This document shows, in pieces, positions 1 through 64,000 of a stretch of DNA of 64,000 nucleotides. Position 1 is the first letter of the stretch, and each line of letters begins with the position of its first letter. The position numbers and the translations under genes are program-made. Below the pieces are notes generated by a model that did not search any database, was not told the origin of the DNA, and worked only from the letters and a program-made list of their open reading frames with translations. The stretch is from Candidatus Saccharimonadota bacterium (GTDB lineage Bacteria > Patescibacteriota > Saccharimonadia > CAILAD01 > BJGX01). The DNA lies in the NCBI GenBank assembly GCA_016191105.1, contig JACPPH010000008.1, positions 136,951-200,950 on the forward strand, written 5' to 3'.

Positions 1-585
1 GATCTGCCAAAGTTCACTCTAATTGGTGCTACCACTCGTTATGGCTCACTGTCGGGACCATTACGTGATCGCTTTGGCTTGGTGAACCGGCTTGAATATT
101 ACCAGCCACAAGAAATCGAAAAGATCTTAGCACGTTCTGCTAGGCTGCTCGATATCAACGTAGAGCCCAAGACTCTTTCTCATATGGCGGCTCGTTCCAG
201 GCTAACGCCCCGTATTGCCAACCGACTGATTAAGCGGGTGCGCGACTACGCTCAGGTGCATGGCACAGGCAAAATCGACAAAGATGCCTTGTATAAAACG
301 GTTGAACTGTTAAGCATCGATGAATATGGGCTCGAAGCCGCCGACCGCCAAGTTATGAGCATAATTATTGAAAACTATCGGGGCGGACCAGTTGGAATCG
401 AGGCGGTTGCTGCTAGTATTGGCGAAGAACGCCAGACTATCGAAGATGTTTACGAGCCCTATCTGATTCAGATTGGCTTTTTAGAGCGCACGCCACGGGG
501 CCGTAAGGCCACTGCTAAAGCTTACGATCATTTGGGCTTTCAGAAGCCAGCTGCAAATACTGATAATCGGCAAAAGCTATTGTAG
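1..585 (+). CDS. ruvB: Holliday junction branch migration helicase RuvB (C-terminal part; 5' end outside window)
   Basis: Frame-1 translation from nt 1 reads DLPKFTLIGATTRYGSLSGPLRDRFGLVNRLEYYQP...IQIGFLERTPRGRKAT, typical of the RuvB C-terminal AAA lid / winged-helix region. Confidence 0.85.
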   Translation, partial: DLPKFTLIGATTRYGSLSGPLRDRFGLVNRLEYYQPQEIEKILARSARLLDINVEPKTLSHMAARSRLTPRIANRLIKRVRDYAQVHGTGKIDKDALYKTVELLSIDEYGLEAADRQVMSIIIENYRGGPVGIEAVAASIGEERQTIEDVYEPYLIQIGFLERTPRGRKATAKAYDHLGFQKPAANTDNRQKLL

Positions 586-627
586 TGTCAGCTTCCGTCT
601 GCATAGTTTTTGAGCTAAACTATAGAT

Positions 628-1347
628 ATGGAAAACTATCATTACCCAGGCCAGCCTGCCGACGAAGTTACCAAACGAGTAATTTATAAACATATTATTT
701 CGATTGTGCCATTTTTGGTAGCTACTGTAATTGTAGGCGTGGCAGTGGTAGTTGGCCTTTCATATCTATCCATGAACCCCAATGTGCTACCAATAAAGTT
801 TTCAGCCGGCCTGTTCAGCCTAGTGGGCTTTGGTGTAATTGTCATGCTGCTATTAATGTTGGTGGCGGTGGTTTGGATATGGCGAGCTAACAAAATTGTT
901 GTAACTAACCAGCACATAGTTGATATCGACCAGATTGGGCTTTTTAACAAACGCGTTTCTACCCTAACCCTGTCGCGTATCCAAGACGTATCGGCTCGGG
1001 TGCGCGGACCCCTCCAAACTGTGCTGGGTTATGGCAATATCAATGTCCAAACAGCCGGCGAAGACCGCAATTTTGAATTCGACTATGTGCCCAACCCATA
1101 CGACCTAGAGAATTATATTTTAGAAGTGCACAAACAGTTCTACAACCAAGATAGCGGGGTCGAAGAAGATGTTGCCCCGCCAAGACCGTCCAAAACCGAT
1201 AGTGGCAGTGCTGTATCTAATCAAGCTATCTCAAATCCAATCACACCAAGCTCTAAGGCGGGCAAAACCAATAGTTTGCAGCCGGGCGAAGATGATTTTA
1301 ATGTAGCTGAAGCCGCTGGCTCTCAAAAACCACCAAATCAAACTTAG
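628..1347 (+). CDS. membrane protein with bacterial PH (YdbT/bPH_2-like) domain
   Basis: Two N-terminal TM helices, then a domain resembling bacterial PH domains, then a low-complexity Ser/Pro-rich tail. Confidence 0.5.
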   Translation: MENYHYPGQPADEVTKRVIYKHIISIVPFLVATVIVGVAVVVGLSYLSMNPNVLPIKFSAGLFSLVGFGVIVMLLLMLVAVVWIWRANKIVVTNQHIVDIDQIGLFNKRVSTLTLSRIQDVSARVRGPLQTVLGYGNINVQTAGEDRNFEFDYVPNPYDLENYILEVHKQFYNQDSGVEEDVAPPRPSKTDSGSAVSNQAISNPITPSSKAGKTNSLQPGEDDFNVAEAAGSQKPPNQT

Positions 1348-2354
1348 CTCAGGCTAGCTAGCGCCATGCTCAGCGGTAGGCTAAAAACTGGTTTTAGACT
1401 GCGGGCCAGTGGCCGTAAGGGATAACTGGCGACCTTGCTCCACGGGTCAAATTGCACAAGCTTAGTATTTGTTTGTGCTGCAATACTTTCGGCCAGCCCA
1501 GCTACCCGCGCGCCATCGCCGAGTACTACTAAAGTCGTCTCATCTAGTCCCAATGATTTTATAGTTTCATCGACTACCACTGCCAATGGTGTCAGACATG
1601 ATTTTAAAACTGTATTTAGAGCCCGTACGATATTAGAGCTGGCTTCTAAATTTAACACCATGGCTTTGTAGGAGTGTTGGCGTTCTAGCGACAGCACTTT
1701 GCTTAAGTTTTGCAAAATATGTTCAAAACCAACAGGAACGGTAGTAATTGATTCTATTCGGTCTGTTAGGCCAATAACTTTGGTGCTAAGCACACCCATG
1801 TGGACTACAATAGTTTGCTCAACTTTTGAATCTAGTAACAGGTTGCCAAGACTAGCGGTGGCCGAAACCAGCTCAGAATCGTACGGTTGTTCGCTGAGCC
1901 TTTCTGTTAGGTAGTGATGCAAAATTGCCGGCTGTGACCGAATCAAAAATGATTGTTGCACATTGCCTCCCGAGTCAATATATTGATTTAGGGGCAGGTG
2001 TGTAAAATATTGTGGGCTACTCTCATCGGCAATATGTGCTTGCAATTGAGAGTCGAGCTCGTGAACATGTGCGAATGCCAAGGTTTTAACCTGCTCGTTT
2101 TCGGATATACCAGGTAAGGAAATGATAACCTTATTGCCAACAAAATTCCCCCAATGTGGCTCGGCCAGCTGGATGTTTAGTTTTTTTAGCTGTTCGCTAA
2201 CATCTAGTCTGTTAGGAGTGGTGTCTTGCAAATATTGACTGTAAGCATAGCCTGCAACTGTAGCGGGTTTGGTAGCCCGCAGTTGCAGAACTCTGATTGT
2301 ATGACCATCTAGATTCACGCAGATTGGTGAGAACTCAGTTTGGCTCATGATCAA
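1344..2354 (-). CDS. type IV pilus assembly protein PilM-like (actin-like ATPase fold)
   Basis: Length and PilM/FtsA-like pattern. It lies immediately upstream of a prepilin gene with a 4-nt start/stop overlap to the downstream gene. Confidence 0.5.
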   Translation of the reverse strand: MIMSQTEFSPICVNLDGHTIRVLQLRATKPATVAGYAYSQYLQDTTPNRLDVSEQLKKLNIQLAEPHWGNFVGNKVIISLPGISENEQVKTLAFAHVHELDSQLQAHIADESSPQYFTHLPLNQYIDSGGNVQQSFLIRSQPAILHHYLTERLSEQPYDSELVSATASLGNLLLDSKVEQTIVVHMGVLSTKVIGLTDRIESITTVPVGFEHILQNLSKVLSLERQHSYKAMVLNLEASSNIVRALNTVLKSCLTPLAVVVDETIKSLGLDETTLVVLGDGARVAGLAESIAAQTNTKLVQFDPWSKVASYPLRPLARSLKPVFSLPLSMALASLS

Positions 2355-2363
2355 CCTACCTAG

Positions 2364-2774
2364 CTATGGGTTAGAGCTAGTAATTTCGTAGGTGTTCTTG
2401 GTGCCCACTTTTATATCTGGGTCAGTTTTATTCTCTAGATTAGTCTGCAAAATAAATCCGCTAGGCGGGTTGCCCGTAACTATGTACGTGTAGTTTTGTC
2501 GGGTTTTTGGATCGGTCGGCACAGTTTTTATATATGGTATAGAGCCACCTTCGAGCGCGGTTAGAGTGGTGGGGTAGGCGCCTTGTTCGTTGTAATAGTT
2601 TTCTAGCGCAGTCTTAATATTACGCAAATCAATTTTGCGTTGGGCATCGCGCGCCCGGGCAGGACCAGTTAGTAGCTGCGGCACAATCAGGAAAGCTAGA
2701 ATACCGATTACTACAATCACAATTACGAGTTCGAGCAGGGTAAAGCCGCTTTGTTTTGTACGAAACAAAATCAC
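2364..2774 (-). CDS. type IV pilin / prepilin-type N-terminal cleavage-methylation domain protein
   Basis: N-terminus KQSGFTLLELVIVIVVIGILA is a classic class III signal / N-methylation motif (G-F-T-L-x-E). Confidence 0.8.
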   Translation of the reverse strand: MILFRTKQSGFTLLELVIVIVVIGILAFLIVPQLLTGPARARDAQRKIDLRNIKTALENYYNEQGAYPTTLTALEGGSIPYIKTVPTDPKTRQNYTYIVTGNPPSGFILQTNLENKTDPDIKVGTKNTYEITSSNP

Positions 2775-2833
2775 CTCTTAGTAAAATGATATACAAATTG
2801 TATACCGTTTGTGCTTACGGTGCAACCGAGAAA

Positions 2834-3232
2834 TCAGACTTGTTGGCTTTTGGGCTGAGTAATATTAGCCGGCCGCTCATAACTAGGCACAATAATGTGC
2901 TCAGCCCCGCCATTAGTTAGCTTTTCTACGGCTTGCTTTTGCCAGCCACTGCCCTGGCCGACAACAATTGGAATGCCCAGGCTATATGCCAGAGTGTTTG
3001 CTACAGTCGCGCCAATTCGCAATCCAGTAAAAGATCCGCTACCCGTAAATACCCCGATTCCATCGAGGTCTGCCAGCTTTGTGCCACTATCTTTTAACAG
3101 GGCTTCTATATGTGGTAGAAGCTCGTTGGCTAAGCGACGTTCAGCCAGCCACTTGTCTTTGGCAAACACTTTTTGAATGTCTAATAAATACAGCTCAGCT
3201 TGTGGTTCGTCGCTGCGGATTAGTAAAATCAC
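2834..3232 (-). CDS. tsaB: tRNA threonylcarbamoyladenosine biosynthesis protein TsaB (YeaZ)
   Basis: GVFTGSGSFTGLRIGATVANTLAYSLGIPIV motif of inactive Kae1/YgjD paralogs. Co-located with tsaE. Confidence 0.8.
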   Translation of the reverse strand: MILLIRSDEPQAELYLLDIQKVFAKDKWLAERRLANELLPHIEALLKDSGTKLADLDGIGVFTGSGSFTGLRIGATVANTLAYSLGIPIVVGQGSGWQKQAVEKLTNGGAEHIIVPSYERPANITQPKSQQV

Positions 3233-3717
3233 TTGATGGCCTCTAACAGCCCCCGGCTCTTAGGACCCATTGCGTTTAATGTTAGTTTGCGAGAGTCGTC
3301 GTTTACAAATTCAAACTTAATAACTAGCCGGTCATTGCTCAAGTGTGAGTGAAAATGCTCAGCCCATTCTACACAAACCACCGAGTTGCCGTTTTCGAGT
3401 GAATCGGCTAGCTCGTTTTGCACGAGCTGATCGTCTGTTAGCCTATATAGATCAAAATGTTCCAAGCTACCGCCACTAGGGGTCTTGTAACTTTGGTGGA
3501 TGGTAAAGGTAGGGCTAACAATCGTCTTTTCAACACCAAGAGCCCTGCCCAGGGCTTTTACAAAAGCAGTTTTACCGCCACCCAGATCTCCAACCAGCTC
3601 TATTAGCAAGGGCGGCTTAAGGTTTTGAGCTAGTCTTAACGCCAAGTCCGAACTTTGTTCTAAGTTTGTGGTAAGTATTAATGATTTCTGGCCGGTATTC
3701 ATAAATCCCATATCCAA
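3229..3717 (-). CDS. tsaE: tRNA threonylcarbamoyladenosine biosynthesis ATPase TsaE (YjeE)
   Basis: P-loop GDLGGGKTAFVKALGRALGV, about 150 aa. Start may be the internal Met at about 3702 (MNTGQ). Confidence 0.8.
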   Translation of the reverse strand: MDMGFMNTGQKSLILTTNLEQSSDLALRLAQNLKPPLLIELVGDLGGGKTAFVKALGRALGVEKTIVSPTFTIHQSYKTPSGGSLEHFDLYRLTDDQLVQNELADSLENGNSVVCVEWAEHFHSHLSNDRLVIKFEFVNDDSRKLTLNAMGPKSRGLLEAIK

Positions 3718-4951
3718 TAGTACCGACTCCTAGCACAATCAGCAACCAGGTCCACAGTGTAGAATTCTTACTAATGTTGGCGGCAGCTTCGGTAGCGCTA
3801 TTGGCTATTTTGGCTACCGGGCTCTTAGCAGCCGCCTTGGCCTTACTGGTTTTGGCAGCCGCAACTTTCTTGGCAGTAGTTTTCTTGCTAGCAGCAGCCT
3901 TTGCTGTCGTACTGCCAGCCGAATCTACAAGGGCGGCGGAGTTTACGCCACCGGGTGTTGGGCTAGTTGTCCAAGTCCACTCGCCGTTTACTAGCCCCCA
4001 GCTTAGGCCTTGCTTGGCGTTGCCATAATCTGGTGTAGTATCGCCAATTGATCCATCGGGCGCTAGCAGGCTAATTACATCGCCGGTGTTATTAAGTGTA
4101 ATACTTGTTTCCTTGCTATAAAGTACCAAGTAGCCACCAGCCGCAATCGTTTTGCTCTTGATTACAAACACTTTGCCACTGCCATCGCGCAAGCTCCAGC
4201 CATTTAGATCTACATCTGCTCCAGTCGGATTGTACAGTTCAATAAACTCATCGCTACTGTCAACCTGTGGGCTGGCTGGATCTGGTAATAATTCTGTAAC
4301 TACAATGCGGGCATAATTTGCTGGGCTGGGATCATCGACACCTTGATCTCCAGGATTTGGTGGTTCAACAGCAGGAATTGCGCCTGGTGTAGCAGTGGTG
4401 CTGAGCGAAAAGTCACTCAAGTTGTTATCGCTATTGAGCATGGTTTGAGTGGCATCATCGAAGTCCCTGGCCAGCACCTCGTTGGTAACAGGTGCGGGTG
4501 CGGCCAGACCTAATGGACTATCACCATTACCCCAGGCAAACTGATCAACTGCGCTGTCGTTTGAGTCGCGCAATTGAATGTTACCACCGGTTTGCGCCAA
4601 CCCACTGTTAAACTTAGTGTTGGCAGCAATATCACTGGCTAGTAGCCAGAAGCCATGGGCGGCTATAACCGAGCCTGACGGTAGAGTAGCTTTCTTGCTC
4701 CAGCTGGTGCCGGTGGCTGATTTGTAATACAAGCTCCAGCCTGAAATGTCGATATCGCTATTCGTGTTGTTATAGAGCTCAACAAATTCATCCCCCGATG
4801 AAGTAGGGGAGCCGGGTTGAAGCTCGCTTATTACTACAGGTTTGGCAACAGCCCTTACGGGCGGTGCGCCATTGATTAATATGCCCAGCATGGGTAAAGC
4901 CACGAGCAAACTAATCATGGTCCGATTTAAAACTTTGTGTAACACATTCAT
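3617..4951 (-). CDS. lamin-tail-domain (LTD) repeat surface protein with C-terminal TM anchor
   Basis: Two LTD-like repeats (DEFVELYNNTNSDIDISGWSL / DEFIELYNPTGADVDLNGWSL), a signal peptide, and a C-terminal Lys/Ala-rich stretch plus TM helix. Start is uncertain: ORF-track start 5053 would overlap repeat copy 1, so MNVLHK at 4951 or MISLL at 4918 are more plausible. Confidence 0.55.
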   Translation of the reverse strand: MNVLHKVLNRTMISLLVALPMLGILINGAPPVRAVAKPVVISELQPGSPTSSGDEFVELYNNTNSDIDISGWSLYYKSATGTSWSKKATLPSGSVIAAHGFWLLASDIAANTKFNSGLAQTGGNIQLRDSNDSAVDQFAWGNGDSPLGLAAPAPVTNEVLARDFDDATQTMLNSDNNLSDFSLSTTATPGAIPAVEPPNPGDQGVDDPSPANYARIVVTELLPDPASPQVDSSDEFIELYNPTGADVDLNGWSLRDGSGKVFVIKSKTIAAGGYLVLYSKETSITLNNTGDVISLLAPDGSIGDTTPDYGNAKQGLSWGLVNGEWTWTTSPTPGGVNSAALVDSAGSTTAKAAASKKTTAKKVAAAKTSKAKAAAKSPVAKIANSATEAAANISKNSTLWTWLLIVLGVGTIGYGIYEYRPEIINTYHKLRTKFGLGVKTSSKP

Positions 4952-4989
4952 AAACCCCATTGTATGCAGTCCAAAAACCGAAAGTAAAG

Positions 4990-5275
4990 CGTATGCACAA
5001 TACTTTTTTGAAAAAAGTCTGTTTGCGTCTTTTGCATAATCAAAGAAGCCCAAAAACTAATCCCTCGGCCGTTCGGCCGAAACCGAATCTATGGCTTTAA
5101 GCAGCCGGCACTTCTTTGAAAGCCAAAGAAGCAAAGCTCTTGGCATGGACACAAAACATGAACACACCTTAAGCTCTCGCTTCCAGTTCTGCGGAACTCG
5201 CTAAACGCTCAGACAGTCCTCGAACATGGAGCACTCAAGCTCAGTTAGCTTCCTGTTTGCTTTAATGCCGGAGTA
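4990..5275 (+). repeat. copy 1 of a 3-copy ~400-nt intergenic structured repeat element (5' part diverged)
   Basis: Direct sequence matches to 61830-62052 and inverted to 57648-57870. Shared blocks: tcggccgttcggccga hairpin, ggcatggacRcaaaaca, cgcttccagttctgcggaactc, cagtcctcgaacRtggagcac, gcttcctgtttgctttaatgccggag. Confidence 0.7.
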
Positions 5276-5486
5276 AGCTCAGCAACGGCTGGGAGAGAAG
5301 ATTCCTAGATTGACTTTCAGATACAAAAGGCGTTTAATGGGGTTAGGTATATTACCAACTTTTTACGATTTAGATTTAATTAATCACTAAAGTTTGTGTG
5401 TTCTGGCCAAGGTCGCAGTGTGTGCAGCAACAGTTGACTTTATGCAGATCCGAAGCACACGAACTCTTATGGAAGAGAGGTGAATT

Positions 5487-7004
5487 ATGTTATTGGTTTT
5501 TGTGGCCATTGCCGTAATTGGTGGTGGTGTTTTGGGATACACGGGCCAAACCGTAATTAATAAACGGAAAAACAGCGATGCCGAGGCCAAGGCCAAAAAG
5601 GTTTTAGACGAGGCCAAAGAACAGGCTAAAAAACTCGAACTCGAAGGTAAAGAAAAAGCTCTAAAGATTGCCGACGAGGCCAAGGCCGAAGAACGCGAAC
5701 GCCGCACCAAACTCGATGCGCTCGAAAAGCGGGTGGCTGATCGCGAAAGCTTGCTCGACAGCAAACTCGAACAAATTGAACGCCGATCCGAGGCTTTAAA
5801 TACCGACGAAAAAGAGATCTCAGCCATTAAAGATGAGCTGCGCAGCATTCGTGCTAAACAAGAAAAGAACTTAGAAAAAATTGCCAAGCTCAAAAAAGAC
5901 GATGCACAAAAGAAGCTAATGGAAATGACCGAAAAGGAGCTTAAGGTAGACTTGGCGGCCTATATAGAAAAGCGCAAACGCGATGCGACCGAAAATGCCG
6001 AAGAAGACGCCAAGCAAATTATGACCGAGGCCATGGAGCGCCTGGCTACCGCCACCGCTACTGAGCGGCCTATTACCACCGTGGCTATCCCGAGCGACGA
6101 GCTAAAGGGGCGCATTATTGGTAAAGAAGGTCGTAACATACAAACCCTAGAGCGACTTACAGGAGTTGATGTGATTATCGACGAATCTCCGGGTGTGATT
6201 ATGATATCGGGTTTTGACCCAGTGCGCCGCCAAGTAGCTCGCCGCAGTTTAGAAAAACTAATCGAAGACGGTCGGATTCACCCAGGCCGAATAGAAGAGG
6301 TTGTCGAAAAAGTTCAAAAGGAAGTTGACGACGAAATTAAAAAGGCTGGTGAACAAGCCGCCCGCGATGCCAAGGTTGCCGGTTTACCACCCGAGATTGT
6401 TAAGCTCATGGGTCAGCTTAAGTTCCGTACCAGCTATAGCCAAAACGTGCTTTACCACTCGGTCGAAATGGCTCACCTAGCTGCCATGATTGCCGAAGAG
6501 GTGGGTGCAAATATTCAAGTGAGCCGCACGGCGGCGTTCTTGCACGATCTTGGCAAGGCCGTGAGCCATGAGATCGAGGGTAAGCACCACCACATTACTG
6601 GCGACATGATGCGCAAGGCTGGGTTTGACGAGGCTACCACCCACGCCGCCGAAGCTCACCACGACGACATTGAGGCCACCACGCCCGAGGCACTGATTGT
6701 GCGTGTAGTCGATGCCCTAAGCGCTGGCCGCCCAGGAGCTCGCGGTGACACGCTCGAAAACTATGTTAAACGCATGCAAGATCTCGAAAACGTAGCCAAT
6801 AGCTTTGCTGGCATCGACAAAAGCTATGCCGTTAGTGCCGGCCGCGAGATCCGGGTGTTTGTAACACCCGAAGAGATTGACGACCTAAGTGCCATTAAGC
6901 TGGCTCGCGATGTAGCCACCAAGATTGAGGCAACACTAAAGTATCCTGGCACAATCAAAGTTAATGTAATACGGGAAACCCGTGCACAGGAGTACGCCAA
7001 GTAG
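5487..7004 (+). CDS. rny: ribonuclease Y
   Basis: N-terminal TM helix, long coiled coil, a KH domain (GKEGRNIQTLERLTGVD) and an HD domain (HSVEMAHLAAMIAEEVG...LHDLGK). Good RBS GGAAGAGAGGTG. Confidence 0.9.
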   Translation: MLLVFVAIAVIGGGVLGYTGQTVINKRKNSDAEAKAKKVLDEAKEQAKKLELEGKEKALKIADEAKAEERERRTKLDALEKRVADRESLLDSKLEQIERRSEALNTDEKEISAIKDELRSIRAKQEKNLEKIAKLKKDDAQKKLMEMTEKELKVDLAAYIEKRKRDATENAEEDAKQIMTEAMERLATATATERPITTVAIPSDELKGRIIGKEGRNIQTLERLTGVDVIIDESPGVIMISGFDPVRRQVARRSLEKLIEDGRIHPGRIEEVVEKVQKEVDDEIKKAGEQAARDAKVAGLPPEIVKLMGQLKFRTSYSQNVLYHSVEMAHLAAMIAEEVGANIQVSRTAAFLHDLGKAVSHEIEGKHHHITGDMMRKAGFDEATTHAAEAHHDDIEATTPEALIVRVVDALSAGRPGARGDTLENYVKRMQDLENVANSFAGIDKSYAVSAGREIRVFVTPEEIDDLSAIKLARDVATKIEATLKYPGTIKVNVIRETRAQEYAK

Positions 7005-8029
7005 TGAAGCTTAGCCGGGAAAAACTAACGGAAAAGTTAATAAGCGCTGCAGAAAAATTTGTCTCCAGCGATGAAGCCGCATATCTAGCCGATGAAACAA
7101 TTGAGGCATATTTAAGGAAAGCCCCGAGAACAAACCCTTTAAAGTCCACGATTGACGACCTAGGCGCAACACAAAAGTTTTCGAGCAACAAGATTAAATA
7201 CTCAGTGGACTTGCCTTCATTTGTCGAAATTAACTTTGAGCATCAAGGGCCACTTACTTACTTAAAAAGAGTGCATGATTTACTCGCCGGTAGGTCGGCC
7301 AAGAATGGGCTTGCAATGGCCTCTTTTGTAAACTCACAATCCATGCATACGCTACACACTTGGGTACAGGGGCTAGCTAAGAAAGGAATTTTGGCTATTG
7401 CTGTTTGCAATGGTGGGCCCGGGGCTGTAGTCCCGTTCAACGGTACAAAAGGTCTATTCGGTACGAATCCAATTGCTTACGGCATACCGGGCAAAAGTGG
7501 CGAGATTTTCTGCGTAGATATGGCTACATCCGAAATTCCTTATTTTGAAATCATGAATGCCAATAAGAACAACGAGACTTTAAAAGAAAGAGCAGCCGTA
7601 GATAGCAATGGAGAGTTTACGACCAATGCAAAAGCGGCGCTGGATTTTTCTGAAAGCGAAACAGACCCAACTTCTAATATCGTGCCGATGGGTGGTGGCT
7701 ACAAGGGCTACTACATCGTTTACTTAATGGAGGTTTTAACAAGTGCTCTTATAGGCATGCCATCAAGCCCAGAAATGAGTACCGATTTTGTTCCAGAAGA
7801 ACATGGGGCGGTGCTGCTTGCGTTCAGCCCAAAAGCGATGGGAACAAGTGAGAAGTTTGCACAAAGTATTGAGGCACTATGTGGTGCAATAAAAGACCAG
7901 AAAGCGAAAAAGGGCGAAAAGGTTCTTTATCCAGGAGAGGGAAACAATGAAAAATTCAGCAAACTTTCTGGCGCAGAGATTGAGGTTGATGAAGATTTAA
8001 TAAAGAGACTAGAAAGCCTTACAAAATAG
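7004..8029 (+). CDS. Ldh_2 family (malate/L-lactate/L-sulfolactate dehydrogenase-like) oxidoreductase
   Basis: Motif CNGGPGAVVPFNGTKGLFGTNPIAYGIPGKSGEIFCVDMATSEIPYFEI matches the G-x-G-TNP...D-ATS core of PF02615. Confidence 0.55.
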   Translation: MKLSREKLTEKLISAAEKFVSSDEAAYLADETIEAYLRKAPRTNPLKSTIDDLGATQKFSSNKIKYSVDLPSFVEINFEHQGPLTYLKRVHDLLAGRSAKNGLAMASFVNSQSMHTLHTWVQGLAKKGILAIAVCNGGPGAVVPFNGTKGLFGTNPIAYGIPGKSGEIFCVDMATSEIPYFEIMNANKNNETLKERAAVDSNGEFTTNAKAALDFSESETDPTSNIVPMGGGYKGYYIVYLMEVLTSALIGMPSSPEMSTDFVPEEHGAVLLAFSPKAMGTSEKFAQSIEALCGAIKDQKAKKGEKVLYPGEGNNEKFSKLSGAEIEVDEDLIKRLESLTK

Positions 8030-8031
8030 AT

Positions 8032-8841
8032 ATGGTAGGCCCTGAATCTCAGCCGTTGACCAACGAAAATCAGCCAGTTCGGGTAGAATCGGGCCACTTT
8101 TACGGTCCAGAAAATGTTACTGACGGCTATGATGTTCATGATCCACAAGGCAAATCCAACGCCGCTGAAAGAAAGGTCCGCAATGAAAGAATTGAGCAGG
8201 GGCTAGAGCTGGGAAGAGAAGTTGAAGACTTGCTAATCCGCCACAATTTTGCGGTAGAGCGAATATTATTCCACGATGACATCGATGTAAAGATTGAACA
8301 AAGTAAATCAGTAGATTCCTGGCGCTGGCAATTGTTTATTAACAGAGCCGTAATGACGGCACTAGACCGCACCAAACTTAGCTCATCTTCGCCAGTAAAG
8401 CTTGAGGAAGAATCGAAGTATGTTGACCCCGCTCGTGAGTTAATTGAGGAGCTCAAAAAAGCCGCCGAAATGAAAGATGGCTGGCGCATCTCTGAGGGCG
8501 GCAAAAAGTTAATAGTTGGTAGTGGGCCAAATCGCCAAAGAATAGACATGGTTGGTTTTTTAGAACATGATGAGCTGCCCAGCTGCGAAGTGTTAGATAT
8601 GGTTGCGTATCGTAAAAAGATCTGGGGCTCAAAAGGTACGGTTACTGTCTTGCCGGAGTCTTATAAAGGCCAGCAAGATAGGGTTAAAAGATTATTTGAG
8701 CTTTTTGACGAAGCTGCGCCTGTCGTGGTGGTGTATCATGACGACAAAGGCCGACCAGTTGATATTGACGAGTGGTCGCCTCAATATACCCAGGAAGTCG
8801 GGGCAATAATTAAGCAAGGACTAGAGAATGATATCGATTGA
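8032..8841 (+). CDS. hypothetical protein
   Basis: 269-aa ORF with coding-like composition, no recognisable motif. Start overlaps the previous stop. Confidence 0.4.
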   Translation: MVGPESQPLTNENQPVRVESGHFYGPENVTDGYDVHDPQGKSNAAERKVRNERIEQGLELGREVEDLLIRHNFAVERILFHDDIDVKIEQSKSVDSWRWQLFINRAVMTALDRTKLSSSSPVKLEEESKYVDPARELIEELKKAAEMKDGWRISEGGKKLIVGSGPNRQRIDMVGFLEHDELPSCEVLDMVAYRKKIWGSKGTVTVLPESYKGQQDRVKRLFELFDEAAPVVVVYHDDKGRPVDIDEWSPQYTQEVGAIIKQGLENDID

Positions 8842-9160
8842 AGACTTCGACAAGGTAGATATAAGGGTCGGCAAGATTGTGGAGGTTAATGACTTTCCCG
8901 AGGCTCGTAAGCCAAGCTATAAATTGAAGATTGATTTTGGCAAAGAGATCGGCATTAAAAAGTCGTGTGCTCAGTTGCCGCAGAACTATAGCAAAGAAGA
9001 GCTCGAAGGCAAGCTGGTAGCTGCAGTCGTAAACTTTCCACCACGCCAAATTGGCCCAACAACTAGCGAAGTTCTAACGCTCGGCTTTCCCGACGAAGAC
9101 GGCAACGCTGTTTTAATAACCTCGACCAAAGATGTGCCACTCGGCGGGAAGTTGTTTTGA
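8828..9160 (+). CDS. stand-alone tRNA-binding domain protein (CsaA / EMAP-like, MetRS C-terminal domain homolog)
   Basis: VDIRVGKIVEVNDFPEARKPSYKLKIDFG...KLVAAVVNFPPRQIGPTTSEVL is the OB-fold tRNA-binding domain signature. Confidence 0.75.
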   Translation: MISIEDFDKVDIRVGKIVEVNDFPEARKPSYKLKIDFGKEIGIKKSCAQLPQNYSKEELEGKLVAAVVNFPPRQIGPTTSEVLTLGFPDEDGNAVLITSTKDVPLGGKLF

Positions 9161-9201
9161 TTACACTTTTCAGTATCTGTCGAGCAGGGTATAATTGAGC
9201 T

Positions 9202-9546
9202 ATGGCAGATGTAGATTATGCAACCAAAAAAGACCTCAAGACTACCGAGCGCAATTTAGAAACTAGCCTCGATAAACTTGATGAAAAGATCAACCAAAGA
9301 TTCGATGACACTACTGGCTTGATCCGTGAACTGATAGAAGAATTTAGTGGCCGTTTTGATAATGTTGAACAGCGGCTCGACAGGCTCGAGAAAAACTATG
9401 GCCAACCTTTGCTCACAATGGATAAATTTATTGCTCGGCTGGACCGCGAAGAGCTTGAGAATAGTTCTCGTGATGCCCAGCTGGCTCGGCTCGAAGCTTG
9501 GGCAATCAAAGTCTCTAAGAAAACTGGCATCAAACTAGAATATTAG
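9202..9546 (+). CDS. hypothetical coiled-coil protein
   Basis: 114-aa charged, heptad-rich ORF. Confidence 0.35.
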   Translation: MADVDYATKKDLKTTERNLETSLDKLDEKINQRFDDTTGLIRELIEEFSGRFDNVEQRLDRLEKNYGQPLLTMDKFIARLDREELENSSRDAQLARLEAWAIKVSKKTGIKLEY

Positions 9547-9549
9547 CAG

Positions 9550-10203
9550 ATGCTTACCAACCCAAATGCAAAAAGAATCTTGCTATATGGAGATTCTTTT
9601 GTGTTTGGCAAAGTTGGTGGGCAGAACAAACGGTTCGATTCAAAAACTCGATTTAGTGGAGTACTGCAAGACACACTGGGTGCCAACTACGATGTGATCG
9701 AAGAGGGCTTGCGGGCCCGTACGCTATCGGGCGAGAATGGATTCTTTGCCGATCGCGATAGGCTGCAACAATTTAGCCCAATACTCGGCAGTCATTTGCC
9801 AGCAAATCTTGTGGTGATAATGCTTGGCACCAACGACTTTAACTCGAAGAGCTCAAAAGAACCAGTAGGTGTTGGCAAGGATTTAAGGGCCTACCAAAAG
9901 CAGATCGATGAATGGTGTGAGTTCTTGGAAGTACCCATGCCCAAAGTCTTATTGGTTGCACCACCCAACATCAAAGACAAGTACTTCGATGACGGTCAAC
10001 GTGCTATATTTGGCGAGCAAGCTGCGAGCAAAGTCGCAGAGTTACCGACTGGATACGAAAAAGCTGCTAGGGGACTGGACTGGGCATTTTTTGAAGCCAG
10101 CAAGGTTTGTGAAGCCGGTTCTGGAGATGGTGTGCATTTAGACGAAGCAAACAATCGCAAGTTAGGTGAAGCTTTGGCGAAGAATGTGAAAGGAATCGTA
10201 TGA
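9550..10203 (+). CDS. SGNH/GDSL family hydrolase
   Basis: ILLYGDSFVFG (GDS block I), GTNDF (block III) and DGVHL (block V). Confidence 0.7.
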   Translation: MLTNPNAKRILLYGDSFVFGKVGGQNKRFDSKTRFSGVLQDTLGANYDVIEEGLRARTLSGENGFFADRDRLQQFSPILGSHLPANLVVIMLGTNDFNSKSSKEPVGVGKDLRAYQKQIDEWCEFLEVPMPKVLLVAPPNIKDKYFDDGQRAIFGEQAASKVAELPTGYEKAARGLDWAFFEASKVCEAGSGDGVHLDEANNRKLGEALAKNVKGIV

Positions 10204-10838
10204 AACTTTTACTAACTTCAGCTGGCCTTAAGAACCAAACTCTTATTGATGAGTTCTTAAGGCTCGTTGGTAAACCAGCGAAAGAAATTAAAGTTGCCTA
10301 TATTCCTACTGCGGCTAACGTTGAGGTAGGGAACAAAGATTGGCTGATTGATAATTTGTATGAATTTAGACAGCTGGTTGGCGAAGTCGACATTGTAGAT
10401 GTTTCTTCGCTAAAACTTGAACAATTTAAGCCACGGCTAGAATGGGCTAATGCAATTGTAGTTGGCGGCGGTATGTCGTCTTACCTTTATAAACAAATTG
10501 TGGAGTCTGGACTTTCGAAGATTTTGCCTAAGCTACTAGAAGATAGAGTTTATGTCGGCATAAGTGCGGGCAGTATGGTTGTAGGGCCAGACATTGATGA
10601 CGAACTTTCCCAGAAATATTTCAACGAAAAATTGGGTGGTGGTTTAGGGTTTGTAGACTTTTGGATCAAGCCGCATATGAACTCGCCATACTTTAGCGAT
10701 AGAACCCCAGAATTGTTTGCGAAGATTTTTAAAGACACACCAAAAACAGTATATGCGCTTGAAGATAGCACTGCGGTAAAGGTTGATGGTTTAAAAGTGA
10801 CGCCGCTCGGTGAAGGTAAATGGGTAGAGTTTAAGTGA
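10200..10838 (+). CDS. peptidase S51 (dipeptidase E / cyanophycinase-like) family protein
   Basis: Nucleophile motif GISAGSMV and overall S51 layout. Confidence 0.65.
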   Translation: MKLLLTSAGLKNQTLIDEFLRLVGKPAKEIKVAYIPTAANVEVGNKDWLIDNLYEFRQLVGEVDIVDVSSLKLEQFKPRLEWANAIVVGGGMSSYLYKQIVESGLSKILPKLLEDRVYVGISAGSMVVGPDIDDELSQKYFNEKLGGGLGFVDFWIKPHMNSPYFSDRTPELFAKIFKDTPKTVYALEDSTAVKVDGLKVTPLGEGKWVEFK

Positions 10839-11629
10839 AAATCCTCTACATCGGTGACATCGTAGCCCGCATTGGTCGTAAGGCTGTTACGCAAGTATTG
10901 CCCGAGCTGAAGCGCGAAAAGCAGATTGATTTTGTAATTGCCCAAAGCGAAAACATGGCCACCGGCAATGGCTTAACCGAAAAGGGTGTTAGCGACATGA
11001 TGGACGCAGGGGTAGATTTTTTTACCGGTGGCAACCACAGCTTTAAAAAGCCAGAGTTTTTGCCGAAGTTTGAAGATCACACTGTGCCAGTAATCCGCCC
11101 AGCCAACATGCCGGGCGAGCATGTGCCTGGGCGAGGTTGGGCGGTTGTGGACACTGCCTTTGGTAAGATTCTAATAATTAATGTACTTGGCATAACCTTT
11201 AATAGCGAAGAAGTTGAGAATTCGCTGAGAGTTGTCGATAAAATCTTAGAGGAAAACAGCCACCAAAAACTGGCTGCTTCACTGGTGGACTTTCATGGCG
11301 ACTTAAGTAGCGAGAAAGTGGCTGTTGGATTTTACCTCGATGGCCGAGTGAGTGCGGTGGTGGGTAGTCATACTCACGTGCCCACGGCCGATGCACGGGT
11401 GCTATCAGGCGGCACAGCCCACATTACCGACACCGGCATGACCGGCCCCATCGACAGCGTGTTGGGTGTAAAAAAAGAAATTATTATAGGCCGTTGGCTT
11501 GGTGATCGCACTGAATCGTTCGATTGGCCAAAAAGCGGCACGGTGCGCTTTAGTTCGGTACTGATCGATGTTGACCAAAGCGGAAAAGCCAAATCGATTG
11601 AGCAAATTTTACGCTTTATTGACGTATAA
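10835..11629 (+). CDS. YmdB-like metallophosphoesterase (2',3'-cNMP phosphodiesterase family)
   Basis: MKILYIGDIVARIGR...FVIAQSEN...GGNHSF...DFHGD...GSHTHVPTAD, characteristic of the TIGR00282 family. Confidence 0.8.
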   Translation: MKILYIGDIVARIGRKAVTQVLPELKREKQIDFVIAQSENMATGNGLTEKGVSDMMDAGVDFFTGGNHSFKKPEFLPKFEDHTVPVIRPANMPGEHVPGRGWAVVDTAFGKILIINVLGITFNSEEVENSLRVVDKILEENSHQKLAASLVDFHGDLSSEKVAVGFYLDGRVSAVVGSHTHVPTADARVLSGGTAHITDTGMTGPIDSVLGVKKEIIIGRWLGDRTESFDWPKSGTVRFSSVLIDVDQSGKAKSIEQILRFIDV

Positions 11630-11652
11630 TAGTGAAAGTAAGTGAGGGTAAA

Positions 11653-11934
11653 ATGACACACCGTGAACTAATACGCGAACTGGCCGAAGAGCTGGGGGTA
11701 AGCAAAGCCCAGGCCGAGCGGTCGATAAAAAAGCTCAGCCAGATCGTGATGACCGAGGTTAAGGCTGGCCACAAAGTAGGCATAACCGGCTTTGGCGTGT
11801 TTTATCGTGGCAAGCGGGCGGCTCGGGCTGGCATTAACCCAATGACTGGTGGCAAGATCAAGATAGGGGCTATGGATCTGCCCAAGTTTCGAGCTGGCTC
11901 AACCTTTAAAGAGATGCTGCGTAAGTCTCCTTAA
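11653..11934 (+). CDS. DNA-binding protein HU
   Basis: MTHRELIRELAEELGVSKAQAERSIKK...GFGVFYRGKRAARAGINPMTGGKIKI. RBS GAGGG upstream of the ATG at 11653. Confidence 0.85.
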   Translation: MTHRELIRELAEELGVSKAQAERSIKKLSQIVMTEVKAGHKVGITGFGVFYRGKRAARAGINPMTGGKIKIGAMDLPKFRAGSTFKEMLRKSP

Positions 11935-11983
11935 GCCAAAGCAGGTTGTGTAATAACTCTCCCTTAACTATAATCTAGCTAAC

Positions 11984-13357
11984 ATGCCAAGAAAAAAGAA
12001 TATATTTACAAAAGCTGTCGAGGTTCCAGCGGTAGCTTTAGACAAAACGGTTGATACTGCTAAAAACGTTTCTGGTAAGCTACCGCAACCGCATGTGATT
12101 CAGCGAACCAAAAACTTTTGGCATAATTTGGGCCCTGGATTAACCACCGGCGCATCTGACGACGACCCATCGGGGATAGCCACATATTCACAAACTGGTG
12201 CCCAGTTTGGATTTCAATTTTTGTGGATGGCAATATTCACTTATCCTCTGATGTCGATTGTGCAAGAAATGTGTGCACGTATTGGCTTGGTAACCGGCCG
12301 GGGGTTGGCTGGTAATATTCGGATTCATTTTCCACGCTGGGTGATTGCAACCGCAGCTATATTGTTATTTGCTGCCAATGCCTTTAATATTGGTGCTGAC
12401 CTGGGTGCTATGGCTAAGGCTGTCCAATTGATAAGGCCGAGTATGAACTACGGTGTTTTGGTAATTGGCTTTACTGCTTTTAGTATTTGTTTGCAAATCT
12501 TTACGCCATACGAAAAATATGCCAAGTACCTTAAATGGTTAGCGCTAATCTTGCTCTCATATATTGTCTCGGCTTGGCTGGCTAATCCCAATTGGCAAGA
12601 GGTGCTTACACGTGCTGTTGTTCCAAGTTTTAATTTTAACAAAACTCAAATTCTCATAGTCTCTGCTATTTTGGGCACGACTATTTCGCCATACTTGTTT
12701 TTCTGGCAGACATCGCAAGAAGTTGAAGAGCAGATCTTAAAGGGTCGCACCACGGTGTTACAGCGCCAGGATTCCAATAAAAAAGAGGTGCGTCAAATGC
12801 GGGTCGATGTTTGGTCGGGTATGTTGCTATCAAACATTGTAATGTTTTTTATTATTGCGGCTTCTGGTGGCATCTTGTTCCCAAACGGCGTAACCAATAT
12901 AGGTACTGCTGCCCAAGCCGCCGAAGCCTTGCGGCCATTTGCTGGCGATGCAACATATTGGTTATTCGCAATCGGTATTATTGGCACAGGTTTACTTGCC
13001 ATTCCGGTTATGGCCGGTGCGAGCTCATATGCTTTCGCTGAAAGCTTTGGTTGGCAAGAAGGTTTGTTCCGAAATCTCAAACAGGCTCATGCCTTTTATG
13101 GTGTTATAATCTTCTCTATGCTAATTGGTCTGGCCTTAAATTTTGTTGGCCTAGATCCGATTAAGGCTTTAATTTATGCTGCTGTTGGCAACGGCATTGT
13201 TGCGCCTGTTGTGTTGGCACTAATTGTGATAATTAGTAGTAATCCAAAGCACATGGGCCGCTGGGTGAACAAAAAGTCGGTTACCATCATGGGCTGGCTT
13301 ATAACTGGTGTTATGGCAATAGTCGGCATTGCCGCTATTATCTCGATGTTGTCATGA
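11984..13357 (+). CDS. mntH: NRAMP family divalent metal (Mn2+/Fe2+) transporter
   Basis: TGASDDDPSGIATYSQTGAQFGF plus about 11 TM segments. Confidence 0.85.
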   Translation: MPRKKNIFTKAVEVPAVALDKTVDTAKNVSGKLPQPHVIQRTKNFWHNLGPGLTTGASDDDPSGIATYSQTGAQFGFQFLWMAIFTYPLMSIVQEMCARIGLVTGRGLAGNIRIHFPRWVIATAAILLFAANAFNIGADLGAMAKAVQLIRPSMNYGVLVIGFTAFSICLQIFTPYEKYAKYLKWLALILLSYIVSAWLANPNWQEVLTRAVVPSFNFNKTQILIVSAILGTTISPYLFFWQTSQEVEEQILKGRTTVLQRQDSNKKEVRQMRVDVWSGMLLSNIVMFFIIAASGGILFPNGVTNIGTAAQAAEALRPFAGDATYWLFAIGIIGTGLLAIPVMAGASSYAFAESFGWQEGLFRNLKQAHAFYGVIIFSMLIGLALNFVGLDPIKALIYAAVGNGIVAPVVLALIVIISSNPKHMGRWVNKKSVTIMGWLITGVMAIVGIAAIISMLS

Positions 13358-13395
13358 CTAAAAAAGATCCAACTTTGGATCTTTTTAGATAAATT

Positions 13396-13473
13396 TGGGG
13401 TGAGTGATGGGGCTCGAACCCACGACCTTCGGGACCACAACCCGACGCTCTAACCAGCTGAGCTACACCCACC
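13396..13473 (-). tRNA. tRNA-His (anticodon GTG) with encoded G-1 and CCA
   Basis: Folds as GGTGGGTG-TA-GCTC...GAGC / TCGGG-TTGTGGT-CCCGA / GTGGG-TTCGAGC-CCCAT / CACTCAC-C-CCA, with G-1:C73. Confidence 0.85.
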
Positions 13474-13502
13474 ACGTCCAAATAATGCTTCGATAAGCAT
13501 TG

Positions 13503-13516
13503 CGAATAGTTATTCG
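13503..13516. promoter_or_regulatory. perfect palindrome CGAATAGTTATTCG within a conserved module upstream of the tRNA-His 5' end
   Basis: Same 14-nt palindrome recurs at 13808-13821 upstream of tRNA-Arg(TCT), embedded in about 85 nt of conserved flank with TTGAAT and TATTAT-like boxes. Confidence 0.4.
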
Positions 13517-13595
13517 CAATTTACATTCTCGCATTATTTCTCCTATCGATTCAACAAATAGAAACAATTCTCTTGCTGAATCGACTAGAAAAGCA

Positions 13596-13701
13596 ATGAA
13601 ATTTATTCGATCAAAAGCGGGAACGGTTTTGATCGTGAGGAGAATTGCTATATCAGCTGTAGCAATTTAATAAATACGAAAGCTACAATAGCAATTCGAC
13701 G
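13596..13701 (-). repeat. tRNA 3'-flank repeat module (family B), minus orientation, downstream of tRNA-Arg(TCT)
   Basis: Reverse complement matches 15713-15846 and 15924-16065 (CGTCGAATTRCTATTGTAGCTTTCGTA...GATCAAAAC...GCTTTTGATC). Confidence 0.6.
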
Positions 13702-13778
13702 TGGTACCCCCGGCAGGACTCGAACCTGCGACCTACGGTTTAGAAAACCGTTGCTCTATCCAGCTGAGCTACGGGGGC
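13702..13778 (-). tRNA. tRNA-Arg (anticodon TCT), CCA encoded
   Basis: GCCCCCG-TA-GCTC AGCTGGATA GAGC-A-ACGGT TTTCTAA ACCGT-AGGTC-GCAGG TTCGAGT CCTGC-CGGGGGT-A-CCA. Confidence 0.85.
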
Positions 13779-13807
13779 ACGTTCAAATAATACTCTGATA
13801 TTTGGTA

Positions 13808-13821
13808 CGAATAGTTATTCG
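13808..13821. promoter_or_regulatory. second copy of palindrome CGAATAGTTATTCG upstream of the tRNA-Arg(TCT) 5' end
   Basis: Part of the conserved family-A flank (13779-13870) shared with 13474-13560. Confidence 0.4.
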
Positions 13822-14018
13822 CACCTTATATTCTCGCATTATTTATCTCTGCGATTCAAATTTATTCGACAATTTGAATCGCAGAGTCAGCTGCTGGCTA
13901 CTCTTACCAAAGACAATTAGAATACTTTCAATTGTTTTTGGTAATAGGAAATTTTAGGCATCAGCCAAAGAGAACATAAAAGTCTTTTGTTCTCGAAGGC
14001 TAAAGCCTAAAAATGACG

Positions 14019-14093
14019 TGGAGCGGGTAGCGGGAATCAAACCCGCATCGCCTGCTTGGAAGGCAGGCATAATAATCATTATACGATACCCGC
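14019..14093 (-). tRNA. tRNA-Gly (anticodon TCC), CCA encoded
   Basis: GCGGGTATCGTATAATGATTATTATGCCTGCCTTCCAAGCAGGCGATGCGGGTTTGATTCCCGCTACCCGCTCCA. Anticodon stem CCTGC/GCAGG with loop CTTCCAA. Overall very similar to the canonical bacterial tRNA-Gly(UCC) scaffold, with a D-loop lacking GG. Confidence 0.75.
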
Positions 14094-14316
14094 TTAGAGC
14101 CAAAACGCCATTTTAGATGGTCGTTAAGGCTACTTAATATAAGGTGCCAGGCCGAGGCCCACAAGAACAATATAATACTAGAAAACAAGCCATATTTCAA
14201 GTTGGTGCTAATGCACCTATCCTATCAAAAGTATAGCACGGCCCAATACTCGGTTGCATAAGCTCAACGATTGGTGTTTAATTAACTATATAGTAAAAAC
14301 TACAAGGAGTTATACA

Positions 14317-14775
14317 ATGACAAAATCTGCACTTATTAAAGCTTCGGCTGCGGCAGCAGCGCTAAGTAGCTTGGCGCCGCTGGTCGCTCGAGCCGATGAT
14401 ATTAGCAGCACTACCACCGATACAGCCAGCACCGCGGCCGGTACTGCCGCTGCAGGTGGTATATTGGGTGTTGTTCTAATTTTTTGGATCTTGTTCTTGG
14501 CAATTGCGTTAGGATTTTTTATTTTTTGGGTTGTAATGCTAATTGATGCCTTTAAGCGAACCAACTGGCAAGACGAAGGCCAAAAGAATCTGTGGCTAAT
14601 AATACTGATCGTCTCGATTTTCGTGGGCTTGGCTTGGTTGGCGGCTCTGCTGTACTACTTCATTATCAAGCGAGCTCTCGACAAGGGTGCGGCACCGCAA
14701 GTGGCTGCCCAGGCTAGCCAGCCAACAGCTCCAGCTCAACCGGCCACTCCAGAACAAGACAACCAACAAAAGTAA
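14317..14775 (+). CDS. small secreted/membrane protein (signal peptide, 3 TM helices, Gln/Pro-rich tail)
   Basis: RBS AAGGAG 8 nt upstream of the ATG at 14317. Hairpin plus T-run terminator follows at 14792-14824. Confidence 0.5.
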   Translation: MTKSALIKASAAAAALSSLAPLVARADDISSTTTDTASTAAGTAAAGGILGVVLIFWILFLAIALGFFIFWVVMLIDAFKRTNWQDEGQKNLWLIILIVSIFVGLAWLAALLYYFIIKRALDKGAAPQVAAQASQPTAPAQPATPEQDNQQK

Positions 14776-14791
14776 CAGTTTACAAACCATA

Positions 14792-14824
14792 AAAGCGCCT
14801 GAGTTTAAGCCGGGCGCTTTTTGG
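14792..14824 (+). terminator. Rho-independent terminator
   Basis: aaagcgcctg-agttta-agccgggcgcttttt hairpin followed by a T-run. Confidence 0.5.
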
Positions 14825-14839
14825 TATAATGCGAGAGCA

Positions 14840-15577
14840 ATGAAAATTACTCCAATCAAAACCCGTCCGTTAATTCCGCCTAAAGATGACTTGCTAGCCG
14901 TAATAGCAGAAAGTTTAAAGGAGCTGCCAGAGCAATCAGTTTTGGCCATTGCCTCGAAGGTAGTGGCGATTGATGAGGGTAGATGTATCCCGCTGAGCGA
15001 GATTGAGCACGATGACCTAGTGAAACGAGAGTCTGATAAGTATTTACCGCGTAGCTGTGTGCCTGGAGCCCACATTATACATACTCTGAAGAACAACCTG
15101 CTAATTGGCTCTGCTGGCATAGATGAGAGTAACGCCAACAATTACTTTATACTCTGGCCCGAAGATCCAAAAGCTTCTGCTAAACAGATTTTTGAGTATT
15201 TGAAAAGTGAATTTGGAACTAAGCGATTCGCAGTTTTAATAACTGATTCTCATTCTGTCGCGATGAGGCGAGGCACGGTGGGCATATCGTTGGCGAGCTA
15301 CGGCCTAAAGCCATTAAAGGACTATCGTGGTAAAGAAGATATATTTGGGCGAGAGCTTAAAGCCACAATGACCAATCTTGCTGATGGCTTAGCGGCAGCC
15401 GCCACACTGGTAATGGGAGAGGGCGCAGAAGTCTGCCCATTGGCCTTGATTGAAGATTTAGATGTAGAGTTTATTAGCCAACCCTACAGACCGACAGATC
15501 CTGATGGTAGCTTTGAAATACCACCAGAACAAGATATGTTTAAGCCGTTTTTTGATGGTGTAGACTGGCAAGAATAG
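14840..15577 (+). CDS. CofE-like protein (F420-0:gamma-glutamyl ligase family, PF01996 fold)
   Basis: MKITPIKTRPLIPPKDDLLAVIAESL...LAIASKVVAIDEGRCIPL mirrors the CofE N-terminal motif (I-x-G-LP-x-I-x-GDDL...V-x-SK-x-V-SK-x-EGR). Confidence 0.5.
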   Translation: MKITPIKTRPLIPPKDDLLAVIAESLKELPEQSVLAIASKVVAIDEGRCIPLSEIEHDDLVKRESDKYLPRSCVPGAHIIHTLKNNLLIGSAGIDESNANNYFILWPEDPKASAKQIFEYLKSEFGTKRFAVLITDSHSVAMRRGTVGISLASYGLKPLKDYRGKEDIFGRELKATMTNLADGLAAAATLVMGEGAEVCPLALIEDLDVEFISQPYRPTDPDGSFEIPPEQDMFKPFFDGVDWQE

Positions 15578-15635
15578 CTATCTCCTGGGTGACTTTCATT
15601 GCCATAAGATATATGGTAAAATAACCTGGTTTCTA

Positions 15636-15712
15636 GCGCCCTTAGCTCAGCGGATTAGAGCGACTGGCTTCGGACCAGTAGGTCGGGGGTTCGAATCCCT
15701 CAGGGCGTACCA
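15636..15712 (+). tRNA. tRNA-Arg (anticodon TCG), CCA encoded
   Basis: GCGCCCT-TA-GCTC AGCGGATTA GAGC-G-ACTGG CTTCGGA CCAGT-AGGTC-GGGGG TTCGAAT CCCTC-AGGGCGT-A-CCA. Confidence 0.8.
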
Positions 15713-15846
15713 CGTCGAATTACTATTGTAGCTTTCGTAACTCACAGTTACTTCAGCTGACATATTAATTCTCCTCGCGATCAAAACCATTGCTGCTTTT
15801 GATCGGTTGAAAACAAGCCGATTCAAGTTGTCGAAATTTGAGTTGG
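15713..15846 (+). repeat. tRNA 3'-flank repeat module (family B) between tRNA-Arg(TCG) and tRNA-Lys
   Basis: cgtcgaattactattgtagctttcgtaactcacagttacttcagctgacata...ctcctcgcgatcaaaaccattgctgcttttgatcg. Near-identical to 15924-16065. Confidence 0.6.
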
Positions 15847-15923
15847 GGGCCATTAGCTCAGTTGGTTAGAGCATCTGCCTCTTAAGCAGAGTGTCCTGGG
15901 TTCGAGTCCCAGATGGCCCTCCA
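15847..15923 (+). tRNA. tRNA-Lys (anticodon CTT), CCA encoded
   Basis: GGGCCAT-TA-GCTC AGTTGGTTA GAGC-A-TCTGC CTCTTAA GCAGA-GTGTC-CTGGG TTCGAGT CCCAG-ATGGCCC-T-CCA. Confidence 0.85.
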
Positions 15924-16065
15924 CGTCGAATTACTATTGTAGCTTTCGTAATCCATGATTACTTCAGCTGACATAGCAATTCTCCTTGCGATCAAAACCA
16001 TTCCCGCTTTTGATCGAAAACAAAATAACCGATTCAAATTGTCGAAGAAATTTGAATCGAATAGC
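15924..16065 (+). repeat. tRNA 3'-flank repeat module (family B) between tRNA-Lys and tRNA-Pro
   Basis: Second tandem copy of the CGTCGAATTACTATTGTAGCTTTCGTAA...GATCAAAACC...GCTTTTGATCG module. Confidence 0.6.
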
Positions 16066-16142
16066 CGGGGTGTGGCGCAGTTGGCTAGCGCGCCGCGTTT
16101 GGGACGCGGAGGTCGAAGGTTCGAGTCCTTTCACCCCGACCA
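16066..16142 (+). tRNA. tRNA-Pro (anticodon TGG), C1:G72, CCA encoded
   Basis: CGGGGTG-TG-GCGC AGTTGGCTA GCGC-G-CCGCG TTTGGGA CGCGG-AGGTC-GAAGG TTCGAGT CCTTT-CACCCCG-A-CCA. Confidence 0.8.
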
Positions 16143-17929
16143 GAAGATATTTTTGGTAAATCCGCCAGTAAATTATATGGCGGATTTAGTGTTATTTCAG
16201 ATATAGAGTCGTTTGCGGCTCGTAGGTTCGACACTAGCTCGTTGCAAATAGTATCTTGTTCCACTAAATCGTTTGTGTTGAGCAATGTTTTCAGATAAGA
16301 ATCAATGAGTTCGTAGAAATCTTGCTCGCTTGGTAAGCTAGTGCCTAGTCGCTCCAATTCTTGCTCACTAGTTTTTTTGTTGTGTTTAGCTATATCTACC
16401 AGTTTTTGGTAGTGTTCTAATTTGCCATTGTGATGTTTTTTATAATCTTCTGGGTGGTCAACCTGAAACTGTTGGTAACGCATATAATGCTGTGTATTCG
16501 TTCTAACGTCTTTTTTCGCATTACTTAACTTGCGTTTAGCAATAGCTATCTCCTGTGCATGCTTGCTTTTTAGACGTTCAATGTACAGCTGATATGCTTC
16601 TTTACTATTCTTCGTTAGATGTCGTAAAGTCCACTCAATAGCTGACGAAACATATTTGGCTCTAATACTCTTTTTGAGTTTGATACCTTTCTCTCGGTTT
16701 TCTTCTGCTTTATAACGTTGGCAGTTAGTATTCCTGCAATAAAAACTAATAACCCATCTCCCCTTATTTTTGCCCTTTTTAATAGGCTGATGTTGGAATT
16801 GCATTGGAAGATCGCAGTAATCACAAATAACCTTGCCCCTTAGTAGGCCATAACCTAGCTTTTTGGCGTTTACAGAGTTGCCCACGTGTTTTTCACCGTA
16901 ACTAGCTGCCGTACCCTTGTTAAGGGCAATATACTCGTCAGGCGTCATTAAAGGCAAGAAGTCATAAGTTTCTGCTAAATTGGTCAGGTTGTTACCATAT
17001 CTATATAGCCCAAAATAGAATGGGTCTTCAAATAAATCGCCCACCATTTGTTTATCCACTCGCACTACCTTATAAGGCTCGTCTTGATCTTTACGTTCGC
17101 TAAAGTAGGCAGAGTTTAAGAATTCGGCAACCTCTATATTGCTTTTACCCTCCTGTAATCGCATGATTACACTTTGTCTCAATAAATCCCAGTTATATCC
17201 ATCTGGAATAAAGTATCCTGTACTAGCATCAACATAATAGCCTTTTTTTGTTACGCCGTTATATTTACCTTCTTTAATATTGCCACTAGTACCACGCTTA
17301 ACATCCACAGACAACTTATCAGAATACTGTTTCGAAGTGGCAAATAGTATTCCTAGCATCATTTTGCCATTTGGATTGTTCTCAAATTGGTACGTTCTGA
17401 ACTGTAAATCCTGAATCTGCTCATGGTCTATCATTTCAATGACTTCGCCCGCTTCTTTCATATTCCTTGATATTCTGTCGGGCGACCACGAAATTAGACC
17501 ATGATACTTGCCAGTCTTAAATCCCATAATCATGTCGTCAAATATAGGCCGATTGCCTGAGATCTTGGCAGAAGCTGACTCTTCAAGTATATCTTCTTCT
17601 CGTATTGTAATACCTTGTGCTTCCGCTAGTTCAAGACACTCAGACCGTTGATCTTCTAATGATCTAACTTGTTTTGATTCGTCATCAGTTGATTTACGTA
17701 GATATAGTACATAACACCGCCTTTCTTTTGGGAGTATTCGTTTACTTCCTTCTTGCTCACGAGCAAAATACTCTGTTAACTGCTCAACTGTATGGCTACT
17801 CGCAGGTAAATTAAATACGTCAGGATTACCTTCCTTTTGCTTGGCAAGCCTTTTTTCAATTTCAACTACCTTGTCGCTCGGTAGGTATGCAATCTTGCGT
17901 CTTCGTGCTGGTTTTTTCTGATTAGCCAT
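16085..17929 (-). CDS. large serine recombinase (resolvase/invertase catalytic domain + recombinase domain + zinc ribbon)
   Basis: N-terminal YVLYLRKSTDDESKQVRSLEDQ...ISWSPDRISRN (catalytic Ser/Arg motifs), central recombinase domain, Cys-rich CDYCD...CRNTNC zinc ribbon. The last 19 codons read through the tRNA-Pro(TGG) 3' half on the opposite strand. Confidence 0.85.
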   Translation of the reverse strand: MANQKKPARRRKIAYLPSDKVVEIEKRLAKQKEGNPDVFNLPASSHTVEQLTEYFAREQEGSKRILPKERRCYVLYLRKSTDDESKQVRSLEDQRSECLELAEAQGITIREEDILEESASAKISGNRPIFDDMIMGFKTGKYHGLISWSPDRISRNMKEAGEVIEMIDHEQIQDLQFRTYQFENNPNGKMMLGILFATSKQYSDKLSVDVKRGTSGNIKEGKYNGVTKKGYYVDASTGYFIPDGYNWDLLRQSVIMRLQEGKSNIEVAEFLNSAYFSERKDQDEPYKVVRVDKQMVGDLFEDPFYFGLYRYGNNLTNLAETYDFLPLMTPDEYIALNKGTAASYGEKHVGNSVNAKKLGYGLLRGKVICDYCDLPMQFQHQPIKKGKNKGRWVISFYCRNTNCQRYKAEENREKGIKLKKSIRAKYVSSAIEWTLRHLTKNSKEAYQLYIERLKSKHAQEIAIAKRKLSNAKKDVRTNTQHYMRYQQFQVDHPEDYKKHHNGKLEHYQKLVDIAKHNKKTSEQELERLGTSLPSEQDFYELIDSYLKTLLNTNDLVEQDTICNELVSNLRAANDSISEITLNPPYNLLADLPKISSGRGERTRTFDLRVPNAAR

Positions 17930-18035
17930 TCACACCTCAATAATAGTTATTTTCTCACTAGATTACGAACCTATCAAATCCTAAGTGTGACTTATAGTCC
18001 GTAGACCCATAGTCTACTGCTAATCAAGATAGGGT

Positions 18036-18254
18036 ATGACAAAAACATACCCAGAGGTAGCCGCTCAGTTTGGTCAAAGGCTTAGAAAAATTCGTGAATC
18101 AAAGGGCATCTCACAAGAGAAATTAGCCAATGAATCTGGGCTTGATCGCACATATGTCTCTGGAATTGAAAGAGGCAGACGCAATCCGTCACTTATCAAT
18201 ATCTCAAAACTGGCTAAAGGTTTAAACGTAAAGATCACGGATCTATTTAATTAG
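18036..18254 (+). CDS. XRE-family helix-turn-helix transcriptional regulator
   Basis: LRKIRESKGISQEKLANESGLDRTYVSGIERGRRNPSL canonical HTH_3. Divergent from the recombinase. Confidence 0.8.
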   Translation: MTKTYPEVAAQFGQRLRKIRESKGISQEKLANESGLDRTYVSGIERGRRNPSLINISKLAKGLNVKITDLFN

Positions 18255-18426
18255 TGTATGCTTTTTATTGTGTGAGAAAACTACCCTCTGTGTATCATTT
18301 TATAGCGTCAATTAATTCTTCTAACCTGGCCTAATTTGAAGCTATTGAATCTTTTGTTTAGATATTGCATTATATTTAAGTGTGACTTATAATCTACGCA
18401 AGTTAAAAATTAAATCAGGAGTTACT

Positions 18427-18978
18427 ATGGCAACTAAGAAATCTAACAAGACAGCTATTATCGTTGTAATTGCGATCATTGTAGCGTTATTGGTAGTAGG
18501 TGGAGGAGCATACTATTTCATTTGGGGCAACAAGACCCAAGTTACAACAAATAACGGTACAGCAAGTGTAGAGAGTAACACAAATAAGAAACAACTTAAT
18601 GTAGAGCAAATACTTGCAAACGTAAAAGCAAAATATCCTACCGTAACAGAAGTAAAAATATACAGTGAACAAAATGACCCAAACAATCAGCTAGGTAAGC
18701 CAGGGTATTACATAGCGGGAGGTGCTTTTGCAGATTCACGAGCAGGCGGAATCTCAGATAGCAATTGGGGTGCAGAAGCGGGTGGAAGTATAGAAATATA
18801 TCAGACAGAAGCAGATGCAGCAAAGAGAACAGAATATCTAAAGCAGTTTCAAGGCAATGCTTTGCTAGACCCAGGGGCTTATAAGCAGATTGGTGTAGTG
18901 ATTGTAAGAGCATCTAGCAAATTAACTGCTTCACAGCAGGCTGAGATTGTAGATTATCTTGCCAGCCAAGTGCAGTAA
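18427..18978 (+). CDS. membrane-anchored secreted protein of unknown function (island cargo)
   Basis: RBS AGGAG upstream of the ATG at 18427, N-terminal TM/signal peptide, Asn/Gly-rich mature part. Confidence 0.45.
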   Translation: MATKKSNKTAIIVVIAIIVALLVVGGGAYYFIWGNKTQVTTNNGTASVESNTNKKQLNVEQILANVKAKYPTVTEVKIYSEQNDPNNQLGKPGYYIAGGAFADSRAGGISDSNWGAEAGGSIEIYQTEADAAKRTEYLKQFQGNALLDPGAYKQIGVVIVRASSKLTASQQAEIVDYLASQVQ

Positions 18979-19016
18979 TGGTTCAATAGACCAAGATATT
19001 TAATTAGGAAAAACAA

Positions 19017-19655
19017 TTGGGATTTAAGGATCTAACGTCAAAGGCAAAAGCGAAGTGGGACGCTTACAACGAAGCTGCTAAGCAAAGAGCGGAAGAAGCA
19101 AGGAAAGAGCATGAAGCACAAGTAAAAGCAGAGAACGAACGCCGTGAAGCGGTTTTGTCTGGGAAACTTACACCCATTTCATTTCAAGGCTTAAGTTTAG
19201 ATGATGGTGAGACAGCTTATTATGGTGTTGGCGTAATAAGGTTTGCTGACAGAGAGTATGTTACTGAAGTCACAACTGGCAAAAGTAAGAAGAAACATGT
19301 CGTTAGTAGAGGTTTAGTTGGTGGTGTGCTTTTAGGCCCTGTTGGGCTGGTCGCAGGTGCGGCCACAGCAGGCAGTAAACACAACTCCAAAACCACCCAA
19401 CAAACCGATATACGCACCGAAGAAATAGACAGAGGGTCATTTTACTTAACAAATAAGAGACTATTGTTTGTAGGGTCAGAGATATTGTCACTCCCATACT
19501 CTAATATCTTAGCTTTTAGCGTAGAAAGTAATAAGTTGTATTTGAAGTACCCTGAAATGCAGCGAAATGAGTACTTTCAAGTTACAGATAACAACAACGA
19601 GCTTGATTTATACTATCAAGGTGTACAAAAATCGCTCGATAGTAGCAACAAATAG
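19017..19655 (+). CDS. hypothetical protein with PH-like (bPH/GRAM-like) C-terminal domain (island cargo)
   Basis: TTG start in the ORF track. Coiled-coil N-terminus and a YYGVGVIRF...GSFYLTNKRLLFVGSEILSLPYSNILAF pattern like bacterial PH domains. Confidence 0.4.
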   Translation: MGFKDLTSKAKAKWDAYNEAAKQRAEEARKEHEAQVKAENERREAVLSGKLTPISFQGLSLDDGETAYYGVGVIRFADREYVTEVTTGKSKKKHVVSRGLVGGVLLGPVGLVAGAATAGSKHNSKTTQQTDIRTEEIDRGSFYLTNKRLLFVGSEILSLPYSNILAFSVESNKLYLKYPEMQRNEYFQVTDNNNELDLYYQGVQKSLDSSNK

Positions 19656-19682
19656 TATAACTGGTCAATTACTGGTAAACAT

Positions 19683-20072
19683 TTAGGCAGCCCAGCTGTG
19701 GCCAAGGCTGTCTAGCTTCAAGTTATCACTTGTAAACATTATGGGTTCTTCTTCTTTGGCTAGACTATCAGATAGCTTAATAGCTAACTCTATCAATTTG
19801 CTAGTTGATACTTCTGATAAGTCTCTGTTACCTAATTCATCTCTAATAGCTGTCAATTGAGTCCCTAAAACCATCACTCTATGTCTTTTTGTAGCAAGGT
19901 ACTGATCACGTAGCGATTCTAGTTCAATCGCTTTATAATTTGCTAATTCACTTTCTAGTTCATCGCTCCATTTGATTAGGGTGGGTTTGCTTACTCCAAT
20001 AGATTCAGCAATACTGTTGTAGCTATTGCCTTTGGCTCTTAGCTCAATAAACTGCTGTTTCTTCTCATTCAT
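19683..20072 (-). CDS. HTH-domain protein (resolvase/terminase-small-subunit-like HTH; possible recombination directionality or regulatory factor)
   Basis: FIELRAKGNSYNSIAESIGVSKPTLIKWSDELE HTH motif, then a coiled coil. Confidence 0.45.
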   Translation of the reverse strand: MNEKKQQFIELRAKGNSYNSIAESIGVSKPTLIKWSDELESELANYKAIELESLRDQYLATKRHRVMVLGTQLTAIRDELGNRDLSEVSTSKLIELAIKLSDSLAKEEEPIMFTSDNLKLDSLGHSWAA

Positions 20073-20092
20073 AGGTTCTACAAACTTCTGGC

Positions 20093-20446
20093 TTAGAGAA
20101 AATTATTACCAGCCTGAGCATTGTGGCGTTCCACAGCCTGTCTATTTTTTTCTTCCTCTTCTTTAGTCCAGTAGTTTATCTTAAGACCAAATACAACACG
20201 ACTTACGGTGGCATTCTTGTTTTCTTTGCTTATATCGCCACCGCCTTCAATGAATTCCAGCACTTTAATACCAGCTTTGCCTGATTTTTTGTCTGAATGT
20301 TCTGCTGATACTGCTATATCAAACTCAATAGTGCGTGCATTGTCTTTCTCAGAAAACTGAATATCTCTTGATGTCTCTGTTCTAGCTTCATCAACAGCAG
20401 CATTGATCTGAGTTAAAACATCTTTCACAAAATCTTTTAAATTCAT
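20093..20446 (-). CDS. hypothetical protein (island cargo)
   Basis: 117-aa ORF. Its ATG overlaps the stop of an upstream 58-aa ORF (ATGA), suggesting translational coupling. Confidence 0.4.
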   Translation of the reverse strand: MNLKDFVKDVLTQINAAVDEARTETSRDIQFSEKDNARTIEFDIAVSAEHSDKKSGKAGIKVLEFIEGGGDISKENKNATVSRVVFGLKINYWTKEEEEKNRQAVERHNAQAGNNFL

Positions 20447-20619
20447 TGCTCTGTATCCTGTTTATTCTGTACAGATTGGCTTATATCAGGTGTTTGTGGC
20501 TTAAATTCTTCAATATGAACTCTACCATCTGGTGCAATAAATGGCCTATCTTCCCAATTAGTCGTGTCTGAGGGCGACGCTTGAGGTGGCAGTGGTTGTT
20601 CTTGAGGTTTATCTTCCAT
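20443..20619 (-). CDS. small hypothetical protein (58 aa), translationally coupled to the downstream gene
   Basis: ORF MEDKPQEQPLPPQASPSDTTNWEDRPFIAPDGRVHIEEFKPQTPDISQSVQNKQDTEQ, below the ORF-track size cutoff. Stop TGA overlaps the next ATG. Confidence 0.25.
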   Translation of the reverse strand: MEDKPQEQPLPPQASPSDTTNWEDRPFIAPDGRVHIEEFKPQTPDISQSVQNKQDTEQ

Positions 20620-20803
20620 AATTACATTATAGCAAGAATGTAGTTTCTAAGGCTCTACTAGGCTTTACCAGGTTATCAAGCTGTTGTTTTAGATGTTCTA
20701 ATTGATTATTGAGTAACCTATAATTGAGTAGAAGGGTATACAGGGCATCTAAGTTAGGTTCGATTTGAGTATGCATACCCCGACCACGTCATAATACCGC
20801 TTC

Positions 20804-20843
20804 AACACAAAAAGTGATTTCAACTGAAATCACTTTTGTTGTT
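20804..20843. repeat. perfect ~16-bp-stem inverted repeat (acaaaaagtgatttca / tgaaatcacttttgt)
   Basis: Seen directly; in the island's intergenic region. Confidence 0.6.
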
Positions 20844-20857
20844 TGTGCAGCATTTTT

Positions 20858-20896
20858 ACTCTTCAATTGAAAACAGTATAGTTTTCAATTGAAGAG
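20858..20896. repeat. perfect ~16-bp-stem inverted repeat (ctcttcaattgaaaac / gttttcaattgaagag)
   Basis: Seen directly; 15 nt from the previous IR. Confidence 0.6.
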
Positions 20897-20917
20897 CAGC
20901 AGTGATAAAATTAGATT

Positions 20918-21139
20918 ATGGATCTGAACTTATTTGTACAGCAAAATCTGTGGTGGCTGTTGCTTCTAACCGCCTGGAGTTTGGGCTGGAAAGGTTGGGC
21001 TCTTTGGCGGGCAGCCAAACTGGATCAAAAAGCTTGGTTTGTGGTTTTTATGATTGTTAACACCCTTGGAATTTTAGAAGTTTTTTATGTCTTCTATTTT
21101 TCCAAGCAAAAAACCGCTACAAAAACTGCCTCTAAATAA
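20918..21139 (+). CDS. small two-TM membrane protein (island cargo)
   Basis: 73 aa with two hydrophobic helices (LWWLLLLTAWSLGW / FVVFMIVNTLGILEVFYVFYF). Confidence 0.4.
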   Translation: MDLNLFVQQNLWWLLLLTAWSLGWKGWALWRAAKLDQKAWFVVFMIVNTLGILEVFYVFYFSKQKTATKTASK

Positions 21140-21413
21140 TGCGGTCGTTAGATCAGATTAGAGCCGATATAGACGTTGTCGATAAAGCACTCATCAATGA
21201 TTTGAAGCGGCGTTTTGAACTAACTCATGAGACCGGCGTATACAAGAAGACTCATAACTTACCAAGCCTAGATAATACCAGGTATCAAAAATGTTAGTGG
21301 CCAGAAATGAAGCAGCCAAGGCCGCTGGGCTACCCGAGGACTTAGCTATAGAAGTCTTTGGTCTAATTCACAAATATTCTGTACTAGAACAAGATAAGCT
21401 AAAATAGCCATTG

Positions 21414-21490
21414 CGGGGTGTGGCGCAGCCTGGTAGCGCGCAGCGTTCGGGACGCTGAGGTCGCCGGTTCAAGTCCGGCCACCCCGACCA
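21414..21490 (+). tRNA. tRNA-Pro (anticodon CGG), C1:G72, CCA encoded
   Basis: CGGGGTG-TG-GCGC AGCCTGGTA GCGC-G-CAGCG TTCGGGA CGCTG-AGGTC-GCCGG TTCAAGT CCGGC-CACCCCG-A-CCA. Confidence 0.85.
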
Positions 21491-21582
21491 ATCTAAGTTC
21501 ATCACTTGCTTAATTTAACTTGGCCAAGAGTTGCGTGATCTGAATCGGCGCGCCGGTTAGCCAGAATTGTATATCTGGCGCT

Positions 21583-21602
21583 GTCCGGCCACCCCGACCA
21601 AT
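21583..21602 (+). repeat. 20-nt direct repeat of the tRNA-Pro(CGG) 3' end (gtccggccaccccgaccaat), att-like remnant
   Basis: Exact copy of 21473-21492, located 93 nt downstream of the tRNA. Confidence 0.6.
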
Positions 21603-21652
21603 AGATTACTATAGACTCAGCAAAAACCAGCGTTTAAGTTATACTTGTTTGT

Positions 21653-22324
21653 ATGAATAAGCACGACAATAAGTCACTAGATCTGAGACGCAAGCCAGCT
21701 AACGATCGAAAAGAAGCAAAGCAAAACACTGCCACTATTGGCCAGACGAAAAAACCCGGCTTTTTAAAACGAAACAAAAGACTTCTGCTTGTATTACTAG
21801 CAATTGTATTAATAGGCATTGCTATATATGTACTGTTTCTATTGCTGTGGCCAAAAGTTCAAAAGAAGAGTGCTAAAGAAATTTATAGTAGTGCGCAACA
21901 GGCTACTTCGGATACCGATATGGTCTTTATTCCATCGGCAGGAATTCAAGCCGAAATAGCCGAGGGCGGTGCAGACCAGCTCGATCGCGGCAAGGCCTGG
22001 CATAGGTTCCCAGATCGCGGCGACCCCCAAAAAGGTGGCAACTTTATTATTACTGGCCATAGCTTTGTGTGGGGCTATTCTCCGGGCGAAACCTCCAAGA
22101 AATCAATATTCTATAGTTTGGGTGATGCTAAGCCGGGCGACGAGGTGATTGTAAGGTGGAACAAGCAAATGTATAACTACACTATAACCGACAAACAAAC
22201 CGTTAAACCTACCGAGGTGGCAATTGAAGCTGCCAGCAAGATACCCCAACTAACTATCTATACCTGTACTCAAGGGGGCACAGCCGATGGGCGAATAGTG
22301 CTGGTTGCAAAATCAAAAAGCTAG
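21653..22324 (+). CDS. sortase (class E-like transpeptidase)
   Basis: N-terminal TM anchor, His in IITGHS, TLxTC-type motif LTIYTCTQ, Arg downstream. An LAQTG substrate is encoded 2 kb downstream. Confidence 0.8.
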   Translation: MNKHDNKSLDLRRKPANDRKEAKQNTATIGQTKKPGFLKRNKRLLLVLLAIVLIGIAIYVLFLLLWPKVQKKSAKEIYSSAQQATSDTDMVFIPSAGIQAEIAEGGADQLDRGKAWHRFPDRGDPQKGGNFIITGHSFVWGYSPGETSKKSIFYSLGDAKPGDEVIVRWNKQMYNYTITDKQTVKPTEVAIEAASKIPQLTIYTCTQGGTADGRIVLVAKSKS

Positions 22325-22376
22325 CGCCTTGTAGCTTTTATGTCTATCTGATAAGCTATAAAAAAACTTATGGTTT

Positions 22377-24227
22377 ATGGTGGTAAGAAAACTGATACAA
22401 ATATTTGGCCTAGCTCTAACCAGTTTATTGGTGCTGGCTTTTTTTGCAACCAAAGCCCAGGCTGCAACCTTTACGGTTGATAGTGTAGACGATGGCGGCA
22501 ACACGGGTGGGCCGGGTGTTTGCGACGATGGTGGTGGCAAGTGCACGCTGCGCGCGGCTATAGAGGCAGCCAACACTACAGCTGGAGCCGATGTAATTAA
22601 TTTTGCTATTCCTGGTGGTGGGGGTGTAAACACCATTACACCGGCCCTGCCATACGAAATAACAGAACAGGTTACAATCGATGGCTCCACTCAAACTGGT
22701 GCGAGTTGTGGCACATTAGTGCCAGCTAGCTTGCCGGCGAGTTCAAACACCCCACACGTACTTAAGATTGAAATCGATGGTTCGGGCATGGGTACTGGGT
22801 CGGGCTTAGAGCTAAGCTCTGGCTCTGACGGCTCGGTAATACGTGGGTTGGTTGTGAACGATGCGCAGTCTCGGCCAGAAATCCAGATAAATGCCAACAG
22901 TGTTACGGTTGAGTGTAACTATATAGGCACAAATGTTAGTGGAACTGCGGCTGGCGCCAGTAATACCGGCAGCGGACTCGAAGCTAGTGGTGCCTCATTG
23001 ACAATTCAAAATAATCTAATTTCTGCGAATGAGGGTAGAGGAATGTATGTGTCGGCATATTCACCTGGTTCGTTGGTGGCAAACAATTTAGTTGGCGTAA
23101 CGGCCAACGGGCTAGGCGCACTTGCCAATATGGGCTCTGGCATTGTAGCTAGCCAATATACAACCGTTAGCCATAATATTGTTAGCGGTAATACAACAGA
23201 TGGGATATTTATACAGGGCTACTTCAACCGCATAACTGATAGCTACATTGGGTTGAGTATGAATGGCTCGGCGCTGGGCAATGGCGGTAGCGGCATAAAT
23301 ACCGACAGAACCAGTAACGATTACCGCATTGGCGGCTCATCGGCTGGCGAGGGCAACATAATTTCGGCCAATGCCAATAATGGCATTTCTATTCGAAGCC
23401 AGTCTGGTATTGCGTGTCCAGCGAATCAGATTTCCTACATCTTTGGCAATAAGATTGGTACGAACGTAAGCGGTGAAGCACAGTCTGGTTATGGCAACGG
23501 TGGCTCGGGCATATCTGCCAGCGAAACTGTTGGCGGCAGCTGTGTTACAAGTGTATATAAACACCAGATAGGCGGTGGCAACTCTGGAGAAGGTAATGTT
23601 ATAGCTGGCAACGCTCAGGACGGCGTACGGGTGTATGAATATAATAACCCAGAAGATGATACTGATCATACTGATGTTTTCAGCATCTCGGTGGTGCAAA
23701 ATAGTATTTTTGGCAACGGCAACCTAGGCATAAACCTGGCGTCGGCCAGTGATCCGTTCAACGACGTTGCAAATGTTGATTTAGGGCCAAATAGTCTAAA
23801 TAGCTTCTTGATTGACTACCCAGCCAGCCGTGCCAACAACTATCTAAATAGCCCAATCATAAACTCACTCAGTACAAGCGGAAACAATATTACGGTTAAC
23901 TACAGTTTTCAGGCACCGCCCAGAGTAGTAGAGAACCCCAACTTTCTGCTGGCTTCAAACCTGGTCGGCTATAGGCTCGACTTTTACCTGAATAACGGCA
24001 CTCAAGACGGTGCCTATTCGGGTTATTCACAGGGCAAAACTCACCTGGGCAGCTTTGTTGTAAACGGCTCGGAGGCAGGGGCAACGCATACGTTTACTAG
24101 CCCGGTTGCGCTAAACCCAAATCAAAACATTACAGCCACTGCAACTATATTGTGGCAAGTCCAGAATTGTTCTGGCCAGCAAGATCAAAATGGTGCTGGA
24201 CCACCCTATGGCGGCTGTGGGGGTTAA
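22377..24227 (+). CDS. secreted CSLREA-domain protein with parallel beta-helix repeats (paralog 1)
   Basis: Signal peptide, then FTVDSVDDGGNTGGPGVCDDGGGKCTLRAAIEAANTTAGADVINFAIPGGGG (CSLREA-type motif C-T-L-R-A-A-I-E-A-A-N), then many N-x-I/V-x-G-N beta-helix repeats. Cys-containing C-terminus. Confidence 0.6.
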   Translation: MVVRKLIQIFGLALTSLLVLAFFATKAQAATFTVDSVDDGGNTGGPGVCDDGGGKCTLRAAIEAANTTAGADVINFAIPGGGGVNTITPALPYEITEQVTIDGSTQTGASCGTLVPASLPASSNTPHVLKIEIDGSGMGTGSGLELSSGSDGSVIRGLVVNDAQSRPEIQINANSVTVECNYIGTNVSGTAAGASNTGSGLEASGASLTIQNNLISANEGRGMYVSAYSPGSLVANNLVGVTANGLGALANMGSGIVASQYTTVSHNIVSGNTTDGIFIQGYFNRITDSYIGLSMNGSALGNGGSGINTDRTSNDYRIGGSSAGEGNIISANANNGISIRSQSGIACPANQISYIFGNKIGTNVSGEAQSGYGNGGSGISASETVGGSCVTSVYKHQIGGGNSGEGNVIAGNAQDGVRVYEYNNPEDDTDHTDVFSISVVQNSIFGNGNLGINLASASDPFNDVANVDLGPNSLNSFLIDYPASRANNYLNSPIINSLSTSGNNITVNYSFQAPPRVVENPNFLLASNLVGYRLDFYLNNGTQDGAYSGYSQGKTHLGSFVVNGSEAGATHTFTSPVALNPNQNITATATILWQVQNCSGQQDQNGAGPPYGGCGG

Positions 24228-24253
24228 TAGAAAATAAGCTAAGGAGTAAGGAT

Positions 24254-24583
24254 ATGAAAACAAATCAACAATTAGATTCAAAAAAACTATTAGTGCTAGT
24301 TTTGCTGGGGGTTGCGACTACATTGCTAGCATTGGAGCTTACGGCTTTGCCAGCTAGGGCACAAGAAATTAATCCAGACCCAGGCACCTACAGCTATGGC
24401 TCGACCTCGGAGTTTTCGCCCTATGTGTCGCTAAGCGCTTCGGGGAACAGCTCTTTGGCTCAAACAGGATCTGACCAGTTGGTCGGGTATTTGGCAGCCG
24501 GTTTGCTGGCGTTAGGTGCTAGCGTGGCGCTGTACTTGTCGCGTAAACCAGGAGTTAGGGCAGCCAAAAATGTTAAAACGTAG
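24254..24583 (+). CDS. small sortase-substrate surface protein (LAQTG sorting signal + TM + basic tail)
   Basis: RBS AAGGAG 6 nt upstream of the ATG at 24254, signal peptide, and C-terminal SLAQTGSDQLVGYLAAGLLALGASVALYLSRK. Confidence 0.6.
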   Translation: MKTNQQLDSKKLLVLVLLGVATTLLALELTALPARAQEINPDPGTYSYGSTSEFSPYVSLSASGNSSLAQTGSDQLVGYLAAGLLALGASVALYLSRKPGVRAAKNVKT

Positions 24584-26441
24584 TGCATATTTAGTAGCTG
24601 CTTTAGGCATTGGCTTGTTTGCATTGTTATTTTTTGCCCAAACTGCCCAGGCTGCAACTTTTACGGTCGATAGCGTTGATGACGGCGGCAACGCGGGTGG
24701 CCCAGGTGTTTGTGACGATGGCGGCGGCAAGTGCACGCTGCGCGCGGCTATAGAGGCAGCCAACACTACAGCTGGAGCCGATGTAATTAATTTTGCCATT
24801 CCTGGTGGTGGGGGTGTAAACACCATTACACCGGGGTCAGACTATCCGGATATAACTGAGCAGCTTACTATAAATGGTGAAACCCAAAATAACCCAAGCT
24901 ATCCTACGATTGCGCCAGATGGTGCGAGTTGTGGCACATTGGTGCCCGCTAGCTTGCCGGCGAGTTCAAACACCCCACACGTACTTAAGATTGAAATCGA
25001 TGGCACCAGTGTAAATCGTGTTTTTAGTCTAGCTGCCAGCAATATCACTCTGCGCGGTCTTGCAATCCACGACGGCTCAACGGCAGTTTATGGCAACTCG
25101 AGTATAAATAATACTCTAATTGAGTGCAATTACATTGGCACAAATCCACCTGGCACGGCAGCCGAGGGTGGCACAGAAGGTATAAATCTACAAAGCAACA
25201 ATAATTCAACAATTCAAAATAATTTGCTAAGCGGCACAAATAACACAGGCATGTTTATTTACAACAGTAGTAATGTGCTTATCCAAAACAACTTGGTTGG
25301 GACTACCGCAATAGGCACGCAGGCGCTGGGTAATGGCAGTATTGGCATATATACCTACAATCTCACAAATGCGACCATTAGCCACAACATTGTTGCTGCG
25401 AACGGCGGCGGTGGTACGCGGGACGATTTGGGTACCTCAACCACTTTCACCGGTAATCTGGTGGGCATAGGCCTATCTGGTAGCCCATTGGGCAATACGG
25501 GCGATGGAGCAATCTTTAAGGGCTCGAACGGGTTTGTGGTTGGCGGCACATCTGCCACACTTCGCAACGTAATGTCGGCCAATACCGGTGATGGGCTACA
25601 TATTTTTGCCAACTGTGATGTCGGCTCATCACTAGTCTCGAACACATACGGCAACTATATTGGTACCAATACAGATGGCACAGTGCAGTCTGTATTCGGC
25701 AATGGCAAGGCGGGCATTGAAGTTAATGAATACCAAGGCAACTGTGGGTCGGTTTATAAACACCAAATTGGCGGCGATAGTGCTGGCCAAGCCAACATTA
25801 TAGCCGGCAATGGTGCTCAAGGTATCTTAATCCACCAGGACACCAATCACGATGTATTTAGCATAACGGCTATCGTGAATAGTATTTATGGCAACGGTCA
25901 GTTTGGTATTGATTTAGCTGCCGACAGTAGCACTACGAATGGGGTTGCCGACACCGATCTTGGCCCCAACCCGCTAAATTTACTAGCTATGACTTACCCC
26001 ACCACAGTTGCCAATTATTATCTTAATACCACTATTGTGAATTCGGCTACCTACTCTGGCAACCAGGTTACTGTTAATTACAGCTTGCAAGCCAACCCGG
26101 CACAAAATAGTAGTGACGGTGTTAGCTTACTTGCCAGTGATCTTGTTGGCTACCGCTTGGATTTTTATATAAATAGTGGCGGCCAGGACGGCGCTTATGC
26201 TGGCTATGGGCAGGGCAAAACCCATTTGGGCTCATTTATAGTAAATGGCTCAGAAACAAATGCCAACCATACTTTTATTAGCTCTGTTGCTTTGACCAAC
26301 GGCCAAACAATAACTGCTACCACGACCGTGCTTTGGACTAATAGTCCAGGCCCAGCTATTACGCCACGAGAGTGTGACGGTGAAACCGAACGAGAAGGCA
26401 ATGGACCACCATATAATTATGTAGGTTCTTGCCCTATGTAG
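24570..26441 (+). CDS. secreted CSLREA-domain protein with parallel beta-helix repeats (paralog 2)
   Basis: Same N-terminal module as paralog 1, with nucleotide tracts 100% identical over about 100 bp. Divergent central beta-helix, conserved C-terminal GYRLDFY...GKTHLGSF block. Confidence 0.6.
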   Translation: MLKRSAYLVAALGIGLFALLFFAQTAQAATFTVDSVDDGGNAGGPGVCDDGGGKCTLRAAIEAANTTAGADVINFAIPGGGGVNTITPGSDYPDITEQLTINGETQNNPSYPTIAPDGASCGTLVPASLPASSNTPHVLKIEIDGTSVNRVFSLAASNITLRGLAIHDGSTAVYGNSSINNTLIECNYIGTNPPGTAAEGGTEGINLQSNNNSTIQNNLLSGTNNTGMFIYNSSNVLIQNNLVGTTAIGTQALGNGSIGIYTYNLTNATISHNIVAANGGGGTRDDLGTSTTFTGNLVGIGLSGSPLGNTGDGAIFKGSNGFVVGGTSATLRNVMSANTGDGLHIFANCDVGSSLVSNTYGNYIGTNTDGTVQSVFGNGKAGIEVNEYQGNCGSVYKHQIGGDSAGQANIIAGNGAQGILIHQDTNHDVFSITAIVNSIYGNGQFGIDLAADSSTTNGVADTDLGPNPLNLLAMTYPTTVANYYLNTTIVNSATYSGNQVTVNYSLQANPAQNSSDGVSLLASDLVGYRLDFYINSGGQDGAYAGYGQGKTHLGSFIVNGSETNANHTFISSVALTNGQTITATTTVLWTNSPGPAITPRECDGETEREGNGPPYNYVGSCPM

Positions 26442-26621
26442 TTTTGTATTAGTGACGGACCACCTTATCAGATATCTAGTGACTGTAATTAAAAGCCCTT
26501 TGCAAAATCTTTAGAAACGACTATAGTGTAATTAGTTTTACAAAAGTATAGGTGGAATTTGGAAGAGCCAAGTTTGTTTATAATAATCTCTACCCATCTA
26601 GTTGGCGCAAACTGCCAACGA

Positions 26622-26649
26622 AACACTGAAGGCTGCAGCAAAAAAGCTG
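26622..26649 (+). terminator. Rho-independent terminator
   Basis: ggctgcagc-aaaaaa-gctgcag followed by tttttt. Confidence 0.45.
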
Positions 26650-26656
26650 CAGTTTT

Positions 26657-27682
26657 TTGTTTGGGACAAACACTATGAATGACTACATGTCCAAAAATAT
26701 ATCTGTTATAAAAAACTCTGGCAATCCTCAGAAAACTTGCCAAGAAGTATGCAGGTTGATATTCTCACACTACGAGCAGGGTCGGCTAAGTGCTGCCGAA
26801 GCGATGGTTTTGTTAAAAAGCAGCATAGTACAGTTAGATGATCGAAAAGAAGGCGGCTTTAGGTTTCTGTCTGTATGTAAAAAACCGGGCGCGATGCTAG
26901 CCATATTTGCACTAATAGGGGCACTACTAGGCGCGACTTTTACACTAAGTGGTGCATATAATTCAGCTCAAATTACCGTATTAATATTTAGCTGCTTCAT
27001 TAATTTGATATTAGGGGGTATGGTTTTTGCAAAAAATCCAAAGAGTCAATGTAACAAGATATTCTTTGCAACATCGATTGTACTGACAGGCTTTTTACTG
27101 ACCAATTTTATGTCTTTACACCCCCTAGCTTTAGCACAAATTACTTGGATAAGATTACAAATGGTGAGTGTAGTTAGCTTTGTATTAGGCTATTACCTCA
27201 TAATCTTGTTGTTTCCCAATAGGCTAATTACTCAATTGTCGCAATTCCAAAAAAGTGTCATTGGACTTTCACTCATATTAATAGGCTTGTGCTTAACACC
27301 AACGATTTTTGTTGCCACAACTCAAGCTCCCAATGCACGTCTTGGCAACTTATTCTTTTTAATACTTGTTCAACAATTTGGCTTAATAGTACTTACAATT
27401 TATGAAATATACAAGAAATCCAAGGTTGCCACAAAAACTAGAAAACTACAACTAGTCATAATAGCTGTTGGCATACTTTTTAGCTTTTTTGGTATCTTTG
27501 TATTCAACTTTATATTCGTTCAAGTACTGAATACTACTGCCTTCATCTACTTGAGTAATCTTGCCACTCTAGCCTTTACTGCTAGCTTTGCTTATGTAGT
27601 TTTTTACAAAAAAATGTTTGATAAGATACAGAGATTAAAAAAGTTATCAGGGCTAACCTGGATAACCGTGATTGGTGTTTGA
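26657..27682 (+). CDS. polytopic membrane protein of unknown function
   Basis: 341 aa with at least 7 predicted TM segments. Confidence 0.45.
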   Translation: MFGTNTMNDYMSKNISVIKNSGNPQKTCQEVCRLIFSHYEQGRLSAAEAMVLLKSSIVQLDDRKEGGFRFLSVCKKPGAMLAIFALIGALLGATFTLSGAYNSAQITVLIFSCFINLILGGMVFAKNPKSQCNKIFFATSIVLTGFLLTNFMSLHPLALAQITWIRLQMVSVVSFVLGYYLIILLFPNRLITQLSQFQKSVIGLSLILIGLCLTPTIFVATTQAPNARLGNLFFLILVQQFGLIVLTIYEIYKKSKVATKTRKLQLVIIAVGILFSFFGIFVFNFIFVQVLNTTAFIYLSNLATLAFTASFAYVVFYKKMFDKIQRLKKLSGLTWITVIGV

Positions 27683-27854
27683 TTATTTGCGAGCACATTC
27701 GCAATAAGCTGACTATGTTAGTTCTACCGCTGTTTTTGTAATAAATTTTATAGGTGAATCAAATATAATAAGAAAACCGAACCCATAATCCACACACATA
27801 ATCACTGGCTGCTGCTATCTATTGGCTAAGACCTAAAATAACTGGTAAACTTCT

Positions 27855-28328
27855 TTAGTCCCAGCTCCTAGATTGGTAAACTGCTATAACTAGAGAACAA
27901 ACAGGTTTGTGTTCACAGATTGTTCCAGAAACTGATAGTTTGATGGGGTGCCAGCTATGATCTGGGCGCCTTTTCATCATATCTGTTAAGGTCTTATAAA
28001 TATCTTTTTGAACCTCATCTTCACTGCTCCCAGTATGTTCTACAAACATACCCTGTTTAGTTTTTTTATCTAATACCCAACCTATACCCGCCCAAGCTTG
28101 TTTATTTGGGATAGTTTCACGTTTTTGAGCAATAACGCAGTAAAGTTTATGACCAAATTTGCCATTTTCTGGTTTTGGTTTGGATTGTATAATTTTTGAA
28201 CCAGCTGGAATAATCGAACTCAAGTAAATTAGATTATAGTTTGCAGCACCTGCTTCCTGTAGTGCAGTATCAAAGGCAGCTAAAGGAGTAGGTCCGCTGG
28301 CAGATGCCTTAACAACATGTATATCCAT
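27855..28328 (-). CDS. pdaD: pyruvoyl-dependent arginine decarboxylase
   Basis: ASGPTPLAAFDTALQEAGAANYNLIYLSSIIPAGS parallels the archaeal/bacterial PvlArgDC motif [31 protein letters not shown] (self-cleaving Ser-Ser). Confidence 0.65.
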   Translation of the reverse strand: MDIHVVKASASGPTPLAAFDTALQEAGAANYNLIYLSSIIPAGSKIIQSKPKPENGKFGHKLYCVIAQKRETIPNKQAWAGIGWVLDKKTKQGMFVEHTGSSEDEVQKDIYKTLTDMMKRRPDHSWHPIKLSVSGTICEHKPVCSLVIAVYQSRSWD

Positions 28329-28368
28329 AATAGATATTGTAAACTAAATTTAAAAGCATATATATATT

Positions 28369-28397
28369 GACAATCTAACTGAAATATAGTAGAATAG
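28369..28397 (+). promoter_or_regulatory. sigma70-like promoter TTGACA-N17-TAGAAT
   Basis: attgacaatctaactgaaatatagtagaat, immediately upstream of the higher-GC two-gene module. Confidence 0.45.
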
Positions 28398-28427
28398 AGA
28401 AAGTTCTTTTTACAGAAGGAACGATCC

Positions 28428-28967
28428 TTGAGAACGGGAGTAAACATGCAGAAATTGGAATCAAACAGCGATCATCTTGAGTTCCAGCTTCCGCTGGTGG
28501 TCAAGGTTTTCGTGTTCGTGATCCCACTTTGGATCATCAACGCGTATGCCACCCGATTAGGTCTCTGGCCCGTAGGAATTGCTCTCTCCGTAATCACGGC
28601 GAGTGCAATTATTTGGCAATGGCCGAAGATTGAACGTGGAATTGTCAAACTCCGCCACAAAGCAATCAACGACTACCACGTCAGTCCCAAGACTTTTGCT
28701 GTGCTTTACATCTTCAGTTTTGCGCCTTTCTATCTTGGCCTGTTCATGATGGCCGAAGGTGTCGTTCGTCAAAGTTGGGCGCTAGTTGCGCTAGGAGGAC
28801 TGATCAATCGGTTTTCGTATGCGCTTCCTTATCTCTACGTCATTTTCTGGGGGGATCTCACTGAAAAGGTAGGAATTTGGAAGATCAGGCTTAGACTAAA
28901 CGTCTTGGTGTGGGGTTGGATTGTCATTTCGGTGGCTTTCTTTGTCCTAACAAAGGTGCTCTCGTAG
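28428..28967 (+). CDS. membrane protein of unknown function (higher-GC module)
   Basis: 4 TM helices. Codon usage is richer in C-ending codons than neighbouring genes. Confidence 0.45.
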   Translation: MRTGVNMQKLESNSDHLEFQLPLVVKVFVFVIPLWIINAYATRLGLWPVGIALSVITASAIIWQWPKIERGIVKLRHKAINDYHVSPKTFAVLYIFSFAPFYLGLFMMAEGVVRQSWALVALGGLINRFSYALPYLYVIFWGDLTEKVGIWKIRLRLNVLVWGWIVISVAFFVLTKVLS

Positions 28968-28990
28968 CACCACCCCTTAAAGGAGTAAGT

Positions 28991-29536
28991 ATGTCGTCAT
29001 ACGTTAGCATGGAAAGTGGTTTCTCGGATGACGTGGTTGAATTGTTGTGGCCCTTGTATGACGAAGGCTTCAAAGACATCAACCTGCACAGTCCGTGCCG
29101 GCAATCGTTCAACTACGGCGAATTCGTTGCTGCGTTAAAGGACCCCAGGGTCTATAGGGCAGTACTACGAGATGACGAAAGCAACGAGATGCTCGCTGTG
29201 GCTGTATGGAGCAACAACTTCGATCACTTCCCTTGGCTTAGCGCGGAGTACTTCAAAGCGAGGTACCCCGAGGAGTTTGAGGCAGGCCGACTGTACTACA
29301 CAGTTGCAACCCTATCTCTCAACAAGCGAAGTGGGCACATGACAAAGATCATGCTTGAGATGACTCGACGAATCGCCGCGGAACGTGGCAGAATGTTGTT
29401 TGATCTCTGCGAAGAACTTGTCAACATAAATTGGCAAGTTGTCATCTTTGAAACAGCCAGCTCAGTGGTTGATGAACCACTAGAACTGGAAAACCTTGGA
29501 GTACAGCAATACTTCTCGGTTGGTTTCAAGAGTTGA
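28991..29536 (+). CDS. hypothetical cytoplasmic protein (higher-GC module)
   Basis: RBS AAAGGAG upstream of the ATG at 28991, 181 aa, no recognised motif. Confidence 0.45.
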   Translation: MSSYVSMESGFSDDVVELLWPLYDEGFKDINLHSPCRQSFNYGEFVAALKDPRVYRAVLRDDESNEMLAVAVWSNNFDHFPWLSAEYFKARYPEEFEAGRLYYTVATLSLNKRSGHMTKIMLEMTRRIAAERGRMLFDLCEELVNINWQVVIFETASSVVDEPLELENLGVQQYFSVGFKS

Positions 29537-29540
29537 CGCC

Positions 29541-29573
29541 AGGGGACCCTTAGGGGTCCCCTTCTCTTTTTGT
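29541..29573 (+). terminator. Rho-independent terminator
   Basis: aggggaccc-ttagg-ggtcccct plus ttctcttttt. Confidence 0.6.
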
Positions 29574-29592
29574 TATAATAACTACAAGTAGA

Positions 29593-31794
29593 ATGAAAAT
29601 TCAATTTTTTATCTATATTCCTACATTTCTGTTACTTTTTTTATTGGGGCTACTTGTTTATCTAAAAAACCACAAGACACGCTCCAACAAACTTTTTATA
29701 TTATTAGATGCCTCCATATTGTTTTGGTTGATACCTTCATTTGTGGCTGACATAGCCACAGACTCAATGATTTCGTTAAGAGCCCTTCAAATAGGGTATT
29801 TAATATCGCTCCTAATTCCTTATTTTTTTATATTGTTTTCATTAACTTTTTTATCTAATAAGAAACTGAACAAACTTACAGTAGGTTTACTTACACCGAC
29901 CCCAATTGTTTTATCTTTATTTTCATTTAGTGTACTAAACATTAATGAAGTCACGATTAGAAATTGGGGGGCAGAGGTTACAAAAAGTGGAATAATATAT
30001 TCAATTTCAGCTGCTTATTTCTTTGGGTACGCGTTACTAGCCTTGCTAGTGCTAATTAGAAAACAGAGAAAATCGAAAGGTAGTGAGAAGGACCAACTTA
30101 GGTTGATAATATATGGTACAGCATTCGCTGCCATTGCAAATGTAGCTACGAGTTATGTGTTTGTTCTATTTGGTAATTCACAATATGCAGTTTTATTTGG
30201 GATACCATCCTTTGTTATATTTGTAGGCTGTATAACCTATGCAATAGTAAGACATAAGCTATTTGACATAAGAGCTGTAATTGCCCGATCGGTTACATTT
30301 GTGCTGCTAATAACTACTATGGCTGGAGTTTATGGTGTAGTGGCTTTTCAGGTAATAAATGTAATACTAAAGGGGAGCTCTAACACTGCAAGACAGCTGG
30401 CCGATGTTCTGCTGGCTGTGGTGTTGGCTTTTACGTTTGGGCCGCTGCGGCGGTTCTTCGAGAAACTAACCGATAGGGTGTTTTATCGTGATCGCTACGA
30501 TCCACAAGTGTTGGTAAACAAAATAGGGCGCATTCTGGCCAGCGAAATTGATTTAGAAAAACTTTGCCGCAAGGTTATAAGTGAATTGACGGTCTCTATG
30601 CGTTTAAGTTTTACCGACATAGTAGTATTTGGCGAAAAGGAAGTTCATTTTCAAACTCGGGTGTTTTCGCCAGATCAGCACCACATATTAATTGCCGATC
30701 TAAAAAAGCTTGGCCGTTTAGCTGTGGTGCGTGATGAGTTAGCTACGGGCGAGCGAAAAGAGGTTATGGATAAATACGGGGTTAGCGCCAGTCTGGCCTT
30801 GCGAACCAGCGAGGAGTTTATAGGCTATCTTTTGTTGGGCGAAAAGAAGTCAGGTGACATATATAATGATCAAGATATTCAGATTCTTAAGATTATTGCT
30901 AATGAGCTATCGGTGGCCATACAAAATGCCAAAGCCTTTACTGAGATACAGTTATTCAATGCAACATTGCAAGAGAAGGTTCAACGTGCCACCAAAAATC
31001 TTCGTCATGCCAACGAACAGCTCAAAGAGCTAGATCAAGCCAAAGATGAGTTTATTAGCATGGCCAGCCATCAGTTGCGCACACCGCTAACTACCGTTAA
31101 GGGCTATGCCAGCATGTTAGCCGAGGGCGATTTTGGCAAGCTGAACAGCCAGCAAAAAGAGCCGGTGCAAGAGGCTCTAGACGGCGCTAGCCGTATGGCT
31201 CGACTAATTGACGATCTGCTGAATGTTAGCCGCATGGAGGCCGGCCGGTTCTTTATAGATGCTGTAAGTACCGACGTGGTTAAAATGACTCAGCAAGAAG
31301 TAGATCAACTGCAAAGCCTGGCCCAAGCCAAGAAGGTAGAGCTTGTGTACGAACCGCCCAAAACACCGCTCAAGCCAATTTTACTCGATGAAAACAAAAC
31401 CCGCCAGGTAATCATGAACCTGGTCGACAACGCCATTCACTATAGCCAGCCGCCGGCCGGCGGAGGGCATGTTCATGTTAAGTTAACCGCCGAAGGCAGC
31501 AACTTGGTGTTTACGGTGCAAGACGATGGCATTGGTGTGCCAAAAGAGCAGCAAGGCAGGCTTTTTCATAAGATGTTTAGAGCCGGAAATGCTAAAAATG
31601 TTCGGCCAGATGGCACAGGCCTTGGTTTGTACCTAGTTAAGCGGGTAGTCGAAGACCAGGGTGGCCAAATAATATTCCAAAGCGAAGAGGGTAAGGGTTC
31701 GCTATTCGGGTTCCGATTACCATTGAGCGGGGTTCCTCAAGAACTGTTGGGTAAGGCCAAAGAAATTGCCAAAACCGCCCACCTGACTGCTTAG
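29593..31794 (+). CDS. sensor histidine kinase (polytopic membrane sensor + GAF-like + HisKA + HATPase_c)
   Basis: About 7 N-terminal TM helices, H-box HQLRTPLTTVKGYASML, and N/G1/G2 boxes (NLVDNAIHYS, DDGIGVP, GTGLGL). Confidence 0.8.
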   Translation: MKIQFFIYIPTFLLLFLLGLLVYLKNHKTRSNKLFILLDASILFWLIPSFVADIATDSMISLRALQIGYLISLLIPYFFILFSLTFLSNKKLNKLTVGLLTPTPIVLSLFSFSVLNINEVTIRNWGAEVTKSGIIYSISAAYFFGYALLALLVLIRKQRKSKGSEKDQLRLIIYGTAFAAIANVATSYVFVLFGNSQYAVLFGIPSFVIFVGCITYAIVRHKLFDIRAVIARSVTFVLLITTMAGVYGVVAFQVINVILKGSSNTARQLADVLLAVVLAFTFGPLRRFFEKLTDRVFYRDRYDPQVLVNKIGRILASEIDLEKLCRKVISELTVSMRLSFTDIVVFGEKEVHFQTRVFSPDQHHILIADLKKLGRLAVVRDELATGERKEVMDKYGVSASLALRTSEEFIGYLLLGEKKSGDIYNDQDIQILKIIANELSVAIQNAKAFTEIQLFNATLQEKVQRATKNLRHANEQLKELDQAKDEFISMASHQLRTPLTTVKGYASMLAEGDFGKLNSQQKEPVQEALDGASRMARLIDDLLNVSRMEAGRFFIDAVSTDVVKMTQQEVDQLQSLAQAKKVELVYEPPKTPLKPILLDENKTRQVIMNLVDNAIHYSQPPAGGGHVHVKLTAEGSNLVFTVQDDGIGVPKEQQGRLFHKMFRAGNAKNVRPDGTGLGLYLVKRVVEDQGGQIIFQSEEGKGSLFGFRLPLSGVPQELLGKAKEIAKTAHLTA

Positions 31795-32696
31795 TTAAGA
31801 TTTGGCTCCAAAGTAAGTCTTATAGAGTAACCTTCACCATAGTTTGTATCGTAAGTCTTGTACCCCTTGGGAAATAGTTGCACTAACTGCTTATGCTCTA
31901 CTGCGATATTTTTTTGATGATCAGTATATTTAGCTAAGTACTCATCGTACAAAACCGGCGTAACAATAATCAATCTACCATTACTATTCAAAAGACTGTT
32001 AATTTTTTCTACAAACTCAGCTTTATCGTCGATGAATGCCAGTACTAAATTTACAGTTATTAAGTCAAACTTTTTCTTGCCAAAGTTATAGCTCATAAAG
32101 TCACCAACAATTCCGGCCGAATAATCACTTAAATCAATACCTGTAACTCTACAGCCCCTATCTTTGAGCTGCTTCATCAGTTCACCTTGGCCACAGCCAA
32201 TATCTAATACATCACCTCTAGGACTGATATCATCGAGTATGATTTCACTCACAGAAGCAAACTTCCGACCTTCTTTATATGCTTTATTCCAATCTAATTT
32301 TTTCATTGCAATTACCCCACAGATATGAGGGTCGGAATGGCCCTCGTACAACCCAGGGTCGTAGGCGATGCCGTGTTCGGCCATGAACATCCTTGTGTCG
32401 TCCGCTGGCCGTACCACATCGCCGTCCCGATCTGTCGGGTTGTGGTGCAAGAAGAAGCCGAAAGCGTCGCAGCAGTACTGCTGGTACTCGCGCGTGTAGA
32501 GGATGAAGGTGTGCCAACCGATGTCGACGAGCTGGGGTGAGCCGAGCCCCTCCTGACTCATGGCCGCGGCTCGCATGTAGATCAGCGTCTCGTCCATGAT
32601 GGCGCTAGCCATCTCGCACGAGAACTGATGCTCGCCCATCATGAGTTTGATGATCCGTTGGCGAGTCTCCTCGAGCGGGTGTATTGTGGTGTTCAC
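31791..32696 (-). CDS. two-domain protein: N-terminal unknown domain (high-GC DNA) fused to a class I SAM-dependent methyltransferase (AT-rich DNA)
   Basis: C-terminal half has VLDIGCGQGELMKQL (SAM motif I). An abrupt GC-content step occurs inside the ORF at about 32290. Confidence 0.55.
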   Translation of the reverse strand: MNTTIHPLEETRQRIIKLMMGEHQFSCEMASAIMDETLIYMRAAAMSQEGLGSPQLVDIGWHTFILYTREYQQYCCDAFGFFLHHNPTDRDGDVVRPADDTRMFMAEHGIAYDPGLYEGHSDPHICGVIAMKKLDWNKAYKEGRKFASVSEIILDDISPRGDVLDIGCGQGELMKQLKDRGCRVTGIDLSDYSAGIVGDFMSYNFGKKKFDLITVNLVLAFIDDKAEFVEKINSLLNSNGRLIIVTPVLYDEYLAKYTDHQKNIAVEHKQLVQLFPKGYKTYDTNYGEGYSIRLTLEPNLN

Positions 32697-32823
32697 TGGT
32701 AGGTCTTCTTTCGTTTATTTGGCTACCAGTTGCCCGCACTATATTCCTGGTTGTACTTATTGTCAAACATCGTTATAACGACAATTTGCAACTTCCGGCA
32801 GTAACTATTACCATAAGAACAAT

Positions 32824-33009
32824 ATGTCCCCACTAAAACTCATTGCCTTATTTGTACTAGTATTTTGTGTGAGTGCTTTCTTGTTGTTGCTAATTGTCAA
32901 AATAACACATTTTATTACCAAAGATCATACCAACAACTACTGGCTGGCAATTGCAGTCTTTTCAGCGCTGCTGGCGGCCATGGTTGTTTATACTAATTTA
33001 GGAAGATAA
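32824..33009 (+). CDS. small two-TM membrane protein
   Basis: 61-aa hydrophobic ORF ending 1 nt before pgk. Confidence 0.3.
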   Translation: MSPLKLIALFVLVFCVSAFLLLLIVKITHFITKDHTNNYWLAIAVFSALLAAMVVYTNLGR

Positions 33010-34194
33010 ATGGCGGTTGAGCTTATTACCCTAGACAAATTGTATCTTCGTGGCAAAAGAGTCTTTGTGCGGGTTGATTATAACGTAGTCGAAAACGGAA
33101 AGATTATCGATGACTTTCGAATCGAAGCTAGCCTAACAACCCTGCAGTATTTGTTAAAGCAAGACTGTGCGCTTGTGCTGGCGAGCCACAATGGTAGGCC
33201 AAATGGCAAACCAAATAAATCTCTGAGCCTTCAACCAGTGGCTCGGCGACTGGCGCAGCTTTTGCGCAGAGAGGTGGTTTTTATGCACGACTGCGTGGGT
33301 AAACAAGTAAAAGCAGAAGCTACTGCACTGCGAGCGGGCGACATAATGATGCTCGAAAACTTACGTTTTCACCCGGGCGAAGAGAAAGACTCGGCCGAAT
33401 TTGCCAAAGATCTGGCTAGTTTAGCCGAAGCCTATGTCGACGATGCTTTTGCCAACATCCATAGGGCTCATGCTAGCATGGTGGGAGTGCCCAAACTCTT
33501 GCCACATGCAGCTGGCAAACTGGTGGCTACCGAATACAAAACTCTACACCATATGCTAACCAAACCTACCCGTCCATTTACGGCCGTGATTGGTGGGGTT
33601 AAGGTGTCAGACAAAATCGATGTATTATATGGCCTATTAGACATAGTCGACAATCTGCTTATCGGTGGTGCTATGGCCAACACCTTTCTGGCAGCGGCTG
33701 GCAATAATATGCGCGCCAGTGTGGTTGAAAAAGATCACCTGCGCGACGCTAATTACATTGTCGAAAAAGCTAAACAAAAAGGTGTTAAGCTGTATCTACC
33801 AAAAGACTTGGTGGTAGCACATTCCATGCAGCGCGGGGCAGCTAAACACACGGTCGATGTTGGTTCGGTTCGAGATGGCGAAGCCGCCTACGATCTGGGA
33901 GATGCTACTATGAAGGGGTTTAGTAAAGTTATTAAAGTTAGCAAAACGGTTTTTTGGAACGGCACGCTAGGCATGGCCGAAATCCCCGACTTTGCAACTG
34001 CTAGTCAGCAGTTGGCGCGGGCTATGCTAAGCTCTGGCGCCGAAACAGTAGTGGGCGGGGGAGACACGGCAAGCTTTGTAGACGCCGAAAAACTGCACGA
34101 TAAATTCGACTTTGTTTCAACCGGCGGCGGGGCTACATTGGAGTTGATCGCGGGTAAAAAACTGCCGGCTCTCGAAATTCTGTTTAAGAAATAA
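33010..34194 (+). CDS. pgk: phosphoglycerate kinase
   Basis: KRVFVRVDYNV, ASHNGRP, GGGDT motifs; 394 aa. Confidence 0.9.
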   Translation: MAVELITLDKLYLRGKRVFVRVDYNVVENGKIIDDFRIEASLTTLQYLLKQDCALVLASHNGRPNGKPNKSLSLQPVARRLAQLLRREVVFMHDCVGKQVKAEATALRAGDIMMLENLRFHPGEEKDSAEFAKDLASLAEAYVDDAFANIHRAHASMVGVPKLLPHAAGKLVATEYKTLHHMLTKPTRPFTAVIGGVKVSDKIDVLYGLLDIVDNLLIGGAMANTFLAAAGNNMRASVVEKDHLRDANYIVEKAKQKGVKLYLPKDLVVAHSMQRGAAKHTVDVGSVRDGEAAYDLGDATMKGFSKVIKVSKTVFWNGTLGMAEIPDFATASQQLARAMLSSGAETVVGGGDTASFVDAEKLHDKFDFVSTGGGATLELIAGKKLPALEILFKK

Positions 34195-34216
34195 ACAATT
34201 CTGGCATAATAGGACT

Positions 34217-34678
34217 GTGCCAAATAACACAATCGAGCTAGTAAAAGAAGTTATCGCCGATTTAGAAGCAAATGGAGTTAATGTTTTGCTTGGCGGCGGT
34301 TGGGCCGAAGAACGGCTTGGTCTAAAGGCGCCGTGGGCGCATGGCGATATTGATCTTTACTACATCGCTCAAAACTTTAATCTGCTAGATAGCTACATAG
34401 CTAAGCGCAATCTTAAGCTACACAAAAACAAGCCCCACAAACGGGCATTCAAGGTGAATGGCGTGCAGGTAGAGGTTATTCTTATACAACAAGATGAGGG
34501 TGGATATTTCTCTACTTACCAAAATCATTCCGATGTTGTCGATAAAGTTACTATTAGATGGCCAGACAACATAAAAACTGCTTGTGATCTTGGTATTGAA
34601 CACTTGAGTCCGACAGCCCTAAGATTCAAACGCAAAGTTCATAGGCAACTTTTCCCAGAGTCAGAGCATAGGGCCTAA
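34217..34678 (+). CDS. ANT(2'')-like nucleotidyltransferase family protein (PF10706-like)
   Basis: VNVLLGGGWAEERLGLKAPWAHGDIDLYY parallels ANT(2'')-Ia LPLWIGGGWAIDARLGRVTRKHDDIDLTF. Confidence 0.6.
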   Translation: MPNNTIELVKEVIADLEANGVNVLLGGGWAEERLGLKAPWAHGDIDLYYIAQNFNLLDSYIAKRNLKLHKNKPHKRAFKVNGVQVEVILIQQDEGGYFSTYQNHSDVVDKVTIRWPDNIKTACDLGIEHLSPTALRFKRKVHRQLFPESEHRA

Positions 34679-34764
34679 GTTCTAATTGGCTTAATGCCAC
34701 CATGACTTACAATTACCGCCGGCCGGCCATGAACCATACCAATCCGCTCTATACGCAAACCGCA

Positions 34765-34795
34765 TTCGGCACAAAATGCATCTGTGCCGGTTTGT
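34765..34795 (+). terminator. putative terminator hairpin
   Basis: cggcaca-aaatgcatc-tgtgccg followed by gtttg. Confidence 0.35.
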
Positions 34796-34928
34796 AGATT
34801 ACTTACCCAACTCTATCGCTACCAATTTCATTTAAATAGCACCTTATAAGGACTCCTGATTTGGCTTTGCTGGTACTTGCCAAAAGGCAGATGACCGTTC
34901 TTGCACCTTACCTCGATAACTTTTTGCT

Positions 34929-36041
34929 TCATGGCAATTGACTAACGTTGCGAACGCGCCGCAGGGTAAAGATGTTTTCGGGAGTTTGATACAAGCCACT
35001 TATGGTTGTAACTGCGGTACTAAAACCAGCCTTGCGCACCGCATCGATTGTGGTGCCATTAAAGCTGCCGTACGGGTAAGCCAGGGTGGTTATGGGCACA
35101 CCTAGCATTGCCTCAAGTTTTTGTTTGGCGCTCACAATCTCGAATGTCTGCAGCTCGGCATTTAGAACCGGAAGATTAGAATGATCAGCAGTGTGGTTGC
35201 CTATTTCAATTAGACCAGTTGCTAACGCCTGTCTAATCTGGTTCCAGTTTAAATAACTATCGCCACAATTGCCAGGTCTGCGCTCAACACCAATACACCA
35301 GTTAGAGCGTTCGCCAGCTGTAATCAAATACAGCGTGGCCTTAAAATGGTGTTTAATAAGGCTGGGCATAGCTGCTTGCTGGGCCGAAAAACCATCGTCA
35401 AAGGTAATAACCGCTGGCTTGGGCGGTGAGGTCATTTCGCCCGATATGATTTTGGCTGCCTCGGCCATACTAACAGTGGTGTAACCTTTGGCTGCCAATT
35501 GATTCATCTGAGAATCAAAATCGGCCGGCGGTTTGTGGTAAAACAATATTGGTAGCAGCACACTTTTGGTAGGGCTGTTTGCAGCAGCCACGGGTTTATT
35601 TGGTTGTTGCCTGGCATACAGAGCTTTGGCAAACTCTATTTGGGCGCTTCCCAGGCTCAATTTAGCCTGATTAATCTGGTTGTAGGCCTGCAGGTATTTA
35701 CGTTGCTTTATAAGGTCTCCAGTCTGTTGGATCTTCTGCTCGCTGCTAGACTGGTCGTCGAGGCTAAGATTGCTTTGAGTGGCTAGCTTTCTAAAAAGTT
35801 CTAATCGCTGCTGAAGGGCATTGGCTTGAGCGTTTAGGCGCACACTGCTAGCTGCCTGGCTACGTGCAATGGCGTGAGCTCGATAATATACAAAGCCTAT
35901 AGCTGCGGCATATAGAATAACCATTGCAATACTCAACAGGGTTAGCCAAAGACTCAAGTGCTGGCCTCGGCCTTTCGCAGACCCCCTGGACTTAGATTTT
36001 TTTGATTTTGATTTGCTGGCCGGGTGTTTTTTGGCTGGCAT
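34929..36041 (-). CDS. polysaccharide deacetylase (NodB-homology) with N-terminal TM anchor and coiled coil
   Basis: AVITFDDGFSAQQ (DD motif), HTADH (His motif), and C-terminal NodB-like blocks. Confidence 0.7.
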   Translation of the reverse strand: MPAKKHPASKSKSKKSKSRGSAKGRGQHLSLWLTLLSIAMVILYAAAIGFVYYRAHAIARSQAASSVRLNAQANALQQRLELFRKLATQSNLSLDDQSSSEQKIQQTGDLIKQRKYLQAYNQINQAKLSLGSAQIEFAKALYARQQPNKPVAAANSPTKSVLLPILFYHKPPADFDSQMNQLAAKGYTTVSMAEAAKIISGEMTSPPKPAVITFDDGFSAQQAAMPSLIKHHFKATLYLITAGERSNWCIGVERRPGNCGDSYLNWNQIRQALATGLIEIGNHTADHSNLPVLNAELQTFEIVSAKQKLEAMLGVPITTLAYPYGSFNGTTIDAVRKAGFSTAVTTISGLYQTPENIFTLRRVRNVSQLP

Positions 36042-36091
36042 AGTTTAACAAGATAACATACGAACAAAAGTAAAACAACTTAATAGCTTAA

Positions 36092-37378
36092 CTATAAAGA
36101 CAAGGTGGGTGCAGCCACATTAGTAGCTTGGGCTGGGTTAGTGGCTTGACGATCTTCTAAGCCAGCCTCGATTTCGAGTAAACGGTTATATTTAGCAACT
36201 CGTTCACCTCTAACTGGAGCGCCTATCTTTAACCCCATAGCGCCTATGCCGTAGGCTAAATCAACTATTAGGTCGTCATTGGTTTCACCCAGGCGTTGAC
36301 TGATTATCACCTTAGCGCTAGTGCTGCGAGCAGCCTTAATGGCTGCGAATGTTTCGCTAATTGAGCCGATTTGACTTGGTTTTATTACTATGGCGTCAAA
36401 TATCTTGTCTTTGTTGAGCTCTTCGATTTTTTTGCCGTTCGAAACCGTGTAATCGTCGGCGATTATCAAGAATTCTTTGTTGTCTTTGGGCATGCCTTTA
36501 ATAATTTCTAGACCCTCAAGATCGCTTTCGGCAAACGGATCCTCAATGGCGTACAGGCCAAACTTTTTATGCCAGTCCTGATACAATTTGTTCAGATCAC
36601 TAGCATGCAGTTTTTGAGCTTCTACTTGGTAAGTTTGGTCAGCAAAAAAACTATTGGCTGCGGCATCGATAGCCACATCAAATTTTTGGGCTTGCTTAGT
36701 GGCCAGCTGACTCATAGCTTCAAGCATTACCTCAATGTTGGCTCCAACGGGCGCTAGGCCACCATCATCACTACTCAGCAGCGCCGAGGGGCCGTAGAGG
36801 TTCTGCATAATAGTTTGAGCGGTATGATAAACTTCGTCTATTTGAGCAACTGCCTGCAATGGCTGGTTGGTTTGGGGGACGGCCATAAACTCTTCTATAC
36901 TCACGCCTGGAGCGTGCTTGCCACCACCAAAGATAGTAGCAAACAGCCGCGGAAACTCCGGACTGGTGCCATCAACCTCAGCTATATACTGCCAAACCGG
37001 CTTATTTTGCTCGGCTGCGCTCAACTTAAGATAAGCTGCCGATAGCCCCAAGATCGTATTGCTGCCCAAATTTTGTTTATTAGGTGTGCCGTCGAGCGCA
37101 ATAAGCAGGCTATCGAAGTCTTCTTGCTGGGCTAGTGGATAGCCGGTAAATTTATGGGCCAACACCTCGGTAATTACCTTTATACAATTAGTAACTCCCA
37201 TGCCGCCGTAAGTTTCGCCGCCATCGCGCTTTTCGACAGCCTCGTCTTTACCTCGGCTTTGACCAGAGGGCACCGAAAAAGTAGCTGTTTTGCCACTATC
37301 CGATACAATATTAACCCGCAGTGTTGGTACACCCCGAGAATCCAAAATCTGAACCGCCGATATATGCTTAATGTTCAT
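36092..37378 (-). CDS. eno: enolase
   Basis: MNIKHISAVQILDSRGVPTLRVNIV...SQRLGETNDD...; 428 aa. Confidence 0.9.
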   Translation of the reverse strand: MNIKHISAVQILDSRGVPTLRVNIVSDSGKTATFSVPSGQSRGKDEAVEKRDGGETYGGMGVTNCIKVITEVLAHKFTGYPLAQQEDFDSLLIALDGTPNKQNLGSNTILGLSAAYLKLSAAEQNKPVWQYIAEVDGTSPEFPRLFATIFGGGKHAPGVSIEEFMAVPQTNQPLQAVAQIDEVYHTAQTIMQNLYGPSALLSSDDGGLAPVGANIEVMLEAMSQLATKQAQKFDVAIDAAANSFFADQTYQVEAQKLHASDLNKLYQDWHKKFGLYAIEDPFAESDLEGLEIIKGMPKDNKEFLIIADDYTVSNGKKIEELNKDKIFDAIVIKPSQIGSISETFAAIKAARSTSAKVIISQRLGETNDDLIVDLAYGIGAMGLKIGAPVRGERVAKYNRLLEIEAGLEDRQATNPAQATNVAAPTLSL

Positions 37379-37479
37379 AAGATAGCTGTATGCTAAATTA
37401 TAGCATAAGCAGTAAGAAGAATTCTATGCGAAAGGGGCCCGTACAGGACCCCTAATCGCTCCTCATGGCGAACGACTAC

Positions 37480-37803
37480 CTAGCTGGCATCGTCATGTTC
37501 GTGTCCGAACCGCCGCTCATACGATCGCGCGCTTGGCTTGTGGTAGTGCCGCGTGTGAGTATTGCGCACGAAGCCTGTAACCTCTGGCTCCACCGAACTT
37601 GGTTTTGCACCGGTCTGCTCCCAGTCGTTGCCCGTTGCCAGATCCAGCATTGAGGCCACAGATTGTCTGCCCGTAGGCAGATATTGGCCAACACGCCGTG
37701 GATCTTGTGTGGCACAACCGGCTGACTGGCTACTTCTTCTGAGGAGCAGAACCCCGAGACCAGCTGCTCCAGCCCCGAGGATCACTTTGGTACGAAGTCG
37801 CAT
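37480..37803 (-). CDS. small signal-peptide protein encoded in a high-GC patch
   Basis: Strong RBS GGGAGG 8 nt upstream of the ATG at 37803, N-terminal hydrophobic signal. GC is far above local background, and several overlapping alternative-frame ORFs are typical of high-GC DNA. Confidence 0.35.
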   Translation of the reverse strand: MRLRTKVILGAGAAGLGVLLLRRSSQSAGCATQDPRRVGQYLPTGRQSVASMLDLATGNDWEQTGAKPSSVEPEVTGFVRNTHTRHYHKPSARSYERRFGHEHDDAS

Positions 37804-37880
37804 TACTAATACCTCCCTGTAGGCCGAAAATGCGATGCCGGCATTTTAACTTATATTTATCTGTTAATCAAAAAACCACC

Positions 37881-37932
37881 TGGTGACCCCAGGGGGAGTC
37901 GAACCCCCGTTGTCAGGATTAAAACCTGGTAC
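37881..37932 (-). pseudogene. 3'-half fragment copy of tRNA-Glu (anticodon loop mutated to UUUUAAU); tandem partial duplication
   Basis: Near-identical to 38046-38098 (T-arm, acceptor 3' strand, CCA, anticodon arm), but the 5' half cannot form an acceptor/D-arm. Confidence 0.55.
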
Positions 37933-38045
37933 CTTTCGTTATAAGTCAATTAGGGCTTACGCAAAAAGCTTAACGCCTTTTTGCTTCAGTCTCCATTAAC
38001 TTCTTCCTCTTAAATCAAAACACTTTGGTGACCCCAGGGGGAGTC

Positions 38046-38120
38046 GAACCCCCGTTGCCAGGATGAAAACCTGGTGTCCTAACCGCTAGACGATGGGGCC
38101 ACAAAGCAAGTGTTTTGATT
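38046..38120 (-). tRNA. tRNA-Glu (anticodon TTC), CCA encoded
   Basis: GGCCCCA-TC-GTCT AGCGGTTA GGAC-A-CCAGG TTTTCAT CCTGG-CAAC-GGGGG TTCGACT CCCCC-TGGGGTC-A-CCA. Confidence 0.85.
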
Positions 38121-38337
38121 TAGAAGGAACAATAAGCTGTAAGTTGAAATTTATAGCTTGAGCATAGTGGTTAGTGCTATCAATGTAAACTGAAGGCTTT
38201 CTTGTAACGCGACGATGGGACCATCAGCTAGTTTCTAGGCAAAAATAACCTCAAAATTATACCATTTATGCCTATATTCTTCAAGAGATTGGACAAGTGG
38301 TGGGTATTTAGGTATAACTTAAACCATAAGGATAATC

Positions 38338-38931
38338 ATGACAGACATCGAACCAAGAGCCTCAACTGAAGAACATGCAGCTTCAAGCCTAAGTGCCAAA
38401 GAGCTAGAGGCGCTCAAGCCGGATTCACAACTGGGCAGAGCAGTTGATCAGGCCGTTGCCAATGAAGACCAAATTGTTGCTGAAGAAGCCAGGGGGCGCG
38501 AGATAACCCCCGATCGTGCAGCTTCGATGCAAAGAGTGGCGCAGGCTATGGTTGAAGGCAAAGTAAAGCCCCCGGGCTCACCCGAAATACGTGATCAAGT
38601 ATTGCAAGAAATGAAGACCAGCCTGCAATCTTATGAGGCAACCGGCGATCCCTCGGAGCTTGTAGGGGTGTTTGATAAGTACCGGGTCGGCAGCAATACT
38701 GGCCAAGCAGAGATTGAGCGACTAACAAAAGCACGTAGAACCCTACAAGAGAAAATTGCCGAGTCAGATGCCAAGCTTCAGGCCGAAAAAGAGGCCAACA
38801 AGGCTGAGCGAAAGGCAAGGCTTGAGGCTTATGATCGGCGTCAGGCAGACGAAAAGGCTACCATCAAAGAAAGTCGAAAAGGCAAGTCGCTATCGCGCCG
38901 CTTCTTTAGCTGGTGGGCAGGAGAAAACTAA
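38338..38931 (+). CDS. hypothetical coiled-coil protein
   Basis: 197 aa, charged/coiled-coil. Stop overlaps the next start (TAATG). Confidence 0.4.
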   Translation: MTDIEPRASTEEHAASSLSAKELEALKPDSQLGRAVDQAVANEDQIVAEEARGREITPDRAASMQRVAQAMVEGKVKPPGSPEIRDQVLQEMKTSLQSYEATGDPSELVGVFDKYRVGSNTGQAEIERLTKARRTLQEKIAESDAKLQAEKEANKAERKARLEAYDRRQADEKATIKESRKGKSLSRRFFSWWAGEN

Positions 38932-39689
38932 TGGGCGGCGAAAAGTTTCCAGGCAACCATGATGGCGACAATGTAAGGCCGCTTGTGCCAAAGCTAGGCT
39001 CACCGAATAATCCTTTGCCAATTGACTCGCATTCAGATTTAGCAAACAAACCAAACAGTATTGTGACCGATGTAGACAAGAAGGCTAAAGCAGCGCGGCG
39101 AAAAAACCTGCGCCGAGGAGTTGTGGCCGGGTTGGCTGGCACAGCCATAACAGCCGCTGCTGTAGCTGGGGTGAGCCACGAGCAAGTCCGGCGCGAAAAA
39201 ACTGCCGAGACCAAGCCCGAAATTAAACCTCTAGATATTGAAGGTCTGCGCAAAGGTAATAGGATCTTGTATCTGCCGGGTGAGTTTAGGATTGATTTTA
39301 GTAAAGTTCGTGCCCGAACCAGCCCTCATGTCGAGGAGGACTCGGTAAGCGGTTCATCGAACCGTGTAGATATGGGCGAGGAGGCAATAACACAATCAAA
39401 CATAATGGTTGTAACGAATGAATACGGTGGAGCTGCATACGATAAATTTGGACCTTGGTATGTTTTGTTTGGCAGCAATGGCGAGGCTATATATGTAACA
39501 GCAAGCGATAATTCTAGTGGCGTGAGTCGCACCGGATCTGGTCAACTGCTCCAGTATGATAACAAGCAGATCGAGAGAGCGGCACAAGGAGGTGTAGTTG
39601 AAGACGCACTTACCTCCGGGGTTGTTATCAAAAACGAAAACGGGCAGAGCTCAGTAACCCCACCGTATAGAATAGAAAAAGGTCAATAA
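38931..39689 (+). CDS. hypothetical membrane-anchored protein
   Basis: ATG overlapping the upstream stop. Internal TM (GVVAGLAGTAITAAAVAGV). Confidence 0.4.
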   Translation: MGGEKFPGNHDGDNVRPLVPKLGSPNNPLPIDSHSDLANKPNSIVTDVDKKAKAARRKNLRRGVVAGLAGTAITAAAVAGVSHEQVRREKTAETKPEIKPLDIEGLRKGNRILYLPGEFRIDFSKVRARTSPHVEEDSVSGSSNRVDMGEEAITQSNIMVVTNEYGGAAYDKFGPWYVLFGSNGEAIYVTASDNSSGVSRTGSGQLLQYDNKQIERAAQGGVVEDALTSGVVIKNENGQSSVTPPYRIEKGQ

Positions 39690-39697
39690 ACGTGAAA

Positions 39698-39725
39698 GGG
39701 ACCCGTCCATGGTAGGACGGGTCCC
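39698..39725. terminator. bidirectional terminator hairpin between convergent genes
   Basis: gggacccgtcc-atggtag-gacgggtccc, a perfect 11-bp stem. Confidence 0.5.
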
Positions 39726-39745
39726 GGCGGACAAAATTATGTGGG

Positions 39746-40114
39746 CTAGGCGCCAGTTGGCGGCCGGCCGTTGCATTCGGCCGGAAGCCAAGCCCCGCCA
39801 TCGGCTCTGATACCTTGCGGGTTCAGTGACAAGATGGCCTGGGCTACCACTTGTTCGGGCAGCTCCTTGAAGTGCTGCCGAGCCAGCAACGTGGCGTTAC
39901 CGTTGCTGGTAGTTATCTTTACGGCTGCGGGCCAACGACCCTTGCAGCTCACGTAGTCACGCGAGCCGCCCAGGTTTTGGCCGATTGTGGCCAAGAACCA
40001 GATAGTGGTCGCCACCACCACCACCGCTGCCGCTGAGATGAACAGCATGCGAGCATATGCTCGCAGGTTCATCTGCTCTACGTGTGTCTCTTCAACAGTG
40101 TTCGACTTCGGCAT
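39746..40114 (-). CDS. small membrane-anchored protein encoded in a high-GC patch
   Basis: Start MPKSNTVEET at 40114 with RBS AGGAAAGAGGAAGG. One TM helix; very GC-rich. Confidence 0.4.
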   Translation of the reverse strand: MPKSNTVEETHVEQMNLRAYARMLFISAAAVVVVATTIWFLATIGQNLGGSRDYVSCKGRWPAAVKITTSNGNATLLARQHFKELPEQVVAQAILSLNPQGIRADGGAWLPAECNGRPPTGA

Positions 40115-40394
40115 CGCCTTCCTCTTTCCTCTCGTTCGTCGAAAAAAATTTGGTGCAAATGGGATTATATTATAGCACAAGAGCCGCTATCAGTCAACCT
40201 TTCGTAAACCTGAATCACGAAATATTTTCACCCTGTGTTTGCACATAAGCCTAAACAGTGGCAATATTGATCAGACTTTTTATGGCGGTTTGACAAATTT
40301 TAACAGGCAAGAAGTTAGTTTTTGTGATTCACATTCAAACCAACACCCATAGCAAGCATTGGCAGTTTAGGCCACCAGCCGCTACAATATAAGA

Positions 40395-41918
40395 GTGAAG
40401 ATTGATGCCACCTTATTTAAAAAAACCAAGATTATTGCCACTGTCGGCCCAGCCACCGAAGATAAGATAGAGGATCTACTAGCCGCAGGCGTAAACGGCA
40501 TACGTCTAAACTTTAGTCACGGCACTCATACTAGTCATTTGGCCGCCCTTGAACAGGCTCGGGCTGCCGCCAAAAAGCTCGATCGATCAGTTGCTATAAT
40601 AGCTGATTTGCAAGGGCCAAAGATCCAGGTGGGTAGCTTACCGGCCGGAGGTGTTGAGATTAGTGCGGGTCAGCAGATTAAATTCCAACACGGAGCCGAT
40701 TTTAGCAAAACGAGCATTATTCCTATCCAATATGATTTCAGCGCCATGGTGGCCAAGGGTGAACCGCTTTATCTGCGCGATGGTCAGATCAAGACTGTTA
40801 TTCGCTCGGTTAAAAAAGGCGTTGTGGTGGCCGAGGCTCAGAATTCTGGCAAGCTCATGAGCAACCAGGGTATAAATCTACCCGAAACTCATTTCTCGGC
40901 CTCGGTGCTTACCAAAAAAGACCGCCAAGACATTGACCTTGGAGTCAGTAAAAAGGCCGACTACATAGCCCTTAGTTTTGTGCAGACAGCAGCTAGTGTT
41001 CACGAGCTTAGAAAAATTTTGGCTAGCCACAAGTCAACAACTAAAATAATCACAAAAATCGAAACCCGACTGGCAGTTGAAAACTTAGAGGAAATTGTAA
41101 AAGCTAGTGATGCGGTTATGATTGCCCGTGGTGATTTAGCTATCGAGACGGCAAGCGAAGAAGTACCCATAATCGGCCGCGAGATTATCTTGCTAGCGCG
41201 CAAATACAAAAAAATCGTAATCATGGCCACCCAGATGCTCGAGGGCATGATGAATAGTACCCAGCCCACCCGAGCCGAAGCTAACGATGTGGCTACCGCC
41301 GTTAGCTTGGGGGTGGATTGTGTTATGCTTAGCGGCGAAACAGCGATTGGTAAATTCCCGATTGAGACTGTTCAAACCATGAAGCGAATAATTTTGCGAT
41401 CCGAAAAGTACTTTGTAGCCACCTCGATGGCTGTCGAAACCACAGATAGCGATGAAACAGAGCTGAATATAGAGGGCAGTAAAAGCCTGGTTGATAGGGT
41501 GGCCCAAAAAACTAAGCTTATTTTTACCCGGGAGCTGACGGCTGCTGGCAAGATTTCGACAGACATTGCTCAAAAGAGCATTAGCTTGAGCGCTATAACG
41601 TTGGCTGAACAATTGCGCGCTAAGCTGATCGTGGCCGAGACACTGAGTGGCAGCACCGCTCTCAGCCTTGCAAGCCTGCGACCCAGCGCCCCCGTAGTTA
41701 TAGCTAGCCCGCACGAGGTTGTTTGCAACCAATTGGCTCTGCTTTGGGGCGGTAAACCCTTCTTGGTAGGTAAAAACCAGCGCGGCTACGAGGCCGCTAT
41801 CAAAAAAATGAAAAGCCGCGGTGCCGTGAAAGACGGTGACTTTGTGGTTACGGCTTATGGCAAACAGCACAACGTGGCTGGTGGCACCGATACCATTCGT
41901 TTGCTCGAAGTTAAGTAG
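40395..41918 (+). CDS. pyk: pyruvate kinase
   Basis: KTKIIATVGPA, NFSHG, MIARGDL, and MLSGETA motifs. Confidence 0.9.
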   Translation: MKIDATLFKKTKIIATVGPATEDKIEDLLAAGVNGIRLNFSHGTHTSHLAALEQARAAAKKLDRSVAIIADLQGPKIQVGSLPAGGVEISAGQQIKFQHGADFSKTSIIPIQYDFSAMVAKGEPLYLRDGQIKTVIRSVKKGVVVAEAQNSGKLMSNQGINLPETHFSASVLTKKDRQDIDLGVSKKADYIALSFVQTAASVHELRKILASHKSTTKIITKIETRLAVENLEEIVKASDAVMIARGDLAIETASEEVPIIGREIILLARKYKKIVIMATQMLEGMMNSTQPTRAEANDVATAVSLGVDCVMLSGETAIGKFPIETVQTMKRIILRSEKYFVATSMAVETTDSDETELNIEGSKSLVDRVAQKTKLIFTRELTAAGKISTDIAQKSISLSAITLAEQLRAKLIVAETLSGSTALSLASLRPSAPVVIASPHEVVCNQLALLWGGKPFLVGKNQRGYEAAIKKMKSRGAVKDGDFVVTAYGKQHNVAGGTDTIRLLEVK

Positions 41919-41948
41919 GCCTTGTATAATAAGCACAAGCATTAATCT

Positions 41949-42725
41949 TTGGGCGGCAGACGCAAAATGAAGAAACTTATTGTTGGTAATTGGAAAATGC
42001 ACTTAGATGTGCCAGGCTCTAGCTTGCTAATTGCTAGAGTGCAACACGAGATTAAGGGTGGCAGCAGTGCCGTAGTGGTGGTTTGCCCGAGTTTTACCTC
42101 GTTGTTTGCTTGTCATCGCGAGCTCCAGGCCTACAAAGAACCAAAAATGGTGCTTGGAGCCCAGAACGTTTCACAGTTTGAAGAAGGCGAATATACAGGA
42201 GAAGTTTCGGCAACCCAGCTTAAGGGTTTGGTAAGATATGTGATTATTGGCCATTCCCAAAGGCGCCTTTACTATAGCGAAACAGATGAGCAAATAAGCA
42301 AAAAGATCTCACAAGCCTTGCGCTATAAGCTTAAGCCAATACTATGTGTAGGTGAAACTCTCAAACAGCGCCACGACAAACTGGCTACGCAAACTGTGCT
42401 TGATCAGCTAGATGAAGATCTAGATATGGTAACAGCAACCGATCTGGGCAAAATCGCCATTGCCTATGAGCCGATTTGGGCGATTGGTACGGGCGAATTT
42501 GCCAAACCGGCTCAAGTCGAAGAGATGGTGCAATTAATATTCGACGTGTTGCGCCAAAAGTTTGGCGAAGAAGCAGCCCAAAAAGTTAGAATTTTGTATG
42601 GCGGTAGCGTAGACGACCAAAATTCGACCACGTATTTAGCATTACCTCACGTTAGTGGATTGCTTGTAGGTGGCGCTAGTCTTAACTATCGCAAATTTGC
42701 CAAAATTATTAATAACCTTGGCTAA
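41949..42725 (+). CDS. tpiA: triosephosphate isomerase
   Basis: LIVGNWKMH, AYEPIWAIGTG, and YGGSV motifs. True start probably MKKLIV at about 41967. Confidence 0.9.
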   Translation: MGGRRKMKKLIVGNWKMHLDVPGSSLLIARVQHEIKGGSSAVVVVCPSFTSLFACHRELQAYKEPKMVLGAQNVSQFEEGEYTGEVSATQLKGLVRYVIIGHSQRRLYYSETDEQISKKISQALRYKLKPILCVGETLKQRHDKLATQTVLDQLDEDLDMVTATDLGKIAIAYEPIWAIGTGEFAKPAQVEEMVQLIFDVLRQKFGEEAAQKVRILYGGSVDDQNSTTYLALPHVSGLLVGGASLNYRKFAKIINNLG

Positions 42726-42771
42726 TCTGGTGGAATTGGTTACAATATAGCCATAATTTACAGGAGAAACT

Positions 42772-43284
42772 ATGTCGTTGAACGATGTCAAAATTGGTGG
42801 TGCCGCACCAAAAGAGGTAAACGTAATTATTGAGATCCCGCGCGGCAGTGGTAATAAGTATGAGCTCGACAAAGACACCGGCGCTATTTTTTTGGATCGA
42901 GTACAACCCACCAATCTAAAGCAGCCCTACGACTATGGCTATATCCCCCAAACCTTGGGTGATGACAACGACCCGCTCGATGCGCTAATTGTGATCGACG
43001 AGCCGCTTTACCCAGGCGTGGTTATACCCTCACGCGTGGTGGGGGTGTTATACATGGTAGATAGCGACGAGCAAGATGAAAAGATTGTCTGCGTGGCCGC
43101 CGACGATATGCACTACGAGCATGTGGTAGAGCTCAAGGACTTGGGCAAGCATTTTAAAGATAAAGTTGCCCACTACTTCGAACACTACAAAGACTTGCAA
43201 CACAAAAAAGTTGAAATTAGCGGTTGGGGCGAACGCGATGAAGCTTTAGAGATTATCGAGAAATATCGCTTAGACAAAAAGTAG
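42772..43284 (+). CDS. ppa: inorganic pyrophosphatase
   Basis: VNVIIEIPRGSGNKYELD and DPLDALV motifs; 170 aa. Confidence 0.9.
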   Translation: MSLNDVKIGGAAPKEVNVIIEIPRGSGNKYELDKDTGAIFLDRVQPTNLKQPYDYGYIPQTLGDDNDPLDALIVIDEPLYPGVVIPSRVVGVLYMVDSDEQDEKIVCVAADDMHYEHVVELKDLGKHFKDKVAHYFEHYKDLQHKKVEISGWGERDEALEIIEKYRLDKK

Positions 43285-43287
43285 GCC

Positions 43288-43818
43288 ATGAAGGTTATAA
43301 TGCTCAACACGATGTCGGTTAACGGCATGATTTCTCTTGAGGATGGAAGCGAAAACTTTCTGTCTGACGAAGGCGGTGACTATGTTATGCAAAAAGCCAA
43401 GGAATTCGGCTGCATAATTTGGGGTCGCAGGGTCTACGAAAACCTTTAGAGTAATCTTACAGAGTTTAACGAGAGGCAGTCCAAAAAGTTGGCCGAAATT
43501 TATAAGATAGTTGTTTCAAGCGACACAAATTTACAGCTTGAGGAAGGCTATAATTTGACAACAAGTCCGCGGCACGCTCTAGAGTTGCTTAGGGAACAGG
43601 GCACGGAAAGCGCTTTAGTAGACGGCGGCGGTAAGCTCAACGCTTCATTTCTCAGAGAAGGCTTAGTTCATGAAATTCATCTTATCATCGAACCTGTAAT
43701 GATTGGCAAGGGGCTGCCAATTATTGCGCCAGATGCTTTTGAAGTAAGAACCTCCTTAATTTCGGTCGAAGAGATTCATAAAGAAGAAGTTCTGCTAAAA
43801 TATAAGGTAGAGAAATAA
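43288..43818 (+). pseudogene. dihydrofolate-reductase-like (RibD C-terminal domain family) gene interrupted by a single in-frame TAG at 43447-43449
   Basis: N-terminal segment MKVIMLNTMSVNGMISLEDGS...WGRRVYENL, then TAG, then in-frame continuation ...EIYKIVVSSDTNLQ...ALVDGGGKLNASFL...IHLIIEPVMIGKG. Confidence 0.5.
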
Positions 43819-43820
43819 CT

Positions 43821-44276
43821 ATGGATGTCGAAAAAGTAATCCGCGACTACCTGCCAGATGTTATACACATGTTGCTCGGAACCTGTGCTGGCAACAAACC
43901 ATGGGTCTGCGAAGTTCACTTTGTTTATGACAATGACTTAAATTTATATTGGCGATCGCTAACTTCTCGTAGACACAGCCGTGAAATTGACTCTAATCCT
44001 AAGGTCGCCGGCAATATCGTACGCCAGCATACATTAGATGATTATCCCCATGGCATTTACTTTGAGGGCAGGGCTGAAAAGATTGACGTTGAAGCCGAAC
44101 GCAACAAGGCCTTTCCACTATTCCAAAAGCGATTAAATTGTGACGAAGGTATTTTAGAAGAAGCCAAACGCGAAGATGGCCACCAGTTTTATAAGGTAAA
44201 TGTTGATAGTTGGTATGCTTTTGGAAAGTTTGGCGGCTATAAAGGCCAAAAGTTTGAGCTCAAGTGGGGTAAATGA
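43821..44276 (+). CDS. pyridoxamine 5'-phosphate oxidase-like FMN-binding protein
   Basis: 151 aa with a PNPOx-like split-barrel pattern (GTCAGNKPWVCEVHFVYD). Confidence 0.5.
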   Translation: MDVEKVIRDYLPDVIHMLLGTCAGNKPWVCEVHFVYDNDLNLYWRSLTSRRHSREIDSNPKVAGNIVRQHTLDDYPHGIYFEGRAEKIDVEAERNKAFPLFQKRLNCDEGILEEAKREDGHQFYKVNVDSWYAFGKFGGYKGQKFELKWGK

Positions 44277-44749
44277 AAACCCTAGAAATTATCGGCCTAA
44301 TAGCACTGAGCCTACTGGTTTTACTATTCGTAGCTTTTTTATTGGTGCGAGCCTACTATGGTTGGCGCACTAGCCAGATGCCAGAGCACAGTCAGTTTGC
44401 GAGTGGGACAGCTCCAACCGAGCTGCCAAACGGCAGCTACAAAGGCACAGCCACAGTTTCGCAAGGCAGCTGGCAGGGTAAGAAGTTCGATTCTGCAACG
44501 GCCGCTGGAATTAATGTGTTTGCCGAAGGTGATAAGTACGAGTTTAAGATGTCGAGCGCCAAAGGCTTAACTGACCCCGACAAGCAAGTACTGAAGATCG
44601 ACTATAACCTGCCAAGCAACCCGTGGTGGCTACGCTTGGTGGTAGATGAAGTGGTGCAGACTGGGCCAAATGAACTACTTGGCAAGATCCAAATTAACGC
44701 TATCCCGTCGCTGCCATTTACGGTCGGCTACTTTAAGCTTCAGAAATAA
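44273..44749 (+). CDS. hypothetical membrane-anchored protein
   Basis: N-terminal TM helix, 158 aa. Confidence 0.4.
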   Translation: MKTLEIIGLIALSLLVLLFVAFLLVRAYYGWRTSQMPEHSQFASGTAPTELPNGSYKGTATVSQGSWQGKKFDSATAAGINVFAEGDKYEFKMSSAKGLTDPDKQVLKIDYNLPSNPWWLRLVVDEVVQTGPNELLGKIQINAIPSLPFTVGYFKLQK

Positions 44750-44777
44750 TTTTCGTCTTTTTGTGCTAAAATAATCT

Positions 44778-45262
44778 CAACCCGGCCACAAGCGGTCCCA
44801 CCAGTGGGGCAACTCACAGGTTCGACTGCGGTTCTCGGGTGCCCATTGGGTTAAGTGCCGGTGTGCCTCGGTGCCTGTCCTACACAGGGGCGGGAAAAGC
44901 CGGTAGACTGGCTCGAGCGAGCTCCTGAGCTTGTAGGGCAACAGTGGTAGTGGAACTGCAAAGACAGCCAGGACTAGGGCTTAGAAACAGCCCCGGTTGA
45001 AAGAGTGCGTAACAGCTCACTGGTCGAGTGGTTCTGCGCCACAAAACGCAAGTGGTATGTTTCGGCGATGTCGGCCGCCGCGTGCCGACTTTAAGGGCCT
45101 CTGGCCTATCACATACCCACTCCGACCCTGGCGTTCGCGCTAAGGCGGGGCAAAGGTGGTTTCTCGAGCCGAACTAGAGACTCCACCAACCCCTCGATCG
45201 TATCGAGGTGCCATCCGGAAGGGTGGGCGGGGATTAAAGCATGTCCCCGTCCACTCGCTGGG
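44778..45262 (+). ncRNA. 23S rRNA domain II-like RNA (helices ~41-46 / L10-L11-binding GTPase-associated-centre region) as an isolated ~480-nt non-coding segment
   Basis: Co-linear blocks match conserved 23S sequence, e.g. ACAGCCAGGACTAGGGCTTAGAAACAGCC...AAAGAGTGCGTAACAGCTCACTGGTCGAGTGGTTCTGCGCC vs E. coli ACAGCCAGGATGTTGGCTTAGAAGCAGCC...AAAGAAAGCGTAATAGCTCACTGGTCGAGTCGGCCTGCGCG. Also AACCCGGCCACAAGCGGTCCC, GGTTAAGTG, CTAAGGCGGGGCAAAGG blocks. Extended -10 TGcTAAAAT at 44764-44772 and a terminator-like hairpin/T-run at 45224-45269. No ORFs. Confidence 0.45.
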
Positions 45263-45318
45263 CTTTTTTATTTACGGCAAATGTTCGTATGTGCTAATGC
45301 TTGTAGTAAAATAGACCA

Positions 45319-47487
45319 ATGCAACAGATTCTGGAATCTCTAAATGAATCGCAAAAGCAGGCCGTGCTGGCCACCGAAGGGCCAGTATTAATGCTGGCTG
45401 GTGCTGGCAGTGGTAAAACCAAAACCCTTACGCACCGCATAGCCTACCTGATTGCTGAGCGCAAAATTCCGGCCGCCAACATTTTGGCGGTTACGTTTAC
45501 CAACAAAGCCGCTGGCGAAATGCGCCGACGGGTGGCGCGGATTCTGCACTTTCACGAAGACAATATGAACTATCTGCCCTTCCTTGGCACCTTCCACTCC
45601 ATTGCCAACAAGATTTTGCGGCGCGAGGCGACCCACATTGGCTACCCTAGTAACTTTTTAATCTACGACACCAACGACTCTCAGGCGCTCATTAAGCACC
45701 TTATTAAACAACACCGCATCGACGAAAAAACTATTACTGCTAACGCTGTGGGGCACATGATAAGCAGCGCCAAAAATGAACTGCTCGATCCAAACCAATA
45801 CGCCAACTTTGCCGTCGGTCGCTTGCAAGAGGCCGCGGCCAAAATTTACCCTGATTATCAAAAAGAGTTGCGTAAGGCCCAGGCTATGGACTTTGATGAT
45901 CTTATAATGCAGTTAGTTAAGTTGTTCCAAACTGAGGCCGAGGTGTTAAAAAAATACCAAAGCCAGTTTCAGTACATATTGGTCGATGAGTATCAGGATA
46001 CCAACAACGCTCAGTACACACTCATTCACTTACTGGCGCGTGAGCACAGCAATGTTTGTGTAGTTGGTGACGACTGGCAGAGCATATACAGCTGGCGCGG
46101 TGCCAATTACGAAAACATCCTTAATTTTGAGCGTGATTATCCGACCGCTAAGATTGTAAAACTCGAGCAAAACTATCGCTCTACTCAGACCATACTAGAT
46201 GCTGCCCACGCGGTGATATCTAAAAACACTGCCCGCAGCGAAAAAGAGCTCTGGACCGAAGCCGGCAGTGGAGCTAAGATCCAGCTCGTGAGTGTGCGCG
46301 ATGAGCTCGAAGAGGGCCGGTTTATAGTGCAAACTATTCAGAGCGCTATCGAGCACGACCCACGGCTTAGTCGGCATGACTTTGCGGTGCTGTACCGTAC
46401 TAACGCTCAGTCACGCGCCTTGGAAGAGTCATTTCTGCGCTACAACGTGCCATACCAGATCGTCGGTGGAGTACGGTTTTATGAACGCAAAGAGATCAAA
46501 GATACCTTAGCTTACTTGCGCTTTGTATTTCAGCCCAACGACCAGATTAGTTTACGCCGCGTAATCAACGTGCCTCCGCGCGGCCTGGGCGAGCGCAGCT
46601 TACAAACATTTTTCGATTATACGGCTCGGTTTGAACTTAACTTGCTCGAGGCCATGGCCAACGCCACAGAGATTGAAGGGCTAACACCTAAGGCGGCCAA
46701 AGCTTTCACTGAGTTTGCCGCCACCATCAAAGAGCTTCAGGTAAAACAAGAGACTCTGCCCTTGAGCGTGCTGGTTGAGACAGTATTAAAAACCACTGGC
46801 TACCTTAAGTATCTAGACGACGGCAACATCATCTCGGCCGACCGCATTGAGAACCTCCAAGAGTTTATAGGCGTAGCCAAGAGCTTCGACAATGCTGGCT
46901 TGGAGGCCTTTCTAACAGAAATCACATTAATTTCTGACCTCGATGGCCTCAAAGAAAGCCAAGACGCCGTAACCTTGATGACTCTACATTCGGCTAAAGG
47001 GCTGGAGTTCGACACCGTCTTTATGGCCGGTATGGAGGAGGCTATATTCCCGCACTCTCGAGCCATGTTTGAGGCTGTGGAGCTCGAAGAGGAGCGCCGC
47101 CTATGCTACGTGGGCATGACTCGCGCCAAGAGCAAGCTTTATATGATTCATGCCAATGCTCGTATGTTGTATGGACGCACTCAGCACAACGTGCCCTCGC
47201 GCTTTTTGAGCGACATCCCAGCCGAGCTGGTGGAATCAACCTCACCGACTGGCACCCTTGGCCAGCTGCTACAGCGACAAACACTGTCTGATCCATCGAG
47301 CGGTGACAGCTTCGACGATGAGCCGTTTGTCAATCTGCCTAAGCTTAGCCCGGGTGATGAGGTAGAGCACGATGCCTTTGGCCGCGGCATCGTTAAGAGT
47401 CTCGATGACAGTGAAGTTGTAGTAAGCTTCTACCGAGCCGGCGTAAAAACCCTAAACTTAGGCTTTGCACCATTGAGAAAAGTATGA
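45319..47487 (+). CDS. pcrA: ATP-dependent DNA helicase PcrA/UvrD
   Basis: LNESQKQAV, GAGSGKT (Walker A), VDEYQDTN, and UvrD-C motifs; 722 aa. Confidence 0.9.
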   Translation: MQQILESLNESQKQAVLATEGPVLMLAGAGSGKTKTLTHRIAYLIAERKIPAANILAVTFTNKAAGEMRRRVARILHFHEDNMNYLPFLGTFHSIANKILRREATHIGYPSNFLIYDTNDSQALIKHLIKQHRIDEKTITANAVGHMISSAKNELLDPNQYANFAVGRLQEAAAKIYPDYQKELRKAQAMDFDDLIMQLVKLFQTEAEVLKKYQSQFQYILVDEYQDTNNAQYTLIHLLAREHSNVCVVGDDWQSIYSWRGANYENILNFERDYPTAKIVKLEQNYRSTQTILDAAHAVISKNTARSEKELWTEAGSGAKIQLVSVRDELEEGRFIVQTIQSAIEHDPRLSRHDFAVLYRTNAQSRALEESFLRYNVPYQIVGGVRFYERKEIKDTLAYLRFVFQPNDQISLRRVINVPPRGLGERSLQTFFDYTARFELNLLEAMANATEIEGLTPKAAKAFTEFAATIKELQVKQETLPLSVLVETVLKTTGYLKYLDDGNIISADRIENLQEFIGVAKSFDNAGLEAFLTEITLISDLDGLKESQDAVTLMTLHSAKGLEFDTVFMAGMEEAIFPHSRAMFEAVELEEERRLCYVGMTRAKSKLYMIHANARMLYGRTQHNVPSRFLSDIPAELVESTSPTGTLGQLLQRQTLSDPSSGDSFDDEPFVNLPKLSPGDEVEHDAFGRGIVKSLDDSEVVVSFYRAGVKTLNLGFAPLRKV

Positions 47488-47918
47488 GCAAGCCAAAGGT
47501 CATTACTATTAACAATAAGCAAGTTCATGTTTCAGCAGGTGTTCTGGTAGTAAATGACAAGAATCAAGTTCTTTTAATTGATCGTGCAACCCCTCCATTT
47601 GGTTTAGCAGGCATAGCTGGTCATGTTGATGAAGGTGAGTCTGCTAAAGTCGCAGCTATAAGAGAAGTCTTGGAGGAGGCCGGCCTAGCCGCCAAAGATC
47701 TTAAATTGCTGAAACATGAGCTTATTGATTGGAACTGGTGTAGTGCTGGTGTAACTGGCCACGACTGGTATCTGTATGAAGCTAAGGTTACCGGGAGGCC
47801 TAAAATACAAGAATCCGAAGTGAAATCTATTGGCTGGTATGATCTGGGAAGCCTAAAATCAAGCCAGCTCGAGCCGGTTTGGAAATTCTGGCTTGAAAAA
47901 TTACAGCTTCTCGGTTAA
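47484..47918 (+). CDS. NUDIX hydrolase
   Basis: Nudix box GHVDEGESAKVAAIREVLEEAGL. Confidence 0.75.
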   Translation: MSKPKVITINNKQVHVSAGVLVVNDKNQVLLIDRATPPFGLAGIAGHVDEGESAKVAAIREVLEEAGLAAKDLKLLKHELIDWNWCSAGVTGHDWYLYEAKVTGRPKIQESEVKSIGWYDLGSLKSSQLEPVWKFWLEKLQLLG

Positions 47919-47956
47919 GCATAAGCTAAATGAATCAAAAATGTATTCAAAATCCA

Positions 47957-47986
47957 TTGACATGCTTATGCTTGAAGGTCTAGAAT
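47957..47986 (+). promoter_or_regulatory. sigma70-like promoter TTGACA-N18-TAGAAT
   Basis: ccattgacatgcttatgcttgaaggtctagaat upstream of the RpfB-like gene. Confidence 0.4.
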
Positions 47987-48033
47987 AGTGATTAGCCAAA
48001 TATAAACAAAAACAAAAGCCTTTTAGATAATTT

Positions 48034-49266
48034 GTGAGGCTTATTATTTTACCGAGAAGATTGTCATCTTCAGTTGTCCGCAAGGGCTTGGCAAAAGCAA
48101 ACACTGGAAAAGCAAAATACACACTCAAGCGCGGGCTAATTGTCTTTGGACTCGTGTTTTTGTTTATCTTAACAGTCGGTGCTTTTTCGCGCGATCAGAT
48201 CAACCTGAGTGGTAGCAACCAGGCATTTGCCAATAGTCAGAGCCTGGTAAGCATTTTTGCCGACGGCCAGAAGCGCACGGTTGCTACTAGCGCCAATACG
48301 GTGGGTGAGGCATTAGAAAAGAATGGTGTAACGCTTGGCCAGGGCGATGTGGTTGAACCTAGTGCCGACCAGCCTCTGAGCTCAAATGTAACCAATATAA
48401 ACATTTATCGGGCGCGGCCGTACTTAATTGTCGATGGTGGCAAAGCCACAACCATTCTTTCGGGCTATCGCAGCCCGCGCAGCGTGATTGAGCGCAACAA
48501 CATCACTCTGTATCCAGAAGATGTTGTAACGCCCGAGCTCCAAAACGAACACCAAATGCTTAGTGACGGCTCGGTTGGCGAAAAGCTAGTTATACAGCGT
48601 GCTACACCAGTGACTGTAGTGTTGGCCGGCAAAACTTTCAACGTGCGTACCCAGAAATCGACAGTTGCCGACTTGTTGGCCGAAAAAGGCCTAACTGTTC
48701 AGCCGAATGATGTTATTACTCCAGGGGCAAACGCTAAATTAGTTGCCGGCATGAAGATTGCTATTAACCGGGTTGACCAAAAGATTGTAGCCGAGCAGCA
48801 AACTATAGAACCCGAAATTCAGTATGTGACCGACGACTCTAAACCGGTCGGCTATAGTGAAGTTCGCGATCCTGGTGCGCCTGGGCAGAAGACACTGACT
48901 TTTACTATAACCATGCAAAATGGCGCCGAACAATCCAGGCAGCTGCTGCAAGAGGCAGTTGATGTTGCTCCAAAAACCAAGGTGGTTGTGATTGGCCCGG
49001 TATCGGTGGCTGCCCAAAACGCTCATAATGCCAACACCTCTGGCTGGGCGGCCTTGCGTAACTGTGAATCGGGCGGTAATTATGCTAACAAGAATAATCC
49101 ACTCTATCGCGGCGCCTACCAGTTTAGCTACTCGACTTGGGGCAATTATGGCGGCTATCGTGACCCTGCCGATGCTCCGCCGGCCGTGCAAGATGCCAAA
49201 GCCCAAGCTACCTACGCAGTCTCTGGCTCCAGCCCGTGGCCTATCTGTGGCCGGTTCCTGCGCTAG
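48034..49266 (+). CDS. RpfB-like protein (DUF348 repeats + G5 + Rpf-type lytic transglycosylase domain)
   Basis: N-terminal TM; three DUF348-like repeats (KTILSGYRSP..., VTVVLAGKTFNVRT..., GMKIAINRV...); C-terminal GWAALRNCESGGNYANKNNPLYRGAYQFSYSTW is the Rpf transglycosylase signature. Confidence 0.65.
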   Translation: MRLIILPRRLSSSVVRKGLAKANTGKAKYTLKRGLIVFGLVFLFILTVGAFSRDQINLSGSNQAFANSQSLVSIFADGQKRTVATSANTVGEALEKNGVTLGQGDVVEPSADQPLSSNVTNINIYRARPYLIVDGGKATTILSGYRSPRSVIERNNITLYPEDVVTPELQNEHQMLSDGSVGEKLVIQRATPVTVVLAGKTFNVRTQKSTVADLLAEKGLTVQPNDVITPGANAKLVAGMKIAINRVDQKIVAEQQTIEPEIQYVTDDSKPVGYSEVRDPGAPGQKTLTFTITMQNGAEQSRQLLQEAVDVAPKTKVVVIGPVSVAAQNAHNANTSGWAALRNCESGGNYANKNNPLYRGAYQFSYSTWGNYGGYRDPADAPPAVQDAKAQATYAVSGSSPWPICGRFLR

Positions 49267-49325
49267 TATTTAATAGGTAACATACTTAAGAGGCCAACCC
49301 GGCCTCTTTTTGGTATTATTAATCT

Positions 49326-49931
49326 ATGAATAAAACACGAATAATGTCGGTAGATATGCAAAAAGACTTTGCAGCCAAGGGCGGCAAGCACTTCCACGAG
49401 CATCCTAACGTTGAATTTGTTAGTGCAACGCTCATACCTTTTATGAGGGATCACAACTTAAAACTTGCCGAAATTGTATCGGACTATCGTCAACCTAGGC
49501 CGGGCGATAGAGACTCGAGTTGTCTGCCTGCTACCAGTGGCTACGAGTCTGTTATACCAGATGATGTAAAGCTACAACCTGTCTGGATAAAGTGCATGAA
49601 CTCACCTATTTGGACACGCGAAAATGCCGGTGATCCCTCAAAAAATCCAGGCTATCCATATGAAGACACAAAACGGCTTGGAGAGTGGCTAGATAAAGCA
49701 GTTGGCAAGCCAGGGGAAGTCGACGTAGCCTTAATTGGCTTAACAATTGATTGTTGTGTGTTGTGCGCCGCCCAAGAGCTAAGCATGCGCGGCTACAAAG
49801 TCTTTGTACTCAAAGAGGGGGTCGATCCATATTCGGGAAACCAAGAAGACAAAGAGTTCATACTAAGTGGGCCAATTCTTAGAAACTGGGCCAAAGTCGT
49901 TACTTGGACCGAGCTTAAAGAGAAGATTTAG
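49326..49931 (+). CDS. isochorismatase-family cysteine hydrolase
   Basis: VDMQKDF (Asp), Lys, GLTIDCCV (Cys) catalytic-triad pattern. Confidence 0.65.
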   Translation: MNKTRIMSVDMQKDFAAKGGKHFHEHPNVEFVSATLIPFMRDHNLKLAEIVSDYRQPRPGDRDSSCLPATSGYESVIPDDVKLQPVWIKCMNSPIWTRENAGDPSKNPGYPYEDTKRLGEWLDKAVGKPGEVDVALIGLTIDCCVLCAAQELSMRGYKVFVLKEGVDPYSGNQEDKEFILSGPILRNWAKVVTWTELKEKI

Positions 49932-49933
49932 GG

Positions 49934-50431
49934 ATGGCCAAGTACAATTATTTGATTGAAGGCATCTCTGGTAGTGGCAAGTCGACAGTTGGCGAAGAGC
50001 TAAAAACAAAGGGCTATACTGTAATTGATGCAGACAAGGTTTTTGGTTACTATGGTGATCCAAAAACGGGTGAGCCAACCAGCGAGAAGTCTCAGCTAAA
50101 TTGGTTGTGGGAAAAAAACAAGGTTGAACAGCGGCTAGGCAGTCAAACAGATAATATACTTTTTGTTTGTGGTGGAGCTATGAACCAGGCCCAATTTGAG
50201 CATTACTTTAGTAAGATATTCATGCTCAAAGTAGACGACGAAACTTTGAAGCACCGCATTATGAACCGAACCAGCCACGATTTTGGCAAAGACCCAGAAG
50301 ATCTTAAGCGTCAACTTGCATGGAATAAAGGCGTGGAAGAATATGCCAAGCAAAAAGGCGCAATATTGGTCGATGCGTCTAAGCCTGTTGCAGATGTAGC
50401 TCGGTACATCTTGAAAGAAGTAGGGCAATGA
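49934..50431 (+). CDS. P-loop NTPase, small nucleotide/nucleoside kinase-like
   Basis: IEGISGSGKSTVGEEL Walker A; 165 aa. Confidence 0.5.
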   Translation: MAKYNYLIEGISGSGKSTVGEELKTKGYTVIDADKVFGYYGDPKTGEPTSEKSQLNWLWEKNKVEQRLGSQTDNILFVCGGAMNQAQFEHYFSKIFMLKVDDETLKHRIMNRTSHDFGKDPEDLKRQLAWNKGVEEYAKQKGAILVDASKPVADVARYILKEVGQ

Positions 50432-51207
50432 AAGCTAAAAAGTCATTTGGGCAGCATTGGTTGTTCGACCAAGAAAGCCTAGAAAAAGTTGTGGAGGCGG
50501 CTGAGCTAACCAAAGACGACTTTGTGCTCGAGGTTGGCCCTGGCCGTGGTAGCTTAACCGAACTTTTAGCACGAAAGGCCAAAGCCGTAATTGCGGTCGA
50601 GGCCGATGCCGATTTGCTGCCTGGCTTGCAAGCCCAGTTTGCACTAACCAGCAATGTTGAGATTGTTGAGCAAGACATACTCAAGTTTGATCTATCTAAA
50701 CTACCACCAGGCTACAAGGTTGTGGCTAACATCCCATATTACCTAACCTCGAATTTAATTCGTAGACTACTAGAGGCTCCAAACTCACCGAGCATTATGA
50801 GCTTGCTCATCCAAGAAGAAGTTGCCGAACGGATTGTGGCCAAGCCAGGGCAGATGTCGATATTGAGTGTGAGCGTGCAATACTATGCGACTGCTCATAT
50901 TGTTCGAGCTGTAAGTCGAGAACTATTCCAGCCTGTCCCGAATGTGGATTCGGCCATAATCCAGATTGTGCGACGCCCCAAGCCAGCCTTTACGGCCGAC
51001 ACCAAAAAGCTTTTTCGTTTAGTTAAGGCCGGCTTTGGCGAGAAGCGCAAGATGCTACGCAATTCCCTGAGTGGTGGCTTGCAGTTGCCAACAAATGAGG
51101 TCGAGAGTTTACTCGAACAAGCTAAGCTTAAGCCAACTGCTCGTGCCCAAGAACTAAGTTTAGACGAATGGCGGCGGCTGTATAATTCGGCAGAAAGTGT
51201 GCTATGA
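50428..51207 (+). CDS. rsmA: 16S rRNA (adenine1518/1519-N6)-dimethyltransferase
   Basis: KKSFGQHWL, LEVGPGRGSLT, and NIPY motifs. Confidence 0.9.
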   Translation: MKAKKSFGQHWLFDQESLEKVVEAAELTKDDFVLEVGPGRGSLTELLARKAKAVIAVEADADLLPGLQAQFALTSNVEIVEQDILKFDLSKLPPGYKVVANIPYYLTSNLIRRLLEAPNSPSIMSLLIQEEVAERIVAKPGQMSILSVSVQYYATAHIVRAVSRELFQPVPNVDSAIIQIVRRPKPAFTADTKKLFRLVKAGFGEKRKMLRNSLSGGLQLPTNEVESLLEQAKLKPTARAQELSLDEWRRLYNSAESVL

Positions 51208-51638
51208 ACGAAAAGTCAACAATAAAGGTTTTAAAAGAATGCACAGATAATAATCTTAATGACCTAAATGAATTATTTAAGTTATTTGATAAGCCCAGAA
51301 AGTTGGATATCACAATTGTTAACGATATGCTCAGTAACAAAGAGACTATCGTTGTAGTTGCGGTTCGTGATCAAAAGGTTGTTGGTATGTGCACAGTCGC
51401 AGCTTACTATACGCTCACAGGAAAACAAGGCGTATTTGAACACTTCGCTATAGACAGAAGCAATCAAGGCACGGGGTTGGCAGACAAAATGTTTAACTTT
51501 GCAGTCGAACGGGCCAAAAAAATGGGTGTCACTAGACTTATGTGGACGTCGCGGCCATCTAAAGAGAAGGCTAACGCCTTTTACCGAAAACGACTAGTAC
51601 CAGCCCCAACCAATGTTTATAAGTACGACCTGAAATAG
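51204..51638 (+). CDS. GNAT family N-acetyltransferase
   Basis: HFAIDRSNQGTGLADKMFNFAVERAKKMGV (motif A, Q/R-x-x-G-x-G/A). Confidence 0.7.
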   Translation: MNEKSTIKVLKECTDNNLNDLNELFKLFDKPRKLDITIVNDMLSNKETIVVVAVRDQKVVGMCTVAAYYTLTGKQGVFEHFAIDRSNQGTGLADKMFNFAVERAKKMGVTRLMWTSRPSKEKANAFYRKRLVPAPTNVYKYDLK

Positions 51639-51659
51639 TTCATATGCTATCATAAAAAT

Positions 51660-53639
51660 ATGAGAAAATTTGGCCAGAGATTTACTGGCGGCTGGCTGTT
51701 GCAAGCCGCAGCTATCGGGTTGTTGATTCTTTATGGCCTAATGGCCACAGCTGTTCCACAGCCGAGCCGGGCGGCGGCCGAATTTGCAAATACGGTTGAC
51801 ATTAAGTATGAGGCTCGATCTGATGGCGTCACCCGGGTTACCGAAACTTATGCGGTTACAAATCAAACCGCCAACAAATACCTAAACAGCATTCAGCTTT
51901 CAGCTCCGACCGATCAGCTGACTAACCTAACAGTCAACTATGGCGACGGTGCTAGTATCCCTTACACTACGGCTGTGAAAGCGGCCAACAGCAAGGGCTA
52001 TAGCTATAACTACCAACAGATACTGATTAACTTTAATCGTCAAAATGCTGGCTTAGGCAATCGCTGGAGTTTTGTGGTTAGTTTTGATACTACTAAGCTG
52101 GTAGAAAGCCAAGGTAGTGCGCGCACAGTTTATATTCCCTCGGTGGCGGCCGATGCAAGCGTACAATACAAGATTAGCTTGGTTGTGCCCGACAATTTTG
52201 GGCCACTACACACCACTGGTCCGCGGCCAGTCAATGCCGGCAGTAAAGACGGTTTTACTACTTATAACTTTGATCAAACCGATATTGCCAACCAATCTCT
52301 TAGCCTGGTGTTTGGCGACTCTACAGTGTATGACATTAATTTTAACTTTCCGCTCAACAACGACTCTAATACGGCCAAAACCCTTACTGTAACCCTACCG
52401 CCTACCACTTCGGCTCAAAAAGTCTACATAAATAGGCTTGAGCCTCAACCATCGGCTACGCGTTTGGATGCTGAGGGCAACATACTAGCTGATTACATGG
52501 TGCCACCACGAACTCGCATGGTAGTGAAAACTAGTGTTGCGGTGGTGGTTAAGTACTTAGATTACAACCTGGTAGCCAGTGGCACCAAGGCCGATATTCC
52601 GGCTGAGTTGGTAGGCGCCTATACTAGCCCTCAGCCCTATTGGCAAGCCAATAATCCGGCGATTATTCAAAAAGCCAACGAGCTAACCAAGGGCAAAGAT
52701 ACGGTTGCCAAGCAGGTACAAGCTATTAATGACTATGTGGTGAGCAGGCTTAGCTACAACAGCGAAAAAATTAAATACAACATTCGCCAAGGTGCGCTCA
52801 AGGCCTTTGAAAACCCCAATAATGTTGTTTGTTTGGAGTACTCCGATCTTACTATCGCGCTCTTGCGGGCGGCCGGTATTCCGGCACGCATGCCAATTGG
52901 TTATGGCTATTCTGGTAATCTCAAGCCGTCTTCGTCGGTTAGCGATTCGCTGCACTCCTGGGTTGAAGCTTATGTACCGGGTGTAGGCTGGATGAACGTT
53001 GACCCAACCTGGGCTGAGAAGTTTCAGAACTTTGGCACCTCTGATCTTGCTCATGTAGCTTTTGCTATTTGGGGCAAAAACAATGACTCACCGACCGCGG
53101 TTATGCAAAACGGCCAGGATATTAATTACCAATACGAAGCTACAACTATTAGCTACCAACAAGCTGTGGCACAACTACCATCCACGAGTCAGATAAGTGT
53201 TAGTAAATATGCGGTTCTGCCGTTTGTGAGTCTCATAAACTATAGCTTACAGGCACCTCAGAATGCTGCCGGTGACAATTATTACCTCGAAATAACCGAA
53301 GGTAGCTACAGCCAGCGAGTTAAGCTTGGTTCGCTGGCGCCGGCTCAAAAAATTAGCTCCGTGGCCTGGGGGCTAAGCATTGGCTTTCTTAATCCTTCGA
53401 CCGTTAAGGTTTTACAGACAGGTAATAATTCGCTGATGCTAGCCACTACCCAGGTCTCGAGTCAATGGTGGCCGTTGGTGGTGTTCTGTCTAATTCTGGC
53501 TGGCATTGTTATCTATTTGTTGGTAAAATCCAGACACACTAAGCGAAAATTAGCCCAAGCTAAGCAGACCCAAGCTCAGGCGGTTAATCGCTTGCACGAG
53601 ATCAAAAACAAGCCAAAGACACCGGAATCAAAATCATGA
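51660..53639 (+). CDS. transglutaminase-like domain surface protein (signal peptide, C-terminal TM anchor)
   Basis: Cys-His-Asp core: VCLEYSDLTIALLRAAGIPARMP...HSWVEAYVPGVGWMNVDPT. Confidence 0.7.
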   Translation: MRKFGQRFTGGWLLQAAAIGLLILYGLMATAVPQPSRAAAEFANTVDIKYEARSDGVTRVTETYAVTNQTANKYLNSIQLSAPTDQLTNLTVNYGDGASIPYTTAVKAANSKGYSYNYQQILINFNRQNAGLGNRWSFVVSFDTTKLVESQGSARTVYIPSVAADASVQYKISLVVPDNFGPLHTTGPRPVNAGSKDGFTTYNFDQTDIANQSLSLVFGDSTVYDINFNFPLNNDSNTAKTLTVTLPPTTSAQKVYINRLEPQPSATRLDAEGNILADYMVPPRTRMVVKTSVAVVVKYLDYNLVASGTKADIPAELVGAYTSPQPYWQANNPAIIQKANELTKGKDTVAKQVQAINDYVVSRLSYNSEKIKYNIRQGALKAFENPNNVVCLEYSDLTIALLRAAGIPARMPIGYGYSGNLKPSSSVSDSLHSWVEAYVPGVGWMNVDPTWAEKFQNFGTSDLAHVAFAIWGKNNDSPTAVMQNGQDINYQYEATTISYQQAVAQLPSTSQISVSKYAVLPFVSLINYSLQAPQNAAGDNYYLEITEGSYSQRVKLGSLAPAQKISSVAWGLSIGFLNPSTVKVLQTGNNSLMLATTQVSSQWWPLVVFCLILAGIVIYLLVKSRHTKRKLAQAKQTQAQAVNRLHEIKNKPKTPESKS

Positions 53640-55066
53640 CCAAGCCAAAATTCTATGTAACCACTCCCATTTACTACATCAACGATGTTCCACATGTTGG
53701 CCACGCCTACTCGACCATTGCAGCCGATGTGTTGGCTCGCTATTGGCGCGGTAAGCTTGGTGATAGCAATGTATTTTTACTAACTGGCACCGATGAGAAT
53801 TCTAAAAAAACCATCGAGGCCGCTAAAGCAGTCGGCCAGGAAATTCAAGAGTATACAGATCAGACTGCCAAAAAATGGGAGGCTATCTGGAAACAGCTAG
53901 GCATAACCAATAATGGCTTTATTCGCACTACCGAACCAGCCCATGTTAAAGCGGTACAAGATGTAATTTTGAAAATCCACGAAGCAGGCGACATTGAGAA
54001 AGGCGTTTACGAAGGACCATATTGCTTTAAGTGCGAGGCATTCTATCGCGAAGACGAGCTGATCGACGGTTGCTGCCCAATACACAAAACCGAAGTTGAA
54101 CATCTTAAAGAGGAAAATTATTTCTTTAAACTCAGTAAATATCAAGACCAACTCAAGCAGTATATAACCGATAATCCACACTTTGTAGAGCCCGAGAGTC
54201 GGCGCAACGAAGTATCGGCCTTTATTGATCGCGGTTTAGAAGATGTTAGCATCTCGCGAGCCAGCCAAAAGTGGGGTATAAAACTGCCTTTCGACGAAAG
54301 CCAGATAATATACGTATGGTTCGATGCACTTATTAACTACCTAACTGGTGTCGGCTACCCAGATGACAAGTACAAGGAATTCTGGCCGGCCAATGTTCAC
54401 ATTGTTGGCAAAGATATTATTAAGTTTCACTGCATTATCTGGCCAGCAATGCTCATGAGTGCCGGCTTAGAGCTTCCGCAAAAAGTCTTTGCCCACGGCT
54501 TTTTTACCATCGATGGCGAAAAGATTAGTAAGAGTCTGGGCAATGCAATCGATCCTGTTGAACTAGCCAACAAATATGGCAACGATGCTCTACGCTACTT
54601 TTTATTGCGCGAGATCCCTTTTGGGGCTGACGGTGATTTCAGTCGGGAACGGTTCAAGATTGTCTATGAGACTGAGCTTGGCAATAAGCTGGGCAACTTA
54701 GTAACTCGAACAGCCGCAATGCTCAACAAATATTGCGATGGGTCATTTGAAAAAATTAACCCAGCTAAGCCTCTAGCGCTCGAAGATGATATTGAAAAAC
54801 TCAAATTTGAACAGTATTTGCAAAAAATATTTGTTCGAATTGAGGAACTTAATACTTCTATCGAGGAAAACAAACCGTGGGAACTAGTAAAAACCGAACC
54901 CGGTAAAGTTAAAGATGTATTGAGTGGGATTGTTTCTGAACTGGTTGAGTTGAGTAAATGGCTAGAGCCGGTTATTCCAGAAGCCACCGCTAAGATTCAG
55001 AAGACTTTCATGGGCGGTAAAGTTGACAGCTCAGTAGGCATTTTGTTTCCTCGGGTTGAAGAATGA
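53636..55066 (+). CDS. metG: methionyl-tRNA synthetase (short form, no C-terminal tRNA-binding domain)
   Basis: HVGH (PHVGHAYS), Zn knuckle CFKCEAF...CCPIH, KISKSLGN (KMSKS); 476 aa. Confidence 0.9.
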   Translation: MTKPKFYVTTPIYYINDVPHVGHAYSTIAADVLARYWRGKLGDSNVFLLTGTDENSKKTIEAAKAVGQEIQEYTDQTAKKWEAIWKQLGITNNGFIRTTEPAHVKAVQDVILKIHEAGDIEKGVYEGPYCFKCEAFYREDELIDGCCPIHKTEVEHLKEENYFFKLSKYQDQLKQYITDNPHFVEPESRRNEVSAFIDRGLEDVSISRASQKWGIKLPFDESQIIYVWFDALINYLTGVGYPDDKYKEFWPANVHIVGKDIIKFHCIIWPAMLMSAGLELPQKVFAHGFFTIDGEKISKSLGNAIDPVELANKYGNDALRYFLLREIPFGADGDFSRERFKIVYETELGNKLGNLVTRTAAMLNKYCDGSFEKINPAKPLALEDDIEKLKFEQYLQKIFVRIEELNTSIEENKPWELVKTEPGKVKDVLSGIVSELVELSKWLEPVIPEATAKIQKTFMGGKVDSSVGILFPRVEE

Positions 55067-55863
55067 GCTTAGTCGATACCCACGCTCACATTCATTTCGA
55101 TGAATTTAGCCACGATCTAGGCGAAGTCTTTGGTAATTGTCGTAAAGCCAAAGTCAACCAGATAATCTGTGTAGGGGTGAACGACGTTGACTCGCAAAAA
55201 GCCCTGGACTTCGTGAGTAACGCAGAGGTTAAAAGGCAGGCTGCCAGCATTGGCTTGTATGCCACGGCCGGGCTTCATCCGCACGAAGCTAGCAGGGGAG
55301 AAGATGCGCTGCTTACTATTAAGGAACTCATCCAAGCCGAAGATAACCAAGGCAAAATTGTGGCTGTTGGTGAATGTGGCCTCGATTACTATCGAAATTT
55401 GTCTGGCCAGGCTGAGCAGCAGAGAGCTTTAGAATTTCAGCTTGAACTGGCGGCACAAGAGGGGCTACCGGTGGTTTTTCATATACGAGACGGGTGGGAA
55501 GATTTTTGGACAATCTTAAAAAATTACCCCAAAATCCAGGGCGTAATTCATAGTTTTACGGGCGGTCCAAAAGAGGTCGAAAAAGGGCTTGAAGCTGGTT
55601 TATATTTTGGGCTCAACGGCATCATGACCTTTACCAGAGATGCCAACCAGCTTAAGGCGGCTGAATTGATTCCAGATGATAAAATTCTACTTGAGACCGA
55701 TTGCCCATATCTGGCTCCCGTGCCATATCGTGGCAAGCGCAACGAACCTGCTTATGTTTTGGAAACTACTAAGTTCCTGGCCGACTTGCGTGGCCAAGAA
55801 GTCGAGGAACTAGCCAGCATCTCCACGAGCAATGTCGATAAACTTTTTAATCTAGCAAAATAA
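55063..55863 (+). CDS. tatD: TatD family deoxyribonuclease
   Basis: LVDTHAHIHFDEF, GECGLD, and HSF motifs. Confidence 0.85.
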   Translation: MSLVDTHAHIHFDEFSHDLGEVFGNCRKAKVNQIICVGVNDVDSQKALDFVSNAEVKRQAASIGLYATAGLHPHEASRGEDALLTIKELIQAEDNQGKIVAVGECGLDYYRNLSGQAEQQRALEFQLELAAQEGLPVVFHIRDGWEDFWTILKNYPKIQGVIHSFTGGPKEVEKGLEAGLYFGLNGIMTFTRDANQLKAAELIPDDKILLETDCPYLAPVPYRGKRNEPAYVLETTKFLADLRGQEVEELASISTSNVDKLFNLAK

Positions 55864-55884
55864 GCGCTTTTCTGGTATAGTAAT

Positions 55885-57033
55885 ATGCCTATGAAGCGTG
55901 TTTATTTAGATTACGCTGCCGCCACACCACTAGATAATGAGGTCGGAAAAGTTATGGTTAAAACCGCCAGAAGCTTTGCCAATCCTTCGGCTAGCTACTC
56001 GAGTGCGCGTACAGCCAAAGAGATTCTACGCTTAGCTCGAAAGTCTGTTGCCATGTTTTTGGGTGCCAACTCGACTGAGATTATATTTATCAGCGGTGCT
56101 ACTGAAGCCAACAACCTGGCTATCTTAGGTTATGCCCGTGCCCACAAAGCTCCAAAAGCACGTATAATTAGTATCGCTACCGAGCACGCTTCGGTTTATG
56201 AACCTCTCTTACAGCTTGAGCGCGAAGGCTTTGAGGTCGTATGGTGCCCAGTCGACGAATCTGGGCAGGTTAAGCAAGCTGAACTCAAAAAGCTTATAAA
56301 CAGCAAAACAATTTTAATCACAATTTCAGCAGTAAACAGCGAATTCGGTACGGTCCAGCCAATTGCGGAGATCTGCCGGCTAGCCAAACAGGCCAATAAG
56401 AACGTTGTTATTCACACCGATGCCTCGGCTGCTACCAACTTAAATTTACAGGTTAATAGGCTGGGAGTGGACTTGCTAACCCTGAGCGGCGCCAAGGTCT
56501 ATGGCCCTAAAAGTGCCGGTGTATTGTATGTACGCCGTGGTACCAAACTCGAACCCACCGCTTTCGGCGGCGCTCAGCAACGGGGATTACGGCCGGGTAG
56601 CGAGGACGTGGTTGCTGCTGCAGGCATGGCCAAGGCCTTGGAGCTTGCAAGCCAACATCGTAAAGTCGACAATCTAAAATTTCAAGCACTCTATCTTAAG
56701 CTAATCAGTTTTGTGCAAAAAAATTATCCAAAGGCTATAATTAACGGCCACAAAAAGTCTAGGGTGTTTTGGTGTGTGAGCATTTGTTTTGCCGGCATCA
56801 ACGGCGAAGATTTGGTGGCAAGTCTGGATGCTGCAGGGCTTGAAGTGGCCACTGGTGCGGCCTGCGAGGCTAGCAACGACCGGCCCAGCCGCGCACTAAT
56901 GACACTTGGCCTAAATAGCGGGCAAGCTCAAGGGTCACTCAGAGTTAGTTTTGGCCGTAGTACTAGTGGCGATGATGTCGATCGATTTCTGGCAGCTTTG
57001 TCGAATTGTTTAAAGCAATTTGGGTATAATTAA
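55885..57033 (+). CDS. cysteine desulfurase / class V aminotransferase (IscS/NifS-like)
   Basis: YLDYAATTP, and PLP-Lys region SGAKVYGPKSAGVLY. C-terminal Cys ...GAACEAS. Confidence 0.75.
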   Translation: MPMKRVYLDYAAATPLDNEVGKVMVKTARSFANPSASYSSARTAKEILRLARKSVAMFLGANSTEIIFISGATEANNLAILGYARAHKAPKARIISIATEHASVYEPLLQLEREGFEVVWCPVDESGQVKQAELKKLINSKTILITISAVNSEFGTVQPIAEICRLAKQANKNVVIHTDASAATNLNLQVNRLGVDLLTLSGAKVYGPKSAGVLYVRRGTKLEPTAFGGAQQRGLRPGSEDVVAAAGMAKALELASQHRKVDNLKFQALYLKLISFVQKNYPKAIINGHKKSRVFWCVSICFAGINGEDLVASLDAAGLEVATGAACEASNDRPSRALMTLGLNSGQAQGSLRVSFGRSTSGDDVDRFLAALSNCLKQFGYN

Positions 57034-57628
57034 GGCAATGAAGAAGCGTACAGTTGCAGCAATTATCTTGGCTGGTCTTATTGGCGGCTTGGTCTTGTTG
57101 ATTTTCTTTGGCCTAGGCTTTTTTTTGAGCCCTCAAGATAACTTGCAAAAGGCCGATGCTATTGTGGTGATCTCGGGCGGCCGCACAACAGCTAGAGCCC
57201 AGAAGGGCATCCAACTATTTAAAGATGGCTACGGCAAAAAGCTAATTCTTTCTGGTGCTGCTCTCGACGATGGCCCCAGCAACGCCCTGGCTATGCGCGA
57301 TCAGGCTTTGAGTGCTGGCATAGCCGACCAAGACATATTGATAGATGAAGCTGCTCAAGACACCTATCAAAACGCAATCGATAGCAAACATATCTTAGAC
57401 CAACTCGATGCCCGCAGTTTAATATTGGTAACCAGCCCCTACCATCAACGCCGGGCCGATATGACATTTAGGGCAGTGCTTGGGCCAGCCTACAAGGTAA
57501 TTGGGGTTTCTGCCTTCGACGATCGCTGGAGCAAGGCGGCTTGGTGGAAGTCGGGCTTTGCTTTTGATATTTCTTTGAGTGAGTTACAAAAGCTAGTGTT
57601 TATTTACCTAACCGGCAGTTACCAATGA
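57020..57628 (+). CDS. YdcF/ElyC-like DUF218 family protein
   Basis: ADAIVVISGG...GKKLILSGAA...DTYQNA...SPYHQRRA pattern of the DUF218 fold with N-terminal TM. Confidence 0.65.
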   Translation: MGIIKAMKKRTVAAIILAGLIGGLVLLIFFGLGFFLSPQDNLQKADAIVVISGGRTTARAQKGIQLFKDGYGKKLILSGAALDDGPSNALAMRDQALSAGIADQDILIDEAAQDTYQNAIDSKHILDQLDARSLILVTSPYHQRRADMTFRAVLGPAYKVIGVSAFDDRWSKAAWWKSGFAFDISLSELQKLVFIYLTGSYQ

Positions 57629-57647
57629 TACCTGGCGTCCTCCAACA

Positions 57648-58078
57648 TTCGAAAATACATCTAGCTACTTTCTCCGGCATTAAAGCAAACAGGAAGCTAA
57701 GTAAGCTTAAGTGCTCCAAATTTGAGGACTGTTTGAATCCCGGTCTTGACCGAGATGAGTTGCGCAGAACTGGAAGCGAAAGCTCATTAGTGCTCATGTT
57801 TTGTGTCCATGTCGGCAGTTTTATCCAACTTTTACTGCCAAAAGTTGGCCAAGCCATGGAATGGCAAGATTCAGCTTTTGGCCGAATGGCCAACCTTCTT
57901 TTGAAAAGACTAAAAGAAGGCAAAAGTCTTTGGCCTGTGCTGCGATTCAAGCAGCGCGCAACAAGCAAAATACTTTCTGTTTCTGCGCGGTCTGGTAAAA
58001 ACCAGATTCTCAAAAAAAGAGTGCATTTTGCTATTGCACTTGCTGATCTTGCAACGGCCGGGGAAACGATACGTGTCT
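57648..58078 (-). repeat. copy 2 (inverted orientation) of the 3-copy ~400-nt structured repeat element
   Basis: Reverse complement aligns along about 400 nt with 61662-62060, including gatcagcaagtgca, gctgcttgaatcgcagca, ggccattcggcc, ggcatggacacaaaacatg, cgcttccagttctgcg, cagtcctc...ggagcac, and gcttcctgtttgctttaatgccggag. Confidence 0.7.
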
Positions 58079-59170
58079 AGGGTCTTTGTTGGGCTTTCGG
58101 GCGGAGTCGACAGCTCGGTGGCTGCGGCCTTACTTAAAGACCAGGGCCACGAAGTTATAGGTGTGTACATGAAAAACTGGAGTCACGATGTGGCCGGCCA
58201 TCACTGCCCGTGGCGCGAGGATCTGGCTAGTGCTCGCTCGGTGGCCGCGCACCTCCAGATCCCCCTGAAAGTCTATGACTTTGAAAGAGAGTATTTCGAT
58301 ACTGTCGCTAAATATATGATCGATACCTACAAAGCTGGTCTAACCCCCAATCCCGATATTATGTGCAATTCTGAGATTAAATTTAAGCTGTTTTTAAGTA
58401 AGTGTCGGGCTGATGGCGCCGAAATGATCGCTACTGGCCATTATGCCAAGATCATCGACGGCCAACTTTGTAAGGCCAAGGACGCCAGTAAGGACCAAAC
58501 TTATTTTTTGTATCGCATGCCAGGGAGCGCGGCTAAGAAAACAATTTTCCCGCTTGGTGAGCTTGCCAAAACTCAAGTTCGTATATTGGCTCGTAAGTAC
58601 AAATTACCTACAGCCAACCGAGCCGATAGTCAGGGGTTGTGTTTTGTAGGGCCGGTGCCCATGCGCGATTTTTTGGCTGAGTTTGTAAGGCCTAAACCAG
58701 GTGATATCGTGAGCGAGAGAGGCAACAAAATAGGCCAACATCAGGGTGCGTTTTATTACACCATTGGTCAGCGTCATGGCCTTGGAGTTGGCGGCGGCCA
58801 ACCCTACTTTGTATACAAAGTTGATACAAAAGCCAACGTAGTGCACGTAACAACAGATGAGGACTCAACCCTTCTCAAGAGAAATAATTTTAAGATAAAT
58901 GACTGCGTTTGGTGGCAAGAGCCAGAAACCGGCAAAGAATATACAGTTAAGGTTCGATATCGTGTCAAGGCAATTGCTTGCACTATTACCCCGCGTTTTC
59001 CTGTCACTTCGACCGGGGTGGAAAAGTCTAGCCAGATCTCTCGACAAGCTCGAGACGACACCTGGACGGTCAAACTCACAAAACCAGAACGGGCAATAGC
59101 TCCTGGCCAATCGGCTGTTTTGTACGATGGCAACAAGGTGGCGGGTGGCGGCATTATCGAACCCTTCTAA
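58028..59170 (+). CDS. mnmA: tRNA 2-thiouridine(34) synthase MnmA
   Basis: PP-loop VFVGLSGGVDSSVAAALL and catalytic Cys motifs. True start may be the GTG at 58073 (VSRVFVG), since 58028-58078 overlaps the repeat element. Confidence 0.85.
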   Translation: MLLHLLILQRPGKRYVSRVFVGLSGGVDSSVAAALLKDQGHEVIGVYMKNWSHDVAGHHCPWREDLASARSVAAHLQIPLKVYDFEREYFDTVAKYMIDTYKAGLTPNPDIMCNSEIKFKLFLSKCRADGAEMIATGHYAKIIDGQLCKAKDASKDQTYFLYRMPGSAAKKTIFPLGELAKTQVRILARKYKLPTANRADSQGLCFVGPVPMRDFLAEFVRPKPGDIVSERGNKIGQHQGAFYYTIGQRHGLGVGGGQPYFVYKVDTKANVVHVTTDEDSTLLKRNNFKINDCVWWQEPETGKEYTVKVRYRVKAIACTITPRFPVTSTGVEKSSQISRQARDDTWTVKLTKPERAIAPGQSAVLYDGNKVAGGGIIEPF

Positions 59171-59247
59171 AATGCTTATGCTATAATAAGTTCAAAATAA
59201 CAAGGGCTCATTATGGATCAACAAAACCAATCGGTACCTGCTTTCGA

Positions 59248-59805
59248 ATGGCAGTGAAAAACCGCAAGGATAGATCGTTAACTCCAAAGCCGGCCCAGCG
59301 CAATGGTTGGAGGGTAGCTACCTGGGTTCTGGCGGCTGCGGCTCTTGTTTTACTATTCGTAGTTTTTGTGCAGCAAGGTCAAATAAATAATCTCAAGGCT
59401 GACAATCAAAAATTGGCCAATGGGTTTAAAAGTGGTGCCGGTTCTTACTTAAACATTCCCGAAAAAGGCATAAAACTACAACTCTCACCAACCATTAGAG
59501 ACGCCTACTATTTTATCGATTCGTCGGGCAATGTGAGTTTTTCGACTCGCACCCTCAATGCAATAAAGATTCCACAGTGCAAGGCCCAGGCAGTGGTCGA
59601 AGGTAGCTCCAATAAATTATCGGGCGCAGCTCTGTTGGGCACCGCGCAACAAGGCTTTAAGGGAGCCCAAAAGGTCGGCGCCGTGTATTACAGCATTCAG
59701 CCCAATGCTGACTGTAAGAGTGACGATCCAAACGTTCAGACGGTGATAAAATCTATTCAAGACGCCTTATTTTATGCGGGCGGCACCATCGCCCCTAGTA
59801 ACTAG
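59248..59805 (+). CDS. hypothetical membrane-anchored protein
   Basis: N-terminal TM helix; 185 aa. Confidence 0.4.
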   Translation: MAVKNRKDRSLTPKPAQRNGWRVATWVLAAAALVLLFVVFVQQGQINNLKADNQKLANGFKSGAGSYLNIPEKGIKLQLSPTIRDAYYFIDSSGNVSFSTRTLNAIKIPQCKAQAVVEGSSNKLSGAALLGTAQQGFKGAQKVGAVYYSIQPNADCKSDDPNVQTVIKSIQDALFYAGGTIAPSN

Positions 59806-59838
59806 CCCCAAACCTGAAAAAGTAGTATAATCAAGCTC

Positions 59839-61656
59839 ATGAAAACCGCAGAAATACGGCAGAAATTCTTAGATTTCTTTAAATCTAAAGACCACGCCAT
59901 TATCCCCAGTGCACCGGTGGTGCCCGAGCACGATCCAACGGTGCTGTTTACAACTGCCGGCATGCACCCTTTGGTGCCCTATCTGTTGGGTCAACCACAC
60001 CCGCAAGGCAAGCGCCTGGCTGACAGTCAAAAGGTGGTTCGAACCACCGATATCGATGAAGTTGGTGATTACTCTCACCTAACTTTTTTCGAGATGCTTG
60101 GCAACTGGAGCTTGGGCGACTACTTTAAACAAGACTCAATTACCTGGAGCTGGGAATTTTTGACCGACAAAAAGTGGATGGGTATAGATCCACACAAACT
60201 ATACATAACTGTCTACGAGGGTGATGGTGAGGTGCCGAAAGATGATGAGTCTATCAAGATCTGGCAAGAGCTGTACAAAAAGGTTGGCATCGAAGCCAAA
60301 GAAGGTGAGCGAATCCTTGCTCTGGGACACGACGATAACTGGTGGGGCGGGGTAGAAACAGGCGCAGCCGGCCCAGATACCGAGATCTTCTATTATCTAG
60401 GCAGCGATAAAAATCCCAAGTTCGATACCGAAAGCACCGATTTTGTGGAGATTTGGAATAACGTGTTTATGACTTACCGTGCCAATAAGGATGGTAGCTA
60501 CACTGAATTACCAAACAAAAATGTGGATACCGGCATGGGCTTGGAACGCATGGCTGTAGCCATGCAGGGCGTAGATAATGTTTACGAAACCGACTCTGTG
60601 CACGAAATCCTGGAGACAGTCGAGGCTTATGCTCGCAACGTGCACAAAACCGTTTTTGAGGAAACCTCACCTGAATCATCGCTGCGCGCAGCTCGAATTA
60701 TCACCGATCATAGCCGCACAGTTACTTTTATGTCGGCCGATGGTGTAAGCCCTGGTAACAAAGACCAAGGCTATGTAATGCGCCGGCTGGCTCGCCGCGC
60801 AATTCGCGAAGGCCTGGTATTGGGAATTCAAAGCGACTTATTTAAAAACATAGTGCCAAAAGTGATTGAGATTTATGGCGATGCTTACCCGGAGCTTAAC
60901 GACCGGGAGGCAGAAATTATGAGCACTCTCGAACGCGAAGAAAAAGTATTTCGCTCAACACTAGCTCGTGGCCTTAAAGAGTTTGAGCGCCTATTACGCG
61001 ACAAAAAAGACCTGAATGGCGCAACTGCCTTCACCCTTTACGACACCTATGGATTTCCAAAAGAGCTTAGCCTAGAAGAGGCTAAACGAGTTGGCTTGCC
61101 AGTAGCTCAAGATTTTGAAAACCAATTCGAGATCGAGATGGAAAAGCAACGCGAACGTAGTCGAACCGCCACAGCTGGGCAATTCAAGGGCGGCTTGGCC
61201 GATGATAGTGAGGTTGCCACCAAGTACCACACTGCTACACACCTTATGTACCGCGCTCTGCGTAATGTGCTGGGTGATCATGTGGTGCAACGCGGATCCA
61301 ATATTACGGCTGAGCGTATGCGCTTCGATTTTTCGCATCACGAAAAAATGACTCCAGAGCAGATCAAAGAGGTGGAAGACATGGTGAACGATGTGATCCA
61401 CAAAGACATGCCCATGAGTTTTGAGGAAATGCCGAAAGATACAGCTTTCGAGAAAGGTGCTTTGGGTGCCTTTGGCGAGAAGTACCCCGATGTGGTGAAA
61501 GTTTATACCGTGGGTGATCCAGAGGGGGATTGGTATTCCAAAGAAATTTGTGGTGGCCCGCACGTTAAACACACCGGCGAAATAGGTAAATTTAAGATAA
61601 CCAAAGAAGAGTCGTCGTCAGCGGGCGTGCGCCGCATTAAAGCCGTTATCGAATAG
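59839..61656 (+). CDS. alaS: alanyl-tRNA synthetase (short form: catalytic + tRNA-recognition + editing domains, no C-Ala domain)
   Basis: FLDFFKSKDHAIIPSAPVVP, TTAGMHP (class II motifs), and editing-site HxxxH...CGGxH (HTATHLMYRAL...CGGPHV). Confidence 0.85.
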   Translation: MKTAEIRQKFLDFFKSKDHAIIPSAPVVPEHDPTVLFTTAGMHPLVPYLLGQPHPQGKRLADSQKVVRTTDIDEVGDYSHLTFFEMLGNWSLGDYFKQDSITWSWEFLTDKKWMGIDPHKLYITVYEGDGEVPKDDESIKIWQELYKKVGIEAKEGERILALGHDDNWWGGVETGAAGPDTEIFYYLGSDKNPKFDTESTDFVEIWNNVFMTYRANKDGSYTELPNKNVDTGMGLERMAVAMQGVDNVYETDSVHEILETVEAYARNVHKTVFEETSPESSLRAARIITDHSRTVTFMSADGVSPGNKDQGYVMRRLARRAIREGLVLGIQSDLFKNIVPKVIEIYGDAYPELNDREAEIMSTLEREEKVFRSTLARGLKEFERLLRDKKDLNGATAFTLYDTYGFPKELSLEEAKRVGLPVAQDFENQFEIEMEKQRERSRTATAGQFKGGLADDSEVATKYHTATHLMYRALRNVLGDHVVQRGSNITAERMRFDFSHHEKMTPEQIKEVEDMVNDVIHKDMPMSFEEMPKDTAFEKGALGAFGEKYPDVVKVYTVGDPEGDWYSKEICGGPHVKHTGEIGKFKITKEESSSAGVRRIKAVIE

Positions 61657-61661
61657 TTCCT

Positions 61662-62060
61662 TCCGGCCGTTGCTGTGATCAGCAAGTGCAGTGGCAAAAT
61701 GCGTTCTTGTTGCGAGAATCTTGTCACTACAAGACCGCACAGCAACAGGAAAGTATTTTTGCTATTGCACGCTGCTTGAATCGCAGCATAGGCCAAAACA
61801 CTTTTGCCCTCTTTTGGTGTCTCAAAAGAACGGTCGGCCATTCGGCCGAAAGCTGAATCTTGTACTGTGCATACGGCACTTCTTTGTAGCCAAAGAAGCA
61901 AAGCTTCTGGCATGGACGCAAACAAGGAGCGCCATCTACTCTCCGCTTCCAGTTCTGCGGAACTCGTCCCGACGGTACTGTCGGGACTCAAACAGTCCTC
62001 GAACGTGGAGCACACCAAGCTCTTTGGCTTCCTGTTTGCTTTAATGCCAGAGAAAGCTAT
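61662..62060 (+). repeat. copy 3 of the 3-copy ~400-nt structured repeat element
   Basis: See copies at 4990-5275 and 57648-58078. Begins 6 nt after the alaS stop. Confidence 0.7.
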
Positions 62061-62242
62061 TTTTGCGATTTTTTGCTAGCGTAAGCCATGTAGATAGCCA
62101 TAGCCAAAAAACCTGCACCCATGCCGGCTAGGGTACCAATAGCCACGCTGTTCCAATAAGAGCCGGCTGCTATGCCGACAAACATAAAGCCAACAAACAG
62201 TAACCCGCCCGAGCCGTTGCTGTCTTTTTTGTTACTCGCCAT
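62057..62242 (-). CDS. small two-TM membrane protein
   Basis: RBS AGGAG 8 nt upstream of the ATG at 62242; 61 aa, hydrophobic. Confidence 0.45.
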   Translation of the reverse strand: MASNKKDSNGSGGLLFVGFMFVGIAAGSYWNSVAIGTLAGMGAGFLAMAIYMAYASKKSQK

Positions 62243-62310
62243 TAATTTAAGCTCCTATAAATAATGTTTTAAGTATAAGAACTTTGGCTGAAAAAAGTCA
62301 CGTATAACGA

Positions 62311-62340
62311 AAACGAGCCCCCGCGAGGGGACTCGTTTTG
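62311..62340. terminator. bidirectional terminator hairpin
   Basis: aaacgagcccc-cgcg-aggggactcgttt, a perfect ~11-bp stem. Just downstream of the pgsA-like gene's stop. Confidence 0.5.
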
Positions 62341-62362
62341 AGTAACTCCTTTCGCGACGGCT

Positions 62363-63265
62363 TTAAGCCACTCGGCCGAACCTCTCGAGCGGGAATCTGG
62401 TGGCCAGAGCCAACCGGATCGGGAATTGAACGTCTACTTGCGGCGCCGGGGGGTTGATCTGGCTTAGCACTACCAGCCAGATGTATTCCCAACGGTGGCG
62501 AGTCAGACTCTTGTCGGCTAACCATCGGGCAATGCCTAGCAGAACCACGGTTGTAACCGGGCCGAACTGGTTGGTGGGATCGTGGATCAGGAACATGAAC
62601 CCCACCAAGAACGCTGCCATCTGCACGTTGAACTTGATCTTGCCCCAGACGTTAGCACCAGGATGGGCAACCTCCATACGGAGCACCATGGGCGCAATCA
62701 ATTTGGTCGAAACCTTGACCAGGTTGAGTTCAACATGGAAGACCCACACGATTACCACCAACAAGGGCGGTACCAGCAGCCAACCGGTTTCGTGGATGGT
62801 GCCGATTACATAGGCCAACACCAGGCAGACCATCATGATCTTGTCGGCCAACGGGTCGAGTATCTTGCCCAGGTCGGTTTCGGCATCGAGATAGCGGGCG
62901 CAGGGTCCGTCAATACCGTCGAGCAGGGCTATACCTACCACCCAAGTGGTCCACTTGGTGATATCGCCCTGTTGAAGGATCGAGGGCAAGAAGTAGCCCA
63001 AGATCACAACCGGCGCTACCACCAGCCGTGCAAAGCTCATGATGTTGGCTGTCATCTTGACCACCCACAGCCGTCGTAGCGGCATAAGCACGATCAAGAT
63101 TGGTGAGGCGAGTAGCACAAAGACGAACCGAAAGGTTGCTTCGAGCCCCGCCAGCAGATCCTTGCCTAGTTTGGCGTAGGCTGACCGATCGGCCTGCCAA
63201 CGCGAGGGTTGCTCGAGACCGGCCCGAGCCTGGTCGTTGATAGGTATAACTTGGCTCATGCTCAT
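62363..63265 (-). CDS. CDP-alcohol phosphatidyltransferase family protein (high-GC region)
   Basis: DG-x2-AR-x8-G-x3-D-x3-D motif (DGIDGPCARYLDAETDLGKILDPLADK) with multiple TM helices. Start set at MSMSQV (63265); the longer ORF-track extension overlaps the WhiB gene. Confidence 0.6.
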   Translation of the reverse strand: MSMSQVIPINDQARAGLEQPSRWQADRSAYAKLGKDLLAGLEATFRFVFVLLASPILIVLMPLRRLWVVKMTANIMSFARLVVAPVVILGYFLPSILQQGDITKWTTWVVGIALLDGIDGPCARYLDAETDLGKILDPLADKIMMVCLVLAYVIGTIHETGWLLVPPLLVVIVWVFHVELNLVKVSTKLIAPMVLRMEVAHPGANVWGKIKFNVQMAAFLVGFMFLIHDPTNQFGPVTTVVLLGIARWLADKSLTRHRWEYIWLVVLSQINPPAPQVDVQFPIRLALATRFPLERFGRVA

Positions 63266-63281
63266 GCTGTCCTTTCGCTGT

Positions 63282-63536
63282 TCAGACTCCGATTTGGCTC
63301 GGGTTGTCGGGTTGTTTGCGTTTCTTGAGTATTCGCCGTCGTTGGCGTTCGCTGGTAGCGCCCCACACGCCGTGATCGAGATGGTGCTCGAGTGCATACT
63401 CAAGGCACGGATCCTTGACCGGGCAGGTGGCACAGACGCGCTTGGCGATCTCCACCCCCACTCCATCGCTGGGAAAAAATTTTGCGGGTGGCTCGAACCG
63501 GCACGCGCCGCGAGCCATCCAATCGTCATCGCGCAT
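63282..63536 (-). CDS. WhiB-like (Wbl) Fe-S transcription factor (high-GC region)
   Basis: Four Cys (C-x22-C-x2-C-x5-C: ...GACRFEP...CATCPVKDPC) and G(V/I)WGG-like turn GVWGATSERQRRR; 84 aa. Confidence 0.7.
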   Translation of the reverse strand: MRDDDWMARGACRFEPPAKFFPSDGVGVEIAKRVCATCPVKDPCLEYALEHHLDHGVWGATSERQRRRILKKRKQPDNPSQIGV

Positions 63537-63681
63537 GGTGTCATCTCCTTTTGTTCTTCAGGTGCGCTTGTTCGCCCATAATATCATAACTTTATATGGT
63601 TTTCAAGGTTTTAGTGGCTAGCCAAGCCCTACCATAAGCGGTACAATTATAGGTGATTTACAAACAGGCAAATCATACGAA

Positions 63682-64000
63682 TTGAAGTTTCCAAAATTTT
63701 CTAAAAAATCGCAAAACACAGATCAATATTTAGTTGCACTCGATATTGGTACCGAGTACGTTAAGGCTCTTATTGGTCAAGTAGTAGAGGGCAAAGACGA
63801 AAAGACCGGCAAGCGTGAGCAGGTGGTAGAGATTATTGGCAGCGGCCGCCAGCGCCAGCGCCTAACCGATATGAGTAGCGGTGCTATTACCGATATTGCT
63901 GGAGTGGTAGAGAACTGCGATGCCGCCTTGCGCCGAGCCGAAGAGATGGCTGGCTGTGTGGCCAAAGATGCGGTTTTGGGTATTGCCGGCGAGTTGGTAA
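63682..64000 (+). CDS. ftsA: cell division protein FtsA (N-terminal part; 3' end outside window)
   Basis: YLVALDIGTEYVKALIGQVVEG...GAITDIAGVVENCDAALRRAEEMAG. Start codon uncertain (TTG at 63682 or an upstream alternative). Confidence 0.55.
   Translation, partial: MKFPKFSKKSQNTDQYLVALDIGTEYVKALIGQVVEGKDEKTGKREQVVEIIGSGRQRQRLTDMSSGAITDIAGVVENCDAALRRAEEMAGCVAKDAVLGIAGELV

What the first reader, a model, noticed from the sequence alone, without database searches (positions are those of the whole stretch)
62280..63560. High-GC block encoding a WhiB-like Fe-S regulator and a CDP-alcohol phosphatidyltransferase
WhiB-like proteins (4-Cys cluster plus G[VI]WGG turn) are essentially confined to Actinobacteria and their phages. 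Here one sits in a block whose GC is far above the rest of the window, directly upstream of a polytopic CDP-alcohol phosphatidyltransferase on the same strand and next to ftsA. In a genome whose core genes (rny, ymdB, sortase, T4P) are not actinobacterial in type, this looks like a host-derived or actinophage-derived acquisition that may influence division or envelope lipid synthesis.
Basis: partly seen in the sequence, partly recalled or inferred. Interest (0 to 1): 0.65.

Follow-up and report, generated by a model that had tools for sequence, protein, structure and literature searches.

The report
Actinobacterial whiB captured by a Saccharibacterium
A tiny parasitic bacterium (Saccharibacteria) has taken a WhiB iron-sulfur transcription factor gene from Actinobacteria, the phylum of all its known hosts, and placed it in front of one of its own conserved membrane-lipid enzyme genes next to ftsA. 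The lipid gene itself is native, not acquired.

Summary
At 62363-63536 (- strand), an 84-aa WhiB gene lies 16 nt upstream of a 300-aa CDP-alcohol phosphatidyltransferase gene. The pair is divergent from ftsA and forms the most GC-rich stretch of the window (0.57 vs 0.46).

The organism is a Candidatus Saccharibacteria bacterium, so WhiB is foreign. Its core is 87% identical to chromosomal WhiBs of Acidimicrobiia-type Actinomycetota but at most 54% identical to any phage WhiB. It is absent from the same site in six other Saccharibacteria lineages. One close relative shares it, and between the two carriers dN/dS is about 0.1, so it is functional. The four Cys ligands and the four sigma-binding aromatic residues are intact.

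The phosphatidyltransferase was not co-acquired. It belongs to a small PgsA-like family whose named or context-checked members are all Saccharibacteria or Patescibacteria, and it sits between ftsA and alaS in seven lineages. Its divergence tracks AlaS. The whiB ORF was inserted between that gene's conserved promoter/leader and its start codon, giving a two-gene operon with a terminator.

This is a new member of a known kind: a host-phylum-to-epibiont transfer of a regulator that the literature describes as exclusive to Actinobacteria and their phages. Interest is moderate.

The parts
63282..63536 (-). whiB: 84-aa WhiB-like [4Fe-4S] transcription factor, horizontally acquired from Actinomycetota
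   Evidence: Pfam PF02467 E=4.7e-21. Closest solved relative is S. venezuelae WhiB 8dy7_H, aligned without gaps. Core is 87% identical to actinobacterial P0004/P0039. GC 0.604, GC3 0.659.
62363..63265 (-). PgsA-like CDP-alcohol phosphatidyltransferase, 300 aa (alternative start 63259); native, syntenic Saccharibacteria gene
   Evidence: Pfam PF01066 E=7.9e-19. Catalytic motif intact. Family profile best matches S. aureus PgsA 7DRJ, and the model's best fold match is 7DRK. Orthologues sit at the same site in L001, L083-L090, L206 and L208.
63578..63606 (-). sigma-70-type promoter-like site TTGAAA-17-TATTAT with extended -10 TG, upstream of whiB
   Evidence: 10 of 12 matches plus TG. The TTGAAA / TA..AT boxes and the following 'GCGCACCT' leader align with the ftsA-proximal intergenic regions of L002, L087 and L090, where in L087 and L090 they precede the transferase gene directly.
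63537..63577 (-). 5' leader with ribosome-binding site AAAGGAG before the whiB ATG
   Evidence: Read from the sequence; alignment.
63266..63281 (-). 16-nt whiB-transferase spacer carrying a GAAAGGA ribosome-binding site; no room for a promoter, so the two genes are probably co-transcribed
   Evidence: Read from the sequence.
62310..62339 (-). intrinsic-terminator-like hairpin (AAAACGAGCCCC-GCGA-GGGGACTCGTTTT) 23 nt after the transferase stop codon; marks the low-coordinate edge of the GC-rich block
   Evidence: stem 62330..62318 followed by a T-run; sequence.
63682..64000 (+). 5' part of ftsA, divergently transcribed and cut by the window end
   Evidence: The translation matches FtsA of L002/L001, which carry Pfam FtsA PF14450. 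The full gene is present in L205.
62057..62242 (-). 61-aa small membrane protein gene, a conserved resident of the ftsA-alaS interval
   Evidence: 79% identical to the L002 61-aa protein and 59% to the L001 59-aa protein. No Pfam family.
59839..61656 (+). alaS (alanyl-tRNA synthetase), the conserved far boundary of the interval
   Evidence: Pfam tRNA-synt_2c E=4.8e-132. 88% identical to L002 AlaS and 58-60% to the other lineages.

Best explanation
Shown:
- The window comes from a Candidatus Saccharibacteria genome.
- In this clade the interval between ftsA and alaS holds a lineage-specific PgsA-like CDP-alcohol phosphatidyltransferase gene, transcribed divergently from ftsA.
- In the sub-lineage containing this genome and L002, a chromosomal whiB from an Acidimicrobiia-type actinobacterium was acquired horizontally.
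- Here the bare ORF (about 270 nt) sits between the resident promoter/leader and the transferase start codon. whiB is therefore the first gene of a probable two-gene operon ending at a terminator hairpin.
- The gene has been partly ameliorated: GC3 is 0.66-0.73, against 0.84-0.89 in donor-type genomes.
- It is under strong purifying selection in Saccharibacteria.

Inferred mechanism:
- The protein binds a [4Fe-4S] cluster through Cys12, Cys35, Cys38 and Cys44.
- It docks through its aromatic patch (W6, F20, F21, W58) on region 4 of the epibiont's own primary sigma factor. The critical His-Pro pair of that region ('LRHPSRS') is conserved in primary sigma factors well beyond Actinobacteria.
- Its basic tail (R64-K74) touches DNA upstream of the -35 element.
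- Together these would give a redox/NO-sensitive layer of transcription control, expressed together with an enzyme that makes an anionic phospholipid head group from CDP-diacylglycerol.

The donor phylum matches the only known host phylum of Saccharibacteria, which suggests an acidimicrobial host.
For: Organism: NCBI names P0001 and P0121 as Candidatus Saccharibacteria bacterium. Family members P0305 and P0313 are named Saccharibacteria and Patescibacteria.

Foreign origin of whiB:
- The best 80 hits in GTDB representative genomes are all Acidimicrobiia/Actinomycetota or unclassified MAGs, except one labelled Bifidobacterium. None is a Saccharibacterium.
- Core identity is 87% to P0004/P0039. 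P0039 and P0003 lie in GC 0.69-0.73 contigs with a ppk-CHAD-NUDIX context, plus a protease, an ECF sigma gene and a second whiB in P0039's contig.
- whiB is absent from the same interval in L001, L083-L090 and L206-L209.
- AlaS between these Saccharibacteria is only 58-60% identical, so 87% WhiB identity to Actinobacteria cannot be vertical.

Not phage-derived.

Functional: dN/dS is 0.07-0.12 at dS about 1.3 between window and L002, the same range as between actinobacterial orthologues. The Cys ligands and aromatic patch are intact (residue roles from PMC13013590 and PMC6954389).

Native transferase:
- The family has about 19 clusters, then a sharp score drop, and about 21 representatives at E<=1e-10 among 1.84 billion proteins.
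- It shows the same synteny in 7 lineages.
- Its identity tracks AlaS.
- No homologue lies within +/-10 kb of whiB in 80 actinobacterial loci.

Insertion into the leader: promoter and leader are conserved with loci where they drive the transferase directly.

Not an assembly artefact: the Logan contig L205 reproduces the junctions at 100% over 2123 nt, and L002 from another sample has whiB at the same site.

PgsA-like.
Against: - No experiment or transcript data exist. Co-transcription, cluster binding and sigma binding are inferred.
- The epibiont's RpoD could not be retrieved, so compatibility of its region 4 is assumed from general knowledge of primary sigma factors.
- The turn is GVWGA rather than GVWGG, and R52H and I53L replace residues that are 97-99% conserved. 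Partner specificity may therefore have shifted.
- With 84 residues and about 85% mean pairwise identity inside the orthologue group, the exact donor clade and the number of acquisitions cannot be resolved.
- The transferase scores below every NCBIfam equivalog cutoff (49.8 vs 109.1 for pgsA), so its substrate is unknown.
- Its persistent high GC3 is unexplained, so an ancient foreign origin for the family cannot be strictly excluded.
Confidence: 0.72

Rival explanations
1. The whole GC-rich block (whiB plus the phosphatidyltransferase) is a single cassette acquired from an actinobacterium.
For: Both genes share elevated GC (0.60 and 0.57) and GC3 (0.66 and 0.72), lie 16 nt apart and are bounded by AT-rich DNA.
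Against: - The transferase occupies the same ftsA-alaS position in six other Saccharibacteria lineages that have no whiB.
- Its divergence tracks AlaS.
- All named or context-checked family members are Saccharibacteria/Patescibacteria.
- Its high GC3 is shared by all orthologues.
- No relative above about 35% identity exists outside the family among 1.84 billion representative proteins.
- None lies near whiB in 80 actinobacterial loci.
Confidence: 0.04
2. whiB came from an actinophage (or a phage of the epibiont), not from a cellular chromosome.
For: WhiB genes are common in actinophages: 602 INPHARED records match. Phages are plausible vectors between a host and its epibiont.
Against: - The best phage matches are 39% (cultured phages) and 54% (IMG/VR), against 87% core identity to chromosomal actinobacterial orthologues lying in conserved housekeeping contexts.
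- There are no phage genes, integrase, tRNA or flanking repeats at the site.
Confidence: 0.05
3. Assembly or binning artefact: an actinobacterial fragment mis-joined into a Saccharibacteria contig.
For: The composition jumps sharply over 1.26 kb. The source is a metagenome-assembled contig.
Against: - Saccharibacteria genes flank the block on both sides within one contig.
- An independent Logan assembly gives identical junctions.
- A second Saccharibacterium from a different run has the orthologue at the same site.
- whiB is only 73-76% identical in nucleotides to donor-type genes, and its GC3 is intermediate.
- The promoter/leader is of Saccharibacteria type.
Confidence: 0.02
4. The host-derived WhiB is an effector or mimic aimed at the actinobacterial host's sigma-A, as actinophage WhiBs are thought to act, rather than a regulator of the epibiont's own genes.
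For: - It stays 87% identical to host-phylum WhiBs, with every sigma-A4 contact residue intact.
- Its closest solved relative is the cell-division regulator WhiB of S. venezuelae.
- All known Saccharibacteria hosts are Actinomycetota, and secreted effectors are proposed for the group (PMC12592800).
Against: - No signal peptide or secretion-associated neighbour is present.
- It is co-transcribed with a housekeeping-type membrane enzyme from a native promoter.
- Fe-S holoproteins are poor secretion substrates.
- Conservation is equally explained by binding the near-universal His-Pro site of the epibiont's own sigma factor.
Confidence: 0.07
5. WhiB is ancestral in this Saccharibacteria clade and was lost repeatedly (vertical inheritance).
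For: Two related lineages carry it at the same locus.
Against: - It is present only in the two closest relatives (AlaS 88% identical) and absent in six deeper lineages.
- Its identity to Actinomycetota (87%) far exceeds what vertical descent from a common ancestor of the two phyla would allow.
- No Saccharibacteria appear among the best 80 GTDB hits.
Confidence: 0.03

Closest known systems
WhiB / WhiB2-class Wbl proteins of Actinobacteria (e.g. S. venezuelae WhiB, PDB 8DY7; M. tuberculosis WhiB1, PDB 6ONO)
   Same: - Pfam PF02467.
- Identical Cys spacing to S. venezuelae WhiB, with a gap-free alignment over 68 residues.
- Aromatic-patch residues W6, F20, F21 and W58.
- Gly-rich turn and Arg/Lys-rich C-terminal tail.
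- 76-87% identity to an Acidimicrobiia-wide chromosomal orthologue group.
   Different: - Encoded in a Patescibacteria (Saccharibacteria) genome, whereas the family is described as exclusive to Actinobacteria and actinophages (PMC13013590).
- Turn is GVWGA.
- R52H and I53L replace near-invariant positions.
- New genomic context: first gene of an operon with a lipid enzyme, divergent from ftsA.
- No WhiA partner gene was found in the window, though only candidates of WhiA size were scanned.
Actinophage WhiB-like proteins (e.g. mycobacteriophage Tweety gp57 region, cluster F phages; TM4 WhiB from my own knowledge)
   Same: A Wbl gene carried outside an actinobacterial chromosome by an entity that exploits actinobacteria. 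Same fold family.
   Different: Only 37-54% identical. Here the carrier is a cellular epibiont and the gene is a near-unchanged copy of a host-type chromosomal orthologue.
PgsA, CDP-diacylglycerol--glycerol-3-phosphate 3-phosphatidyltransferase (S. aureus PgsA, PDB 7DRJ/7DRK; TIGR00560)
   Same: - CDP-alcohol phosphatidyltransferase motif fully intact.
- Best sequence-profile match (E=3e-12) and best fold match (TM 0.68 on the target).
- Shares the PgsA 'GKxK' element (G208-K209-I-K211-F).
   Different: - Scores 49.8 bits against the 109.1 cutoff of TIGR00560.
- About 100 residues longer, with a disordered N-terminus and one extra N-terminal helix (H35-63).
- Family-specific invariant residues N74, R80, E179, G203, S253 and near-invariant H257.
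- Family so far seen only in Saccharibacteria/Patescibacteria, and always beside ftsA.
Documented host-to-Saccharibacteria gene transfers (general phenomenon; from my own knowledge, not verified here)
   Same: A gene from the host phylum fixed in a reduced epibiont genome, compositionally distinct and patchily distributed.
   Different: The cargo is a lineage-restricted transcription factor that must plug into the recipient's RNA polymerase, not a metabolic or surface function.

Membership tests
WhiB-like (Wbl) family, PF02467 | Profile match above the curated threshold | tested here: met
   75.6 bits vs cutoff 23.6, covering 64 of 65 profile positions.
WhiB-like (Wbl) family, PF02467 | Four Cys ligands, C-Xn-C-X2-C-X5-C | tested here: met
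   C12, C35, C38, C44. Same spacing as S. venezuelae WhiB, aligned without gaps.
WhiB-like (Wbl) family, PF02467 | Gly-rich beta-turn G[V/I]WGG | tested here: met
   G56-V-W-G-A60. The last Gly is Ala, as in 5 of 119 close relatives. A minor variant.
WhiB-like (Wbl) family, PF02467 | Aromatic patch AP1-4 for sigma-A region 4 binding (W3, F17, F18, W60 of Mtb WhiB1; PMC13013590) | tested here: met
   W6, F20, F21 and W58 align to these positions in the phmmer alignment to 5oay/6ono. Definition taken.
WhiB-like (Wbl) family, PF02467 | Binds a [4Fe-4S] cluster and the primary sigma factor | not testable with these tools
   Needs protein biochemistry. The genome's RpoD could not be retrieved (no rpoD in the window or in the fetched Saccharibacteria loci).
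WhiB-like (Wbl) family, PF02467 | Occurrence restricted to Actinobacteria and actinophages (as stated in the literature) | tested here: not met
   The host genome is Candidatus Saccharibacteria. This is a statement about distribution, not a structural criterion, and it is the point of interest.
CDP-alcohol phosphatidyltransferase, PF01066 | Motif D-x2-D-G-x2-A-R-x8-G-x3-D-x3-D | tested here: met
   D116, D119, G120, A123, R124, G133, D137, D141. All are invariant in the 17-member family alignment except R124, which is >=90% conserved.
CDP-alcohol phosphatidyltransferase, PF01066 | Profile match above threshold, and a polytopic all-helical fold like the solved members | tested here: met
   69 bits vs cutoff 22. 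The model (pLDDT 83) has 7 long helices. The top 12 Foldseek matches are all CDP-alcohol phosphotransferases.
PgsA equivalog (TIGR00560 / NF008090) | Score at or above NCBIfam's equivalog cutoff | tested here: not met
   49.8 vs 109.1 bits, and 28.5 vs 304. It can be called PgsA-like, but not filed as PgsA.
PgsA equivalog (TIGR00560 / NF008090) | Uses CDP-diacylglycerol plus glycerol-3-phosphate | not testable with these tools
   Requires an enzyme assay or complementation.
Horizontally acquired gene (host phylum to epibiont) | Nearest relatives in another phylum, far closer than housekeeping genes allow | tested here: met
   87% core identity to Actinomycetota WhiBs, against 58% AlaS identity among Saccharibacteria lineages. 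The top 80 GTDB loci contain no Saccharibacteria.
Horizontally acquired gene (host phylum to epibiont) | Patchy presence at a conserved syntenic site | tested here: met
   Present in window/L205 and L002. Absent from L001, L083-L090 and L206-L209.
Horizontally acquired gene (host phylum to epibiont) | Atypical composition relative to the recipient | tested here: met
   GC 0.604 vs 0.461. GC3 of 0.66 lies between the recipient (0.46) and donor-type genomes (0.84-0.89).

The most novel reading that the evidence does not exclude
The epibiont keeps a nearly unaltered copy of its host's cell-division-class WhiB in order to act on the host. Once delivered into, or taken up by, the attached actinobacterium, it would occupy the host's sigma-A region 4 and reprogramme host division or envelope genes, as actinophage WhiBs are thought to do. 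This would be the first transcription-factor mimic used by a bacterial episymbiont. A milder version is that a Wbl protein works with a non-actinobacterial sigma-70 and couples epibiont membrane-lipid and division gene expression to redox/NO cues from the host.
Probability: 0.07. Interest if true: 0.85.

Novelty: new member of a known kind. Interest (0 to 1): 0.45.

Why it matters
Current literature describes Wbl proteins as exclusive to Actinobacteria and their phages. A selected, intact copy in a Saccharibacterium matters for four reasons:
- It shows that this Fe-S, sigma-bound regulator can be fixed and kept under selection in a different phylum, and so may function there.
- It offers a natural test of whether Wbl action depends on actinobacteria-specific features of RNA polymerase.
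- It gives a genomic clue, an Acidimicrobiia-type donor, to the unknown host of an uncultured environmental Saccharibacteria clade.
- It draws attention to a previously undescribed PgsA-like enzyme family, locked next to ftsA, in organisms reported to lack de novo phospholipid synthesis.

Tried and rejected
- **Metagenome scan with the transferase family alignment.** It returned unrelated transferases of about 30% identity, so it said nothing about the block's distribution.
- **Genome-contig scan with WhiB.** It returned only Actinomycetota or unclassified MAGs. This was useful for origin, but it used the only scan, so Saccharibacteria genomes could not be surveyed for whiB.
- **Search for rpoD and further whiB copies in the window and 15 Saccharibacteria loci by tblastn.** No rpoD was found, and no whiB other than the copies already known in the window/L205 and L002.
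- **Pfam scan of eight window ORFs, including those of WhiA size.** No WhiA was found.
- **Test for a remnant of the transferase in L002, or of L001's bestrophin-like gene in the window.** None was found.
- **Rfam search of 61600-64000 at E<=0.1.** Nothing was found.
- **Flanking direct or inverted repeats, tRNA or integrase at the whiB insertion.** None was found, so the insertion mechanism remains unknown.
- **Literature search for WhiB in Saccharibacteria.** The only papers of substance concern the host Schaalia's own WhiB.
- **Membrane-protein codon bias as the cause of the transferase's high GC3.** Rejected, because ORFs I judged to be membrane proteins from their N-terminal sequences (29593-31794, 51660-53639) have GC3 of 0.42-0.49.
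Full report
**1. What is in the sequence**

- The minus strand between 62363 and 63536 carries two ORFs 16 nt apart.
- The upstream one (63282-63536, 84 aa) matches Pfam Whib at E=4.7e-21. The downstream one (62363-63265, 300 aa) matches CDP-OH_P_transf at E=7.9e-19.
- The WhiB protein has Cys12, Cys35, Cys38 and Cys44, the turn GVWGA and a basic tail RQRRRILKKRK.
- The transferase has the complete catalytic motif D116xxDGxxAR-x8-G-xxxD-xxxD141.
- ftsA starts divergently at 63682 and runs off the window end. alaS ends at 61656.
- The stretch 62300-63560 has GC 0.572 against 0.461 for the window, and is the highest 1260-nt window in the sequence.
- The transferase has the highest GC3 of any ORF called (0.72, against 0.456 +/- 0.074 for the rest).

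**2. Whose genome is it**

- Both proteins exist in NCBI under 'Candidatus Saccharibacteria bacterium', on a 203-kb contig.
- The gene order around the block is obg, LysM-CHAP, yceG, ruvX, ftsA | block | alaS, mnmA, DUF218, cysteine desulfurase, tatD. This order recurs on many contigs. The transferase of one (P0305, L084, a 644-kb MAG contig) is named Saccharibacteria and that of another (P0313, L087-L089) Patescibacteria.

**3. Origin of whiB**

- The protein belongs to a very tightly conserved orthologue group, with mean pairwise core identity of 85%.
- In GTDB representative genomes the best 80 loci are Acidimicrobiales, Acidimicrobiia, Iamia, Microthrixaceae, Ilumatobacteraceae, unclassified Actinomycetota or unclassified MAGs, plus one MAG labelled Bifidobacterium. 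None is a Saccharibacterium. Named cluster members include Rhabdothermincola.
- Over residues 5-73 the window protein is 87% identical to P0004/P0039. P0039 comes from an 'Actinobacteria bacterium' MAG, in a locus of GC 0.685 next to ppk, CHAD, NUDIX, a trypsin-PDZ protease, an ECF sigma factor and a second whiB. P0003 sits in a similar ppk-CHAD-NUDIX context at GC 0.733.
- Phage WhiBs reach only 39% (INPHARED) and 54% (IMG/VR) identity.
- Among Saccharibacteria, only one other lineage was found with the gene. L002 has AlaS 88% identical to the window's and carries whiB at the same ftsA-proximal site. Its WhiB is 87% core-identical and shares the rare Val34.
- Six deeper lineages (AlaS 58-60% identical) have no whiB within the 5-10 kb of flank fetched on either side.
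- The simplest history is one transfer from an Acidimicrobiia-type actinobacterium into the common ancestor of the window organism and L002.
- L002 also carries a second, different whiB. It is 62-70% identical to the second whiB that lies 0.4-5 kb (typically 1-2 kb) from the first in the actinobacterial loci. More than one gene of that donor neighbourhood therefore reached this site.

**4. Is it a live gene or debris**

- Synonymous sites between the window and L002 are nearly saturated (dS about 1.3), while dN/dS is 0.07-0.12. This matches the range between two actinobacterial orthologues (0.05-0.11).
- GC3 has drifted from 0.84-0.89 in donor-type genomes to 0.66-0.73.
- The gene has therefore lived in Saccharibacteria for a long time under purifying selection.
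- Only four positions depart from residues conserved at 90% or more: I34V, R52H, I53L and G60A.

**5. Artefact check**

- A Logan assembly of run SRR12113392 (L205) reproduces ftsA-whiB-transferase-small gene-alaS at 100% identity over 2123 nt.
- L002 comes from a different run.
- Together with the partial amelioration and the Saccharibacteria-type promoter, this rules out a chimeric contig for practical purposes.

**6. The transferase is native**

- An exhaustive HMMER search of 1.84 billion representative proteins found only about 21 at E<=1e-10. All are 188-310 aa long and 30-44% identical.
- A profile of the family finds about 19 clusters at E<=1e-42, then drops to 1e-16. The named clusters are Saccharibacteria or Patescibacteria.
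- Every member whose context I fetched, including two at only 31-32% identity, sits divergently beside ftsA with alaS and mnmA downstream.
- Its pairwise identities follow those of AlaS: 82% at AlaS 92%, 55-60% at 83%, and 36-40% at 58%.
- No homologue lies near whiB in the 80 actinobacterial loci.
- Its GC3 is elevated in all lineages (0.62-0.74).
I cannot explain that property.

**7. How the two came together**

- The ftsA-proximal intergenic region contains a strong sigma-70-like site on the minus strand: TTGAAA-17-TATTAT with an upstream TG (63606-63578).
- The same boxes and the following 'GCGCACCT' leader align with L002, and with L087 and L090, where they directly precede the transferase gene.
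- The whiB ORF plus at most about 16 nt therefore landed between the resident leader and the transferase start codon.
- A GC-rich hairpin with a T-run (62310-62339) follows the transferase stop codon.
- The inferred unit is promoter - whiB - transferase - terminator.
- No repeats, tRNA or integrase mark the insertion.
- In L002 the transferase is missing, and a 184-aa high-GC orphan membrane protein occupies its place. The interval is evidently a place where foreign high-GC DNA is tolerated.

**8. Likely mechanism**

- The closest solved structure is S. venezuelae WhiB in the WhiA-WhiB-RNA polymerase complex (8DY7). It aligns without gaps, and Mtb WhiB1 is next.
- Published work shows that Wbl proteins dock on sigma-A region 4 through an aromatic patch (W3, F17, F18, W60 in WhiB1), centred on the sigma His516-Pro517 pair (PMC6954389, PMC13013590).
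- The window protein has W6, F20, F21 and W58 at those positions.
- From my own knowledge, the 'KLRHPSRS' segment holding that His-Pro pair is conserved in the primary sigma factors of E. coli and B. subtilis as well as Mycobacterium. A transferred Wbl could therefore engage a non-actinobacterial holoenzyme.
- I infer that the protein is a redox/NO-responsive, sigma-bound regulator of the epibiont's own transcription, made together with the lipid enzyme.
- I could not obtain this genome's rpoD, nor find whiA in the window.

**9. The enzyme**

- By sequence profile and by fold, the enzyme is nearest S. aureus PgsA. It keeps a GKxK element that aligns with the GKIK stretch of S. aureus PgsA.
- It fails the pgsA equivalog cutoff. 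It also has an extra N-terminal helix and family-specific invariant residues.
- A PgsA-like head-group transfer from CDP-diacylglycerol is the best guess.
- Saccharimonadia are reported to lack de novo phospholipid synthesis (PMC12592800), so it may remodel scavenged host lipids.

**10. Comparison and novelty**

- This is a bona fide Wbl family member by every sequence criterion tested, in a phylum where the family is not supposed to occur.
- I found no paper discussing WhiB in Saccharibacteria. A 2026 study states that the family is exclusive to Actinobacteria and actinophages. The NCBI annotation already names the protein.
- I class it as a new member of a known kind.
- The donor phylum matches the only known host phylum of Saccharibacteria, which makes the transfer biologically sensible and hints at an acidimicrobial host.
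- The most novel reading not excluded is use of the protein against the host's sigma-A, which I put at about 7%.

**11. Verdict**

- whiB is a host-phylum acquisition, but it did not come from a phage.
- The phosphatidyltransferase is not part of that acquisition.
- Interest is moderate (0.45).

Noticed in passing
window 61657-62056 (+), 57668-58061 (-), 5065-5279 (+, 3' half only): A roughly 400-nt repeat, about 76% identical between copies. It fills intergenic gaps that do not exist in the close relative L002 (alaS/small gene and DUF218/mnmA). It folds far better than shuffles (z = -8.6 and -7.6). Between the two full copies, 9 of 97 predicted pairs show compensatory double changes and none is broken. 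There is no Rfam match, no exact 22-mer in IMG/VR, and no copy in any other fetched locus. It looks like an undescribed structured multi-copy RNA or a MITE-like element.
   Followed up: partly
window 44946-45045 (+), within the gene-free stretch 44760-45300: An isolated 100-nt match to bacterial 23S rRNA (model positions 1071-1170, 82 bits at the gathering threshold and 76 bits in the E-value search, E=1e-22, with the local structure intact). It lies in a GC-rich 540-nt intergenic region upstream of a 722-aa ORF (45319-47487) whose N-terminus looks like a UvrD/PcrA-type helicase (my reading; not checked against Pfam). There is no other rRNA in the window. It could be an rRNA-derived fragment or an rRNA-mimicking element.
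   Followed up: partly
window about 16100-21400: A low-GC island (0.38-0.40) bracketed by tRNA-Pro(tgg) at 16066-16142 and tRNA-Pro(cgg) at 21414-21490. It contains a 614-aa gene and small ORFs, one of which looked HTH-like by eye (not Pfam-checked). It may be an integrated element.
   Followed up: no
L002 9702-10940: The closest relative has two tandem whiB genes that overlap by one base, followed by a 184-aa GC 0.63 orphan membrane protein, in place of the phosphatidyltransferase. The first whiB (99 aa) matches, at 62-70%, the second whiB that neighbours the 84-aa orthologue in Acidimicrobiia genomes.
   Followed up: partly
window 62363-63265; L001 9071-10000; L083/L084 8001-8846; L087 8001-8834; L090 8001-8843; L206 6001-6813; L208 1280-2146: The native phosphatidyltransferase gene keeps GC3 of 0.62-0.74 in seven diverged lineages, while alaS sits at 0.45-0.58. 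A few small ORFs on the other side of ftsA also exceed 0.7 in L001 and L087. No explanation was found.
   Followed up: partly
window 22440-22780 and 24630-25003: Two adjacent large genes (616 and 641 aa, N-termini look like signal peptides) share 91-98% identical internal DNA segments. They are recently duplicated or gene-converted paralogues.
   Followed up: no
window 14687-15577: An ORF with an F420-0:gamma-glutamyl ligase (CofE-like) domain (Pfam E=7.8e-42) sits next to the tRNA cluster. This is unexpected in a reduced Saccharibacteria genome. F420 metabolism is, from my own knowledge, typical of Actinobacteria and archaea, so it may be another host-phylum acquisition.
   Followed up: no
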